In this document: one piece after another, positions 1 through 64,000 of the stretch
How positions within the stretch are numbered: the stretch's first letter is position 1
Layout of the letters: each line of letters opens with the position of its first letter
Source of the DNA: Mobula hypostoma
Taxonomy: Eukaryota
Reading direction: 5' to 3'
Assembly: GCF_963921235.1 (NCBI RefSeq)
Contig: NC_086097.1
Coordinates: 19,966,001 to 20,030,000 of the forward strand
Length of the DNA stretch: 64,000 nt
Translations under genes and position numbers: made by a program
The notes under the pieces: generated by a model
Told to the model about the DNA's origin: nothing
Databases searched by the model: none
What the model saw: only the letters and a program-made list of their open reading frames with translations

Positions 1-562
1 TTAGTGTTTTTATCAATCTATGTAACACCTACAATAGAGAGTAGACCATGAAAAGGCTGGAATTGTGTTTCGTTTCACAGCACTGATATATATGTCACTT
101 TCATAAAGAAGAGAATTAATCAAATGTCTTTCTTGAGAGAACATACTAATTTAACTAGAGGTAGCAAAGTAAGTGATTTTATTGTGGCCTTACTATTTCG
201 GAGTTTATACTTTAATTCTGTATGACCATTTGAGTTGAGGGGTTATTGACAGGCAGCTTTCAAGTCCCCAGCATGAAGAGGAAAAGGTCAGCTTGTTTTC
301 CAATCAGCTGTCAAGTGTTAGTCAATAACCAGATTCTTGCCACTGGCACCTGTCAGCAAACATGGAGGGCACTGTGTTGTACCTGTCAATAACTGACAAC
401 ATCAATTGCATTGGCGTGGAGTTTCCTCAGTGGTAGAACAGTTACAGTAGCCCTTGCAAACACTTTGATTCACAGAACACTGAAGTTTTCCAAGGCAAAG
501 GCATTCAAGAGATAAATAAAAATATGTGGGGGCAAAACCGAAATAAAACAGTGTAGAATATA

Positions 563-1050
563 AACTCAGTGGTCACTTTATTAGATACCTCATGTCCATA
601 TAGAGGGGCCACTGAGTGTATGTTTGTGGTCTTCTGCCCATCTACCTCAAGGTTCAGCGTGTTGTGTGTTCAGAGATGCTCTTCTCTACACCATTGTTGT
701 TATGAGTGGTTATTCAAGTTACTGTCATCTAGAACCAGTCTGGCCTTTCTCCTTTGACTTCTCTCATTAACAAGGAGTTTTCACCCACAGAACTGTCACT
801 CACTGGATATTTTGCTTTTTGCACCATTCTCTGTAAATTCTGGAGAATGTTGTGCGAAAATCCCAGGAATTTCAGCAGTTTCTGCGATACTCCATCGCAT
901 CCACGATCAAGGTCATTTAGATCACATTTCTTCCCCATATTGCTGTTTGGTCTGAACAACTGAACCTCTTGAGCATGTTTATGCATTGAGTTGCTGCCAC
1001 ACGATTGCCTAGTCAGATATTTGCGTTAGGGTGTAGAGGTGCATCTAATG
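563..1050 (-). mobile_element. Non-autonomous Tc1-like DNA transposon relic
   Basis: TIR-like CTCAGTGGTCACTTTATTAG after TA; minus-strand peptide MGKKCDLNDLDRG...LGFSH resembles a Tc1 transposase N-terminus; homologous to 35860-36367. Confidence 0.7.
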
Positions 1051-1074
1051 AATGTAGTTTTACTGTTACAGAGG

Positions 1075-1950
1075 AAGTGGAATACAGATAGACAAATAAA
1101 GTACAAGGGCCATGATGAGTTAGATTAAGACAGTAAGATCAGTGAAGTTGTACACAGTGTGGAGGGTAGTCTTAAGTTACAAGGTGATATCGATGTGATG
1201 GTGAAATAGACTGAGAAATTACAGGTGATGCATTTTGGGAATACTAACAAGACAAAGGCATGTACCATGAATGGCAAAGCCTTAGAGAGAATCAAGTAAC
1301 AAAGGGACTTTAGAGTACAAATCTATAAATTCTTGAATTTGGCAGAGCCGGTAGATAACACAGTTAGGAAGGCATAAGGGAGGCTGGCCTTCATTAGTTG
1401 GGGCAGTGAATATAAAAGGTATGGAAGTCATGCTCCAAATTTATAAAACATTGGTCAGACTTCAGCTGGAGTAATGCATGTGATTCCAGTCACCAAGGGA
1501 TAGGAAAGATGTGATTGCATTGCAGAAGATACAAAGGAAATTCACCAGGTTGTTGCCTGGGATGGAGCAATTTACTAATGAGGAGAAACTGGAGAGACTA
1601 AATCAGTTTTCCAAAGAGCAGGGATAATAAATTGAGGAGTAAAGACAGGGTACATTTTTGGTAAGTTTTGCTCTTATCTAAAACTAGGGGACAGAGATTT
1701 AGATAAAGGATAATAGATTATGAGCCATAATTCCTTTCACTCAGAGGACGGCAAGTACCTTGAATCCACCGCCAGAGTGTGGTGAAAGCAGAATTGCTGA
1801 CAGCATTTAAGAGAGTGTAATGAATATTTGAATCACCTAGGTATTGAAGGTTACAGACCAAGACCGTAAATGGAATTAATAAGAATTGGGTTGCCCTACA
1901 GAAGACAGCATGAACTTAATAGAGTGAATGGTCTCTTTTTCTGTCAAGAT
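1075..1950 (+). mobile_element. Degenerate CR1 LINE, 3' part of ORF2 and 3' UTR
   Basis: Decayed nucleotide similarity to the CR1 at 60196-62170 (e.g. TATAAAACATTGGTCAGACTTCAGCTGGAGTA, encoding YKTLVR.QLE). Confidence 0.7.
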
Positions 1951-2224
1951 GATTTGAGGCACAGATAAACATTTATTGCATACCATGTCTCTGATGGGCT
2001 AAAGTGAAACAATGAGCAGATGACTGCGGCCTCTGTTTGTAACCTATTGCTTTTGGTAGGCTCTTTGATTTTTTTTGCTCATCACATCAAAAGTCAAAAT
2101 CTATTACTCATTCCAGTTCTGCAACAGTCTCATGTCCTTTGGACTGGCCCTTTAATCTGTCCGAAAATGAAATCCCTAACTTCTAAGGCTTCTCATCCTG
2201 CGATTCCACTTGAACCCTTGACCT

Positions 2225-2485
2225 AAACAAAAGAGATTCCACAAATGCTAGAAATCCAGAGTTACACACCCAAAATGCTGGAGGAATTCAGCAGGTTAGG
2301 CAGAGTCTATGGAGAGGAATAAACAACCAATGTTCGGGCTGAAATATCAATTCATCAGGACAGGAGAGGAAGGTGGAAGAAGCCAGAATGTGGAGGAGGG
2401 GAAGGAGTACAAGGTGGCAGGTGATAGGTAAAGCCAGGTAAGGTGGAAAGTAGGTGGGTGGGTTGAAGTGAAAAGCTGGGAGATG
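2225..2485 (-). mobile_element. PLE terminal fragment with decayed hammerhead
   Basis: AAAATGCTGGAGGAATTCAGCAGG terminal block shared with the other PLE ends in the window. Confidence 0.7.
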
Positions 2486-4952
2486 ATCCTCTTACTTCCC
2501 CATACTGCCTGCAAACAGCTCTTATTATTAAATCACTGATCAGTATTCTTTCCTAGTCCCGCTATCTCTATTACTCTACTCGTTCCGATGTGAAGTGCTT
2601 TGTGCATTTTATGTTATGGATGCCACAATAAACATACAGTAGATTATATTAGACCAGACTGTCCTAATGTAGGAAAATATTTAATTGAAAAGTAGTGACT
2701 ACTGCTACACATCATGAAGGACAGACAAAGGCTGCCAATAAACAGTGTTATTACACAGTGTGGCAACAGCATTGATCACTGCATCGTTAGGTGGAACTAG
2801 ACTACAAAAAAACATAGACTTTTCTCAGCATCAATAATTCAGAAATTTCCCGGCGAGTCCTCCTCATTGGTGCTACAACTTTGACAGAAACTTCAGATAA
2901 ATGAATGAATTAGGTTTCTACTGACCTTCCAAAGATATTACATCTGACTGGAATGCATGAACCTCACAGAATGTCAACGTTTGTGATATGGAACAGAAGT
3001 AAAAAGATATCAGTTTATTTTAAATAGAGCTATCAAATATTAATCTCCATGAAGCATTACTTAATAGACATTGAGATCCAGCAGCAAATGACATGACTAT
3101 TGCTCTCTACATCTGTCTCCAAGAGTGTAACTGCAGCATCAATGTATTAAAGTTTAGTTTTGTGTGAGATTATATAAAATAAATCAAACTCTAATCTCTC
3201 TACTTGCCCAGATGAGTGAAGCTCCAATACTCAAGATCAACACTATTCAGGAGAAAATATTTGAATGGCACCATATTAGCTACCATAAAAATTTACTCCT
3301 TCCATTACAGTGCACCAGGTCTATAACGTGCACTATCTAAATGTACTGCAATAAATTACCAAGTACCTTCCAAACCTCTAATCCCTACCACACAGAAGAG
3401 AGCCGAAGCGTAATTGTTTCTTACAGATGTTCCCTTTCACAAACTCTTACACAGGAGGTAGAAGCTCACCACTATCTTCTTAAAGGCTATTAGATGTGGC
3501 CACCATGTTAAACAACTTCTGCCAGTGAGCACATTGCAAAAATAAATAACAATGTGAAAATATTAAAGATAGAATAGGACTTTTTGAAGGACAAAGTCAT
3601 ATTTCCATTCAGTGCCATGCCAGATTTACATAATGGTTAGTAAGTGCGAAGATTTTGCATTTGTATTAGGATGGTGGATAAAGATGCAACAATAGCCTGC
3701 AAAAGGGAAATGGAATAAATGCAAAAGGAAAAATGAAGATCAAAGAAAGAGTAGAAAGCAGGAGATTAAACAAAAATAGAACATTATGGTAGAAAACAAA
3801 AAAGAATGGCAAGAAACAAACGATGGATCTGAAGGTGTAAACAGAGGCCGACAGTTGCTACTACAGTTGCTTGATTAAGGAACGTTTATGTAACAGAATA
3901 TTATTCAGCAACTTCAGGTGGATTTATGAAACAAAACAAAAAATGCTGGAAACACTCAGCAGGATAGGTATCATCTATAGAAAGACAAAATTAATGTTTT
4001 AAGACCAAAATGTCTAATGAACAAGTTGTGTCAAGAGGCCAGTATTCATGCCGTATTCTTGGATGAACTGTTTCTATTTTCGTTCAGATTTAGGATATAC
4101 AGCTTGACTTAGGATATACAGCTTGACATTGCTGCCCTCAGCCAAGTAGTGGATAGTGATATTATGTTGAGACTGATGACAACCTACCAAAATATTGGCA
4201 ACCATAAAATCATACTTTGGCTTGCAGCCAACACTCAAGCAGACAAAGGAAATGGAAAATAAAAGTTCAGTAAAATAAAATAGTAAAACAATTAAGCCAT
4301 TAGTTAGGAATGTACTGATTACATGTAAACAGTCAGTATTAAAGTTATTCAATAATGTTGTTAATTATCAACACTTCCTTACAGATTTGTCTCTTTTTAA
4401 ATTTGTGCAGTGCTGTACTTTGCTTTAAGATAACTAAGAGCAATGTTAAATCATTTTGGCTAGATAGAAAAACAGGATTAACTTCACTGTAACCCAAATT
4501 GATTTTTTATCATTTGAATCCAGAGATTAGATTGCAGCCTCAAACTAACAGTTTGGTATCTGCTTTTAATAATACATATGACCCCATTTTATTTATGAGT
4601 TTCTTGTTTCCATTTTAGAGTTAGTCCAGTCAATTTTGTTCTCTAGTGCAAATTATTTGTCTCGTTATAACTTGTACACAACGGAAGAATTAAACATCTT
4701 TTGCAATCAATAAAAGAGCATTGGCCATTTCACCTGTAGTTCAGTATTAGGACTGTTTGCCAAGGCATGGAATTACAAAACGGTACAATGCCCCCCTATG
4801 CAAAGCAGGTACATTGAGTGTTAAGGTATTTCAAGCACATGATGCAGTGACTGAGAAAGCAGAGTAACAGATTTAAAAGCTGAAATCTCCACATAGTGAC
4901 CTCCACCTCTTGAAATATGGTTATGGAAATAATAGCAACTGGAACTTTAGAG

Positions 4953-5032
4953 CAGGGTTTCCCAACCTTATTTAAAGCCATGGACCAATACCATAAAGCA
5001 AGGGGTCTGCAGAGCCCAGTTTGGGAACCCTG
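4953..5032. mobile_element. 80-bp hAT (Charlie-like) MITE
   Basis: TIRs CAGGGTTTCCCAA / TTGGGAACCCTG; 8-bp TSD CTTTAGAG (4945-4952) / CTTTGGAG (5033-5040). Confidence 0.8.
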
Positions 5033-5187
5033 CTTTGGAGGGATACCAAGCTAAATGCAGGCAAATGAGACTAGCATCAACGGGCATCTTGGTTGGCATG
5101 TATGAGCTAGTCTGAAGGATCCTTTGTGTGCCCTATTACTCGATAACATTAGGAAAGGTGAAATCAACACCACAGGCCAAGAGAGTT

Positions 5188-5500
5188 CATGCCACATGAA
5201 CACTGACTTCTCAAACTTCCGCTAATGCCCCACCTCCCCCTCGTACCCTATCCATTATTTATTTATATACACACATTCTTTTTCTCTCTCTGTCCCTCTG
5301 ACTATACCCCTTGCCCATCCTCTGGGTTCCCCCCCCCTTTTTTCTCCCTAGGCCTCCTGTCCCATTATCCTCTCGTATCCCTTTTGCCAATCACCTGTCC
5401 AGCTCTTGGCTCCATCCCTCCCCCTCCTGTCTTCTCCTGTCATTTTGGATCTCCCCCACCCCCTCCCACTTTCAAATCTCTTACTAGCTCTTCTAACTAT
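5188..5500 (+). mobile_element. PLE 3' fragment (ORF end plus pyrimidine-rich 3' UTR)
   Basis: ATGAACACTGACTTCTCAAACTTCCG matches the MNIDFSNF end of the PLE ORFs at 12541 and 33527. Confidence 0.7.
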
Positions 5501-6244
5501 TTAGCAGTTACATTTCAAACCTCATCACCAAGATAACAGAACTTTAACACATGTAAACAACTAATTGAAAGCAGACAAGGTTGTGGCCTGGATAAATTCA
5601 TCTTTTATAATTATTTATTGGAGTTCATGAACTAGTTCATGGACATTGTAAGAAGTACTTCTGTAACTGCTTGCTGTGCTTTTTAAAAAGTGTAAGTGGT
5701 CAGTTCTATATTTAAAATAATAATGGTGCAGGGTAAATTATAAATAATACATTTTTGTAAATGAATAGCATTACCTACACTGGTTGGCACATTGCAACAT
5801 ATCATATTACGGAAATAGATCTCTGCTAATTATAATGCTCCTGATATTCTGGTCAATGGTGAAGTAACTGCTCAGCAATACTCTCAAATAAGTGTCCTGT
5901 GGGGATTGACCCCTCCCTCCTGTGGATTTCCAAGTTCCCCAATGTTAATTACAGCACAAGTGTCAATTCTACAGCATCTCTGGCGCCCTGCAATAGTAGG
6001 CTAACCAACAGGGGGCAATCATAGTGGAAAATTCTTTGCAGGGTTTAGACTTCCAACATCTGCAATTTTTAATTTTCAGTAAAAAGCACAATTTGTAACT
6101 ATGTTTTTTAAACACTTCAAAAATACATGCAAAGGTTAACATAGAAAATAAAGTATTATACACTCTTTAGAATAATAATAATCATAAAAAGTACAGAGGA
6201 CCTCCATTTGTGAGGGTGAAACATAGACGTTGTGTTCTAGCTGT

Positions 6245-6495
6245 TGATTCGCAAGCCAGGGCGATACAACATTGGAAGAAAGCTGTTGATAATGCAGCAG
6301 GCTAACCCTCTCCACGTAGCTGATGAATCCAAAGGAAAGGCAGAGACCAAAACAGTTTGACACCAGTGGTGTCACAAGAGTTGCCAGACAGTGTTGAACT
6401 CAATGTTGGACTGTCTTAGGGACTGCATCTCCAGATTTTTCCACATGGTTTACTCCCAAAGTCTGGCCCATGAGTGGGTATAGCTGCAAGGTAGT
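6245..6495 (+). mobile_element. Possible RTE-clade 5' UTR fragment
   Basis: Recalled similarity only (CTCTCCACGTAGCTGATGAATCCAAAGG...GAGTGGGTATAGCTGCAAGG); no second copy in the window. Confidence 0.3.
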
Positions 6496-6799
6496 ACATT
6501 TTGAGGATTACCCCAAAAGAGGCTGCAAAACAGAATGTCCAATGGAGGTGCAGGACTCCACTGAAATTAACGTACATTCCCAAGTTTCATATTTCGGTAT
6601 TTCGGAAGATAACGTTGTTTTCACAATGTAATGTGGCTATGCTGCTAGTTATGCCATTCACACAACAGCAATGTACTGTCCCCGTTTGCTTTAATAGCAC
6701 TGTATTCATCTCTCACCTCTGTCAAATCCCTCCACCAATTCTGCAACCATCAAGGGAATTAATTCACACTACTGATTATTCGACCACGGTTCAATTAGG

Positions 6800-7300
6800 C
6801 TAGAAATTCACTAACAGCATTTTATAGGAGGGCTCTGCAATGGGTACTTAAAACTGCCCGATGCATCACCAGCACCAGTCTACCCACTGGACAAAGGCCA
6901 GCAATATCATGAAGGATCGCACCCACCTTGCTTATGGACTGGTTGTACCATTTCCATCAGAGAAGAGGTTACACAGTATCCATGCCAGCACCACTAGACT
7001 CAAAGACAGCTTTCTCCCCAAAGCCATCAAGCTGATCCACACCTTCACCCATTAACCCACCCATCTAATACCACCATTATGTCATACACATCACCTTATG
7101 AACATACTTCGCTTTATGTACATAAAATCAGTCTATACATATAACATTTGTGTTTTATAGAATTGCTTTTAGACTTTTGTTTTTTTTTGTGTCCTCTATG
7201 CTTATGATGTTTTTAAGCTGCATCGGATTCAGAGTAACAATCATTTTGCTCTCCTTTATACTCATGCACTACTGAATGACAATAAACAATCTTGAATTTG
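6800..7300 (+). mobile_element. Rex1/Babar-type LINE 3' end
   Basis: Peptide KASNIMKDRTHL...TTRLKDSFLPKAIKLI is typical of the Rex1 ORF C-terminus; ends AATGACAATAAACAATCTTGAA. Confidence 0.7.
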
Positions 7301-9320
7301 AGAAAACACAGAGCACTGGAATAAAAACAGAAAATAACAATGCATTGTTTTCTGTGCATTAATTTAATTTCAGAACCTGATGACATCAGATGAACACGAA
7401 CAAATGTCTGCAGCGGAAATCAGTTATCTTGCATAAAATAGTCAGGGTTATGGTTTCCTTTCCTGAAATGTGTCCATAAAGTGATTTCCCCAAAATAAGA
7501 ATGTGAAATCTTTAGACTCAAAAGCCCTTAAGAACTGACTTGCAAGGAGTAGACTAGGGTACGGAGGTATAGATGATAGTGGTTACCAGTGAGTGAACTG
7601 TGAGAAATGTTTGCCTGAATGCAGTCTAAGAGGGAGTGACTTGGAGAGCTAACCTACTAATCAGAGAGAAAGCCATCAGCAGTTTAATGAAAGAATATGT
7701 ATTAACGAGAGGCGGCTCAGGGGTCATAATGTTTGATCCTACCCAAAGGAAAGTTTGGAAAGGACATTGGCTTTAACAAAGGCTGATCTCTGCATTGTTT
7801 ACTGGTGGGGGATTTGAGTACTATACCCAAGAACAGACTCCAAGAGAATATTCATCAGGTTGAATTTCTGTCACCTAGTTCTTCCACAACCTGGTGAGGG
7901 CCTGTATTATTTCAATTTTAATATTGTTCCCAACACTGGTTAATTAGAAACTATAAGCCATATGATTTATGAAATAGTTTAAAAAGTTCAAACATTCGAC
8001 ATTTTTATCCTTAAATGAATTTACCTTTTGATAATTAAAACTTGAATTGAAGTTGTAGTCAAATTTTTTTTCCCCACATAAATACTTTTGCTTTTGTATT
8101 AATTTCTGGGTACGCTTTACTCACATACCATCTGCCATCCATTATAATTACACAGTACTACATAATGTAGTATCAGTGGTTTATTGTTCAATATTTTAAA
8201 CCGTCCTTAATTTTTGTTTCATATTCTGCTTACTTTAAGCTAACAGTTGCATGCCAAAAATGTCTTCCAGCATCTATTTCAGTCTTATTTTAAAATTAAG
8301 TACTGGAGGCAGCTTTTAAAAGCCAAAGAAATCAAGCCATGCTAAGAAATAAGGTACTTAATTATGATTCAGTTGAGAGGAGCTAAATTGACTAATAGCA
8401 ATCCAAAAATCATTATGAATACATCACCTTGGGGTGTCCATCACTAGGTTAAACATGATGCTAATTGGAAATGGGCTGATTAATAGCCCTCTGTCCTGTC
8501 TATTCAAATAACACTTAACAAAATAATCAGTGGTGGCTGGCCACCAATTTCCCTAAAAGGAATTAAGCCATCAGAATTAACTGATAGGAAACAAATGAAG
8601 ATGACCTGTAATTACTAAACTGGTGAAGTAATTATCATATTATAGAAAATTATTCTTGATGAAAATCTTGTAAAACTGTGTCTCTAAGTCCGTTTCTTTT
8701 CAATTTCAGGCCCTTCATTTGTAACTCAGAAACACTTTTTCCTTTCATTTTAATTATTTGCCCAGAGACTCTGGAGGTATTTGCTGTCTGTGGTACTATA
8801 ATTAAAAATGCAACTTGGTCAACAAACCTCTCCCTATTTTTGTTTGAAATTTAAACAAATTACAGATGCATGAGAGGGTTCAGTGGGTTACAACAACCAA
8901 GTGCATTCCCCTTACCATGACATAGGCAATCATTTTTGTAGCTTAGGATTGATTTTATGGGTGTATTGGATTTTTTTTAAGAAAAGGAAAACAACTTACA
9001 CTTAATAGCATTATCTACGTGATAAACATCCAAGTGAGCTTTATAAGATTTCAGATAAAACGGAAGTGGATGTCAGTTGAAAGCTGAGTTTTATGGGGAG
9101 GCATTTTAAGAATGTCCCATGGCAGAGGTGTGGCAACTGACAGCTCATTCACTGAGAATGGATGGGAAGGAAAGGAAACAGAGGAAAGCAAGTGATGGAA
9201 CTTTGATACCAGATATTTGAGAATCTGCTGGGGAGGTGGAAGCCAGGTTTTTGTAGGCTGGACTCCAGAGGCCTGTCCTGGGGTATGTGTGGTAACACTT
9301 GGGATGCCCCGTGGACACCA

Positions 9321-9703
9321 GAGCAAGGAGGCCTACAAACCTGACTCAGTTACACCAGTTCTATCTGGAGGAATGGAACAAAATTCCAGCAACTTGCTGT
9401 GAGAAGCTTGTGGAAGGCTACCCAAAACATTTGACCCAAGTTAAACAATTTAAAGGCAATGCTACCAAATACTAACAAAGTGTATGTAAACTTCTGACCA
9501 ACTGGGAAAGTGATGAAAGAAATAAAAGCTGAAATAAATCATTCTCTCTACTATTATTCTGACATTTCACATTCTTAAAATAAAGTAGTGATCCTAACTG
9601 ACCTAAGACAGGGAACGTTTTCTAGGATTAAATGTCAGGAATTGTGAAAAACTGAGCTTAAATGTGTTTGGCTAAGGTGTATGTAAACTTCTGACTTCAG
9701 CTG
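9321..9703 (+). mobile_element. Sleeping Beauty-like (salmonid-subfamily Tc1) transposase C-terminus plus complete right IR/DR
   Basis: 9323-9475 encodes ARRPTNLTQLHQFYLEEWNKIPATCCEKLVEGYPKHLTQVKQFKGNATKY*; direct repeat GTGTATGTAAACTTCTGAC at 9480 and 9677; ends CTG followed by TA (9704-9705). Confidence 0.9.
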
Positions 9704-9705
9704 TA

Positions 9706-9895
9706 TGAACCATCTACAACCACCCTTTGCCTTCCGTGGGCAAGCCAATTCTGGATCCACAAAGCAAGGTCTCCTTGGATCCCATGCCTCCTTACTTTCT
9801 GAAGGAGCCTTGCATGAGGAACCTTATCAAATGCCTTACTGAAATCCATATACACTGTATCACTGCTCTACCTTCATAAATGTGTTTTGCTACAT
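9706..9895 (-). mobile_element. CR1 LINE RT fragment
   Basis: Matches about 61215-61400 of the long CR1 (ACCTTATCAAATGCCTTACTGAAATCCATATA). Confidence 0.7.
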
Positions 9896-9955
9896 AATGA
9901 TCTGAGCTTGTCCCATCATAAAGGAATAGGCCATCTTACCCATCAGATCTGCTGT

Positions 9956-10264
9956 CATAGAAACATAGAAAATAGGTGCAGGAGTAGGCCATTCGGCCCT
10001 TTGAGCCTGCACCGCCATTTATTATGATCATGGCTGATCATCCAACTCAGAACCCCGCCCCAGCCTTCCCTCCATACCCCCTGACCCCTGTAGCCACAAG
10101 GGCCATATCTAACTCCCTCTTAAACATAGCCAATGAACTGGCCTCAACAGTTTGCTGTGGCAGAGAATTCCACAGATTCACCACTCTCTGTGTGAAGAAG
10201 TTTTTCCTAATCTCGGTCCTAAAAGGCTTCCCCTCTATCCTCAAACTGTGACCCCTCGTTCTGT
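9956..10264 (-). mobile_element. CR1 LINE 3' end
   Basis: RTRGHSLRI...FFTQRVVNLWNSLP...FKRELD; short-repeat tail CATAGAAACATAGAAA. Confidence 0.85.
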
Positions 10265-10565
10265 CATTCAATAAGATCAGGGCTGACTTGATCTTAGCTC
10301 CACTTATCTGCCTTTTCCCCAGAACCCTCAATTACCCTGCCACGCAAAAGCAATTTTAAATTATGGTATGAATATAATTCACATTTATATACTAAGTGAA
10401 AGGAGCAGATTCTATATGTCAAAAGTAGTTTTTCTCACTGGAATTACATAAACGATGCAGCACAAACTAGCCTGATCTACTCAGTGTTGGTGGACTTCAC
10501 TTCCTCCATTTCATTCATTCATTTTAGCTTCTCGGTATGCTATTTTCACTCCTTAATCTTACATA

Positions 10566-10781
10566 GGGTTGGCAGGTGGTGTAGTGGTATCAGAACTGGA
10601 CTTCAAAGCAAATGGTCCCGAGTTCAAAACCGGCCAGGTCCCAACCCGGGTAGCAGCAATATCTGTGCAGAAGAAAGGCCTGGCAACCTACTTCCATGTA
10701 TTGCCATGAAATGCTATGGACAACTACACCATCCATGTGGTCACCATGAGTCAACAATAACTTGATGGCTCTCAACAACAT
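10566..10781 (+). mobile_element. tRNA-derived SINE with RTE-type 3' tail
   Basis: A box TGGTGTAGTGG (10577-10587), B box GAGTTCAAAAC (10620-10630), tail GTCACCATGAGTCAAC...TTGATGGC...CAACAACA; perfect 9-bp TSD TCTTACATA (10557-10565, 10782-10790). Confidence 0.8.
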
Positions 10782-10889
10782 TCTTACATACCCCAGTTTC
10801 CTTTAAAAATAAAAGTTAGTTTTAAATTAGATCTGTTTTATATAATTTAGATTAGGAAAGTCTAAGTAGCTTCAATCCTAAACATTCAG

Positions 10890-11200
10890 TCGCTCCACCA
10901 CTAGTGTACCATGGTTATACCATCTACAGAAAGTACTACAGTAACAGTCTTCCAATATCTCCTGAACTTGTAAACTCTAGCACTAAGGACAGTGACAGCA
11001 GGCCAAGAGGAGTGCCACCACCTGCAGGTTCCGTCTGCGTCACACATCATCTTCATTTGGAAGCATCTCCGTTCTTTCATTGTCACTGCAGCCAACCTTA
11101 AAGGACTGGAGTGGTACAAGACAGTTCACATATTTTCAAGAGTAATTAGTGATGGGCAATAAATGTTAATCTTGAAGGTGATACCCATGGTCTGTGGAAA
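10890..11200 (+). mobile_element. Old CR1/L2-group LINE 3' end (related copies near 3170-3540 and 35200-35540)
   Basis: Shared decayed blocks CCATCTACAGAAAGTACTAC and AATTAGTGATGGGCAATAAATG. Confidence 0.5.
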
Positions 11201-11753
11201 ATACCCTTCCTGGACAGCACTAATCAATGCCATTCAATCCTTCCAATGTAACATGATTTAAAAAAGCAACTAGAAATCTACTGACTTCATGTCATGTAAT
11301 ATGTAAATACTAAAATGTTATGATATTCCACCCCCACCACCACTCCAACAGGAGGGGAATATTGATTACAATTTTGTTTCTATCTTCTGGTAGATACTGA
11401 GGAAGGAACTGCACCTTCCTAAGAGATACAGTCACAGGTCATCTGTTTGTATAAAGCCACTTTGCATTTGCAATTTAAGCCGCAAAAGTCATTTTTTTTC
11501 TCTAAAGCAATTTTGAACAAGACCATTCAGAAGTATGCAGCTCCCCTTCTCATCTCCTGAGACCTTAAGGGTTAACTCCACCCACATAACAATTCAGGAC
11601 TTATTGAAAGGCCATTTAATATTACTACAGATAGTGACCAGTTAAAAACCTGGTAGAATTAGAGATCACAAGCTTCTCCACTAAGCTTATGCATGATTGC
11701 TAAACTCAAAGTGGCCTTTTTTTTTTAACATAAATCTGATACAGGGCAAACTA

Positions 11754-12938
11754 TAGCAACACACACAAAATGCTGGAGGAACTCAGCAGGCCAAGCAAAA
11801 AAGTACAGTCGACATTTCCAGCCAAAACCCTTCGGCAGGACTGGAGAAAAAAAGCTGAGGATAAGGGTTTCCCTTCCTCCACCACCAACGCTGCCCTCAA
11901 TCATATCTCTTCCATTTCATGTATGCCTGCTCATGCTCCATCCTCCCGCCACGCTACCAGGGATAGGGTGCCCCTTGTCCTTACCAACCACCCCCCCCAT
12001 CCTCCACGTCCAGCAGATAATTCTCCAAAACTTCTGCCATCTACAACTGGATCCCACCACCAAACACATTTTTCCCTCCTCTCCACTTTCTGCTTTCCGC
12101 AGGGATCACTCCCTATGCGGCTCCCTTGTCTATTCGTCCTTCCCTACCTATCTCCCTCCTGGCACTTATCCTTGCAAGCAGAACAAGTGCTACACCTGCC
12201 CCTACACCTCCTCCTCACTACCATTCAGAGCCCCTAGACAGTCCTTCCAGGTGAGGCGACATTTCACCTGTAAGTCTGTTTGGTCATATACTGTATTTGG
12301 TGCTCCCAGTGTGGCCTCTTGTGTATCGATAAGACCCGATGTAGATTGGGAGACCGCTTCGCCGAGCATCTATGCTCTGTCCACCAGAACAAGTGGTATC
12401 TCCCAGTGGCCACCCATTTTAATTCCACATCCCATTCCGATATGTCCATCCATGGTCTCCTCCATTGCCGGGATATGGCCACACTTAGGTTGGAGGAACA
12501 ACATCTTATATTTTGTTTGGGTAACCTCCAACCTGATGGCATGAACATCGATTTCTCAAACTTCCAGTAATGCCTCCCCCTCCCTCATTCCCCTTGTCCC
12601 TCTCTCAAGTTATCTCCTTGCTCACCTATCGTCTCCCTCTAGTGCTCCTTCCATCCCCCACCCCTTTTTTCTTTCTTCCATGGCCTTCTGTCTCTTTTAC
12701 CAATCTACTTCCTAGTTCTTTGCTTCATCCCTTCCCCTTCAAGTTTCACCTATTGCCTGACATTTCTCTACCTTTCAAATCTACTCCTCAGCTTTTTTTT
12801 CTCCAGTCCTGCTGAAGGATTTTGGCCTGAAATGTCGACTGTACTTTTTTCCATAGATATTGCCTGGCCTGCTGAGTTCCTCCAGCATTTTGTGCGTGTT
12901 GCTCAAATTTCCGGCATCTGCAGTTTTTCTTGTTTGTG
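11754..12938 (+). mobile_element. Neptune-type PLE, 5'-truncated, with inverted terminal copy
   Basis: Frameshifted Cys linker PCKQNKCYTCPY and GIY-YIG domain VIYCIWCSQCGLLCIDKTRCRLGDRFAEH...VATHFN; inverted 3'-end copy at 11757-11860; 13-bp TSD ACAGGGCAAACTA (11741-11753, 12939-12951). Confidence 0.9.
12804..12841 (+). ncRNA. Minimal type I hammerhead ribozyme relic, A6C-variant core
   Basis: CAGTC-CTGCTGA-AGGATTTTGGCCT-GAAATGTC-GACTG; helix I CAGTC/GACTG. Confidence 0.55.
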
Positions 12939-13334
12939 ACAGGGCAAACTACGACAATTACATTTGTCATAGTTTCTAGTAATGCCTTGAAAGCCATCTT
13001 TCACATCATATACAGTGTCTTCAATAAGGAATCTATGATAAAAAGCAGAAACATTGCACTCATGAGAATACGATTGCATTTGCCCAGCTTCTGTCTTGGT
13101 CACATTTGTGGCGAAGATATAACATTCTGTATAGGTTCCTAAAATATTTCCTTCTTCCTGAACTACAGTACCCCCTTTACCACAGTCAACAGAGCCCTTG
13201 ACCACATCGCAACTCTTACCCCTTCTCCTAGAGGGGGCAGGAACACAGGTGCTTACCTTCTATCCCATCAGCCTCCACATCCAACTGATCAACTTTCACA
13301 TTTCTGCCAGCTGAACTACCAGATATACAGTAGT

Positions 13335-13710
13335 CAGAGTAATAGAAATAGCACAGAATCAGGCCCTTCAGCCCAACGAGTCCATGTCAACCACACATCC
13401 TCCCTGCTAGTCCCAGATGCCCACTTACAGCCCATAACCTTCCAAGCCTCTCCCATCCATGTACTGTACCTATTCAAATGCTTCTTAAATGTTGCAATCG
13501 TACCTGCCTCAACAATTTCCTCTGACAGCTCATTCCAGGTACTTACGACCCTCTGTGTAAAGAAGTTACCTCCCAAATATCTTAAATCTCTCCCCTTTGT
13601 ATCTGAGGTCTCTAGGGCTCCCGACCCTGGAGAAAAGACTATGACTGACCACATTATCCATAACCCTCATGATTTTAATAAGTTCTATGAGATCACCCCT
13701 CATTCTCCCC
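13335..13710 (-). mobile_element. CR1 LINE 3' end
   Basis: GNFFTQRVVSTWNELSEEIVEAGTIATFKKHL. Confidence 0.8.
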
Positions 13711-15039
13711 TTTCCTTTTCACGACATATGCCAGTGATATTAAAATGATTCTGATCCTAATTCTGTTCTATGTTCTATAATTACTAGTCAGAGGAAGAAA
13801 TTGGGTCTAGTGCTAGCTGGCCACAAGCTGGCAATAGAGAGGCAGGAAGGTTTGGTGCCAAAAAATGGAAGGTATTGCCAAAGACAAGTATCAGAGAAAG
13901 AAAGGGTTCAACTTCATCGAGTAATTTAAAGTAGAGGATAAGATTCCTAACTTCCAATTGCTCCATCTCCAGAATTCAAGGAGTTCCTCTTGTTTCTATT
14001 GGGAACCAAATGGCTAATTTCAACCCAATTTGTAGGAAAATCATTACATAAATCATAATTATGACTCCTTGCTGGGGCTCAGCAGGCACCACTTCTAATG
14101 AAAATGGAGAGATTGATGGGATGCTGCACTATATATATGTGGCACCAATGGAAATTCACAGATTATCAATTAAACATTTTAATCAACAGAAAATTAAACA
14201 GCTACTTAGCCCCTTGTCATCAAGCCAGCTGTTATTTTACAACATACAGACAGCTCATCTGATCGTTAAAGGAATGATGCTAACATTGGATTTAATAACA
14301 AACACTCAAATGTACTTAATCCATGCAAATTGGAGGCCTGATGGGCAAAAAATCAACGAGATGCTGAAACAGCATTTAAGCATTCATCTAATGATGGTTA
14401 AATACTCAATTGTTCCCCTAAATTAATAAAATATTCAGCTCCAAATGCTAAATGTAATGATACAGGCTTACTAATTTAAAATATTGTTTTTTTAAAATTG
14501 TCCAAAAAAATAACTACTTCAGTAGATTAGTGAACCTCTTTGTAATTTAATAAATAACCCAAACCTCAATTGGATCCAAAACAGTCTGTATATTAGCTTG
14601 ATGCACAAAGAAATAAGACTCAAAACTGGACTCATCCACAATATCCAAATCTCCAAGGGAAATACAGACAGAAAGGCATGTGTTTTGCCTACAGTGAAGC
14701 CATTTCCCCACAAGTTTATATATGCTGGTGAAGGGGCAAGTTAATCAGCTCAATCACGCTTAAGTAAATTAATACTTCAAACTTTTACAGTTAAGTAGCA
14801 TTATAGCACCAATGCTGCAGTATCAATTCAGAGTGCTCAAGGATAAACAAGGTAGAAGTTCAGCACCTCCCCATGCAAACACACTTCTCTTAATGAGTGT
14901 TTCATCTCATCTACTTTATAATGAGAATTTGCAATTGGAAAGAGGGAAAACTTATCACCAGACCACTTACACACTTTTAAAGCCTGTAGGGAGATTGGGA
15001 GCAAATGTAAGTGTGAAATAAAGATAATGTAACAATAAT

Positions 15040-15285
15040 ATGTAAATACAGGCAGACTTTTTCCACTGAGGTTGGGTGAGAATATAGGGGGTCTTTGAGG
15101 AAGGATGAATGGCAAAATGTTTGAGGGGAACGTGAGGTTGAACTTCTTTACTCAGAGGGTGGCAAGACTGTGAAAGTAGTGGATGCGGGTTCAATTTCAA
15201 TATTTAAGAGAAGTTCGGATAAGAACATGGATGGGAGAACATGGAGGACTATAGTCCAGGTGCAGGTTGATGGTCTAGGCAGACT
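15040..15285 (+). mobile_element. CR1 LINE 3' end
   Basis: AACTTCTTTACTCAGAGGGTGG block shared with the other CR1 copies. Confidence 0.7.
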
Positions 15286-16925
15286 GTGGCTCCTCCACAA
15301 TCACCATCAGCACAGGTGTACCAAAAGGCTGAGTGCTTAGACCTTTGCTCTACTCACCTTATACCCAAGACTGTGAAGCTAAGCACGGCTTCAGTGCCAT
15401 ATTTAAGTTTGCTGATGACACCATTGTCGACACCAAATCAGCGGTGGTAACGAATCAGCAAATAGGAGGGAGATTGAAAATCCAGCTGAGTGATGCCACA
15501 ATGAGGACCTTTCGTCAATGTCAGCACGACCAAAGAGCTGTTTATTGACTACAGAAGGAGGAAACTAGAGATCTGTGAGCCTGTCCTCATCAGGAAATCA
15601 AATGTTGGAGAGGGTCAGCAACATTAAATTCCTCAGCATTATCATTTCAGAGGATCTGTCCTTGGACTTGCACACAAGAGCCATTACAAAGAAGGCACAA
15701 CAGTTCCTCCACTTTCTTAGAAGTTCGCAAAGATTCGAAATGTCATCTAAAACTTTGACAAAAACGTCTATAGATGTGCAGTAGTGAGTATACTGCCTGG
15801 TTGTATCATTGCCTGGTATGAAAACACAAATGCCCTTGAACAGAAAAGCCTACAAAAAGTAGTGAATACAGCCCAATACATCATGGGTAAAGCCCTCCTC
15901 ATCATCCAGTACAATAAAGGTCGATAGAGTGGCTGTGGAGAGGATGTTTTTTATAGGGGGAGGGGGAAAGAGTCTAGGACCAGAGGACACAGCCTCAGAA
16001 TAGAGGGGCGTCCTTTTAGAACAGAGATGAAAAGGAATTTCTTTAGCCAGAGAGTGGTGAATCTGTGGAATCCTTTGCCACAGGCAGCTGTGGAAAGTCT
16101 TTATTTATATTTAAGGCAGAGGTTGATAGATTCTTGATTGGTTAGGGCATGAAGAGATACAGGGAGGAGGCAGAAGAGGAAAATTGGATCAGCCATGATG
16201 AAATGGCAGAGCAGACTCAATGGGCCAAATAGCCTAATTCTGCTCCTTTATCTTTTGGTTTTATCTATAAGGACATGTAGCAAGAAAACAGCATCCATCA
16301 TCAAGGACTCCCACCATTCAGGTCAAACTCTCTCCTTCTACTGCCATCAGGAAGAAGGGTAAAGGAACCTCTGGCCCCACACAACCAGGTTCAGTAACAG
16401 TTATTACCTTAGGCTCTTGAACCAGAGGGGATAACTTCCCTGAACTTCACTTACACCAACACTAAACTGTTCCCTTTCCCCTCATCCCTCATCACCTTGT
16501 GTTTCTCTCTCCCACCTTTTAAATCTACTCATCTTTTTTTCCTCCAGTCCTGCCATGCATCTCTGCCAGAAACATCGACTGCACTTTTTTTCATAGATGC
16601 TGCCAGGCTTGCTGAGTTCCGCCAGCATTTTGTGTGTGTTGCTTAGATTTCCAGCATCTGCAAATTTTTTCTTGTTTGTTACTGAATTGTTCCCACAACC
16701 TATGGACTCACTTTCAAGGCCTCTCTAACTCATGGCCTCAATATTTATTGCATATTTATTAATATTTGCATTAGCAGTTTGTTGTCTTCTATACTCTTCC
16801 TCTTTCATTGATCCTTTTTAGTCACCATTCTGTAGATTTGCTGAGTGTGCCCACAAGAGAACGTAGTTCAGGGTTGTACATGGTAACGCACATGCACTCT
16901 GATTATAAATTTTACCTTTGACTTT
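15285..16925 (+). mobile_element. Rex1/Babar LINE 3' half, interrupted by a CR1 (about 15915-16265) and a PLE end (about 16475-16680)
   Basis: LRPLLYSPYTQDC...KFADDT RT motif; ERVSNIKFL...AITKKAQQFLHFLR; tail TAAATTTTACCTTTGACTTT. Confidence 0.8.
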
Positions 16926-16939
16926 TTTTTATTATTTTG

Positions 16940-17700
16940 TCAATACAACAAATTTTTCTGAAGTGTTACTTACTCAATTTTTCTTGTTTATGATAGACCA
17001 CATGAAGCAGAACAAATATGATTTCAGACTTGTATCACATAGGAATTTGGAGAAACAAGAAATTAACTCTTATGGAATATAATGTGTTTAAATGCAAAAC
17101 AGTGCTAATGCTTTGCAATAGGTCAACTAAGCTAAAAATGTTTTGATGATTTTTGTTTGTACTCAGTGTCTGAGACTTCTTGCTTAGGTGTCCAACAACA
17201 ATCAGCCAGCATTAATGGATTCCAGTTGTCCTGATACCATTTCTTCATGACAGCAATGTCTGGTGAAACCTATCACCATTCTTGTCATCGGCAATGCCTA
17301 AATTTTCAGGGAAGTCGTCTAAATGGGAATGCAGAAAATGAATCTTTAAGTGACATGTTGCACTTCATGGTTTTGTATGCTTGAAACATGTTGTCAACCA
17401 GCTGCATGTAGTTGCCAAAATAATTTTCAACAATTTTCCATGAGACTTTCTCCATTCCCACTAGAAGTTCTTTGAATTGCCTGTCAATGAAGACCTGTTT
17501 GATTTGTGGACCAACAAAAATGCCTTCCTTAATCTTGGCATTAGTTATTCTGACACAAAGTAAGAATTGATTTAACAAAAATAGGTGAATTTTTAAAATA
17601 ATGGTGTTATAGGGAAATTTTGTAATTTTCATGATCAGCAGCCCCAAATCCATAAGATACACCCAAAAATATTCAGGAAGCAAAATCTTTGTTGTCCAGA
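16940..17700 (-). mobile_element. Internally deleted DNA transposon, probably CMC-Chapaev3
   Basis: Minus-strand AKIKEGIFVGPQIKQ, then frameshifted IHFLHSHLD and GDRFHQ-like motifs; decayed inverted ends ACAACAAATTTTTCT / AAAATCTTTGTTGTCCAG. Confidence 0.55.
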
Positions 17701-17711
17701 ATATTCAGGAT

Positions 17712-18597
17712 ACAATAGGATCTTTTAAGAGCCCCTTAGATAGGACAATGGAGTTTAGAAAAATAGAGGGTTACACACTAGGGAAGTTCTAGGCAGTTTC
17801 TACAGTAGGTTACATGGTCGGCACAGCATTGTGGGCTAAAGGGCCTGTAATGTGCTGTAGATTTCTAAGTTCAATAGGTTTCAATGAGATTCCACTTATT
17901 CTTCTAAACTCTAGCAAGTGCCGGCCCAGAGCCAAACACTCCTCATAGGTTAGCCCTTTCATTGCTGGAATCATTCTCATGAACCTCTCCAATGCCTGCA
18001 CATTTTTTTCTCTTAGATAAGGGGCACAAAACTGTTCACAATACTCCAAATGTGATCTGACCAATGCCTTATAAAGCCTCAGCATTACATCCTTGCTTTT
18101 ATACTCTAGTCCTCTCGAACTGAATGTTAACACTGCACTCCTTACCACCAACTCAACCTGTAAGCTAATCTTTAGAGAATCCAACACACAGACTCCCAAA
18201 TCCCTATGCACCTCCGATTTCTGAATGTTCTCTCCAATTAGAAGGTAGCCTAAGCCTTTACTCCTACTACCAAAGTGTATGACCCTATATCTGCCACTTC
18301 TCTGCCCATTCTCCTAATCTAAGTCCTGCAGACTCCCTGCTTCCTCAACACTATCTGCAGGTCCACCCATCTTCCCCAGAGGATGGGGAATTTGTAGAAA
18401 TCATTGCCACAGACAGTTGTGCAGGCCAAGTTATTGGGTATATTTATTTAGTTTGGAGGTTTATGAGGTCCAAAGGTGATGGGAAGGTGGCAGGAGAACG
18501 GGGATGAGGGGGATAATAAATCAGCAATGATGGAATAGCAGAGCAGGAGCAGACTTGATGGGCTGAATGGTCTAATTCTGTATGTCTTATGGTCTAA
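17712..18597. mobile_element. Cluster of three CR1 fragments (+, -, +)
   Basis: Minus-strand ORF 17810-18211 RGLEYKSKDVMLRLYKALVRSHLEYC, flanked by plus-strand CR1 3' ends. Confidence 0.75.
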
Positions 18598-18710
18598 ATC
18601 CTACAAGTTTCACTGAGAGGTACAACTCTGACATGATCTGGTCCACTTGGCTTCAGACCCAACCTCAAACTCCAAATCACTGTCTAGCTTGTACCTATCG
18701 CCTTCTAGAT

Positions 18711-18897
18711 CACACACACAAAATGCTGGTGGAACACAGCCAGCCAAACAGCATCCATAGGAAGAAGTACGGTCGACGTCTCCGCCTGAGACGTCGACTG
18801 TGCTTCTTCCTATGGATACTGTCTGGCCTGTTGCATTCCACCAATATTTTGTGTGTGCTGCTTGAATTTCCAGCATCTGCAGATTTCCTCGTGTTTA
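18711..18897. mobile_element. Hairpin mini-PLE
   Basis: Two PLE ends in inverted orientation centred on GTCGACGTCTC-CGCCT-GAGACGTCGAC; 10-bp TSD CCTTCTAGAT (18701-18710, 18898-18907). Confidence 0.85.
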
Positions 18898-18962
18898 CCT
18901 TCTAGATTAACTCCTTCCCCTCACCCCACTTTCTTAAATCAGGCATCTTCCCCGTTCCTTTC

Positions 18963-19000
18963 CAGTCCTGATGAAGGACCTCAGCCTGAAACATTGACTG
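18963..19000 (+). ncRNA. Minimal type I hammerhead ribozyme relic in a PLE end
   Basis: CAGTC-CTGATGA-AGGACCTCAGCCT-GAAACATT-GACTG. Confidence 0.6.
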
Positions 19001-20119
19001 TTTATTCATTTCCAAAGATGTCGCTTGACCTGCCAAGTTCTTTCAGAATTTTGTGTGTTGGTCTGGATTTCCAGCAACATCTCATGTTCAAACTGCTTTC
19101 ACAATTCAAGATATATAGGGATGGACAATAATCGATGTCCTTTATCAATGACATCCACACCTTATTATCCATAGATGTTCCAACCATGCAGTGTGAAATA
19201 GGAGAAAAACAGGGCAAAAAGGACACAAGATAAAAACAAACATGCTTTGGTACATCCTTGTTGCAGCAGAAGTTATCATTACAAGAAACAAAATTATTAA
19301 AATCTAAATTAGAATGAGAAGCCATACAGTAGTTAAGGTACCATCCTTTCAAAATTTCAATCAGCACATAACAGGTTAAGTAGGAATGCAGAAAAAATGC
19401 ATCACCCATTATGTAGGTAAAATGCCATTTTGAAATGTTACAGTGCGTAATCTTTACTTAATGGATTTAAAGGCCATTCTATTTGGACTGATCCCGCAGA
19501 GGACAGTACAGAGGAAAAGACAGCCCCTTCCTCTCCCTTGCCACCTGTATGTGATGTTTGTGTTCAGGATTCAATTACACCATTATTGATACCTCACAAG
19601 GATATTTAAAATGCAGACGTGGAGCCTGATTTCCCATGGGCCTGCTCATCTTTATTTCAATGCCAGCGTCCCTAGGTGAATTCCTAAGGCGTCCATATTA
19701 ATAGGCCTTCAGTCTGGATTCATTCATTAAACACTGTGCAAAGTTTATGATGCTATGATTATTAGCCGACAAGTCCTTGAATCTCAATTTACTTATGCAA
19801 ATGCAAGTTTTCTCCTTGAATTGCCTGAAAAAATACTACAGACTGATCCAGTAAACTCAGAAGCCATAAAAGAACTAAAAGGTTTTAATTTATTGCTCCA
19901 GCTAACTACTTGCAATCTGACCCAAGAAATAAAAAGCTACTATTTGCTTCTATTAAGTACTTGCATAAGAATATAAAACAAATTTGTCAGTGTGAACCAA
20001 TCATCCAGAATGTCTAAAAATTACTATGTTCAATAGTTTGGGGAATAAAGCACTTTCATTGCAAAGTAAGTATTAAGCACATATATACAACAAATATACC
20101 AGATGAATTGCACACAATA

Positions 20120-20470
20120 ATAAGATCATGAGACATAGAAGTAGAATTAGACCATTTGGCCCATTGAGTCTACTCCACTAATCCATCATGGCCGATTTAT
20201 TATCTCTCTCAACCTCATTCTCCTGCCTTTTCCCTGTAACCTTAGGTGCTCTTACTAATCAAGAATCTATCAACCTCTGCTTTAAGTATATCCAATCACT
20301 TGGCCTCCATAGCCATCACTGGCAATGAATTCCACAAATTCACCACCCTCTGGCTGCAGAAACTCCTCATCTGTTCTAATGGACGTCCCTCTATTCTGAG
20401 GCTGTGCCCTCTAATGCGAAACACCCACACTATAGGAAACATCCTTCTACATCCACTATATCTAGGCCTG
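20120..20470 (-). mobile_element. CR1 LINE 3' end
   Basis: GAATTCCACAAATTCACCACCCTCTGG block; tail ATAAGATCATGAGACATAGAAG. Confidence 0.75.
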
Positions 20471-20600
20471 AGGGGTGCAAGTGGCTACACTTCAGATCCA
20501 GTTATAAGCTACAATCTAATCAAGGAGCTTAGATGACTGCTGGAAAAGAAGCATGCCTACCTGGGAGTGATTAGAGGTGGCCTATCAATGTATCATATCT

Positions 20601-20775
20601 CAACACAAAATAATCTGCAGATGCTGGGGTCAAAGCAACACTCACAACACGCTGGAGGAACTCAGCAGGTCGGCAGCCTCCGTGGAAGCGATGAGTCGAC
20701 GTTTCGGGCCAGAACCCTTCATCCTGACGGATGCTGCCCGACCTGCTGAGTTCCTCCAGCATGTTGTGAGTGTTG
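20601..20775. mobile_element. Hairpin mini-PLE with one hammerhead remnant in the loop
   Basis: Inverted arms GCAACACTCACAACACGCTGGAGGAACTCAGCAGGTCGG / CCGACCTGCTGAGTTCCTCCAGCATGTTGTGAGTGTTGC; 15-bp TSD CAATGTATCATATCT (20586-20600, 20776-20790). Confidence 0.85.
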
Positions 20776-20965
20776 CAATGTATCATATCTATTTTGCTGT
20801 TACAATGCAACAAAGTTAATATAAAATTAAAGACCTCAACTGGGCATATAGACTCAATGCTTACTCTCCTTTTACCCCAAAGAATTACAGACTATGAAGA
20901 TCACATCAATGACTTTAAGCAGCATCATTTTTTAAATTTGCTACCGTTGGTTCTTAATGAACTCC

Positions 20966-21255
20966 CAGTATGGTAGCATATAGGCTAGTACAAAAATTTA
21001 CAATGTCAGTGATCACTGATTGGGGTTCAATTCCTATTTGTAAGAAGTTTGGACATTCTCCCTGTGATCCCATCAATTTCCTCCCACATTCCAAAGCCAT
21101 ACCAGTTAGGGTTAGTGAGCTGAGCTGTGGGTAAGCTATGTTGGCACTGGAAGGGTGATGATATTTGTGACTGCCCTCAGCAATCTTTGGACTGTGTTGG
21201 TTGTTGACACAAGCAGCATATTTCTGTTTCAATATACATGTAACAAATAAAGCTC
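20966..21255 (+). mobile_element. tRNA-derived V-domain SINE (HE1-like)
   Basis: B box GGGTTCAATTCC followed by V-domain-like GTTTGGACATTCTCCCTGTG...TTCCTCCCACATTCCAAAG. Confidence 0.6.
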
Positions 21256-21724
21256 ACCTCAAAATTAATCTTCGGGTGTAAGAATGTTCAACCATAATGG
21301 GCTTACACAACTTGTACATTTACAGCTATCATTACTCAGAAACTATACCATTATTAAAATACAATTATCTTGTACTGACTTCCAGACTTGATGGGACTGG
21401 TTTTGAAGTTTTTAGGCAACAGGACACAGATGTCACTGTCAAAGCCAACATTTAGTGTCCATCTCTATAGTTCTATCCTGCAATGAAATTGGAAGTTTTC
21501 AAGCTCACTATTACCAAGAGAGCAGTGGCGTACAACTAAATCAGCAGGGAGAAAAACGCTGATAATCAGAAACTGAGAGACAGTCAGGCAAACACTGATA
21601 TCCAGATATTCTAAGAAGCCCTCACTGCTATCACTCCAACTGCATTTAGACAGTCGATTCTTGGCAAAATTCAATGCTTCCTGGGAAGCACCGACTAAAC
21701 CTGTGTGCAGATTTAATCCTTCCA

Positions 21725-22000
21725 TTCAAGTTTCAAATTTCTAAGTACATATATGTCACCATATACAACCTCAATATTAGTTTTCTTGCAGGCCTCATTG
21801 TAAATCCAAGAAACATAATAGAATCAATGGATGACCACACCCAACAGGAAGAACAAACAACCCATAGGCAAAAGACAACAAACTGCACGTACAAAAGAAA
21901 AAAGAGCAATAAATATTGAGAACATGAAATGAAAAGTCCTTGACAGTGAGTCCATTAGGTGGTGGCAACAGTTCAGTGATGGGTGAGTGAAGTTATCACC
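21725..22000 (-). mobile_element. Rex1/Babar 3' tail
   Basis: AAGTACATATATGTCACCATATACAA is identical to the tail at 25763. Confidence 0.65.
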
Positions 22001-22059
22001 GCCGGTGTTATCAACAATCAAATATAGCATTGGAACTGCGCTTGGCCTCACAGTCATAA

Positions 22060-22990
22060 TCCCAGATCAGTGGCTTTCAGGTCTGGCAACCAAGAAAGAT
22101 ATAAGATGTCCAATTATGATCTCCAGAATGCCAGCTCACAGGTGAAGTAGCAATTCCAGACCAAACTTGAGTCACTGGGGGATGCTAGACAGCTGTGGCA
22201 GGATTTGAATACCTCTTACAACGTGAAACTAACTGACATTGGTGACATCAAGGCTTCACTCACAGATGAGCACAATGCCTTCTATGCTCACTTTGACGGT
22301 CAAAACATGGAGGAAACTTCACGAACTCCCACAGCCCCTGATGACCCTTTGATTTCAGTCTCTGGAGCTGGTGCGAGTGCATCCTTCAGGAGGGTGAATC
22401 TATGGAAAGCAGATGGCCCAGACTGGGTACCTGGCTGAGTACTGAAGACCTGTGCTGATCCCCAATATCTTTAAACTCACGCTTGAGCAGTCTGAGGTGC
22501 AAGCAAACCTGTTTCAAGCAAACTTCAATTATACTGGTGCCCAAGTGGATCATGGTAACGTGTCTCAATGTCTATCGTCCAGAAGCACTTACACCAACTG
22601 TGATGAAGTGCTTTGAGAAGTGGTGATGAAACACATCAACTCCTTCCTGAGAAGCAACTTGGGACCACTCCAATTTGCCTACCGGCACAACATGTCAATG
22701 GCAGATGCCATCTCTTTGGCCCTTCACTCAACCCTGGAGCATCTGGACAGCAAAGATGGATCCATCAGGATACTCTATACAGCTCAGCATCCAATACCAT
22801 CATCCCCTAAAAACTAATCGATAAGCTTCAAGACATTGGCCTCAAAACCTCCTTTTGCAATTGAATGCTCGAATGACTCACTTGCAGATCCCAGTAAGTT
22901 TGGATTGGCAACAACATCTGCTCCACAATCGCGATCAGTATAGGTGCGCCACAAGGCTGTGTGCTTAGCTCCCTCCTCTAATCGCTTTTC
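22060..22990 (+). mobile_element. Rex1/Babar LINE RT fragment
   Basis: RRVNLWKADGPDWVPG; PLQFAYRHNMSMADAISLALHSTLEHLD; GAPQGCVL. Confidence 0.8.
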
Positions 22991-23234
22991 TCATTCACTT
23001 CAATAATGAAGAGTGGTTCCAAAGAAGCTGAGTAAACTACTGGTAATTAAAAGGAGCTGAGTATAAACCAGCATCTGCAGACTTTCTCTTGTTTGTGAGC
23101 AAAAAGTGCTTTTCTCCCCCTACACATTTTTCCATTGCTTCATGTTTCATATGCATATTTTGTTTAAAAAAAACTTATGATAGTTAATTTTCTATTATCA
23201 AGGTTCAAAGTTCAAAGTAAATTTATTATCAAAG

Positions 23235-23356
23235 TGTAGTCACGCGCAAACATGCTACTAAAGAAACACGCAGACGCAGAGAGAGCTGAGCTCAGAATGC
23301 CCTTACTGATTCAAAATCGCGAGCTTAAATCTCCCCTCCCACGGGCCCCGGCGACC
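23235..23356 (-). repeat. Truncated 3' LTR
   Basis: Aligns to 25512-25632 with about 15 differences counted by eye, then joins directly to pol sequence. Confidence 0.85.
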
Positions 23357-24704
23357 CACCGACTCTCGGGTGCACTAGGAGGGCTGCCTTTGCCAGCACC
23401 TCCTGGGCCTGCTCGAACACCTCCGTGGACTCCGTGTCCCGTGCCACTTCTTTGGCCTTGTTGGCCATCAGGCTGAACAAGGGTCTCATGATGCGTGCCG
23501 CCGCCGGCACGAACCGATGATAAAAGTTGACCATCCCTACAAACTCCTGCAGGCCCTTGACCATGCTGGGCTTGGGGAACTGGCAGATGGCCTGGACCTT
23601 ATCCAGTAGGGGAACTGCGCCATCTCGGTTAACTTTGTGGCCCAAGAAGTCGACCTCCGTCAGCCCAAACTGGAACTTTGCCAGATTGATTGCCAGTCTG
23701 TGTTCGCTCAGGCGTTGGCAGAGCTGGCGCAAATGTGCCACGTGCTCTTGGTGCGAACTGCTGACCACCAGGATATCGTCCAAGTAAATGAAAACAAAAT
23801 CCAGGCCACGTCCCACCAAGTCCATGAGCCTTTGGAAAGTTTGGGCTGCATTCTTGAGACTGAAGGGCATCCTCAGGAATTCGAACAAGCCGAACTGGGT
23901 GATGAGTGTTGTCTTGGGCACATCGTCGGGGTGCACTGGGATCTGATGGTATCCCCTGACCAGGTCGATTTTCGAGCAGATGGTTGCTCCGTGCAGGTTC
24001 GCCGTGAAGTCCTGGATGTGGGGTACCGGGTATCTGTTGGCGGTTGTGGCATCGTTGAGCCTTCTGTAGTCTCTGCAGGGCCTCCAGCCTCCTGCGGACT
24101 TGGGCACTATGTGCAGCGGGGATGCCCACGGGCTGTCTGAGCAGCGTACGATTTCCATCTCTCCCATCTTACTGAACTTCTGCTTGGCGAGGTAGAGCTT
24201 GTCGGGTGGGAGCCTGCGAGCTCGGGCGTGCAGCGGCAGTCCTTGCGTGGGGATGTGGTGCTGCACGCCGAGCTTAGGGTCGGCCGTGGAGAACTGCGGG
24301 GTGACTATGGAGGGGAATTCCGCCAACACCCTGGCGAATTCGTTACCCGAAAGTGTCACAGATTTCAGGTGGAGGGCCGGTAGCTTGGCTTCTCCGAGCT
24401 GGAAAATCTGGATCATCTCGGCGTGGACCAAACGCCGGCCTTTTAGGTCGACCAGGAGGCAATTGGCTCGTAGGAAATCTGCCCCTAGTAGGGGCTGTGA
24501 CAACGCTGCCAACGTGAAAGTCCAAGTGAAGTGGCTGGATCCAAAATGCAGTGAGATAGTTCGCGGGCCATACGTCTGAATACTGGTGCCATTTGCAGTG
24601 GTGAGTTCGGGACCTGGGACCGTGTTACAAGTGTCCAAGTTCGGGGGGGTGGGGGGGGGGGGAGTACGCTGACTTCGGCCACGGTGTCTACCAGGAAGCA
24701 CCAC
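23325..24704 (-). CDS. Gypsy pol fragment (protease C-half plus reverse transcriptase; no RNase H or integrase)
   Basis: PLLGADFL, SPWASPLHIVPK, DYRRLN, KIDLVRGYHQIPV, MPFSLKNAAQTFQR, YLDDILV, FVGMVNFYHRF; genuine pol homology spans about 23357-24640. Confidence 0.85.
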   Translation of the reverse strand: MVLPGRHRGRSQRTPPPPTPPNLDTCNTVPGPELTTANGTSIQTYGPRTISLHFGSSHFTWTFTLAALSQPLLGADFLRANCLLVDLKGRRLVHAEMIQIFQLGEAKLPALHLKSVTLSGNEFARVLAEFPSIVTPQFSTADPKLGVQHHIPTQGLPLHARARRLPPDKLYLAKQKFSKMGEMEIVRCSDSPWASPLHIVPKSAGGWRPCRDYRRLNDATTANRYPVPHIQDFTANLHGATICSKIDLVRGYHQIPVHPDDVPKTTLITQFGLFEFLRMPFSLKNAAQTFQRLMDLVGRGLDFVFIYLDDILVVSSSHQEHVAHLRQLCQRLSEHRLAINLAKFQFGLTEVDFLGHKVNRDGAVPLLDKVQAICQFPKPSMVKGLQEFVGMVNFYHRFVPAAARIMRPLFSLMANKAKEVARDTESTEVFEQAQEVLAKAALLVHPRVGGSPGPVGGEI

Positions 24705-25456
24705 CCGGAGTGTCGGTCCCAGAGGTACAGGAGGCTATCTCGATGGCCAGCCGTCGTAGCCATTGGCAACAGCTGGCCCCGGCGTTTCCCGGAAAAGCAC
24801 ACGGTGGACGGCAGCGCCGCGCGCCTGAGCCCCATCTTTGGTGATAGAAACACCATTGCTCCGAACTTTTGTCTTTTTCCCGTGGGTCTCGACGGCTTCG
24901 GTTGTGGGGCCTGGGCTTTGGGGCACACAATCATGGCTAGGCCGATGGAGGCTGCTCCACGTTGCTTGCTCTGCCAAATGACATCTGCTTTAGCTGTGAC
25001 CCTGCGTGGGTTGCTGAAATCCTCACTCGCGAGGAGGAGGCGAATGTCCTCTGGCATTTGCTCAAGGAACAACTGTTCAAATAGAAGGCATGGCTTATGA
25101 CCATTCATGAGCGCCAGCATATCATTCATGAGCTTGGATGGCGTGCGGTCGCCCAGGCCGTCCATGTGTAGGAGCCGCGTGGCCAGTTCGCAGCGGCAGA
25201 GACTGAAGGTACGGATCAGAAGCGCCTTAAGCTTCGTGTACCCGTCCTCCGTTGGTGGCTGGCGTAGGAAGTCGATGATCCGGCCTGCCGTCTCCTGGTC
25301 GAGTGTGCTGACCACGTAGTAGTATCGCGTGGCATCGGCTGTAATGACTCTGATATTGAACTGGGCCTCAGCCTGCTCGAACCAAACGTGGGGCTGAGTG
25401 GCCCAGAAGGTCGGGAGCTTCAGAGAGACCGCGCTGTGCGAGTTGCTCGAACTCAT
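24485..25456 (-). pseudogene. Gypsy gag and protease start, frameshifted
   Basis: VSLKLPTFW...WFEQAEAQF gag signature; CHCC knuckle CFYHQRWGSGARRCRPPC in the 24688-24930 frame; protease FLVDTVAEVSVLP. Confidence 0.85.
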
Positions 25457-25495
25457 GGCTGGTCGCTGAGTCCCCAGCTCCAGAAGCCGTCTGGA

Positions 25496-25510
25496 ACGTC
25501 GGGGTTACCA
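25496..25510 (-). other. Primer-binding site complementary to the tRNA-Trp 3' end
   Basis: TGGTAACCCCGACGT one base inside the 5' LTR; one mismatch to TGGTGACCCCGACGT. Confidence 0.8.
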
Positions 25511-25511
25511 A

Positions 25512-25761
25512 TGTAGTCGCGCGCAAACGCGCTACTAAAGAAACACACGGAGGCAGAGAGAGATGAACTCAGAATGCCTTTAGTGATTCAAAATCGCACG
25601 CTTAAATCTCCCTCCCATGGGCCCCTGCGACCTGTGGGGTGGACATGATGTCAGACTATCCCCGGAAGGTCCGCCCCAAGCGGGTAGTTCCAAACGCGCT
25701 ATCGCGTGTTTGCCTGTGGCTCCCGATGGCGGTTCGAGTCCCGCGTGTGCAGGCCGCCACA
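25512..25761 (-). repeat. 5' LTR (250 bp)
   Basis: TGTGG...CTACA on the minus strand, adjacent to the primer site. Confidence 0.88.
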
Positions 25762-26550
25762 GAAGTACATATATGTCACCATATACAATTATGAGATTCA
25801 TTTTATTGCAGGCATACTCAATAACTCCATAATAGAATCAATGAAAGACTGCACCAACTTGGGCATTTAACCAGTGTGCAAATACAGAAGTAAATAATAA
25901 CAATGATAAGTAAGTAATAAATATCAAGAAATTGAGGTGAACTGTCATAGATTGTGTGAACATTTCAATGATAGGGCAAGTGAAATGAGGTGAAGTTATC
26001 CCCTCTGGTCCAAGAGCCTGACATTGAGGGATAATAACTGTTCATGAACCTGGTGCTATGAGTCTATAGGCTCCAGTACCTTCTTCCTGATGATATCAGC
26101 AAGAGGAGTGTATGACCTGGGTGGTGGGGGTCCCTGATGATGAATGCTGCTTTCCTGAGAAAGTGCTCTGTGTACATGTGCTCAGTGGTAGGGAGGGCTT
26201 TACCCACGATGAATTCAGTCATATCCACTACTTTCTGAAGGATTTTCCATTCAAGGGCATCGGTGTTTCCATACCAGGCTGTGATGCAACCAGTCAATAT
26301 TCTTTCCACCACACACCTACAGAAGTTTGTCAAAGTTTTAGATGTTATGCCAATTCTTCGCAAACTCCTAAGGAAGTACAGGCGCTGCTTCTTTGCAATT
26401 TCTTTGTAATTGCACTTGTGTGCTGGGCCCAGGACGTGTCCTGTGAAATGATAACACCGAAGAATTTAAAGTCGCTGACCCTCTCCACCTCTGACCCTCC
26501 AATGAGGACTGGCTCATGGACCTCTGGTTTCCTCCTCCTGAAGTCAATAA
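25762..26550 (-). mobile_element. Rex1/Babar LINE 3' part; its tail continues at 23200-23234 across the Gypsy insertion
   Basis: KTLTNFCRCVVERILTGCITAWYG...IIRDPHHPGH; LIIDFRR...VERVSDFKFFG. Confidence 0.85.
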
Positions 26551-26561
26551 TCAGCCAAATA

Positions 26562-28089
26562 ACACGCACACAATGCTGGAGGAACTCAGCAGGTCAGGCA
26601 GCATCAATGGAGAAGAGTAAACAGTTGATGTTTTAGGCCAAGACCCTTTGTCAGAACAAGAGGAAATTGATGAAAAGTCAGATCAAGAAGGTGGGGGGAG
26701 GGGAGGAAGAAATACAAGGTAGTAGGTGATAGGCAAAACCAGGAGGGGAGAGGGGTGAAGAAAAGAGCTGGGAAGTTGATTGGTGAAAGATGAAGGGCCC
26801 GAGAAGGGGGAATCTGTTAGGAGAGGACAGAAGGACATGGAAGAAAGGGAAGAGGGAGGAACATCAGAGGGAAGTGATGGGCTGATAAGGAGATAAGGTG
26901 AGAGGGAAATGGGAATGGTGGGGTGGGGGTCACATTACCAGAAGTTCAAGAAATCGATGTCCATACCATCAGGCTGCAGACTACCGAGACGGAATACAAG
27001 GTGTTGCTCCTCCAACCCGAATGTGGCCTCATCGTGTCAGTAGAGGAGGCCATGGACTGACATGTCAGAATGGGAATGGGAAGTGGAATTAAAATGGGTG
27101 AACACTGGAAATCCTGCTTTTTCTGGCAGATGGAGCATAGGTGCTCGGTGAAGCAGATTCCCAATCTACGTCGGGTCTCACCAATATATAGGCCACACTG
27201 GAAGCACTGCATACAGATGACCCCAACAAATTCACAGGTGAAGAGTCACCTCACCTGGAAGAACTGTTTAAGGCCCTGAATGGTAGTGAGGGAGGAAGCA
27301 TAGGGGAGGGTATAGCACTTGTTCTGCCTGCAAAGACAAGTGCCAAAAGAGAGATCAGTGGGGAGGGACGAATGAGCAAGCGAGTCATGTAGGGAGCAAT
27401 CCAATCCCTGTGTAAAGCAGAAAGTGGGAGAGGGGAGGAAAGATGTGCTTGGTGGTAGGACTGCTTCGCAAAGCACCCACGTTCCATCTGCCAGAAAGAG
27501 TGGGATCTCCCAGTGGCCACCCATTTTCATTCCACTTCCCATTTCCATTCCAACATGTCAGTCCATGGCCTCCCCTACTGCAGCAATGAGGTCACACTCA
27601 GGTTGGAGGAGCAACACCTTATATTCTGTCTGGGCAGCCTCACACTGATAGCATGAACATCGATTTCTTGAACTCCCGGGAATGGCCACTCCCCACCCCC
27701 CCCCCATCTCACCATTCCCCATTCCCACTTCCCTCTCGCCTTATCTCCTTACCTGCCCATCCCCCTTCCCTTTCTTCCATGGCCTTCTGTCCTCTCCCAT
27801 CAGAGTTCCCCTTCTACAGCCCTTTATCTCTTTCACCAATCAACTTACCTGCTCTTTACTTTATCCCTCCCCGACTTCTGGTTTCACCTATCACCTACTT
27901 CCTCTCCCCCACACCCCCCCCCCACGTTTTTAATCTGACCTCACCTTTTTTCTCCAGTTCTGATGAAAGGTCTCAACCCAAAATGTCAACTGTTCACACT
28001 TTCCATAGATGCTGCCAGGCCTGCTGAGTTCCTCCAGAATTTTGTGTGTTGCTTAGATTTCCAGAATCTGCAGATTTTTTTCTGGTTTG
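26562..28089. mobile_element. Palindromic PLE: two GIY-YIG/3'-UTR halves pointing outwards
   Basis: Minus arm 26562-27455 (CFQCGLYIGETRRRLG..FTEH), plus arm 27456-28089; 14-bp TSD TAATCAGCCAAATA / TAATCAGTCAAATA (26548-26561, 28090-28103). Confidence 0.88.
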
Positions 28090-28594
28090 TAATCAGTCAA
28101 ATACATGCTTTTAATTAAATATACATTACGACTAAATATATATATACTTCTTGCTCTAATGAATACTTATGAGTGCCAGAGATGTTCATAGAAACTTAAA
28201 TTTCTTTGATAGGCAATGGTGTGACGTATTTTCCAATATGTTTGTCTTGCACGAACAGAACTTGCCAATCAGAATCCCCAAGACAAGCTGGATGGGATAA
28301 TCCTATGGGCCACATACTGAGAGTAGCAGGACAGTTTTTCTATTAATCATTCCAGTGAGGGCTAGCTGCTATCTGCCAACAGACAACAATAGGAACAATC
28401 CAATGGGCCATACATTGAAAGCATCCAAGAAAGTACCACCAACAAACAGCAACACAAGGAATCCAAGAGTACACTGGATTATCTGATCTACCTCACACAA
28501 GAGTCAAGGGAACAGGAGACAATGATTTGAGGTTTGCATATCCCTATCAACTATGACCGTACCATAGAGTGCATATGTAGATATGACCATACTG

Positions 28595-29080
28595 TAGAGG
28601 ACGACAGCACAGAAACAGACCCTTCATCCCATCTACTCCATGCTGAACTGTTATTCTGTCTAGTGCTATCAACCTGTATCTGGACCACAGTCCTCCATAT
28701 CCCTCCCATCCATGTACTTAACCAAACTTCTCTTAAGTGTTGCAATTGAACCCGGAATAATCACTTCCACTGACAGCTCATTCCACTTTTGCACCAGCCT
28801 CTGCAGAAGTTGCTCCTCGGGTTCCCCTTAAATATTTCACCATTCAACCTTAACTTGTAACCTATAGTTCTAGTCTTACCCAAGCTCAGTGTAAAAGAAA
28901 AACCTGCTTGCATTTACCCTACTTATACCCCTCGTAATTTTGTATACCTCTATCAAATCTCCCCTCATTCCCCTACACTCCAGGGAATAAAGTCCCAACC
29001 TATTCAACCTTTCCCTATAACTCGGGCCCTCAAGTGTCAGCAAACATCCTTGTAAGTTTTCTCTGTACTCTTTTGATCTT
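28595..29080 (-). mobile_element. CR1 LINE 3' part
   Basis: SYRERLNRLGLYSLECRGMRGDLIEVYKI. Confidence 0.8.
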
Positions 29081-29669
29081 ATTGATATTACCAGCAATGC
29101 TTTCAAAAAATATTTTGAATCCCTCGATAAGAGAAGCATGTATACAAAAACAGACCTCTAAATGTGGTACTGAAAAAGTATGCAACTGGATAGATCATGC
29201 AGAACTGCACAAAGAACACATAACAACATCTCTTCTTTATACAGAAGAAAATGAAGTCAGCCAAACAGTTTCAGCTCAGAGCTTTTCCCATCTGAACACA
29301 AACTAAAACTCACTAATGGACAAGTGACCTTGGTTTATCCACATTCATGATTAATGCAAGATGGAGCTGCTGCTATCCTTTAAAGTCAAAAGGGACAACT
29401 GATCAAAGTTAGACTAATTCACAATAACTTTGATGCAAAGTTCTTTCTGTATTTGATAACAATGCATATTGATTTTTTTGGTAAATCCATTTTATGTGAC
29501 TGTGCATTGTTTACATAAAATATAGGAATGCAAAAGGGCATTGATATGAGATTGTAGGTAATCTGCATCTTAAATCCATCCATAAACCTTGGCTCCTTTA
29601 TCCTTCTGTACCATATCCAGCAATAAGCTAACGTTTTCAAGACTTCAAATTAATAATTAAACTAGCATT

Positions 29670-30692
29670 AACACAAGAGATTCTACAGATGCTGGAAATC
29701 TTCAGCAATACACACTGCTGGAGGAACTCAGCAAGTCAGGTAGCATCTATGTTTCGGGCTGAGACCCTTCACCAGGCTGGAAAGGAAGGGGGCAGAAGTC
29801 AGAATAAGGTGTTTGATGGAGGGAATGGAGTACAAGCTGGCACATCTGCCCTCACCCCCATTGTCCTAATCCCATTACAGGGATAGGGTTCCCCGTGTTC
29901 TTGTACCACCTCATGAGCCTCATTAACATAATTCTTTGCATCTTCTGCCACCTTCAATGTATCCTATCACCAGGCACATCTTTTCCTCCAACCCGTCCCC
30001 CACTCTCCACTTTCTGTAGAGAGCACTTTCTATGTGACTTCTTTGTCTACTCATCTCTCTTAACCGATCTCCCTCCTGGCACTTACCCTTACAAGCAGCA
30101 CAAATGATACACCTGCCCTGACACCTCCTCTATCACAACCATTCAGGGCCCCAAACAGTTCTTCCAGCTGAGGCGACACTTCCCGAGAGTTTTTTGGGGT
30201 CATCTGCGTACCACGATGAGCCCTCTCTCAGGTTGGAGAAGCAATACCTTTTATTCCACCTGGGAAGTCTCCAACCTGATGGCATGAACAGCATGGAGTT
30301 CTTTAACTTCCAGTAATTACTCCTCCCTTCCCCTTCTGTCCTTTACCAATTCCCTTCTTCTCCTCACCTGCCAATCACCTCCCTCCACCTTCCCTTTCTT
30401 TAATAGTCCACTGTCCTCTCCTAATAGATTCCTTCTTCTTCAGCCCTTCAGCTTTTCTGCTTATCATATTCTAGCCTCTCACATCAACTCCCCCATCCTC
30501 AACTCAGCCACCTTCCTGCTCACCTGGTCTCATTTATCACTTGTCAGCTTGTCCTTTTTCCTTTCCAGTCCTGATGAAGGGTCTTGCCCAAAACGTTGAA
30601 TGTTTATTCCCCTCAATAGATGCTGCCTGACCTACTGAGTTTCTCCAGCATTTTGTGTTGCTCTGGATTTCCACCATCTGAAGAATCTCTTG
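29670..30692 (+). mobile_element. Degenerate PLE with inverted terminal copy
   Basis: Same layout as 11754-12938; TDLPPGTYPYKQHK linker; hammerhead remnants near 29750 (-) and 30566 (+). Confidence 0.8.
30566..30602 (+). ncRNA. Hammerhead ribozyme relic (GAAA mutated to AAAA)
   Basis: CAGTC-CTGATGA-AGGGTCTTGCCC-AAAACGTT-GAATG. Confidence 0.5.
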
Positions 30693-31079
30693 TAATTAAA
30701 TCTAACTACCTTTCCCTGATATCCAATGAGATTACTATTGCTGAGTTTATTTTAGAAAGCTGGAGGGAGTCATATTTTTCTCTACTGCAAACAGGACATG
30801 CGCCACATATCTGATTACAAGGAGTTGAGAGAGCTCAATGAGATGCAAATTATTGCATGATTCATGCATTTTATTATATACTCATGCCTCAGTGCCGGTA
30901 TGACTCAATGTACTGCTGCAAAATGCAAGGAGGTTAACCAATTTTGCTAAAAAAGTGCTTAAGACTACACCCCTGACGTGCAATTAGCAGGGAAAATAAA
31001 AGGCTGCAGATATAGTGATAGCCAAGTATACAAACATGGGTTTGCAAAAGTTAATTGTTTGGTTCTCATATTTCTATAT

Positions 31080-31380
31080 AATACAGAATGTGGCCATTCA
31101 GACCATTGAGTCTCTGCAAGTTCTTACACCCAACCCATTCCCCCACTTTTATTTCCCTGTAACTTATTCTCTTATCCAGTCCATTACTTCCCCTTAACTT
31201 CTTACCACCCTCACACACTACAGGCAATTTACAGTAGCCAATTAACCTCACAATGAGCATTTTCTGAGGGGTATGTGGTGAAAGCAGAGCAGCTGGGGAA
31301 ATCCTCATGGTCACGGGGAAAACATCGAAATGAAGACAGGATTAAACCTGGGCTGCCGCAGCTGTGTCACTGTACTGTCC
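31080..31380 (-). mobile_element. V-domain SINE with CR1-like tail, degenerate
   Basis: GGCAATTTACAGTAGCCAATTAACCT and GGTCACGGGGAAAACAT match the reverse complement of V-SINE motifs. Confidence 0.5.
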
Positions 31381-32269
31381 TTGTCGGTCTCCACTGACAA
31401 TTAAAGAGGTTACATTAGTCACAGAACGAGTCACCAAGATAAATGAACTTACATGTCCAAACAGGGGACTTCACTAACATAACAGCAGTGTATTCCCTCA
31501 ATCTTGTAATGACGGACATTCAGACAGGTGATTCATTTCTAAAGAGCCTCATTAGGAAGTCAGAAACACAAATTCACAAAGAGAGATCAGGGACCTAATG
31601 AACCCATTTCAGATCAAACTGCACTCATTTCTCTATTAATCCTCTTAGCCATCAGCTTCTTTTTTAATCTGATTCTCTGCAATAAAATAAAGGATTTTTT
31701 TAATATACAACAAACTGTTAAATGCTCGTGGAGGAAAGTTAAGCAGAGTAGATAAACCCCTTCACAAACAGAAGATCCTCTTGTCATTTCATTTTGCATT
31801 CTGGATGACTTATAGTCATGAAATCTTCTCATTGACCACTGAATTTAGGTGGAGGTCAAACTCTTAAAACAGGGTACAAATCCACACAAAATAGGAATGT
31901 GGTATTCACTATGTTCAGCCTATATTAGTTTGTGAGGGGGGGGGGAAAAGAGCAACTTTTGGTGAGGGAGAGGTCTGCTACGAGTCCCAACCTGCTACAA
32001 ATTAGCAGGCAATTTGCATCAGTTCAGCATTTGCCTTGGAAATACAAGAAAAATCTAAAACTTTGCCGTGATACTCAGTACTAAGATAAGTTTCACGAAA
32101 TTGCTAGATTTACGTTGATAATACAAATTAATCTTGCTGCAGCCATTTAGTGCTGGTAATTCTAAATTGATGCAAACACGAGGAAATTTGCAGATGCTGG
32201 AAATTCAAGCAACACACACAAAATGCTGGTGGAACGCAGCAGGCCAGGCAGCATCTATAGGAAGAGGTA

Positions 32270-32307
32270 CAGTCGACGTTTCAGGCCGAGACCCTTCGTC
32301 AGGAATA
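32270..32307 (-). ncRNA. Best-preserved minimal hammerhead core in the window
   Basis: Minus strand TATTC-CTGACGA-AGGGTCTCGGCCT-GAAACGTC-GACTG; both core boxes and the GUC triplet intact, helix I weakened. Confidence 0.65.
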
Positions 32308-32427
32308 ACTGAAAGAAGAGATAGTAAGAGATTTGAAAGTGGGAGGGGGAGGGAGAGATCCAAAATGATAGGAGAAGACAGGAGGGAGAGGGTTGAAGCT
32401 AAGAGCTGGAAAGTTGATTGGCAAAAG

Positions 32428-33219
32428 CAGTGGTCCCCAACCACCGGGCCGCAAAGCATGTGCTACCGGGCCGCAAGGAAACGATATGAGTCAGCTGCAC
32501 CTTTCCTCATTCCCTGTCGCGCACTGTTGAACTTGAACATAGGGTTGACAACTGTCCTGTATATGCCGGGACACTCCGTATATTGGGCTAAACTGGTTTG
32601 TCCCATACGGGACCACCCTTGTCCCGTATTTCCCCCGCTAAGGTAGAGCGTTCCTATGAAACCTTTTGTGCCGAAATGGCGTAAAGCGAAGAAGCAATTA
32701 CCATTAATTTATATGGGAAAAATTTTTGAGCATTCCCAGACCCAAAAAATAACCTACCAAATCATACCAAATAACACATAAAACCTAAAATAACACTAAC
32801 ATATTGTAAAAGCAGGAATGATATGATAAATACACAGCGTATATAAAGTAGAAATATTGTATGTGCAGTGTATTCGGAAAGATTAAGCCAAAACTGATTT
32901 GTGGGAAAAAAAATCGGCACGTATGTGCATGCGTACGTCACATATGCGTGCACATGTACCCGTGCAAGGCTTCATGGTCATGGTAGTCTTTCTCAGGGTA
33001 AGCACAAGTGTCCTGTATTTGACTGCTACTTTTGTCCCTTATTTGGGAGTGAGAAATTTGGCAACCCTAACTGTAAAAGACATGTTAAGGTAGGTTTAAC
33101 AACCCTGCTTGAACACCAAACCCCCTCGCGCCCCCCCCCCCACCCCCGGGTCAGCCTGTCCGCAAGAATATTGTCAATATTAAACCGGTCCGCGGTGTAA
33201 AAAAGGTTGGGGACCCCTG
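32428..33219. mobile_element. Non-autonomous hAT element carrying captured transposon pieces
   Basis: TIRs CAGTGGTCCCCAACC / GGTTGGGGACCCCTG; perfect 8-bp TSD GGCAAAAG (32420-32427, 33220-33227). Confidence 0.9.
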
Positions 33220-33344
33220 GGCAAAAGGGATACAAGGCTGGAGAAGGGAGGGGATCATGGGATGGGAGGCCGAGGGAGAAAGAAATGGGGAGGGGAGCAC
33301 CAGAGGAAAATGGAGAGCAGTCAAGGAGTCATTGTGAGAGGGAC

Positions 33345-33360
33345 AGAGAGCGAGAGCGAG

Positions 33361-33394
<34 letters not shown>
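33345..33394. repeat. (GA)n / (GAGAGC)n microsatellite
   Basis: Seen directly. Confidence 0.95.
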
Positions 33395-33398
<4 letters not shown>

Positions 33399-34693
33399 AA
33401 AAGGAAAAATAAATAAACAGACAAAAATAACTGGATAAAAATGAATGAATGAAGGAATAAATAAATAAAGGATGGGGTAAGAAGGAGAGGAGGGGCATTG
33501 ACGGAAGTTAGAGAAGTCAATGTTCATGCCATCAGGTAAGTCGACTGTACTTCTTCCTACAGATGAATTCTAAATTGACCTTGTTAATAATGTGATTTAT
33601 TGTCCTGATGTAACACTAAACCTTGGAGGCCCAGAAAAGGACCAATGAATGTACAGTCTCAATTGAGCTGGCAGTGAATTGTTCTTGCACGATTTTTAAA
33701 ACTCTTTAATCTGTCTTAGCATTATCTTTGTGTCAGTCTTACAATTCATAATGCCGATGGTATCAGATGAAAAGTGGTGTAAAATTGCTACAAGGCTGAG
33801 AAATACAAAATCAGAGGTTTTCTTTTCAGGAAAATTTTGGAATTCTGTACAAGACTAATTTGAAATATGACATGCTACATGCAGTAGGCTTGAAGGAAGA
33901 TAATGATTTGGACCTATGATTCCCAAAGCTCAGCATCCTTGAGTTTGCCTTGAACCAATTGCGTGATTAGTCAAAAACAGTTTAATCACCGTATTACGTG
34001 ACTACCTTGTTGCTAGAAGGTAAAGCAGACAGAACTGATCTCTTTGCTGTTCTTGAAGGACAAGGCTGGTAGTTTTTCATTTGGTTGGTCAATAACATTT
34101 TACAGATTTCCCTCCTATTCATTCAACTTCTCAAAGCCTAGTACAACTCCCAAACGCAGCTCAATCACAATATCTTCATCTGTTTGTTCATTCAAACAAT
34201 TCTCGTCTCCTTCCCCACTTTTTAATCTATTCTCTTTATTCCTGTTTATATTCAATCTGACTTTATTTTACATTATTTCATTTTCTGTTGTTTGCTGTAT
34301 TCTGTTTATTACAATTTTATTTTGTTAATCGAGAAGACAGATCACCAGTTTTAACACTCAGAAGATCTGAACAGTGATAATGACATTACAGGTGTAAAGT
34401 AATATGCAAGCAATATGCTGAGGAACTTGATGGTTGAGGTATAAAATTTTATTCATATTTGCTATAGTAATTTCTGACTTCCTGTCAGCCTTTCATTTTC
34501 TATCTTCCATGTACTTCATCTAGCTACATTCTGTTAACTGTATTTTTTTAAACAAAGACATTTAACCTTTTGAAAGTTGCAACTTTAACAAAGGAAAATG
34601 GTGCGTGGCATATCCCATAAAGAGGAAGCACATACTGTGAAACTCCCTCCTACAAATCTTGGGACAATGTTCAAATCAACACTTTTTGAAGTT

Positions 34694-34930
34694 CCACACA
34701 CAAAACGCTGGATGAACTTAGCAGGTCAAGCAGCAGCTATGGAGAAGAATAAGCAGTTGACATTTCGCGATGAGACCCTTCATTAGGGCAATCTGCAGTG
34801 TGATGAAGGGTCTCGGCCGGAAATGTTGACTGGTTATTCCTCTTCATAGATGCTGCCTGACCTGCTGAGTTCCTCCAGCATTTTCTGTGCGTTACTCTGG
34901 GTTTCCAGCATCCACAGAATCTCATGTTTA
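34694..34930. mobile_element. Hairpin mini-PLE with two divergent hammerhead relics
   Basis: Minus copy 34754-34790 and plus copy 34796-34832; approximate TSD TTTTTGAAGTT / TTCTTGAAGTT. Confidence 0.8.
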
Positions 34931-35859
34931 TTTCTTGAAGTTTGGATGATACAAGTAAAAATGTTAACAGTCATTCTTCTCCCCTATTTCGTGACCTCAC
35001 TTAATGATATTTCAGAAACTAAATTTTCCACTGTACTGTATTACCCCGCATGAAACACACCACCCAATCCATGTGCTTGATAATTGCTCTTCTCATTTTC
35101 ATGGCTGTCATTGACTTGAAACAGGAACTGTTTTTTAAAATATCTGCACAAATCTTACCTGACCTGCACAATACAGCCAGGACTTTGTTTTTAAACTTAA
35201 CTTGAACGTCTTAAAGCAGACTATTAAACTTGCACCCAATGCTCCATCTTTAGCATTAACTCTCTCCATCACCAATGCAGTAGCTACAATGTGCACCAGC
35301 AACAAGATGCACAGACCAATGTACCAGAAGTACTTCAACAACAGGTCCCAAAGTTATAACCAAGCCACCTTGAAAATCTGGAAGCACTGACGCTTCTGTA
35401 ATTGTCAGGTTGAATCATTCCTAGCATAAATGTACTGTGAAAGTACAAAGGCTCAAGAGCAGTTTTCAGCCATCTTCAAGGCCAATTGCAGATAGGCCAA
35501 AAGATAATGTTTTCACCCAGTGAAGAACACATCCTAAGGAGTTGTTACACACTTCACTCACCTATTTATTCACCTCTTAGCTCCTGAGAACAATTTCATT
35601 AGAAGTGTGGAATGCAATGAAGTGCTCTACTTATCTGGAATTGTTTCAGTAATTCTCAAAAAGGTTGACCCCATCCAAAATACAGTGGTCTGCTTAACTA
35701 ATGGCTCGTGTGCTACCTTAAACATCTATCTCCATCACCAATCATACATGATAGCTGCAATTCGTATATCTAAAAAAAATTACCACAGAGACTCATCTTC
35801 TATCACTAAAGAGGAATAGGGCAACATCACCTACAGGTTTTCTTTCAAATAACATGCTA

Positions 35860-36367
35860 CAATCAGTGTCTACTTTATTAGGGACAGGAGTAGAACCCAG
35901 TGTGGTTTTCTGCTGCTGTAGCCAATCCACTTCAAAGTTCAATGTGTTGTGCATTCAGGGATGCTCTTCTGAACACCACATTTAATGCATGGTTATTTGA
36001 GTTACTGTCGCCTTCCTGTCAGCCTGAACCAGTCTGGCAGTTTTCCTCTGACCTCTCTCTTTAACAAGGCATTTTCACCCACAGAGTTGCCGCTCACTGG
36101 ATGTTTCTTTTTTTAAACCATTCTCTGTAAACTGTAGACACTGTTGTACACGAAAGTCCCAGATCAGCAGTTCCTAAGATGCTCCAACCAACAATCATTC
36201 CATGGTCAAAGTCATATTGCATCACATTTCTTGCCCATTCTGATGTTTGGTCTGAACAACTGAACCTCTTGACCATTTATGCATTGAGATGCTGCCACAT
36301 GATTGGCTGCTTAGATATTTGCATTAACAAGGTGTACAGGCATACCTAATAAAGTGGCCATTGTGTG
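35860..36367 (-). mobile_element. Non-autonomous Tc1-like element
   Basis: TIRs CAGTGTCTACTTTATTAGG / CCTAATAAAGTGGCCATTG; peptide DFDHGMIVG..SILGTADLGLSCTTVSTVYREW. Confidence 0.8.
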
Positions 36368-38269
36368 CATATCCAATATGACTAATTAACATTAGACAGT
36401 GGAGAAATTATATTGAAAAATAAAGAATTCACGTAAAATTTGAACAAATACATTATGATTGTCTATTTGGAAATAGTGAAGGACTAAAGGCAAGAGCTAA
36501 AAAAAAAATGGTTTGTGGATTGAAAACAGAGGGCAGGAATAACTGGGTCATTAAGGGGCTTTAACAATTAATTGGGCCAGGAAATGAAAAGTGATATATC
36601 CAAGTATGCACTTGATAGAATGCAAGGTGGCAGAGAGGCTTCATTGGGTGAAGGGTATAGACTGGCAAGAACATAGCAAATGGAATATAACGTAAAAGAA
36701 TGTGAACATAATGATGAAAAACAAAGTCAGAAAATTTTTACAAACACTTGAGGTTGCCAAGGATTAGGTGTTCAGATGTGCTTACTCAAAATACAAGAGA
36801 GTGAGAAGTTTCCAGGAAACAAGATGGACCTTTATCATTGATTCTGTTCAGTTGCTTGACTTCTTATGTTTCCAAGTTGTGCCAGATACAGGGATGAATC
36901 TGAACTAATTGTATTTGTTAATACTAGTTTTATTCATGTCAACACAGTAGCAGGACTAATTATGTTGCTGTCCACAGACTCTGTGACTTACATATTCTCC
37001 CTGCAACTACATCGGTTTCTTGCACATTCCCAAGGTGCAAGATGCTTATTTAATTGGCCACTATTAATGTGTAGGCAAGTGGTAGAAACTGGAGCCTTTG
37101 ATGGGAATGTAGATAGAATTAAATGAGATTATTGTAAATGAGTATTTGGAGAGCAAAAGGGCCTGTGTTATGATATGCAACACTTTCAGCCAGCCACTCT
37201 TGTAATATTACAGTGAAATTAAAGATATGGATTGGTGAAAAATACTTATTGCTTATTTTGAACATTGCATACGATAAAATACAAAACATTCTTCAATCTA
37301 GACATATTATTTCTTTAAGTAATTTGCAAATTCTATTTGCAGCAATAGCATCAGCATGACTGAGACATCTTAAGATGGCAGCTGAACCATGGATTCATTG
37401 GGCTGCAAGTTAAATGAATCAGCTTTGCTCTGGAAACGTACTCTGCATTAAAGAAAGCTTAAAGCATAAGATCAAAATGATCTAAATATTGTGCCTCAAC
37501 ACGATGGTCTACTAAATCCTCCTCGCAAATATATTTAAAAACAGGATCTGGCCAAAACCAACAAGTGTTTAACTATCAACGTACTCACAAGACCCAAGAG
37601 AGTAATCCGAATTCAATTACTATAAATAACATTAGTTAGAAAACAAGCAGAGAGCCCCTGAGGGACAGGGAGCCGTGATGACAAGCTGCAGCCTCTTGCT
37701 GCAGAACAATTCATTAGGCAGAGCGTAACAGATGTGCCACGTGCTTACTGAAACCCATCAATTCTACTGGGGATTCATGTAATTATTTGAGTTTCGAGTG
37801 GCAGGCGCCACCAGTGGCACGGCAGCTGCACAGGCACTGGGGACCCTCGTGTTTTAATCAGCATCACTTAGACGGGCCCTCAGTGCACTTGACGCTAGCT
37901 TGATATGCAGTCAAGTGCAAATCCAAGCTGATAGCACAAGTAACTACCATCTAGATTGTTTTTTAAAGTGAGACCTGTAACAATTCACCAGTGCAATGTT
38001 CATACCCATCTGCCTATGAGAGTCTGGAACTGAGACTAATGAAAGACAGAGTAACTCACTGACTCGGATGGAATGCACTGAACTGACAGATTAATTTATA
38101 CAAGGAGAAAATGCATCATGTACCAACCTAAGAAATGGTGGTTTCTCTCCTAATCAAGGCACTTTGGATGCCATTTTCTATCAATGCTGGATGAATGAGG
38201 CCTCTGCCAATGCTGCTCTGTAAACTATCACAATGGGAATGGCTCACGGACTTCCTCCTTCGGATTGAT

Positions 38270-38375
38270 TTCCTGTTGAAGGGTCTCTGTCTGAAACGTT
38301 GACTGTTTTCCTCTCCATGCTGAGTTTCTCCAACATTTGTTGTGTGAGTGTGTTGCTCTTTCAGATCTGTATGCC
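38270..38375 (+). mobile_element. PLE terminal fragment
   Basis: CCTGTTGAAGGGTCTCTGTCTGAAACGTTGACTG followed by the GCTGAGTTTCTCCAACATTTG block. Confidence 0.6.
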
Positions 38376-39854
38376 TTCATATGGATTCTGCAAGGCATGA
38401 CCTCAATTTGGCACAATGGTGGTAGCTCTGTCAGGCATTCATATAACTATTGCAAAACCTTACTGCTCTTTCTAACTGTCCAACTAATAACAATTAAAAC
38501 TTTACAATGTCTTTGAGAAATAATTAATGTGTAATTGTATTGAATTAACCATCACCAGGCTACCAGCCACCACACATCATTAGCTATATTGATCTCTCTA
38601 TAGATTAGCAATAGGTAAGTTTGTTTTGTTTGCAGGATGTCTTCCTTTATCTCATTCTTAGATTTTGCCTTCAAAATGGGACGCTGGTAAAAGCTGTGAC
38701 ATGGGAAGGAGGGGGAGGGGTCAAGAAATTTGGAGGAAAGAAGTACCTTTGCAAATAAGTATGCTCACACGTGCATACATGACTACATTCATGTCTTGGT
38801 GGTTCTGAGCCAATAACATTTGGGTGTCATAGCAAACGACTACAAGGACTGTGTGTTTGCAGGAAGTGATGAATAATATAATTCCTTCCAAATTTTATGA
38901 TCTGCAGCAATTGCATCACAATCTGGGGCTCATTACCGAGAAACAGTATTGTCAGCAGACATACAAGCTAAATGGAACATGGTATTGGAAAAGAGAAATT
39001 TGCATTCAATTCTTGACAATTCTGAATTGTTGCTCTTCCCTCAATACACAAAGGTGACAACTGACATTGCAGGAAGACAGTGTTCTGCCCACCAACTCAC
39101 TGCTAACAGAAAATACATTCTATGAGAAGTAAAGGCATTTTCTAGACATGCAGTGTTAAATTTTAAATCTCTTCAGCCTTACCATCCTGTTCTAAATGCA
39201 AGAACTAAATGGCAGGCAAAAGGTCCTCAGGGTGAAATTCCAGCAGTCAATAACTGAATCAAAAAAGTCAGTGTGAATATGAAACAGGATTTTACATTTT
39301 GCACACTCATTGGCTATTTTACTAAAATAGTGACAGGAGAAATTTTACATACAAAAGATTTATGTTATGGATGAGGTCTCAAAGATAATTAGAGAAGAGA
39401 TCAAGACCTGCCTTTTGAACACTATAAAGTCAGACAGAAAGCTTTGGGGCTGTTCTCATTATAAATGAGGAATGATTTAATAGAGGTGTATAAAATAATG
39501 AAAGGGTGGGACAGAGTAGAAGCAGAGGAGGTCCCGGGGATTAATAGCTCCAGAACATGAGGACACAGCATAATATTAAATACATGAGAGTAGCACAGAG
39601 ATCAGGAGAAACTTTTCCTTTTATCATTGGGATTTAAACTTCTGTGAGATGTATCACTTATCAAGAATTATCATCAATTACGTTTTAATTAATTTTAAAA
39701 CTTTATAACAATAGCTTCAATAGGTAGTTGCAGGAAAAGAGAAATAAAATGATTTAGTTACAGTGCAGCCACACAATATTGGAACTGAAAATTTTGTGAG
39801 GACAAATACCAACACAGATTGTTTGGACCCAATTGCAACTTCAGTGCAAGTGAA

Positions 39855-41700
39855 AGAGAACTATAGCACAGAAACAGGCCCTTCGGCCCATGCAGTCCAT
39901 GCCAAACTATTATTCTGCCTAGTCCCATTGAGCTGCACTTGGGCCAAAGCCCTCCCATCCATGTACTTATCCAAACTTCTCTTAAATGTTGAAATCAAAC
40001 CCCCATTCATCACTTCCACTGTCAACTCATTCCACACTCTCACCACCCTCTCAGTGAAGAAGTTCCCCTTCATGTTCCCCTTAAATACTTTACCTTTCAC
40101 CCTTAATCCATGACATCTGGTTCTAGGCTCACCCAACCGCATTGGAAAAAACCTGCATATACAAATGTAATTATCCTATCAATACCCCTCAATTTTGTAT
40201 ACAGGTTTCCCCCGCTATCCGAAGGTAGAGCGTCCTATGAAACAGTTCGTAAGCCGGACTGTCATAAAGTGAATAAGTGATTACCATTTATTAATATGGG
40301 GAAAATTTTTGAGCGTTCCCAGACCCAAAAAATAACCTACAAAATCCTGCCAAATAACACATAAAACCTAAAATAACAGTAGCATATAGTAAAAGCAGGA
40401 ATGATATGATAAATACACAGCCTATATAAAGTGTCTAGCTCAGCGAAAATCTCGCTGAAGCGCTCTCAGCAGAAAAACTCTCTCCAGTAACCTTAAAGCT
40501 ATGAAGCTGTCAAATCACACCAAATAACACATAAAAATACACAGCCGATATAAAGTAGAAATAATGTATGTACAGTGTAGTATCACTTACCGGAATCGGG
40601 AAGACTTCAATAAATTGCAGTTTTGTCACAGTTAAACACTTGCTTATACGAATAACCATCTGACGCAATCGGCAATTGCCTCTGATCTGGGCCGACATTT
40701 ATGTGCTGGGCGGCACATAAAGCTAATTAATTAGCTTGTTTATTTTGGCTCTTTTCTTAAGGATGTGCTGGGTGCATTCCGACTACTGCTGCACCCCTGC
40801 ATACTTCACGGCAATGTATCAGTCCGCGGCCCAGAGGTTGGGGACCACTGCTTAAACTATGAAGCTGCCCTCGCCTCAGAAACTGATCAAATCACCCATG
40901 ACTACCTTTAAATTCCACTTTAGCAACACTTTCATCACCATCGTCCAGTGCTTTCTGTTTCAGCTTATTAAAAAGACTGATTTCTCCTTAAGTATAAGAA
41001 AATTTAACAGAACACCACGCTTTGTACACCCATCAGTCCACTCAAGCAATAGACATTCCATTTTATCCATTATTGGATGCCGCTAAGAGAGACCACTTTG
41101 CTATGAGCAGAACCAACAGTAACATCCGCAGCTTTCAAAATTTTTTCTCTCTGCGTATAAATAGTGCGAATGGTGGACGCAGGCAAGTTCAACACGTGGA
41201 CAATGTCCTTACTTCGTTCACCACGATCGAAACAATTAATTATGTCTAGTTTTACGCTAAGTGTAACACCCTTACGAGCTCTTTTAGGCTTTTCCGATAC
41301 CTTAGAACTAATCTTGCTAACGGTTGCACAAAATAAAACAAGATAAAGTACGTGTTTAAGCAATGCCGGCTAGAATGCAGTTCCAGGGGGAGGGGCTTGG
41401 CTGTTCAGGCGTGCGTTGTATTTTTTCGTAACAGTGAAAACACCTTCTGTTAGCAAAAACAGGTAACTAATGTAGGTCTTTCATAACAACGAGGTGTCAT
41501 AAAGCAAATGTTCAGAAAACGGGGGCCACATGTACCTCTATCAAATCTCCCTTCATTCTCCTACACTCTAGGGAATAAAGTCCTAATCTATTCAAATTTT
41601 CCATATAACTCAAGTCTTCAAAATCCTTGCAAATTTTCTTTGCATTCTTAATGTTATTGATAACTTTCCTGTAGGTATGTAGGTGACCAGAACTATATAC
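39855..41700 (-). mobile_element. CR1 3' part split by a Tigger insertion (39855-40201 and 41533-41700)
   Basis: Flanks rejoin as AATTTTGTATACCTCTATCAAATCT, as in the uninterrupted copy near 28936. Confidence 0.8.
40202..41532 (-). mobile_element. Tigger/pogo-type element, internally deleted
   Basis: TA TSDs (40200-40201, 41533-41534); TIRs CAGGTTTCCCCCG / CGGGGGCCACATG; CENP-B/psq-like HTH peptide KRARKGVTLSVKLDII...LNLPASTIRTI (41070-41363). Confidence 0.85.
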
Positions 41701-42034
41701 AATTAGTGTTGTTAAAGTCAAGTCTGGTCAATTCATTTAAACAGGTAACTATTCTAAGGCCTATAGCTTTTCCAATCCCCACACCACCACCCCACACTTT
41801 AAAAAATCACATATTATTTAAATTCATTTTTTACTTGTCTGCAAAAGTTACACCACCCCTTCAATTATTTTCTCTTTCATGTTCAGTTAGAATAACAGTA
41901 ACTGCTGAACAACTCTAGTAACTGTTGAATGGGAAGAATACTGTCAGAGACCAAATTTACTTTTTGTCATTAACCTAACGTAACGTGAAGTAACTTTCAA
42001 CATGTACCATGAAACGTAACCAGAACTGATTTTT

Positions 42035-43109
42035 TTATATATTTATTAACTTTTTATTTATTTATTGCAAACAAAAAAACAAAAAAAAAGCACATCCATA
42101 AAAACCACAACCATAACAAAATCAAATTAAATATTGGGCAGTAAAAGGGAGAAAAATATAAAGGCAAAAGTAAACATACACAGCAGAGGTGCACCGCACC
42201 AAAACACCTCAGTCCTCACCCCGCAAGAAAGCCAATACAGGGCCCCATATCCTTTCAAAGATGTCCCCTCTGTCCTCATTACATAGTCTTAGTCTCTCCA
42301 AATGTAGAGTTTTTGCCGGTTCTCTCAGCCACAGATCGTACGTAGGCACAGTCCATTTTCCACATTTGCAGGATTAACTTCTTAGCAATCACCATTCCAA
42401 ACAATACAGCCATTTTTTCATACATATTGGCTGAAGATAGGGAGTTTGTTGCTCCAAGCATGGTTATGAGCGGGTCTGGTTCCCACTTATATTGACACTC
42501 CGATTTGTGACAATCATTCCTTTTTGCCTGGCCTGAATGATACTGTTTTTTCTACCTGGCATCTGTAGTGTAGGTGACAATATATTAATGGAAACTTTGC
42601 CTCATTTGCACAGATACAAGCAGTTTACAATATCCCTGCATCTAGTTGTTTTTTTTTAAGATATTTACAAATTCGAGATTATGTTAGGGAAATATATACC
42701 TAACTTCGAAGTTTTAGACAAACACGAGTCCCTGGAGACAATAAATAAATTTGAACTTGTTACTCATAGTGTGGTATCCTATTTTTATCAGATCCTACAT
42801 AATGGAGCTCTGGTGAATTCTGCAGATTTTAAACAGGCATGGGTAGGTGAATTGGGTATAGAACTGACAGAGGACGTCTGGGATGAGTGTTTAAAGAGTA
42901 TACATGATTGTTCGGTCAACGTCAGACACAGACTTATACAGTTTAAAACAATACATAGACTCCATTATTCCAAAGAAAAGTTGCAGTTTCTACCCTGATG
43001 TTTCACCAGTTTGTAATCGATATAAATCTGTGAACAATAACTTGTCACGTGCATTCTGGTCATGTTATAAGCTTTATGTATACTAGAAAAGCATTTTTCA
43101 CTGTTTCTA
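42035..43109 (-). mobile_element. L1-clade LINE 3' end with 5' inversion
   Basis: T-rich tail at left, minus-strand AKKLILQMWK, plus-strand RLIQFKTIHRLHYS...CNR...AFWSC; 18-bp TSD TAACCAGAACTGATTTTT (42017-42034, 43110-43127). Confidence 0.88.
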
Positions 43110-43692
43110 TAACCAGAACTGATTTTTAAAATATGATAATATAATTAAAAGCAGCTAGTCTCAGAGGAGAGAATGATAGTTCTTACATTTGAAAACCACA
43201 GTATTTGCATGTACTTTATACTGCTTACTCTGAGGTTCCAATAGTTAGTGGAGAGACAACTGGCAAGTTTATATGAAGAATTCTGGTATAGATGTACAAC
43301 AAAAATTAGCCTTAATTATATTTGTCTATCCTGGGTAAAGAATCTGTAGCCCTCCAATACATAATTGATTATAACCCCAGCATGGAATGTCACAAAAGAT
43401 CAATTAATAATAGAGGAAATATCTTGCTAAAAATTAAACATATACTTCGAAAGACGTTAGCAGAATACATAGGAGGAAACTCCTCTCTTTGGAAGGACAG
43501 CTGATAACCACAGAATACTGAAGGCAATTGGCAAAAGAAAAATTTTTTTTCAGCAGCAGGTTTATGATTTGGAATGCATTGCACAAAAGATTAATGGAAG
43601 TTGATTCATTAGCAAGTTTCAATATAGAGTTGGTAAATACTTGAAAAAGGAAAAACACTAAATCTATGGGGAAAGAGCTGTGAGGTGGAACC

Positions 43693-44260
43693 AATTAGAG
43701 AGCTCATTCATAAAGCTATACAAAGTACGGAGCCCTCTCACTCATCCATATCCAGGGCACATTAAATATTAAATATTACAACAAAAAATAAATATAAAGT
43801 ATTTTGCTGATCCCTTGAATATGAAGAATAACAGACATTCATATTTATTTTTAAAATTTCTTTTACAGATAAATCCACTCTTAAAGTTAAAATGCACAAT
43901 ACACGATCAAATCTCTGCCTAAAATCCTTAAGATATAGACTATAAAATATAGGAACAGAATTACGCTATTTTGCCCATCACATCTGCATCGCAAAACCCT
44001 TCTAATTAGAAAGCTTATTCGTAAAGCTACACAAGTACTGAGCCCTCTCACTCATCTATACCCAGGGAACATTAAATGTCAAATACTACAACAAAAATTA
44101 CATACAAAATGTTTGTTGATCCTTTGAATACTTGGAATAACAACTGAAATATATATTTATTTTAAAATTTTCTTTTCCAGGTGAATCCACTTTTAAAGTT
44201 AAAATTAATTTTGATGGTAGTGCAGAGTGCATGATCAAATATCTGATTAAAAACCCTTCG
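43693..44260. repeat. Diverged tandem duplication, period about 311 bp
   Basis: GAGCCCTCTCACTCATC...ATCCACTYTTAAAGTTAAAAT occurs twice (units start 43693 and 44004). Confidence 0.85.
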
Positions 44261-45332
44261 AGTTCGGCATTTTTTTTAAAAATAATGTCCTTAATTTTTT
44301 TTTCTCCTTGTTATTACGAATCAGTGGCCAGTAAAAAGAGACCCATGTTCCTTTGGTGGACAATGAATAAAATCACACATTTTACTACAGAGTATTATAC
44401 TGACAGTTGTGAATAATCTACAGTATATAATTTACCTTATTCATAGGCACTTTTGCCTAAAGGACGTTCAGCACATTGGGCCACCTCAACCCATTTCCTA
44501 ATTCATACCAACCTACAAATTTAATCTTATCCTTTGGAGTTATTTTTTGATCTACTGAATAAGGTTATAAAATTGGCCGGTTAGAGAAATTAACATACAT
44601 ATTGAGTAGTAGACCAGCATCTTCACTGACACCAAGAATTAATACAGATACCAGTGGAAAGCTGGGAAGCAGCCCTTTGAGTGATGGGGGATTAGCCAAA
44701 TAAATGTTCAAGAGCTCTGGAAAAGATTAAATGCTCCTCTTGTTGTTTATCTTGTCCTGTCCTAAAGCATTCCACTTACATTAATTGCATTAAAGATCCT
44801 TCGATAACAAAAAGAAAAAAAAACAAATACATTGCTGGTGCTAGAAATCTAAAATAAAACAGAAGATAGTGGAAAATCTCAGTAGGCTTGGCTTTTATTT
44901 CAAGGTTTTCATTCTTTATTAAACAGGTTGCATTTATAAAGCACCATTAACACAGTAAAATGCCTCAAAGGAACATTACCAAAGTAAGTATGATTCAAGT
45001 TACACAAGGAGAACACAGATGATTTAAAATTACATCAAAGTAAGGATTAAGGAGGACAGTACCAGGAAATTTACAGAAGGAATTTTAAAGTTTCAGATCT
45101 AGGCAGCTGAAGACTGAGCTGTCAAGAGTAGAGTGATGAAATTTGAGAATGTGCAGAAGGCCACAAGGCACAATTTAAGGTGCACAAATGGACAGCTGCA
45201 GAAGGTTACATAGAGTGAGGAAAGGGGAGGCACTAAGGATTTTAAAAACTAGGATAAGAATTTGTAGAGTTGGTGGATATTACTTAGAACTTCACAGGCC
45301 TTTATCAAGATATATATCTATAGTAGGTAATA

Positions 45333-46882
45333 CAGGTTTCCCCCACCATCCGAAGGTAGAGTGTTCCTATGAAACAGTTCGTAAGCCGAAATGTTGTAAA
45401 GCGAAGAAGCAATTACCATTTATTTATATGGGAAAATTTTGTGAGCGTTCGCAGACCCAAAAATAACCTACCAAATCATGCCAAATAACACATAAAACCT
45501 AAAGTAACAGTAACATATAGTAAAAGCAGGAATGATGTGATAAATACACAGCCTATATAAAGTAGAAATACTTTTCCACAATCATTACTGAACTGTTCTC
45601 CATAGCGAAAATCTCACGCAAGCGCCGTTGGCAGAAAATCTCACGCAAGCGCTGTTGGCAAGAACGCTCTCTCCAGTAACCTTTAAGCTATGAAGCTGCC
45701 AAATCATACCAAATAACACCTAAAAATACACAGCCTATATGAAGTAGAAATAATGTATGTACAGTGTAGTATCACTTACCGGAATCGGGACAGCGCCGAG
45801 CAGACTGATGATGGTGTGTTAGACTGAGTCGTCGCAGGCTGGGTGGTGCAGTGGCCCCCACCCTCCGGGCCACCAACCAATACCGATCTGCGAAGCATGC
45901 AGGGGTTCAGCGGTAGCCAGGAGGTACACAGAACATCTTTAAGAAAAAAGCCAAAACAAACATGCTAATTAATTAGGTGCCGCCCGTAATTGTCGGCCCA
46001 GATCAGTTTCTCTGCTGTCTCGTTGTCTCTGATCTGGGCTGACAATTACGTGTCGGCGGCACCTAATTAATTAGCAGGTTTATTTCGGCTTTCTTCTTAA
46101 AGATGTGCTGTTTGCCTCCCGGCTAACTTTGCATTCTACGCGAATCAGTATCTGTCCGTGGCCTGGGGGTTGGGGTGGTGGGACACTGGGGTGTCATCTC
46201 GTCATCTGTTTCCATTAGAGCAGCAGCTCATCTTCTCCTATCTCTGCCCGCCTCGATGTCGAAGGTCGAGGTTCGTCGTCTGCTGCGGCTGATGTGGAAG
46301 GCTTGCTTGACTGCTGAGCCTCGCACATTTTTCTATCACACAGTTCTTTAATAAGGACTCAAACCATCCTGCAAATATCTCCTAAACCGACATACCCTTT
46401 CAAAATTAAAGTCGTACTTTATCATTACTCATTGTTATCCTTTTTTCTTCCAATTGCATCAGCTCTTCATCTGTCAGTTCTTGGTGATGGGATGCCAAAA
46501 CCTCTTCAACACCATGTTCGTCAGCTTCCACAAGCCAAACTCACGTTGTCCTTACTTTGTTCACCACGATCAAAATGCTTAATTATGTCTAGTTTTGCTG
46601 TAAGTGTAACACCCTTATGAGCTCTTTCAGGCTTTTCCGATACCATACTCATCTTGCAAACGGCTGCTCACAGGCACGTGTTAAAGCAATGCCGGCAAGA
46701 ATCCGGGGGAGAGCAACTGCTTGGGGTGCGCTGCTTTTTATCACGCGCTGATTTTTTCACGCGTTGAATTTTTTTTCATAACAGTGAAAACACCTTCTGA
46801 AAGCGAAAACAGGGTACTAATGTAGGCTTTTCATAACAGTGAAGTTTCGTAAAGCGAACATTCGAAAAGTGGGGGACACCTG
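45333..46882 (-). mobile_element. Tigger/pogo-type element with the DDE core deleted
   Basis: TIRs CAGGTTTCCCCCAC / GTGGGGGACACCTG; N-terminal SEKPERAHKGVTLTAKLDII joined to C-terminal EVLASHHQELTDEELMQLE. Confidence 0.85.
45849..46188. repeat. Long imperfect palindrome (hAT-like MITE) inside the Tigger
   Basis: GCTAATTAATTAGGTGCCGCC..GTAATTGTCGGCCCAGATCAG is mirrored across a loop at about 46007-46028. Confidence 0.8.
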
Positions 46883-47299
46883 GTGTATATTAGAATTAGA
46901 TAAACCAGTACCCAACTAAACACTACCCTGCAAAAGCCCAATTTGCTAGAGGGGCACTTAGACCTTCGGTCAGAAGCTGACAAGTAATATCCTCCGCACT
47001 CCTATACTTTTAAAGGGGATATATGCTTGGGTCGCTTGCCGCTGTGCTGGGAACATTGCACAAATATCTACCTAGCCTGCTGTTGTTGAAGGGACCTGGC
47101 ACAAAACCCCTGCAATTCACTGACACCCTTGTAGAAAAGAATCACCAACAGCTTGGTGAACTGAGTTTATCTGTGAGGGTAGTGTTGATCTGGAAATGAT
47201 ATTGTCCAGAAGGTTCTTCAGAAGTCAGAAATGGGGCCCAAAATGGAGTCTCAATTTTGAACTTTAACAAGTTACAAAACAAAATCGGGCAGCATCGCC

Positions 47300-48150
47300 A
47301 ACAGTAGCAGATCCTATCCTGATGAGCTTAACGCATTCTTTGCACGTTTTGAACAAAGGGAAATGGTTGTGTCACCACTCATCCTGACAGCCTCCAGTGC
47401 ATCTAATTCTACAGTCACCATCACAGACATAAAATTAGTCTTCTGCAACAAGCATCAGGCTTGGATGGTTTCCCTGGCTGTATCCGTAGATCCTTAGATC
47501 CTGTGTGGGTCAGCTGGCAGGGCTATTTGCAGACATTTTTAACCTCTCCCTGCTTCAGGCCGTGGTTCCTCCTGCTTTAAGAAGGTCATTATCATCCCGG
47601 TACCAAAGAAAAACAAGATAATTGCTTTAGCAACCACCAGCCAGTGTCTCTGACACCTACCATCAAGTACATCAAGCGGCTGGTTATGACACATATTGAC
47701 TTCAGCTTTCCAGACAAACTCAACCACTGCAAACTGCCCACTGCTGAAATGGGTCTACGGCGGGCAATATCCCCCTGGTCCTACACTCATTCCTGCAGCA
47801 TCTGGATAGCAAACACAAAATGCTGAAGTATCCCAGCAACTCAGGCAGCATCTATGGAGAGAATAAAGAGTAAACGTTTCAAACTGAGATCTTCCATCAG
47901 GACTAGAAAGGAGGGGTTAAAAGCCAGAAAAGGGTTTGGGGGAGGGGGGACAGAGAGAAGGAGTATAAGCTGGCTGGTTATAGGTGAGACCAGATGATGA
48001 GGAAGGTGGGTGGGTGAAATAGCACCCCCCCCCCCACACCAACCCACCTTCCCCTCCTCTCTTCCCCCACCCGTCCACGTTATTACTCTAAGTAAGCTCA
48101 TCACCAAACTCCAGAAACTGGGAGTCAATGCTTCCCTCTGCAAATGGATC
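47300..48150 (+). mobile_element. Rex1/Babar RT fragment interrupted by a PLE end (about 47810-48075)
   Basis: CFKKVIIIPVPKK and SLTPTIKYIKRLVMTHI motifs. Confidence 0.65.
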
Positions 48151-49410
48151 ATAAGACCATAATATATAGAAACAGAATTAGGCCATTTGGCCCATCAAGT
48201 CTGCTACACTGTTTCATCATGGCTAATCCAATTTTCCTCTCAGCCGCAATCTCCTACCTTCTCCCCATATCTCTTCATGCCCTGACCAATCAAGAATTTA
48301 TCAACCTCTGCCTTAAATATATGTAAAGACTTGGCCTCCACAGCTGCCTGTGGGAAAGAATTCCGCAGATTCACCACTCTCTGACTAAAGAAATTCTTCT
48401 TCATCTCTGTTCTAAAAAGACACCTCTCTATGTTGAGGCTGTGACCTCTGGTCTTAGATTTTCCCACCATAGGAAACATCCTCTCCACTTCTACTCTATC
48501 AAGGTCTTTCACCATTCAATAGGTTTCCATGAATTCTAGTGAATACAGGCCCAGAGTCATCAAATGCTCTTCATATGACAAGCCATTCAATCCTAGAATC
48601 ATTTTTGTGACCTTCCTTTGAACCGTCTCCAGTTTCAGCATATCCTAAGATAAGAGGCCCAAAACTGCTCACACTATTCCAAGAGAGGCCTCATCAGTAC
48701 TTTAAAAAGTCTCAACATTACATCCTTGCTTTTATATTGTAGTCCTCTTGAAATGAATGCTAACATCGCATATGCCTTCCTCACCACAGACTCAACCTTT
48801 ATGGCACTCTGCACAAGGACTCCCAAGCTCCTTTGTGCCTCATTTTTTTGTATTGTTTCTCCCTTTAGAAAGTAGTCAATCCTTTCATTTTTTTCTACTA
48901 AAGTGCATGACCATACACTTCTGACACTGCATTCCATCTGCCACTTCTTTGCCCATTCTCCTCATCTGTCTAAGTCCTTCTGTAGCCTCTCTACTTCCTC
49001 AAAACTACCTGCCCCTCCACCAACTTTCATATCGCCTGCTAACTTTGCCACAAAGCCACCAATTCAGTCATCCAAATCATTGACATATTACATAAGAAGA
49101 ATCGGCTGGCTACCACGAGCCACCAGCGGCCAACCAGAAAAGGCTCCCTTTATTTCCACTCTTTGCCTCCTGCCAATCAGCCACTGCTTCATCCATGCTA
49201 CAATCTTTCCTCTAATACCATGGGCTCATAGCCTGTTAAGCAGCCTCACGTGTGGCACCTTGTCAGAGGCCTTCTGAAAAATTGAAGTGCACAACATCAA
49301 CCAATTCTCCTTTGTCTATCCTGCTTATTATTTCTTCAAAGAATTCCAACGGATCTGTCGGTTTTTGATTTTCCCTTGAGGAAACCATGCCTACTACAGC
49401 CTATTTTATC
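48150..49410 (-). mobile_element. CR1 LINE 3' portion
   Basis: SKTRGHSL...FFSQRVVNL; VVRKAYAMLAFISRGLQYKSKDVMLRL. Confidence 0.85.
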
Positions 49411-49974
49411 ATATGCCTATAATTTCCTTTCTTCTGCCTCTCTGCCTTCTTTGCCCATTCTCCTATTCTGTCAAAGTCCTTCTGCAAACTCACTGCTTCA
49501 ACACTACCTATCCCTCCACCTATTATCCAGAACCTCGACCACAACAACAATTGACTCCATTTCGCCAATTAAAGCTTCACTGGGCGCTAATTAAAGAGAT
49601 GAGGGACATTGAAGCATCGAGGCGAATGTGGAGAGTGAGCGCTGGCTGTCTGTCTTTTTGATCGCTCTGTACTGGAGAGGGGTGAGCCTGCTGCAGTGCC
49701 TGGAGGGTGTTGCCCAGGTTTTCTGCCCAGGATGTGGTCTATAGACGTTTTATCCAGTCTTAATAGTTTTTTTTATATTCTGTGTTTTTCATCAGATCTT
49801 TCTTTTTTTTGTGTAGGTGGGGGATTTGGGGGGGGTCAATGTGCTGTTCTATTTTGCTTGCTTTTTGTGCAGGGAGGTGGGAGTTGGGGGTCGATGATTG
49901 CACTGCCTTTCTTTTCTTTCTTGTTTTCATGGCTACCTGGAGAAGAATAATTTCAGAGTTGTACAAGGCCAAAA

Positions 49975-51295
49975 GAGATAGGAGTAGAATTAGGCCATTT
50001 GTCCCATCGAGTCTGCTCTGCCATTTAATCGTGGCTGGTCCTTTATTCCCCTCCTCAGCCCCAATTCCCAGCCTTCTCCCCAAAACCTTTGATGCTGTGT
50101 CCAATCAAGAACCTATCAAGTTCTGCCTTAAATACATCCAACGACCTGGCCTCCACAGCTGCCTATGGTAATAAATTCCACAGATTCGCCAGAGATGCAG
50201 AGCACACGCGGCCTCTCCGGTGAATGAATCATATCTGTTATCTGTCAAGTAGGGGACCGTGCACAATTCTGATTTGATGGAGACAGGCGTGAGAGTACGG
50301 AGGAACATCTGGAAAACTTCTGAAATGCCCGCTTCACTGCCGCTGCTATTGTGTGGTAACCGGAATCTCCAGAGCAGAAGGTCCTGAAATCCTCCGCTTT
50401 GCGTGTTTCAGCGGCCGGGGCGAGGTCGAAGGCGCTCAGCAGAGGATGGCGCTCGGGAGGCTGTATTGAAGCGGCTGGTCGGAGGCTCGAAGTTTTCGGA
50501 CAGACGGACTGGGTGTCGGCTTTGGTCAGCTGCTTCCAAGGCATCGGCAAGTTGACAGTGCTTGGAGGTTTATGGCAGGCAGTTTCTCCCTTTTTCTGCC
50601 TGCTATCAGGAACTCGGGAGTCAATTGACTCGGGGACTTTGAGACTATTTTTACCGTGCCTATGGTTTGTTCTTCATCAAATTATGGTACTGTTTTGCAC
50701 TGCTGTAACTACATGTTATAATTATGTGGTTCTAGTCAGTGCTGGTCTTTGGTTTGTCCTGTTTTCTGTGATATCACTCCGGAGAAACATTGTATCATTT
50801 CTTAATGCATGTATGCATTTCTAAATGACAATAAAAGAGGACTGAGTGTTCTCATAATCTAAATCTAAGTGAATACCCCTCTATTCTGAGCCTGTGCCCT
50901 CTTGTCCTAGACTCCCCCCAGTGGGAAACAACCTTTCCACGTCTTCTCTGTCTAGGCCTTTCAAAATTCAAAAGGTTTCAATGCGATCACCCCTCATCCT
51001 TCTAAATTCCCGTGAGTACAGACCCAAAGCCTCAAATATTCTTTGTATGATAACCCTTTCATTCTTGGAATCATCCTTGTGATCCTCCTCTGAACCCTCT
51101 CCAATGCCAGCACATCTTTTCTTTGATGAGGAGCTGTTCACAATACTCAAGGTGAGGCCTCACCAGTGCCTTATAAAGCCTCAGCATCACAACCCTGTTC
51201 TTGTATTCTAGGCCTCTTGAAATGAATGCTAACATTGCATCTGCCTTCCTCACCACCGACTCCACCTGCAAGTTAACCTTTAGGGTGTTCTGCCA
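49975..51295 (-). mobile_element. CR1 3' portion split by the 50191-50868 insertion
   Basis: VVRKADAMLAFISRGLEYK..LYKALVRPHLEYC; 3' UTR at 49975-50190. Confidence 0.8.
50191..50868 (+). mobile_element. Non-coding CpG-rich retroelement, copy 1
   Basis: Colinear with 54055-54683; ends AATGACAATAAAAGAGGACTG...ATAATCTAAATCTAA. Confidence 0.75.
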
Positions 51296-51642
51296 CCCTC
51301 TGGCTGGGTAGCCTCCAACCTGATGGCATGAGTATCGATTTTTCCTTCCGGTAACAAAAATTTTCCCTCCCCCTCCCCTCTCCTTCTATTCCCCACTCTG
51401 GTCTCTTACCTCCTCTCGCCTGCCATCAACTCCCCTGGGTTCCCTCCTCCTTCCCTACTTTGAGAATAAGTGAACCTTAGAACAAAACCATCAATTCCAT
51501 CATCCAAATCATTGACGTATGACATATAATGTGGAAAGAAGCAGTTTCAACACGAACTCCTGTGGAACACCATTAGTCACTGAAAGTCAACCAGAAAAAA
51601 CACACACACACATAAAACAGTTGAGCTGCAATCTCAAGGCAG

Positions 51643-51659
51643 TGCTGCCATCTTGTGGT
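51643..51659 (-). promoter_or_regulatory. Candidate CTCF core motif
   Basis: Minus strand ACCACAAGATGGCAGCA closely fits CCASYAGRKGGCRS; motif match only. Confidence 0.3.
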
Positions 51660-52209
51660 GAAGCTGACACCCTAACAATCAATTCACTGAACTTCATTCA
51701 ACACAGATACACAGAAAGCTCCACCACTTTGTTGAAGAGTGGGCCTTTTGTGATTTGCGTTTACCAAGTGTAGAATGTGCAATCTCTTTGTAAAAACATA
51801 ACCCAATTATGCAAGCTCTGACAGATTTACTATAGACTGGGAGAGAAAAAAGGTTAGGGTTCTCCAGATACACACAAAATAATTAATGAAAATCAATCAA
51901 CTAAAATTAAAAGACCACTGGTATGCTTAATGTTAATTGTCCAGCTGGGTCCATCTTAATCATGAGAGTTTTAGCCTGAACACAATGCATTATGATCCTC
52001 TCCAGACACCAAACTCTTTTTCAAACCTTCCACCTTTTAACTTTCCAATACCTCCTGATTCCAACAAAGCGCAGGATAGTTCGATATTAGCATTGTCCTG
52101 GAGTGCTGTGTAACCCTCTGATTCAGGTTCATGTCTGCTACGTATGAACTCACTCAGATCCAAACCTGAAGTATCAAGTATGTCACCTTGGATCCAAATA
52201 CAAGAAAAC

Positions 52210-52760
52210 TAAAATAAGAACAGAAATGGAAGCAGGAAGAGCATATTAGACCTCTTAGGTACGCTCCACTCAGTAGATGACTTAAACAGCACTACTTTTC
52301 TATGTAATCTCCTATACCTTTGATTCTATTTATATCCAAAAATATTGATTTCCATCTTGAAGATACTCAGTGCCTGAAACTCCATAGCCTTCTTGGTCAC
52401 TGAATTCTAAAAATGATTACTGCACGGATACAGAAAGGTTTTCTCAGTTGAATTTTGAAATGTCACCTTTTTAGTCTAAGGTTGTGACCCCCTAGTTTTA
52501 ATCATTACAGCCAGGAAGAATCTTATACTATCATACTTTATACTAGGAACTTAGTCACCTCTTACTTTTCTGAACACAAGAGGATAATCCACCACAAACC
52601 CATGCCAGAAATCAAGAGAGTAAAGCTTTGAAAATTTCCTCTCGTCCAAGATAGGGAGGCCAGACCTGCATGTAATGTCCCAGGCAATCTCAGCTGAGCC
52701 ATATACAAGAAACTTTTTTCTTCTTGTACTTACATATTGCAATAAGTTTAAAGGAAAGAG
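52210..52760 (-). mobile_element. Old CR1 3' portion
   Basis: Decayed CTAAGGTTGTGACCCCTAGTTTTA block and CR1 tail. Confidence 0.55.
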
Positions 52761-53019
52761 AAACCTAATACCACAAAATATGAAGAGGTGACCTCAGTAA
52801 AACAAATTTTGTTGCACTTACACACCACATTCCTCTCAAACCCAAAATCTTTCAACATTTAAAAACACGGCTTTCCTTTTTCTCCCCTCATTACATCAGC
52901 CACATCCTCAAGCATTTATTAATCCTATCTAATACTCCAATGCCCAAAATTTCTCTGCAGCCCTTTGTATCATAAACAAATGAGGATATATTATACATGG
53001 TCTCCTCAAGCATATCATT

Positions 53020-53690
53020 GCCATAGACTGTGAATATTTTATACTTTATTGTCGCCAAACAATTGATACTAGAACGTACGATCATCACAGCGATATTTGA
53101 TTCTGTGCTTCCCGCTCCCTGGATTACAAATCAATAGTAAATATTAAAAATTTAAATTATAAATCATAAATAGAAAATAGAAAAATGGAAAGTAAGATAG
53201 TGCAAAAAAACTGAGATGCAGGTCCGGATATTTGGAGGGTACGGGCCAGATCCAGGTCAGGATCCGTTCAGTAGTTTTATCACAGTTGGAAAGAAGCTGT
53301 TCCCAAATCTGGCCATACGAGTCTTCAAGCTCCTGAGCCTTCTCCCGGAGGGAAGAGGGACGAAAAGTATGTTGGCTGGGTGGGTCGTGTCCTTGATTAT
53401 CCTGGCAGCACTGCTCCGACAGTGTGCAGTTTAAAGTGAGTCCAAGGACGGAAGATTGGTTTGTGCTGCGTCCTGTTCACAATTTTCTGCAGCTTCTTCC
53501 GATCTTGGACAGGACAACTTCCATACCAGGTTGTGATGCACCCTAGAAGAATGCTTTCTACAGTGCATCTATAAAAATCAGTGAGGGTTTTAGGGGACAG
53601 GCCAAATTTCTTTAGTTTTCTCAGGAAGTAACGGCGCTGGTGGGCCTTTTTGGCAGTGGACTCTGCTTGGTTGGACCAAGTCAGGTCATA
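53020..53690 (-). mobile_element. Rex1/Babar LINE 3' end, relatively young
   Basis: AKKAHQRRYFLRKLKKFGLSPKTLTDFYRCTVESILLGCITTWYG. Confidence 0.85.
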
Positions 53691-54054
53691 GCTAGGAACT
53701 CTGGATTGATCGGAACTCCATATCAAACAGAAAAGCCTACAAATAGTGGATACTGACATTCTCTTCACTCTTTCTGCCCTGCTACTTCTCTCTGCAACTG
53801 GAAACTTGTTTTACCTCCAGCTTTTCTGTGTTCTGATGAAAGGTCATTGTCTTGAAATGTCAGCTCCACTGCTACTGTGTGACCTCATGAATATTCTCAC
53901 CATTTTCTATTTTATGTCACCTTGGAGCCACATCAACAACACCTCTCCCAATGAGGCCACTTCAACTTACGTTATTTTGCTTTCTCTTTATCAGTTCTGC
54001 CTAAAGTTCTTAGATCACAGAAAGTGTTTCTTTTTGAATACACGCTACCTAAAG

Positions 54055-54683
54055 GAGGGAGGAGAAGATGGCGGCGCGACACAGCGCACGCGGCCGTTCT
54101 AAATGATATCGTGTGTGTTAACTAGGGGCCGTGCACAATCCTGATTTAATAGAGACAGCCGTGAGAAGCACAGAGGAACACCTGGAGAAACTTCTGAAAT
54201 GCCCACTTCGCTGCTGCTGCTACTGTGCGATCGAGAATCTCCGGAGGGGAAGGTCCCAAATCCTCGGCTTTGCCTACTGCATGTTGCCGGGGCCGGGGTC
54301 GAAACACTCGGCAGAGATGGTGCTCGGTGCTCGGTGTCAGAGAGCTGGTCGGAGGCTCGGAGTTTTCCGATGGACTCGGAGTTGGACTGTGGTTGGACGC
54401 TTCATTGGCAAGTTTGCGGGGCTGGAGGTTCACCATCTGCGTGAGATGATGGGACTTTCGAAAGACTTTGAGAGTTTTTACCGTGCCCATGGTCTGTTCT
54501 TTATCAAATTATGGCATTATAACTATATGTTATAACTGTGGTTTTTGTCAGTTTTTCAGTCGGTTTGTCCTGTGTTTCTGTGATATCATTCTGGAGAAAC
54601 ATTGTATCATTTCTTAATGCATGCATTACTAAATGACAATAAAAGAGGACTGTGTGTCCTCATAATTTAATCTAATCTAATCT
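54055..54683 (+). mobile_element. Non-coding CpG-rich retroelement, copy 2
   Basis: Starts GAAGATGGCGGCG (YY1-like); ends AATAAA and (AATCT)n. Confidence 0.75.
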
Positions 54684-55244
54684 GCTGAATGTTTCTAATA
54701 TCTTTTTATTTTTAAGAAAGTAAAACGTGCATGCCCGGCTCCGTACTTGTCCAACACTACCAGCTTCTGCTTGGATTCTGAATTGGAAGATTGCAGGTTT
54801 AAAGCTCCTCTGCAGAAACATACATTTCATCCCCCTCGTGGACCGGGAGAATGAAGGGCATGTCACTGTGAGGAAGTTCAAGCGCAAGTGCAACTCTAAG
54901 GATTTGCAGCCAACAAATGGAGGTGCCTCCTTCCCTTTTTTGAGACGAAAGGGTTTTTGTAGTGTTGCAGGAAGAACTGATCCCAGGACAAACAGATTAT
55001 CCCTACACTAAATATATTTGAAGCGAACACTGAAGTAATGCACTGTTAAATTATACAGGAACAGCTGAAACAGTGCAAACACCTTTTAAGTGCAAGACAT
55101 CGTCTTCGCTTTTCCCCAGCAACACATTGTAATAGCATGCTTTCCCCAAATATACATTTCTATGAGGAAAGTTTGAATAAAAACAGTACATTACAGCTTC
55201 AATTCACTGTAGAATTGAATCTATCCTTTCATTCAATGTCGATG

Positions 55245-55386
55245 CAACACGCATCAAAGTTGCTGGTGAATGTCGACTGTACCTCTTCCAATAGATGCTG
55301 CCTGGCCTGCTGCGTTCACCAGCAACTTTGATGTGTGTTGGTTGAATTTCCAGCATCTGCAGAATTCCTCGTGTTTGCGTTTTTAA
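55245..55386 (+). mobile_element. Mini-PLE with short inverted end
   Basis: CAACACGCATCAAAGTTGCTGGTGAA / TTCACCAGCAACTTTGATGTGTGTTG; 14-bp TSD ATTCAATGTCGATG (55231-55244, 55387-55400). Confidence 0.85.
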
Positions 55387-57637
55387 ATTCAATGTCGATG
55401 ATTGGACTCCAACCACTGTTAGTTTTTTTATTGTCAAGGTACATGATGATAATTTGTGGATATTCATAGCAGCAACAGGAATATAGTGCGATTTAAAAAT
55501 CACAATTTTTAATATAGGGCTTTCATTGCCTTTATAGCTTTAAGATTCCTTAACCCTTTACTGAGATTACCTTTGAATAAATCAGTTGAATATTCGTGAA
55601 ACTCTAAAATCATGTGGCAATAAAAATTTCTATTAAATCAACTTCCAGCCATTCCTTAATAATTGCTGTAATTATGTTCCAAACATTATTCCTTCAGTGT
55701 GAATGCTATCAGACATCAATATTGAAGGCCTTTTCCAGTCATCATTATTGCTTTTAAAATTGGACCAAAACAATTTCAATGTTATTGTAATTTTGCTTTC
55801 ATTTGACAGTTGTAAATCCTGCAAGTATTATTCTGACAATTTAGGAAATCCACAAAACAGCTCAATTAGTGTCTTGTAATCATTCCCAGGGATCCATTAT
55901 ATTCTGTATTATTATAAGTTCATGTGGATCATTATACATATTGCTCACAACGATGACAATACAACAGCTTCAATCAATCTTCAAGCAGTAGGCAGTGTCT
56001 ATTTTATAATATGCTATGACATTACATATTCTTCTTTCCTATTGCCATTCAAGATTTTTTAGTTTATAATTCTCTATTTTCTAACCAGAAGAAATACCCA
56101 AAGTGATTGCTTTTCCTATACCTTTCACATCTCCCAAATCTGCAAAAAAAAATCATACTCTTAGGGTTGCTCCAAATAAATTCTCTATAGCCAATATTCT
56201 ACAACACTCAGCTTTAGATTTGTGATATGAATCAGTCCAGTGGTATGATTCTGGGAACCACCTAAAGTCAAGAAATCATTATATGTAGACAAGTTCCCTT
56301 AAGACCAATCTTGTTCCAATGAATAGCAGCACAACTTTTACTCAATGAGGCAAAGTATGTTTGAAAAGCAGGACTTCATGCCTGGCACAAAGCTCATGCT
56401 CTACCAAGCAATACAGATCCCCATTTTTCTGTACTTCAGTGTCATGATCTACTTACAACAGGCTCCTTAAAGCACTGGAGAAATACTACCAAAAATGTCA
56501 ACACAAATTAGATTTATTGCCATTATCCTCTGTCAGGCCAATATCTTCAGCATTAAAAGGCTCAAATTACCCTCAGCCAGATCCAATGGGTAGAGTGTCT
56601 GGTTTGAGACATTCATCCTTTGCATCTCTCAAACCTTCTTTAATAAAATTGAAGAAATCATTGATTCCTGGGAAACCATGGCTTTTGAGTGACAAAAGTG
56701 AAGGATGAGTAACCAGAAGGACTCTGAAAACCTCAAGTCACTTCAACAGGAAAATGTGCAATCCAAGTGGAAGAGGTGCAGCAGCTCCCAACTCTACAGG
56801 CACCACCTATGCTACAGAAATTGTCCAAGAAGGATAAGACAACAAGAACACTGTTTCAACCACAGCTCATATTCTGACCCAATTGTTATAATTATTGAAT
56901 ATGGAAGTTATATTTTGCTGCTACTATGGCTTTTTGGATATCATTTCAAGGTCTATATACTTCGACTGTATGCACTACATCCAACAGGTTTCAAAGAGCG
57001 GGCCTTAATGTTTATATTTTCCTCACATCATAACTAAGCATAGATCACAAAGCTATTTGTATTCACAATGACCATCTCAATTTATGCCATATCATGCTTA
57101 AGCCAGTGAAGGTGGATGATGGGAACTCTCTAATCATCACTATAGGTCCTCTCCAGGTTACTATAGAGAGCCTATATAAACAAATGTGCATTTGGAAGAC
57201 CAATGAGATGGATTTTCTCGCTGTTGCAAGGCTGCTGGCATCTTCTACCCCCTGGATAGATGGCTGCATTTATAACCTATAAACAGCTGGGTTACGAACA
57301 GTTCACGAGAGAATTCATTTAAAAGAGAAATCAGGAGGGCTATTTAAGGGCATGAGGTTGCTCTGGCAAGCAAGATGAAAGAATTCAAATAATTTCTATA
57401 GCTATAGTAAGAGTAAATGGATAACAAGGGAATCCTCTTGAAGATCAGTGTGGTCACCTATGCATGGAGCTGAAACAGATAGGGGAGATTTTAAATGATT
57501 TTTTTGCATCCATATTTATTCAGGATACAGAGACTACAGAATGGAGGCAAAAGGGTAGTGAGGTCATGGACTGTATCCAGATTACTGAACAAGTGGCATT
57601 TGCTGTCTTGAGGTGAATTAGGTGCATAAATCACCAG

Positions 57638-58615
57638 CAACACACACAAAAGGCTGGAGGAACTCAGCAGGCCAGGCAGCATCCATAATAAAAAGTACAG
57701 TCAACATTTCGGGCTGAGACCCTTTGGCAGGACTGGAAAAAAAAAAGATGAGTAGATTTAAAAGGAGGGAGAGGGGAAAAAGAAACATAAGGTGATAGGT
57801 GAAACTGGGAGGGGGGATGAAGTGAAGAGCAGGGAAGTTGATTAGTGATAGAGATACAGGGCTGGAGAAGGGGGAGTCTGACATGAGAACAAGAGGCGAC
57901 ACTTCACCAGTGAGTCTGTGGGGTCATCCACTGTTACCGGTGCTCTCGGTGTGGCCTCCTGTATATCTGTGAGACACGTCATAGATTGGGAGACTGTTTC
58001 TCCGAGCACCTACACTCCGTCCGCCAGAAGAAGCAGGATCTCCCAGTGGCCACCTAATATAATTCCACTTCCCATTCCAATACGTCAATCCACAGCCTCC
58101 TCTACTGTCTCGATGAGGCCACACTCAGGATGGAGGAACAACACCTTATATTCATCTGGGTAGCCTCCAATCTGATAGCATGAACATGGATTTCTCAAAT
58201 TTCTGGTACTGGCAACCTCCCCCACCCATCTCCTTAATCCCCTTTTCCCTCTCCCTCCTTGCCGACCCATCACCTCACTCTCGTGCTCCTCCCTTTTCTT
58301 TCTTCCACGGCCTTCTGTTCTCTCTTGTCGGACTCCCCCTTCTCCAACCGTGTATCTCTTCCACCAATCAACTTCCTAGCTCTTTATTCATCCATCCCCT
58401 TCCCGGTTTCACCTATCACCTTGCATTTCTTTCTCCCCTCTCCCAGCTTCTAAATCTACACATCTTTTTTTCCCTTAGTCCTGCTGAAGGGTCTCCACCC
58501 AAAATGCTGACTGTACTTTTTTTTCCCCCCATTGTTACTGCCCGGCCTGCTGAGTTCCTCCAGCATTTTGTGTGTGTTGCTCGGATTTCCAGCATCTGCA
58601 GATTTTTTCTTGATT
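57638..58615 (+). mobile_element. PLE (GIY-YIG relic) with about 250-bp inverted terminal copy, inserted in a CR1
   Basis: 16-bp TSD GTGCATAAATCACCAG / GTGCGTAAATCACCAG (57622-57637, 58616-58631); MNMDFSNF ORF end. Confidence 0.88.
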
Positions 58616-59034
58616 GTGCGTAAATCACCAGGGCTTGGTGAAGTGTCCTCTCACATCTTGCATGAAACTGAGGGGTTGGGGGGGGGGGGGAAGGTGGGGT
58701 GTGCTGTAGCAGACAGCAAGGAAGGCCATCACAGCTTGCGAAGAGATCTCTGGACCAACTGGGAATACAGGCTGAAAAATGGCAAATGAAATTTAGTGCA
58801 GACCAGTGTGAGATGTTGCACTTCGGGAAGGCAAACAAGAGTAAGCCTTACAGTGAATGTTAGAGCTCTGAGGCATGCAGCAGAAAAGGACTTCAAGGAA
58901 CCTGGGATAGATCTTTAAAATGTCCTTAGTCACAGGTGAGATCCTGGAGGACTAGAGTATAGTTAATGTTGTTCTATCGTTTAAAAAAAGGCTTTAAACA
59001 TAAGCCAAGAAATTATAGGCCGACGAAATTATAC

Positions 59035-59925
59035 ACCCAACAACCTGGCCTCCACGGCTGCCTGTGGTAATAAATTTCACAAATTCACCACACCCTGGCT
59101 AAAGAAATTTCTTTGCATCTGTTTTAAATGGACGCCCCTCTATCCTGAGGCTATGTCCTCTAGTCCTCGGCTCACCCACCATGGGAAACATCCTTTCCAC
59201 ATCTATTCTATCAAGAACTTTCAACATTCAAAAAGTTTCAATGAGATCCCCCCTCAGCCTCGTAAGTTCCAACGAGTACAGACCAAGAACCATCAAACAT
59301 TCCTTATACGATAACCCCTTACTGTAACAGTAATGAAAACCAATTTCCCCAGGGATTAATAAAGTATGACTATGACTTTCACTCCCAGGATCATCCTTGT
59401 GAACTTCCTCTGAACCCTCTCCACTGCCAGCACATTTTTTCCTAGATGAGGAGCCCAAAACTGTTCACAATACTCAAGGTGAGGCCTCACCAGTGCCTTA
59501 TAAAGTCTCAGCATCACATCCCTGCTCTTGTATTCTAGACCGCTTGAAATGAAGGCCAACATTGCATTTGCTTTCTTTGCTACAGAATCAACCTGTAAAT
59601 TAACCTTCTGGGACTCTTATACAGGACTCCCAAGTCCCTCTGCAACGCTGATGTTTGAACCTCCTCCCCATTTAGATAATAGTTGCACTATTGTTCCATT
59701 TACCAAAATGCATTATCGCACATTTCCCAACACTGTATTCCATCTGCCACTTTTTTGCCCATGCTTCCGATTTGTCTTAGTCCTGTTGCAATTGCTTTGC
59801 TTCCTCAGCACTACCTACCCCTCCACCTATCTTCGTAACATCTGCAAACTTGGCCACAAAGCCAAATCATTGATAAACAATGTGAAAAGTAGTGGTCCCA
59901 ACACTGATCTCCAAGGAACACCAGT
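59035..59925 (-). mobile_element. CR1 LINE 3' portion
   Basis: MLAFISSGLEYKSRDVMLRLYKALVRPHLEYCEQFWAPHL. Confidence 0.85.
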
Positions 59926-60195
59926 GTCACTGGAATGTTGGAGAGTGAAGGGTGACATTATAAGAGGTACACAAAATTGAGGGATATAGGCAGAGTGAAT
60001 TCTTGCAGGCTTTTTCTCCTCAGGTTGGGCAACACTAGAGCTGGATGTCTAAGGTGAAAGGTGAAATACTTAAGGAAGATATGAGAGGGAGCTTCTTCAT
60101 TCAGAGGACATATGGAATGAGCTACCAGAAGTGGCAGATGCAAGTTTGATGGTAACATCCAAGAGAAGTTTGGACAGCACATGGATGAGAAAGGT

Positions 60196-62170
60196 ATAGA
60201 ACATAGAACATAGAACATAGAATAGTACAGCACAGTACAGGCCCTTCGGCCCACAATGTTGTGCCGACCCTCAAACCCTGCCTCCCATATAAGCCCCCAC
60301 CTTAAATTCCTCCATATACCTGTCTAGTAGTCTCTTAAACTTCACTAGTGTATCTGCCTCCACCACTGACTCAGGCAGTGCATTCCACGCACCAACCACT
60401 CTGAGTAAAATACCTTCCTCTAATATCCCCCTTGAACTTCCCATCCCTTACCTTAAAGCCATGTCCTCTTGTATTGAGCAGTGGTGTCCTGGGGAAGAGG
60501 TGCTGGCTATCTACTCTATCTATTCCTCTTACTATCTTGTACACCTCTATCATGTCTCCTCTCATCCTCCTTCTCTCCAAAGAGTGAAGCCCTAGCTCCC
60601 TTAATCTCTGATCATAATGCATACTTTCTAAACCAGGCAGCATCCTGGTAAATCTCCTCTGTACCCTTTTCCAATGCTACCACATCCTTCCTATAGTGAG
60701 GTGACCAGAACTGGACACAGTACTCCAAGTGTGGCCTAACCAGGGTTTTATAGAGCTGCAACATTACATCGCAACTCTTAAACTCTATCCCTCGACTTAT
60801 GAAAGCTAACACCCCATAAGCTTTCTTAACTACCCTATTCACCTGTTAGGCAACTTTCAGGGATCTGTGGACATGTACCCCCAGATCCCTCTGCTCCTCC
60901 ACACTACCAAGTATCCTGCCATTTACTTTGTACTCTGCCTTGGAGTTTGTCCTTCCAAAGTGTACCACCTCACACTTCTCTGGGTTGAACTCCATCTGCC
61001 ACTTCTCAGCCCACTTCTGCATCCTATCAATGTCTCTCTGCAATCTTTGACAATCCTCTACACTATCTACAACACCACCAACCTTTGCGTCGTCCGCAAA
61101 CTTGCCAACCCACCCTTCTACCCCCACATCCAGGTCGTTAATAAAAATCACGAAAAGTAGAGGTCCCAGAACAGATCCTTGTGGGACACCACTAGTCACA
61201 ATCCTCCAATCTGAATGTACTCCCTCCACCACCACCCTCTGCCTTCTGCAGGCAAGCCAATTCTGAATCCACCTGGCCAAACTTCCCTGGATCCCATACC
61301 TTCTAACTTTCTGAATAAGCCTACCGTGTGGAACCTTGTCAAATGCCTTACCAAAATCCATATAGATCACATCCACTGCACTACCCTCATCTATATGTCT
61401 GGTCACCTCCTCAAAGAACCCCATCAGGCTTGTTAGACACCATCTGCCTTTCACAAAGCCATGCTGGCTGTCCCTGATCAGACCATGATTCTCTAAATGC
61501 CTATAGATCCTATCTCTAAGAATCTTTTCCAACAGCTTTCCCACCACAGACGTAAGGCTCACTGGTCTATAATTACCCGGACTATCCCTACTACCTTTTT
61601 TGAACAAGGGGACAACATTCACCTCCCTCCAATCCTCCAGTACCATTCCCATGGACAACGAGGACATAAAGATCCTAGCCAGAGGCTCAGCAATCTCTTC
61701 TCTCGCCTCGTGGAGCAGCCTGGGGAATATTCCGTCAAGCCCCGGGGACTTATCTGTCCTAATGTATTTTAACAACTCCAACACCTCCTCTCCCTTAATA
61801 TCAACATGCTCCAGAACATCAACCTCACTCATATTGTCCTCATCATCATCAAGTTCCCTCTCATTGGTGTATACCGAAGAGAAGTATTCATTGAGGACCT
61901 CGCTCACTTCCACAGCCTCCAGGCACATCTTCCCACCTTTACCTCTAATTGGTCCTACCTTCACTCCTGTCATCCTTTTTTTCTTCACATAATTGAAGAA
62001 TGCCTTGGGGTTTTCCTTTACCCTACTCACCAAGGCCTTCTCATGCCCCCTTCTTGCTCTTCTCAGCTCCTTCTTAAGCTCCTTTCTTGCTTCCCCATAT
62101 TCCTCAATAGACCCATCTGATCCTTGCTTCCTAAACCTCATGTATGCTGCCTTCTTCCACCTGACTAGAT
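60196..62170 (-). mobile_element. Young 5'-truncated CR1 LINE inserted in an older opposite-strand CR1 (59925-60195 and 62171-62275)
   Basis: (TAGAACA)n tail at 60196; long RT ORF plus two frameshifted C-terminal ORFs (60612-60842, 60371-60643). Confidence 0.93.
60846..62141 (-). CDS. CR1 ORF2 reverse transcriptase domain (partial, no endonuclease)
   Basis: KSPGLDGIFP, NYRPVSLTS, QHGF, DFGKAFDKV, GVPQGSVLGP, KFADD. Confidence 0.9.
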   Translation of the reverse strand: MRFRKQGSDGSIEEYGEARKELKKELRRARRGHEKALVSRVKENPKAFFNYVKKKRMTGVKVGPIRGKGGKMCLEAVEVSEVLNEYFSSVYTNERELDDDEDNMSEVDVLEHVDIKGEEVLELLKYIRTDKSPGLDGIFPRLLHEAREEIAEPLARIFMSSLSMGMVLEDWREVNVVPLFKKGSRDSPGNYRPVSLTSVVGKLLEKILRDRIYRHLENHGLIRDSQHGFVKGRWCLTSLMGFFEEVTRHIDEGSAVDVIYMDFGKAFDKVPHGRLIQKVRRYGIQGSLARWIQNWLACRRQRVVVEGVHSDWRIVTSGVPQGSVLGPLLFVIFINDLDVGVEGWVGKFADDAKVGGVVDSVEDCQRLQRDIDRMQKWAEKWQMEFNPEKCEVVHFGRTNSKAEYKVNGRILGSVEEQRDLGVHVHRSLKVA

Positions 62171-62814
62171 CATGGAGGGCTATGGTCCAGATACAACCAT
62201 GATGGAACTTGGTAAAAGATCAGACTGTCATGGACTAGATGGGGTGGGTGGCCTGTTCCAGTGCTCTATGACTAAGAATGGAACATGCAGTAACCTGTAC
62301 ATTGTTTTACACTACATTGGATTAATTGTCTTTACTCTAAAATGGAACCAAGACTCATCTCAACTGTTCAGCCCAAAGCTGTAAAAATATAACAAACAGA
62401 TTAGGTTTAATAACCAAAGAAGATGCTGCTACCATCAACAATGGCTTAGGGCAGCAACAGCAAGTAATCTGTAATTGATCACCTACTTTTAAGCCTCCGA
62501 TCGAATTTCTTAGTGACCAGAAACTAGTGAATAAATTGTTACATAACATTGCAGTATTATAATAACATGTAAAACTCAGAACAAAAATCAGATACCTACA
62601 TTCATCTAGTCCAAGCTGATATGCAAGATTCTGGAGCCCTCGTACTTTCTCCATTAAGTTTGCAGTTGTAAGGCTTCCCAACTCTGTGATAGAAACCACA
62701 ATTCACTAAGATACCATAACTAGAGCATAACAAGATGTTACAATTAAACTTGTTCAATATGCTAAGACCAAGTCCACAACTTAACGTGACAATTTTATTT
62801 TAAACACAATTGAT

Positions 62815-62925
62815 TCGGCAGATGCTGGAAATCCAGAGTAGCAGACACAAAATGCTAGGGGAATTCAGCAGGTCAGGCAGCATAAAGTTTCAATGTTTTG
62901 GGCCAAGACCCATCATCAGGACTCA
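62815..62925 (-). mobile_element. PLE terminal fragment
   Basis: GCAGATGCTGGAAATCCAGAG...GGGCCAAGACCCATCATCAGGACT. Confidence 0.65.
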
Positions 62926-63734
62926 ATTTAAAACTATTGCAATTTCAGGACAATCTGCAAATTGAGAAGCATTTGAGAGGGGGAAGAATAATTTCAGGTC
63001 AAAACCCTGCATCAGTGCATCAAGAGCTGTGCTTATCACAATAAAAAAAAACACAAAATATTTCAGTGAAATCCTATTCAAAATTTAAATACTCCATAGG
63101 AGTCCCCAGTGCATAACAGTCCAAAGGATTTCACAGTGGATAAACAGTTAATAGTAAGAAAACATTTATTAAAGGAAAGGTTTAGAAAATTCAGGAGTCT
63201 GAAAATGCTGCATGCCAGAATTTTCATCTGTGAGCACAGGAAAATTAAGACCAGATCCTTTATTACCATAACAGCCCATGAACATTGCATTCATTTTTAA
63301 AAGGACCATTCTACTCTTTTCACGTGGATATTTTGGTTGCTACTTCTTTCAACTGATCTCTCATGTACAGACAGAAACTATACAAACGGCTCCTTGAAAA
63401 CTACATCACTAAGGGAAAAGAGCACTTGCCAAAAATTATGAAATTAAAAGAATAAAATGAAAATAGGCATGTACCCTAGAAATTAGGAGTGATATAATCA
63501 CAAAATATTGTTAAGCAACATATAAGGAAGTAATAATTTTGTACATGAAGACACTGACAAGGGATATTTAAATCAACAAAATGTTTTGGCAATTATGATT
63601 AGATAAAGGGTGGTAAGGTGCATTGTGGGTCATTAAAGATTTGGTAATCTTGGAAGACAGGATTTAGGAAATATTTCAACTTACAAAGGGCAATTAAGAT
63701 TTGGGACTTTCTTTGCAGCTGCAGCAAATTCCAA

Positions 63735-64000
63735 AATCAGAATCAGGTTTATTATCACTGACATATGACATGAAATTTGTTGTTTTGCAGCAACATTACA
63801 GTACAAACATAAAAAATATAAATTAGAATAAGTGTATATAAAATATTAAATAAGTACTGCAAAAAGACCAAAAAAGAGAAAAATAGCAAGGTAGTGTACA
63901 TGGGTTCATTGTCCATTCAGAAATCTGATGGTAGAGGGGAAGAAGCGGTTCCTAAAACATTGTGTCTCATTGGGCTTCTCTGCCTCCTCTCTGATGGTAA
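63735..64000 (-). mobile_element. Rex1/Babar 3' tail running off the window
   Basis: AATCAGAATCAGGTTTATTATCACTG tail; CCATTCAGAAATCTGATGGTAGAGGGGAAGAAGC. Confidence 0.6.

Follow-up and report, generated by a model that had tools for sequence, protein, structure and literature searches.

A Sleeping Beauty-type transposon end in a probable ray genome, and the case for its horizontal transfer

Introduction

How did the end of a Tc1 transposon resembling Sleeping Beauty (SB) come to lie in DNA that appears to belong to a cartilaginous fish, by horizontal transfer or by descent from a common ancestor? The locus was found in a 64-kb stretch of DNA (hereafter the window), and an original prediction made from its letters had favored transfer. 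In the available text of PMC9777934, SB is recorded from 107 ray-finned species and one mollusc and from no chondrichthyan, and the sole cartilaginous-fish entry is a ZB-like element labelled Calmil. The large vertebrate transfer survey of PMC7070016 sampled Callorhinchus and Rhincodon; in its available text four batoid or catshark genus names gave no match and no batoid is found among the sampled species. Tc1/mariner values of 2.30% in rays, 3.28% in skates, and 0.14% in sharks are given in the available parts of PMC12361510 and its preprint, and the word "horizontal" is absent from the journal text as available. The accessible part of PMC13320814 added nothing on rays. No report of SB in rays was found in the open-licence literature searched.

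Results and Discussion

The window contains the right end of an SB-type element

The sequence at 9321-9703 corresponds to the final 383 bp of an SB-type Tc1 element of about 1639 bp. Its first part (9321-9475, plus strand) is the 3' end of the transposase gene, in which codons 9323-9472 specify residues 291-340, 50 residues without interruption, followed by a TAA stop at 9473-9475. The reading frame is open from 9296, but homology begins only at 9321, and the bases upstream are unlike those of the full-length element. The transposase fragment begins at residue 290-291, that is, past the third catalytic residue E279; D153, D244, and E279, all seen in the relative L002 described below, lie outside the 9321-9475 fragment.

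The gene end is followed by a complete right terminal inverted repeat (IR/DR, as defined in the available text of PMC7827188) of 225 bp at 9479-9703 on the plus strand, delimited by alignment to L002. The 22-nt core of the inner direct repeat (9477-9498, plus strand) is a putative transposase-binding site by analogy with SB as described in the same source, and the 22-nt core of the outer direct repeat (9674-9695, plus strand) belongs to a site that extends to the element end at 9703. The two cores are identical at 21 of 22 positions. The repeat is 94% identical to the right repeats of L001/L002 and about 68% to their left repeats, and it was assigned to the right end accordingly. Two traits of the SB clade were observed: the inverted repeat, about 220 bp long in the clade and 225 bp here, carries both an inner and an outer direct repeat, and the fragment is highly similar to SB in its transposase and right-repeat sequence (40/50 residues to SB100X; 93-94% of the DNA to L001/L002). 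The TA target dinucleotide is present as its right copy only (9704-9705, no strand); the left end is lost, and the duplicated pair cannot be seen. No second SB piece was detected in the 64-kb window, which therefore also lacks the left repeat where the half-DR enhancer of the clade would lie. The base at 9700, fourth from the element end, is unlike that of all four L001/L002 ends; it is absent from the listed sites private to the window copy and is possibly a family-level end variant.

The fragment matches Sleeping Beauty and natural salmonid-type elements

When the 50-residue peptide was searched against 177,635 PDB sequences (E up to 10), the catalytic domain of SB100X (5cr4) was the sole match (E 2.5e-21). 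The identity was 40/50 to SB100X, 41/50 to L002, and 42/50 to L001. The last two are natural elements from a metagenome scan that returned four loci (L001-L004), of which two were used; L003 and L004 were dropped as weak matches (39% and 57% over short segments). Each of L001 and L002 is a full 1639-bp element flanked by a TA on either side, and their mutual identity is 99.1%. L002 (749-2387) has an intact 340-residue frame with D153, D244, and E279 (spacing 34) and both repeats, and its departures from the SB100X catalytic domain are essentially confined to 214-217, 243, and 314, the engineered sites named in the available text of PMC4820933. Its identity to the salmonid-named proteins P0096, P0125, and P0124 is 91-94%, and to the gapped P0081 83%. 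L002 itself sits at a TA in an apparent remnant of another Tc1 element. SB DNA was absent from the plasmids, viral contigs, and prokaryote genomes searched.

From 9321 to the TA, the window fragment aligned without gaps to L001 (362/386 identical) and L002 (360/386), and a blastn E value of 5e-170 excluded chance. The coding identity was 92.9% to L001 and 91.6% to L002, and the non-coding part was identical at 215/228 positions, including 158 of the 165 bases (95.8%) of the spacer between the direct repeats. The synonymous divergence (dS) was 0.047 to L001 and 0.079 to L002 on about 33 synonymous sites. The dN/dS ratios of the window copy, 1.2 and 1.8 on sites too few to test, are about 1 and give no sign that purifying selection acted across the transfer.

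Most of what had been predicted from the letters is borne out by these comparisons: the Tc1 end is of SB type, with an uninterrupted 50-residue C-terminus and a repeat of about 225 bp carrying inner and outer direct repeats and a TA; the 41/50 identity given for SB holds; and the non-coding DNA is indeed highly similar. Set against SB10/SB100X and the salmonid-type elements, the likeness comprises the C-terminus, the 225-bp right IR/DR with its two direct repeats, the TA flank, and the gap-free DNA identity, whereas the ray family differs in its ray host, six residue changes, and the altered fourth base from the end, and the window copy in being a one-ended fragment.

The host is very likely a myliobatiform ray with further copies

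The longest LINE frame in the window (60849-62219) encodes a reverse transcriptase (Pfam RVT_1). Among the matches listed, its identity was 86% to a Mobula hypostoma protein, 85% to one of Hypanus sabinus, and 64-75% to three shark proteins, and no teleost-named protein occurred among the 120 listed of 1332 matches. The sequence of this reverse transcriptase, ray-like rather than teleost-like, indicates that the host is very likely a myliobatiform ray, in keeping with the cartilaginous-fish host that had been presumed.

The top match of 221 to the transposase fragment was the M. hypostoma TTC33 isoform X3 (P0002, XP_062905703.1; 45/50 residues), in which the C-terminal ~67 residues are SB-type transposase (residues about 162-235). 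Since no TTC33 sequence is encoded in the window, this represents a second SB copy at a different locus. The TTC33 X3 model ends in the SB-type piece, and its frame enters the inner direct repeat for a few residues; judged from the gene model, its last exon is possibly an exonised SB copy. Weak Gag_p30 hits (Pfam) to P0001/P0002 fell below the cut-off and were disregarded.

Both P0002 and a further record, P0312, have Leu for the usual Pro at residue 277, two before the catalytic E279, which is retained in both. Leu277 was found in 5 of the 183 fetched proteins containing the motif, and it may be a family-wide change in the ray-type group.

The ray copies form a sub-lineage outside the salmonid clade

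The window and Mobula copies have six differences from L002 in common (L303F, Q305L, A309N, H312P, P313A, and G317E). At residues 303, 312, 313, and 317 the ray copies match the Prochilodus/Sparus/Muraenolepis lineage, and at the other positions the salmonid type. The eight-column pattern of the window was seen only in P0002 among 160 scored proteins, and a later search added P0312 to this ray-type group. In 67-column trees with a midpoint root, the ray group (89/85 and 91/85, unstarred) fell between two teleost groups, and the ray copies lay outside the salmonid clade (97/94). P0124 and P0152 were dropped from one tree as rows without the matching C-terminal segment, and P0333, 25% filled in the other, was given no weight. 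On these sequences the ray copies are a sub-lineage of their own, sister to and outside the salmonid clade. They lack L303, H312, P313, and G317 and so fall outside the narrow salmonid subfamily, for which we take Tss1 to be the name. Placed outside the salmonid clade under a midpoint root, the ray copies point to no particular donor or direction.

The non-salmonid teleost lineage (Prochilodus, Sparus, Muraenolepis, and Trichomycterus) resembles the ray copies in F303, P312, A313, and E317 and in 40-41/50 identical residues, but it is 82-86% identical to L002 over the full-length protein and, in the protein comparison, unlike the ray copies at 314 and 331 among other positions. A Trichomycterus protein that shares L305 was considered as donor and rejected, being 90-92% identical to the non-salmonid lineage and 83% to L002. 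A supposed link between G317E and hyperactivity was dropped, as no supporting report was found in the literature.

The copy most likely inserted into a LINE and later lost its left part

To the right of the element, a CR1-type LINE reverse-transcriptase remnant (9704-9885, minus strand; 76% identical over 54 residues and 77% in DNA to the window LINE reverse transcriptase) starts exactly at the TA. In all four runs mapped for read depth, other copies of this LINE extend leftwards from exactly 9704, as seen from loose ends. Because other LINE copies extend past exactly this point, the SB element most likely inserted at a TA within a CR1 LINE.

The left flank (8800-9320, no strand) is single-copy and meets the element at an abrupt 5' break at 9320/9321 without a TA. 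This flank was considered as the remaining half of the CR1 target, an idea discarded because its 8-nt match was equalled in 224 of 1000 shuffles, and self-insertion at 9321 is unlikely because the break is not at a TA. Since the left flank is neither the rest of this LINE nor a TA, the left repeat was most likely deleted later, along with the bulk of the gene and the neighboring part of the LINE. According to the available text of PMC7827188, SB mobilisation requires all four binding sites; the window copy, with one end and no catalytic codons, cannot encode a working transposase and is by the four-site rule predicted to be immobile on its own.

Related elements are abundant in the reads of two species

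Part of the region 8400-10600 was contained in 20 runs from 7 studies, with fractions of words present of 0.88-0.89 for organism A and 0.70-0.73 for organism B. Read depth was mapped in four of these runs, X1 (organism A), X5 (B), X9, and X20 (H). In X1 and X5 the left flank had a depth of about 10-23 and the element of about 1e5; the resulting ratios of about 14,600 and 10,900 are contig-summed and are not copy numbers, and they point to thousands of SB copies in organisms A and B. At seven listed sites most copies in X1/X5 differ from the window, and at all seven they carry the L002 base, so that the window copy has private changes at 7 of 385 sites (1.8%). Family-level differences from L002 occur at 19 of 385 sites, of which 9/228 are non-coding. 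A recombinant patch at 9359-9402 was considered, as it holds 9 of the 19 sites (p 0.002), but it lost support when neighboring sites were counted as single events (6 of 14 events, p 0.08).

The left junction was recovered in one contig per run, spanning 8800-9349 in X1 without differences and 8800-9350 in X5, where 6 substitutions and 2 insertions were counted. The overlap with the element is 29 and 30 letters, against the 31 of the formal bridging rule; contigs built from 31-letter words would be expected to stop short on entering a high-copy repeat. At the right junction (9703/9704), which has repeats on both sides, no bridging piece was found among those listed. For the proposed check of the flanks by reads, the left junction is present in contigs of two species, one or two letters short of the rule. 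X1 may derive from the source sample. Because X5 comes from another species and another study and has the same left junction, the truncated copy would predate the A/B split.

Both X9 and X20 contain the element and the flanking LINE, and in X9 loose ends at 9321 run on into upstream transposase sequence. The left flank is uncovered in these two runs, which is no evidence of its absence. The element-to-LINE depth ratio was 0.086 in A and 0.085 in B, and 0.007 in H (run X20), about twelve times less. The variant mix of X20 differs at 9397, 9496, and 9509 and is nearer the salmonid base at 9397 and 9509; a second SB subfamily or a separate invasion is possible in organism H.

Divergence is far below that expected from vertical descent

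In the available text of PMC7070016, the cartilaginous/bony split is placed at 473 My and the vertebrate synonymous rate at 3.1e-9 per site per year, and transfer is called when the transposon Ks is below 99.5% of the host orthologue Ks at a species split of more than 120 My. Here the transposon dS of 0.05-0.08 was set against the published average rate, which stands in for the host Ks. Had the element descended vertically for 473 My, its rate would have been 4-7e-11 substitutions per site per year, 41-72 times below 3.1e-9 (PMC7070016). Vertical descent predicts about 2.9 substitutions per site, and the observed value is 0.04-0.07. The comparison spans 385 bp, and shark/skate patchiness rests on literature totals. 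With divergence about 40-70 times below the vertical expectation, the SB family was very likely transferred horizontally, as the original prediction had proposed.

Cartilaginous fishes evolve slowly, and the direct repeats are constrained by transposase binding, both of which count for inheritance from the jawed-vertebrate ancestor under unusually strong conservation. Yet some 1.6 substitutions per site would be expected even for a ray branch slowed ten-fold, the repeats are separated by a 165-bp spacer as conserved as noted above, synonymous sites differ by 5-8%, and the window LINE protein is only 64-75% identical between ray and sharks, which together make vertical descent highly improbable. 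We regard it as equally improbable that salmonid DNA or an SB vector was joined to a ray contig by contamination or mis-assembly. The shortfall of the left junction against the bridging rule and the unbridged right junction leave some room for such an artefact, but species A and B, which come from different studies, have the junction in common, their flanks differ by 6 substitutions and 2 insertions, and the element depth is about 1e4 times that of the flank in both. Moreover, most copies share the 19 family-level differences from L002, and an M. hypostoma RefSeq model (TTC33 X3) contains another copy in which the diagnostic residues recur.

Within horizontal transfer, the most likely route, and a probable one, leads from an SB lineage of bony fishes into rays; it is favored only because SB diversity is concentrated in bony fishes. 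The alternative is that the salmonid lineage derives from rays or their relatives, or that both received the element separately from a third host, such as a parasite or an invertebrate. It would accommodate ray copies that lie outside the salmonid clade and keep F303, P312, A313, and E317 of the Prochilodus/Sparus/Muraenolepis-type lineage, and the record P0312 in the ray-type group; the one mollusc with SB in PMC9777934 and the Tc1 matches in fish parasites given in PMC3516227 (both as far as the available texts go) also speak for it. The far greater SB diversity in ray-finned fishes (107 species in 33 orders in the available text of PMC9777934), the teleost names of several deeper lineages among the matches, and the mere two fetched proteins besides the query in the ray-type group weigh against it, and we consider this alternative unlikely.

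Under the preferred reading of entry from bony fishes, an active element of the SB lineage would have entered the germ line of rays well after rays and bony fishes diverged, from a donor other than a salmonid Tss1 copy. By binding the four direct repeats, the transposase would have cut copies out and pasted them in at TA sites, in the case of the window copy within a CR1 remnant. Before the A/B split, roughly three quarters of the element, left repeat included, would then have been deleted together with the neighboring stretch of the LINE, after which the window copy would have drifted, acquiring its 7 private substitutions.

The finding widens the host range of the SB clade from ray-finned fishes to rays

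What is new is the host lineage and the sub-lineage; the element and the process are already well known. That Tc1 elements pass between aquatic vertebrates is well documented, and the window copy is a dead fragment. A precedent is the Tc1 transfer between teleosts and lampreys described in PMC3516227, in whose available text 92-99% identity across a deep vertebrate split and thousands of copies in a non-teleost host are likewise reported; that case differs in concerning another Tc1 family (the DTSsa1 group), a jawless host, and a proposed parasite-host route. The ZB-like element of Callorhinchus milii (PMC9777934, available text) is similar as a member of a teleost-centred DD34E/Tc1 family in a cartilaginous fish, but it belongs to the ZB-like clade and a chimaera, and the present element to SB and a ray.

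For the batoid Tc1/mariner expansion, in whose description horizontal transfer is not mentioned, the SB family is a specific candidate that can be dated. The family may also be a reservoir of natural SB variants, as the original prediction proposed for full-length copies; its changes cluster around residue 314, one of the sites engineered in SB100X. A broader proposal, which we put forward tentatively and consider rather unlikely, is that devil rays and their relatives harbor a separate, recently amplified SB sister lineage with thousands of copies, that intact and possibly active elements exist among them, that their natural transposase and end variants are tuned in a non-teleost host, and that the lineage makes up part of the batoid Tc1/mariner excess and has donated last exons (TTC33).

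Other features of the window

Remnants of other mobile elements were also observed. On the minus strand, 23235-25632 holds an LTR-retroelement remnant with a reverse transcriptase (Pfam RVT_1), a DUF7041 frame, and flanking repeats 88% alike over 122 bp. Two copies of one repeat, 75% alike, lie at 636-1052 and 35921-36353; their frame has no Pfam match and presumably resembles another Tc1-type DNA-binding region. The frame at 17306-17704 gave no match in a Pfam search, and we take it to resemble a Chapaev-type transposase. Finally, the frame at 41070-41369 contains a CENP-B N-terminal domain and is probably a remnant of a pogo/Tigger transposon.

Follow-up and report, generated by a model that had tools for sequence, protein, structure and literature searches.

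A Penelope-like element subfamily of a ray genome amplified with an A6C change in its minimal hammerhead motif

Introduction

Five hammerhead motifs in a 64-kb stretch of the 3.48-Gb genome of the ray Mobula hypostoma (hereafter the window) have the core CTGC, with a C at position 6 (C6), in place of the CTGA of A6 motifs. In an earlier note on this DNA they were attributed to a Penelope-like element (PLE) that had amplified with this A6C change, which raises the question of whether a retroelement spread with a functional variant ribozyme or by cleavage-independent retrotransposition. Hammerhead numbering and the splice-site consensus follow common usage. The core numbering agrees with PMC7151607 and PMC4209133.

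The A6C substitution is otherwise known from one phage and an engineered mutant. The phage case, Bcep176, which the earlier note had mentioned as an A6C hammerhead with Mn2+-favoured cleavage, is indeed so described (PMC7151607, PMC3088659), with rates of 0.004 per min at 1 mM Mg2+ and 0.3 at 1 mM Mn2+ for the natural C6 motif (PMC7151607). For a mouse-gut hammerhead, the kobs at 0.3 mM Mg2+ was 0.3 per min with A6 and 3.55e-6 with A6C, the mutant keeping 0.18 in Mn2+ (PMC7151607), and A6C lowered Mg2+ cleavage sharply in both ribozymes of Naghdi 2020 (PMC7151607). One or two hydrogen bonds are expected to be lost with the substitution (PMC3088659). A literature search that left Lunse et al. 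2017 and most subscription papers outside its scope found no A6C hammerhead reported from a PLE or from any other eukaryotic source.

C6 insertions in the window

All five CTGC cores were found at the positions given in the note, and they fall into three insertions, as had been proposed, two of which are bounded by target-site duplications. All three belong to a single PLE subfamily. Insertion 1 (11754-12938) combines an inverted end with a direct fragment and is framed by two identical copies of a 13-bp target-site duplication (11741..11753 and 12939..12951, + strand). The inverted 3'-end fragment (11754..11861, - strand; 84% to the C6 family profile) contains the end of the 3' UTR, the hammerhead and part of the tail, and its minimal type I hammerhead (11806..11843, - strand) has the core CUGCCGA, with C6 at 11835. 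A decayed 3' part of the PLE ORF follows (11860..12570, + strand), comprising the end of the RT region and a GIY-YIG endonuclease, interrupted by frameshifts and stops. This remnant is 56-71% identical to Hypanus and Leucoraja proteins, and the residues from 12274-12570 exhibit 79% identity to the M. hypostoma protein P0001. The GIY-YIG match of P0001 (E=0.0005, 20.9 bits) falls slightly short of the Pfam cut-off of 22.6, and the ORF copy of insertion 1 itself gave no Pfam match. The pyrimidine-rich 3' UTR, or pseudo-LTR (12571..12803, + strand), runs into a T-tract and CAG, the AG of which falls within the 5' strand of helix I. The second minimal type I hammerhead (12804..12841, + strand) has the core CUGCUGA, with C6 at 12812, C7 lost by CpG decay and a predicted cut after C17 at 12836. 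It is followed by the PLE tail 3' of the cut site (12842..12938, + strand), whose end is where insertions of the C6 family end: the same tail end, then unrelated DNA, was found at most of the 30 loci listed. A contig of sequencing run X9 (organism C) covers window positions 12916-13100 with 4 differences; since only about 24 letters lie inside the element, the contig gives no more than slight reason to regard insertion 1 as shared between species.

Insertion 2 is a short 5'-truncated C6-subfamily end (16491..16682, + strand), at which a target-site duplication was looked for and none was found. Its hammerhead (16545-16581), with C6 at 16553, has the core CTGCCA with a loss of 1 nt and a decayed helix II. 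Insertion 3 (57636-58620) again associates an inverted end and a direct fragment, with identical flanks forming an 11-bp target-site duplication (57627-57637 and 58621-58631). The inverted fragment (57636..57862, - strand) carries a hammerhead at 57698-57735 with the core CUGCCAA and C6 at 57727. The direct fragment (57893..58620, + strand), which belongs to C6 group beta (see below), consists of an endonuclease remnant, the 3' UTR, a hammerhead (58476-58513, + strand; core CTGCTGA, C6 at 58484) and the tail.

Unbiased sampling of the genome consisted of the window and 200 kb from two contigs, in which a profile collected 24 and 50 element ends, respectively. The 19 aligned ends of the window comprise 11 with A at position 6, five with C, one each with G and T, and one in which the position is missing; among 33 ends of the 200-kb sample, 30 have A, one has C and one G, the remaining end being a partly deleted one of the C6 family. 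The window is unusually rich in C6 compared with these 200 kb from other places, where one or two C6 insertions are compatible, within wide limits, with the genome-wide estimate given below.

C6 as a subfamily trait

Pattern counts were made over the whole genome, position 6 being left free in marker-defined patterns and letters being tallied by eye from 100 matches listed. Linkage of C6 to subfamily markers, which the earlier note had proposed as a check, was clear for two upstream sequences. Marker i gave 1,718 matches (C 96, T 3 and A 1 among the 100 listed) and marker ii 171 matches (C 92, A 4 and T 4 among the 100 listed), against a background of about 1%: in the dominant ACTGTACCT family, 1,124 matches were non-A (C38/G30/T32 among the 100 listed), each letter representing about 1% relative to an estimated 33,000 or so A6 matches. 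Random decay of A would give G more often than C. On one scaffold, pattern matches numbered 20,420 for A6, 8,994 for C6 and 1,279 for G6, a C:G ratio of 7 to 1. Scattered mutation as the source of C6 is ruled out by this ratio and by the 92-96% linkage, and such subfamily-wide linkage upholds the claim that A6C is older than the amplification.

The exact 34-nt C6 hammerhead occurs 148 times genome-wide (0 times for the reversed-pattern control), and a rough, divergence-corrected estimate gives about 15,000-27,000 C6 motifs in the genome. Two upstream markers and two loop states occur among C6 copies genome-wide. The 29 best other genomic matches to the window copy, picked by likeness, are nearly all C6. 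At positions 6-8, the marker-i matches listed read CCG in 30, CTG in 40, CCA in 25 and CTA in one (tallied by eye; p=0.08 for CTG versus CCA), which fits the ancestral CTGCCGA followed by CpG decay that the earlier note had postulated. Two of its details have to be revised. Taken by itself, the short downstream marker ACTGTACTY does not identify the subfamily (54 C, 43 A and 3 G among 100 matches listed), and CTGATGA...ACTGTTTATTC is not the main A6 family, the most abundant and youngest being CTGACGA...ACTGYACCTCTTCC.

Origin and history of the C6 lineage

Sequence comparisons point to a single origin of A6C, in an ancestor with the core CUGACGA, as the most likely history. The C6 and young A6 (CUGACGA) families have 15 derived sites in common relative to older families. 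Both have C7, whereas old CCAG-type A6 copies are nearly all T7, so that the change can be read as CUGACGA to CUGCCGA. Two C6 groups, alpha and beta (13 copies each), are united against young A6 and outgroups by 7 of 502 scored sites (position 6 and six others), and the sites that would nest young A6 inside these groups number 1 and 0 of the 502. With position 6 removed, the best tree keeps C6 together and nested trees give AU p=0.27 and 0.09; the AU test prefers C6 monophyly without proving it. A reversion from C6 to A6 yielding the young family, at which one unresolved fork had hinted, was rejected on the site patterns (7 to 1 to 0), although the AU test does not formally exclude it. Measured at non-CpG sites, copies diverge from their family majority by 8.7% in C6 (n=26, a set biased to close matches), 3.3% in young A6 (n=8) and 15.6% in old A6 (n=5, a small set).

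Groups alpha and beta differ at 11 of 248 UTR sites, with 0 differences in the 38 nt of the hammerhead, and the alpha group (support 100/96) seems to derive from a beta-like master. The two groups, the two markers and the two loop states imply that the lineage spanned more than one master. By its sequences, the C6 lineage is extinct, having passed through at least two masters before it stopped. Its A6 sister, with 53 private changes, has become the largest family, roughly estimated at about 100,000 motifs; the halt of C6 and the success of this sister fit either ordinary lineage turnover or a benefit of the intact ribozyme that was real without being essential.

Examples of the young A6 family lie at window positions 32173-32345 (- strand) and at L032:7921-10000. 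The first pair of its helix I is U-G, and its core is predicted to pair with the cut site at a probability of 0.99, which suggests that monomers of this most successful family may fold into an 'off' state. At L041:1297-1485, an inverted pair of C6-like ends was found whose tails, unlike those of other copies, have several T-to-C changes creating CpGs.

Coding capacity and PLE class

The 26 C6 copies yield a majority sequence with 367 recoverable codons and no stop among them, and its translation exhibits the GIY-YIG motifs VIY...YIGET.RR...RF.EH...E.HLI at the ORF C-terminus, where the PLE class has its C-terminal endonuclease. RT sequence upstream in the same ORF, a further PLE feature, was found in C6 copy L051, the RT remnant of which is colinear with RT-bearing ray proteins (P0003 residues 1-449) save for one inserted element. 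Copies are 5'-truncated, with inverted ends and a tail, as in other PLEs. Among the loci collected, no full-length or tandem C6 element was found, the longest retaining about 2.1 kb of element. Non-LTR retrozymes are defined as short non-coding tandem repeats, each with a hammerhead (10.64898/2026.07.22.740005); the C6 copies are dispersed and joined to ORF remnants, and do not fall in this category. A different repeat of about 780 bp, with related copies in L040, L042 and L045, lies inside the endonuclease region at L051:557-1341. PLE RT/endonuclease sequence is also present in the public ray and skate protein models P0003 and P0005, under host-gene or uncharacterised names.

Variants in the last 367 codons were compared among 24 of the 26 C6 copies, two same-insertion partners being dropped. 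Non-CpG variants found in at least three of the 24 copies comprise 27 synonymous and 19 non-synonymous changes, against 136 and 344, respectively, among private variants (p=8e-5). For variants seen twice (40 synonymous, 71 non-synonymous), the bias is not significant (p=0.13). The alpha and beta ORFs differ by six synonymous and six non-synonymous changes at 640 sites, five of the latter being in CpG context or thinly covered; the contrast gives p=0.003 without those five sites and p=0.09 with all 12. Between the C6 and young A6 families, dN/dS is 0.11-0.14, over an interval that includes time before A6C. Taken together, the synonymous bias of shared variants, the alpha-beta contrast and the dN/dS make purifying selection on the ORF end likely while C6 was carried, and the C6 lineage likely coded for its own protein.

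The C6 motif as a core variant of the minimal hammerhead

The C6 motif is composed of helix I (CAGUC/GACUG), the core, an extra A and a 4-bp helix II with a 4-nt loop, followed by GAAA, the palindrome ACGU and GUC at the predicted cut site. The 38-mer is predicted to fold with a 5-bp helix I and a 4-bp helix II. Helix I, helix II with G10.1-C11.1, the extra base after A9, GAAA, the palindromic 15.1-16.1 and an NUH cut triplet are all present (GAAACGUC in the family majority). Only the CUGANGA core departs from the minimal motif, position 6 being C in 92-96 of 100 marker-defined matches listed, and the motif, with all other minimal-hammerhead features kept, was classed as a core variant. Other core positions are unchanged in the sampled C6 masters, in a comparison of low power among copies picked by likeness to the window region.

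This architecture closely resembles that of the minimal hammerheads of metazoan PLEs (Cervera and De la Pena 2014, PMC4209133), with which it has in common the pseudo-LTR site after an RT/GIY-YIG ORF, a short helix I, an extra base after A9, G10.1-C11.1, a palindromic 15.2-16.2, the absence of loop 3 and dispersed 5'-truncated copies with inverted pairs. In the accessible portions of that paper, the consensus is CUGANGAH with A6 in the representatives, whereas here C6 characterizes a whole amplified subfamily; the core variant described there is U3-A8, not A6C. As its catalytic boxes are fixed, the descriptor used would have missed A6C, and more generally, searches with fixed CUGA descriptors overlook whole hammerhead families. 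Rfam gave no hammerhead match in the window, in a near-intact C6 copy or in a perfect A6 copy; since even the latter had no match, these models appear to miss the minimal form.

Several other features of the motif were considered. Decay of helix II from GGG to GGA, present in both C6 groups, was rejected as a change fixed in C6 masters, with about 11 of 100 C6 lines and about 13 of 100 A6 lines listed showing it. A conserved frame through the hammerhead and tail was rejected since spacing differs between families, and a protein search with this frame, a weak search, gave no candidate. A T/C tract and YAG end exactly in the 5' strand of helix I (window 12785-12806, and all three family majorities) and resemble the end of the intron in Penelope of Drosophila virilis (PMC4209133). 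On its own, the T/C tract is weak evidence, as the whole UTR is 82% pyrimidine, and no GT..AG ends indicating splicing at the helix I CAG were found among 15 joints listed of 818.

Probable insertion across an uncut hammerhead

In the window and the 200-kb sample, 63 of 74 element ends, all families included, span the cut site. Nine of the other 11 start more than 2 nt downstream, one ends before the site, and one weak old match starts within 2 nt. The presence of tail and body in one insertion implies that the template RNA was uncut at the motif, or religated. A similar situation is documented for the Anolis Poseidon element PAc (Frangieh 2024, PMC11167929), which, like the C6 element, is a PLE with a C-terminal endonuclease, has a tail of about 100 nt behind its hammerhead and gives no indication of ends at the cut site. 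For PAc, catalytically dead hammerhead RNA inserts as well as wild type in vitro, unprocessed RNA is the main insertion substrate, reverse transcription begins in the tail, and RNA-seq shows no reads terminating at the cut site (PMC11167929). PAc differs in its canonical core, and its dispensability of cleavage comes from engineered mutants in vitro, whereas here a natural core mutant was amplified in the germ line; the PAc ORF starts at stem II (PMC11167929), a start that was not located in the C6 element. Naiad and Chlamys PLEs (10.1101/2021.04.23.441226) likewise proliferate without a canonical hammerhead, Naiad PLEs thriving without any, but these have an N-terminal endonuclease and no motif, in contrast to the C-terminal endonuclease and the motif with one core change of the C6 PLE. 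The role of the hammerhead in endonuclease-bearing PLEs has been described as unclear (10.1101/2021.04.23.441226).

We regard it as probable, if well short of certain, that a weakened ribozyme was tolerated since insertion copies uncut RNA. A master of a protein-coding PLE lineage would have gained A6C in its minimal hammerhead and then amplified. By analogy, the change would have left a strongly weakened ribozyme in cellular Mg2+, the step from the Mg2+ rates of other ribozymes to the C6 motif being one that we infer. Reverse transcription would start in the tail 3' of the cut site and read through the uncut hammerhead into the body, and since copying must pass an uncut hammerhead, cutting at the motif would not be required for insertion. 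The copies are now dead, those of the window being remnants of the C6 lineage. Of the two options that the earlier note had left, retrotransposition independent of cleavage, or nearly so, thus fits better, given the ends that span the cut site and the insertion of hammerhead-dead PAc RNA (PMC11167929), and is less surprising than had been supposed; a functional variant ribozyme is the less likely of the two.

Published work already makes the independence of PLEs from their ribozyme likely. Many thousands of C6 copies with a ribozyme-crippling change suggest in addition that full self-cutting is dispensable for PLE spread: a canonical PLE with its own selected ORF reached some 10^4 copies despite A6C. 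The C6 subfamily would represent a natural germ-line experiment on a dispensability otherwise shown, in the literature available, only in vitro (PMC11167929), and with an A6/C6 pair one base apart available from sister lineages, the need for the ribozyme becomes directly testable.

Junctions between copies were considered as a possible footprint left by templates that had been cut. Counted by eye, 48 of 100 lines listed (381 matches) for young A6 and 9 of 59 for a C6-enriched marker were head-to-head junctions with the cut site at their centre. Relative to other junctions, the two families differ (p=0.02); per estimated copy, they are alike (0.35% for young A6 versus 0.28-0.50% for C6), and no excess of cut-site junctions attributable to A6 was found. 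Because the GTCGAC palindrome provides microhomology in both families, such junctions say nothing on activity and were not taken as a footprint. Perfect head-to-head insertions at GTCGAC, such as G000:C1:10834969-10835008, occur at 31 loci among 100 of the 381 young A6 matches listed and, like the nine of the C6-enriched marker, are probably microhomology-driven inversions. Inversions or template switches from one strand of helix I to the other make up about 8 of the 59 junctions of the C6 marker.

Alternative explanations

The C6 motif could instead be a working variant, whose slow cleavage, helped by protein or Mn2+ and by the opening of a mispaired core, suffices, for instance, for trimming tandem transcripts. 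We consider this rather unlikely. The motif retains helix I, helix II, GAAA, the ACGU palindrome and GUC, and it matches the young A6 family at 33-34 of 38 nt, compared with 157-161 of 248 UTR sites; most of this conservation, however, accrued on A6 branches. In folding models, the probability of pairing between G5-A6-N7-G8 and the cut-site strand drops from 0.95-0.99 in A6 monomers to 0.09-0.16 in C6, but A6C also lets the 3' side of helix II form a new hairpin, which competes with that helix (helix II probability 0.74, and 0.43 with a UUCG loop). The freed core could offset the A6C loss, net activity being unreadable from such models. The idea that the loop change from CUCG to UUCG was selected for stabilising the new hairpin was rejected, as this change ranks only 34 of 114 single changes.

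Bcep176 C6 is active, best in Mn2+ (PMC7151607), and cleavage of the PAc hammerhead needs protein (PMC11167929). Against this, cells typically contain orders of magnitude less Mn2+ than Mg2+ (PMC7151607). In vitro, even canonical PLE hammerheads cleave slowly (PMC4209133). As Bcep176 C6 still cuts, and PLE hammerheads are slow and protein-assisted, the loss of activity may be smaller in context. Bcep176 (Perreault 2011, PMC3088659; Naghdi 2020, PMC7151607) has the same A6C substitution in a single phage intergenic motif with assayed activity, whereas the C6 motif is a minimal dimer-type retroelement motif in about 10^4 copies, read here from sequence only. The extinction of the C6 lineage and the lack of any genomic trace of cut templates seen in either family also count against a working variant. 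The stricter proposal that the motif is a retuned ribozyme, freed by A6C from a mispairing between core and cut site in the CUGACGA ancestor and cutting only with the element protein or in raised Mn2+, appears quite improbable to us; if true, a vertebrate retroelement would have switched to metal- or protein-gated RNA processing and spread with it.

Rescue in trans, in which the A6 core of a co-expressed sister would cut C6 RNA in a mixed dimer, the element using its own protein and a borrowed ribozyme, is in our view very unlikely. Minimal motifs of the PLE type are thought to act as dimers, and A6 families both older and younger than C6 exist. With the substrate strand, helix I and palindrome being the same in C6 and older A6 families, the modelled energy of a mixed active dimer equals that of the homodimer. 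Nevertheless, two separate transcripts would have to meet, as tandem copies on one transcript would both be C6, and in the models every variant has a best dimer fold that is more stable than the active dimer by 8-17 kcal/mol.

Least credible of all is that C6 copies stem from scattered mutation, excluded by the linkage and C:G ratio above, or from a non-autonomous or briefly lucky defective master, which would be uninformative on the need for a ribozyme: the family is extinct, no full-length copy occurs among the collected loci and the ORF test covers 24 copies and the last 367 codons, but a passive passenger fits poorly with the open frame, the synonymous bias and the succession of two masters.

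Other features of the window

G+C content reaches 48-56% at window positions 22000-28000, against about 40% in the rest of the window, and this stretch is possibly a CpG island or a GC-rich repeat. Short inverted pairs of PLE ends were also observed at 18700-18900, 20600-20780, 34690-34930 and 55245-55380, and some short inverted PLE end pairs give spurious low-score microRNA-type Rfam matches.
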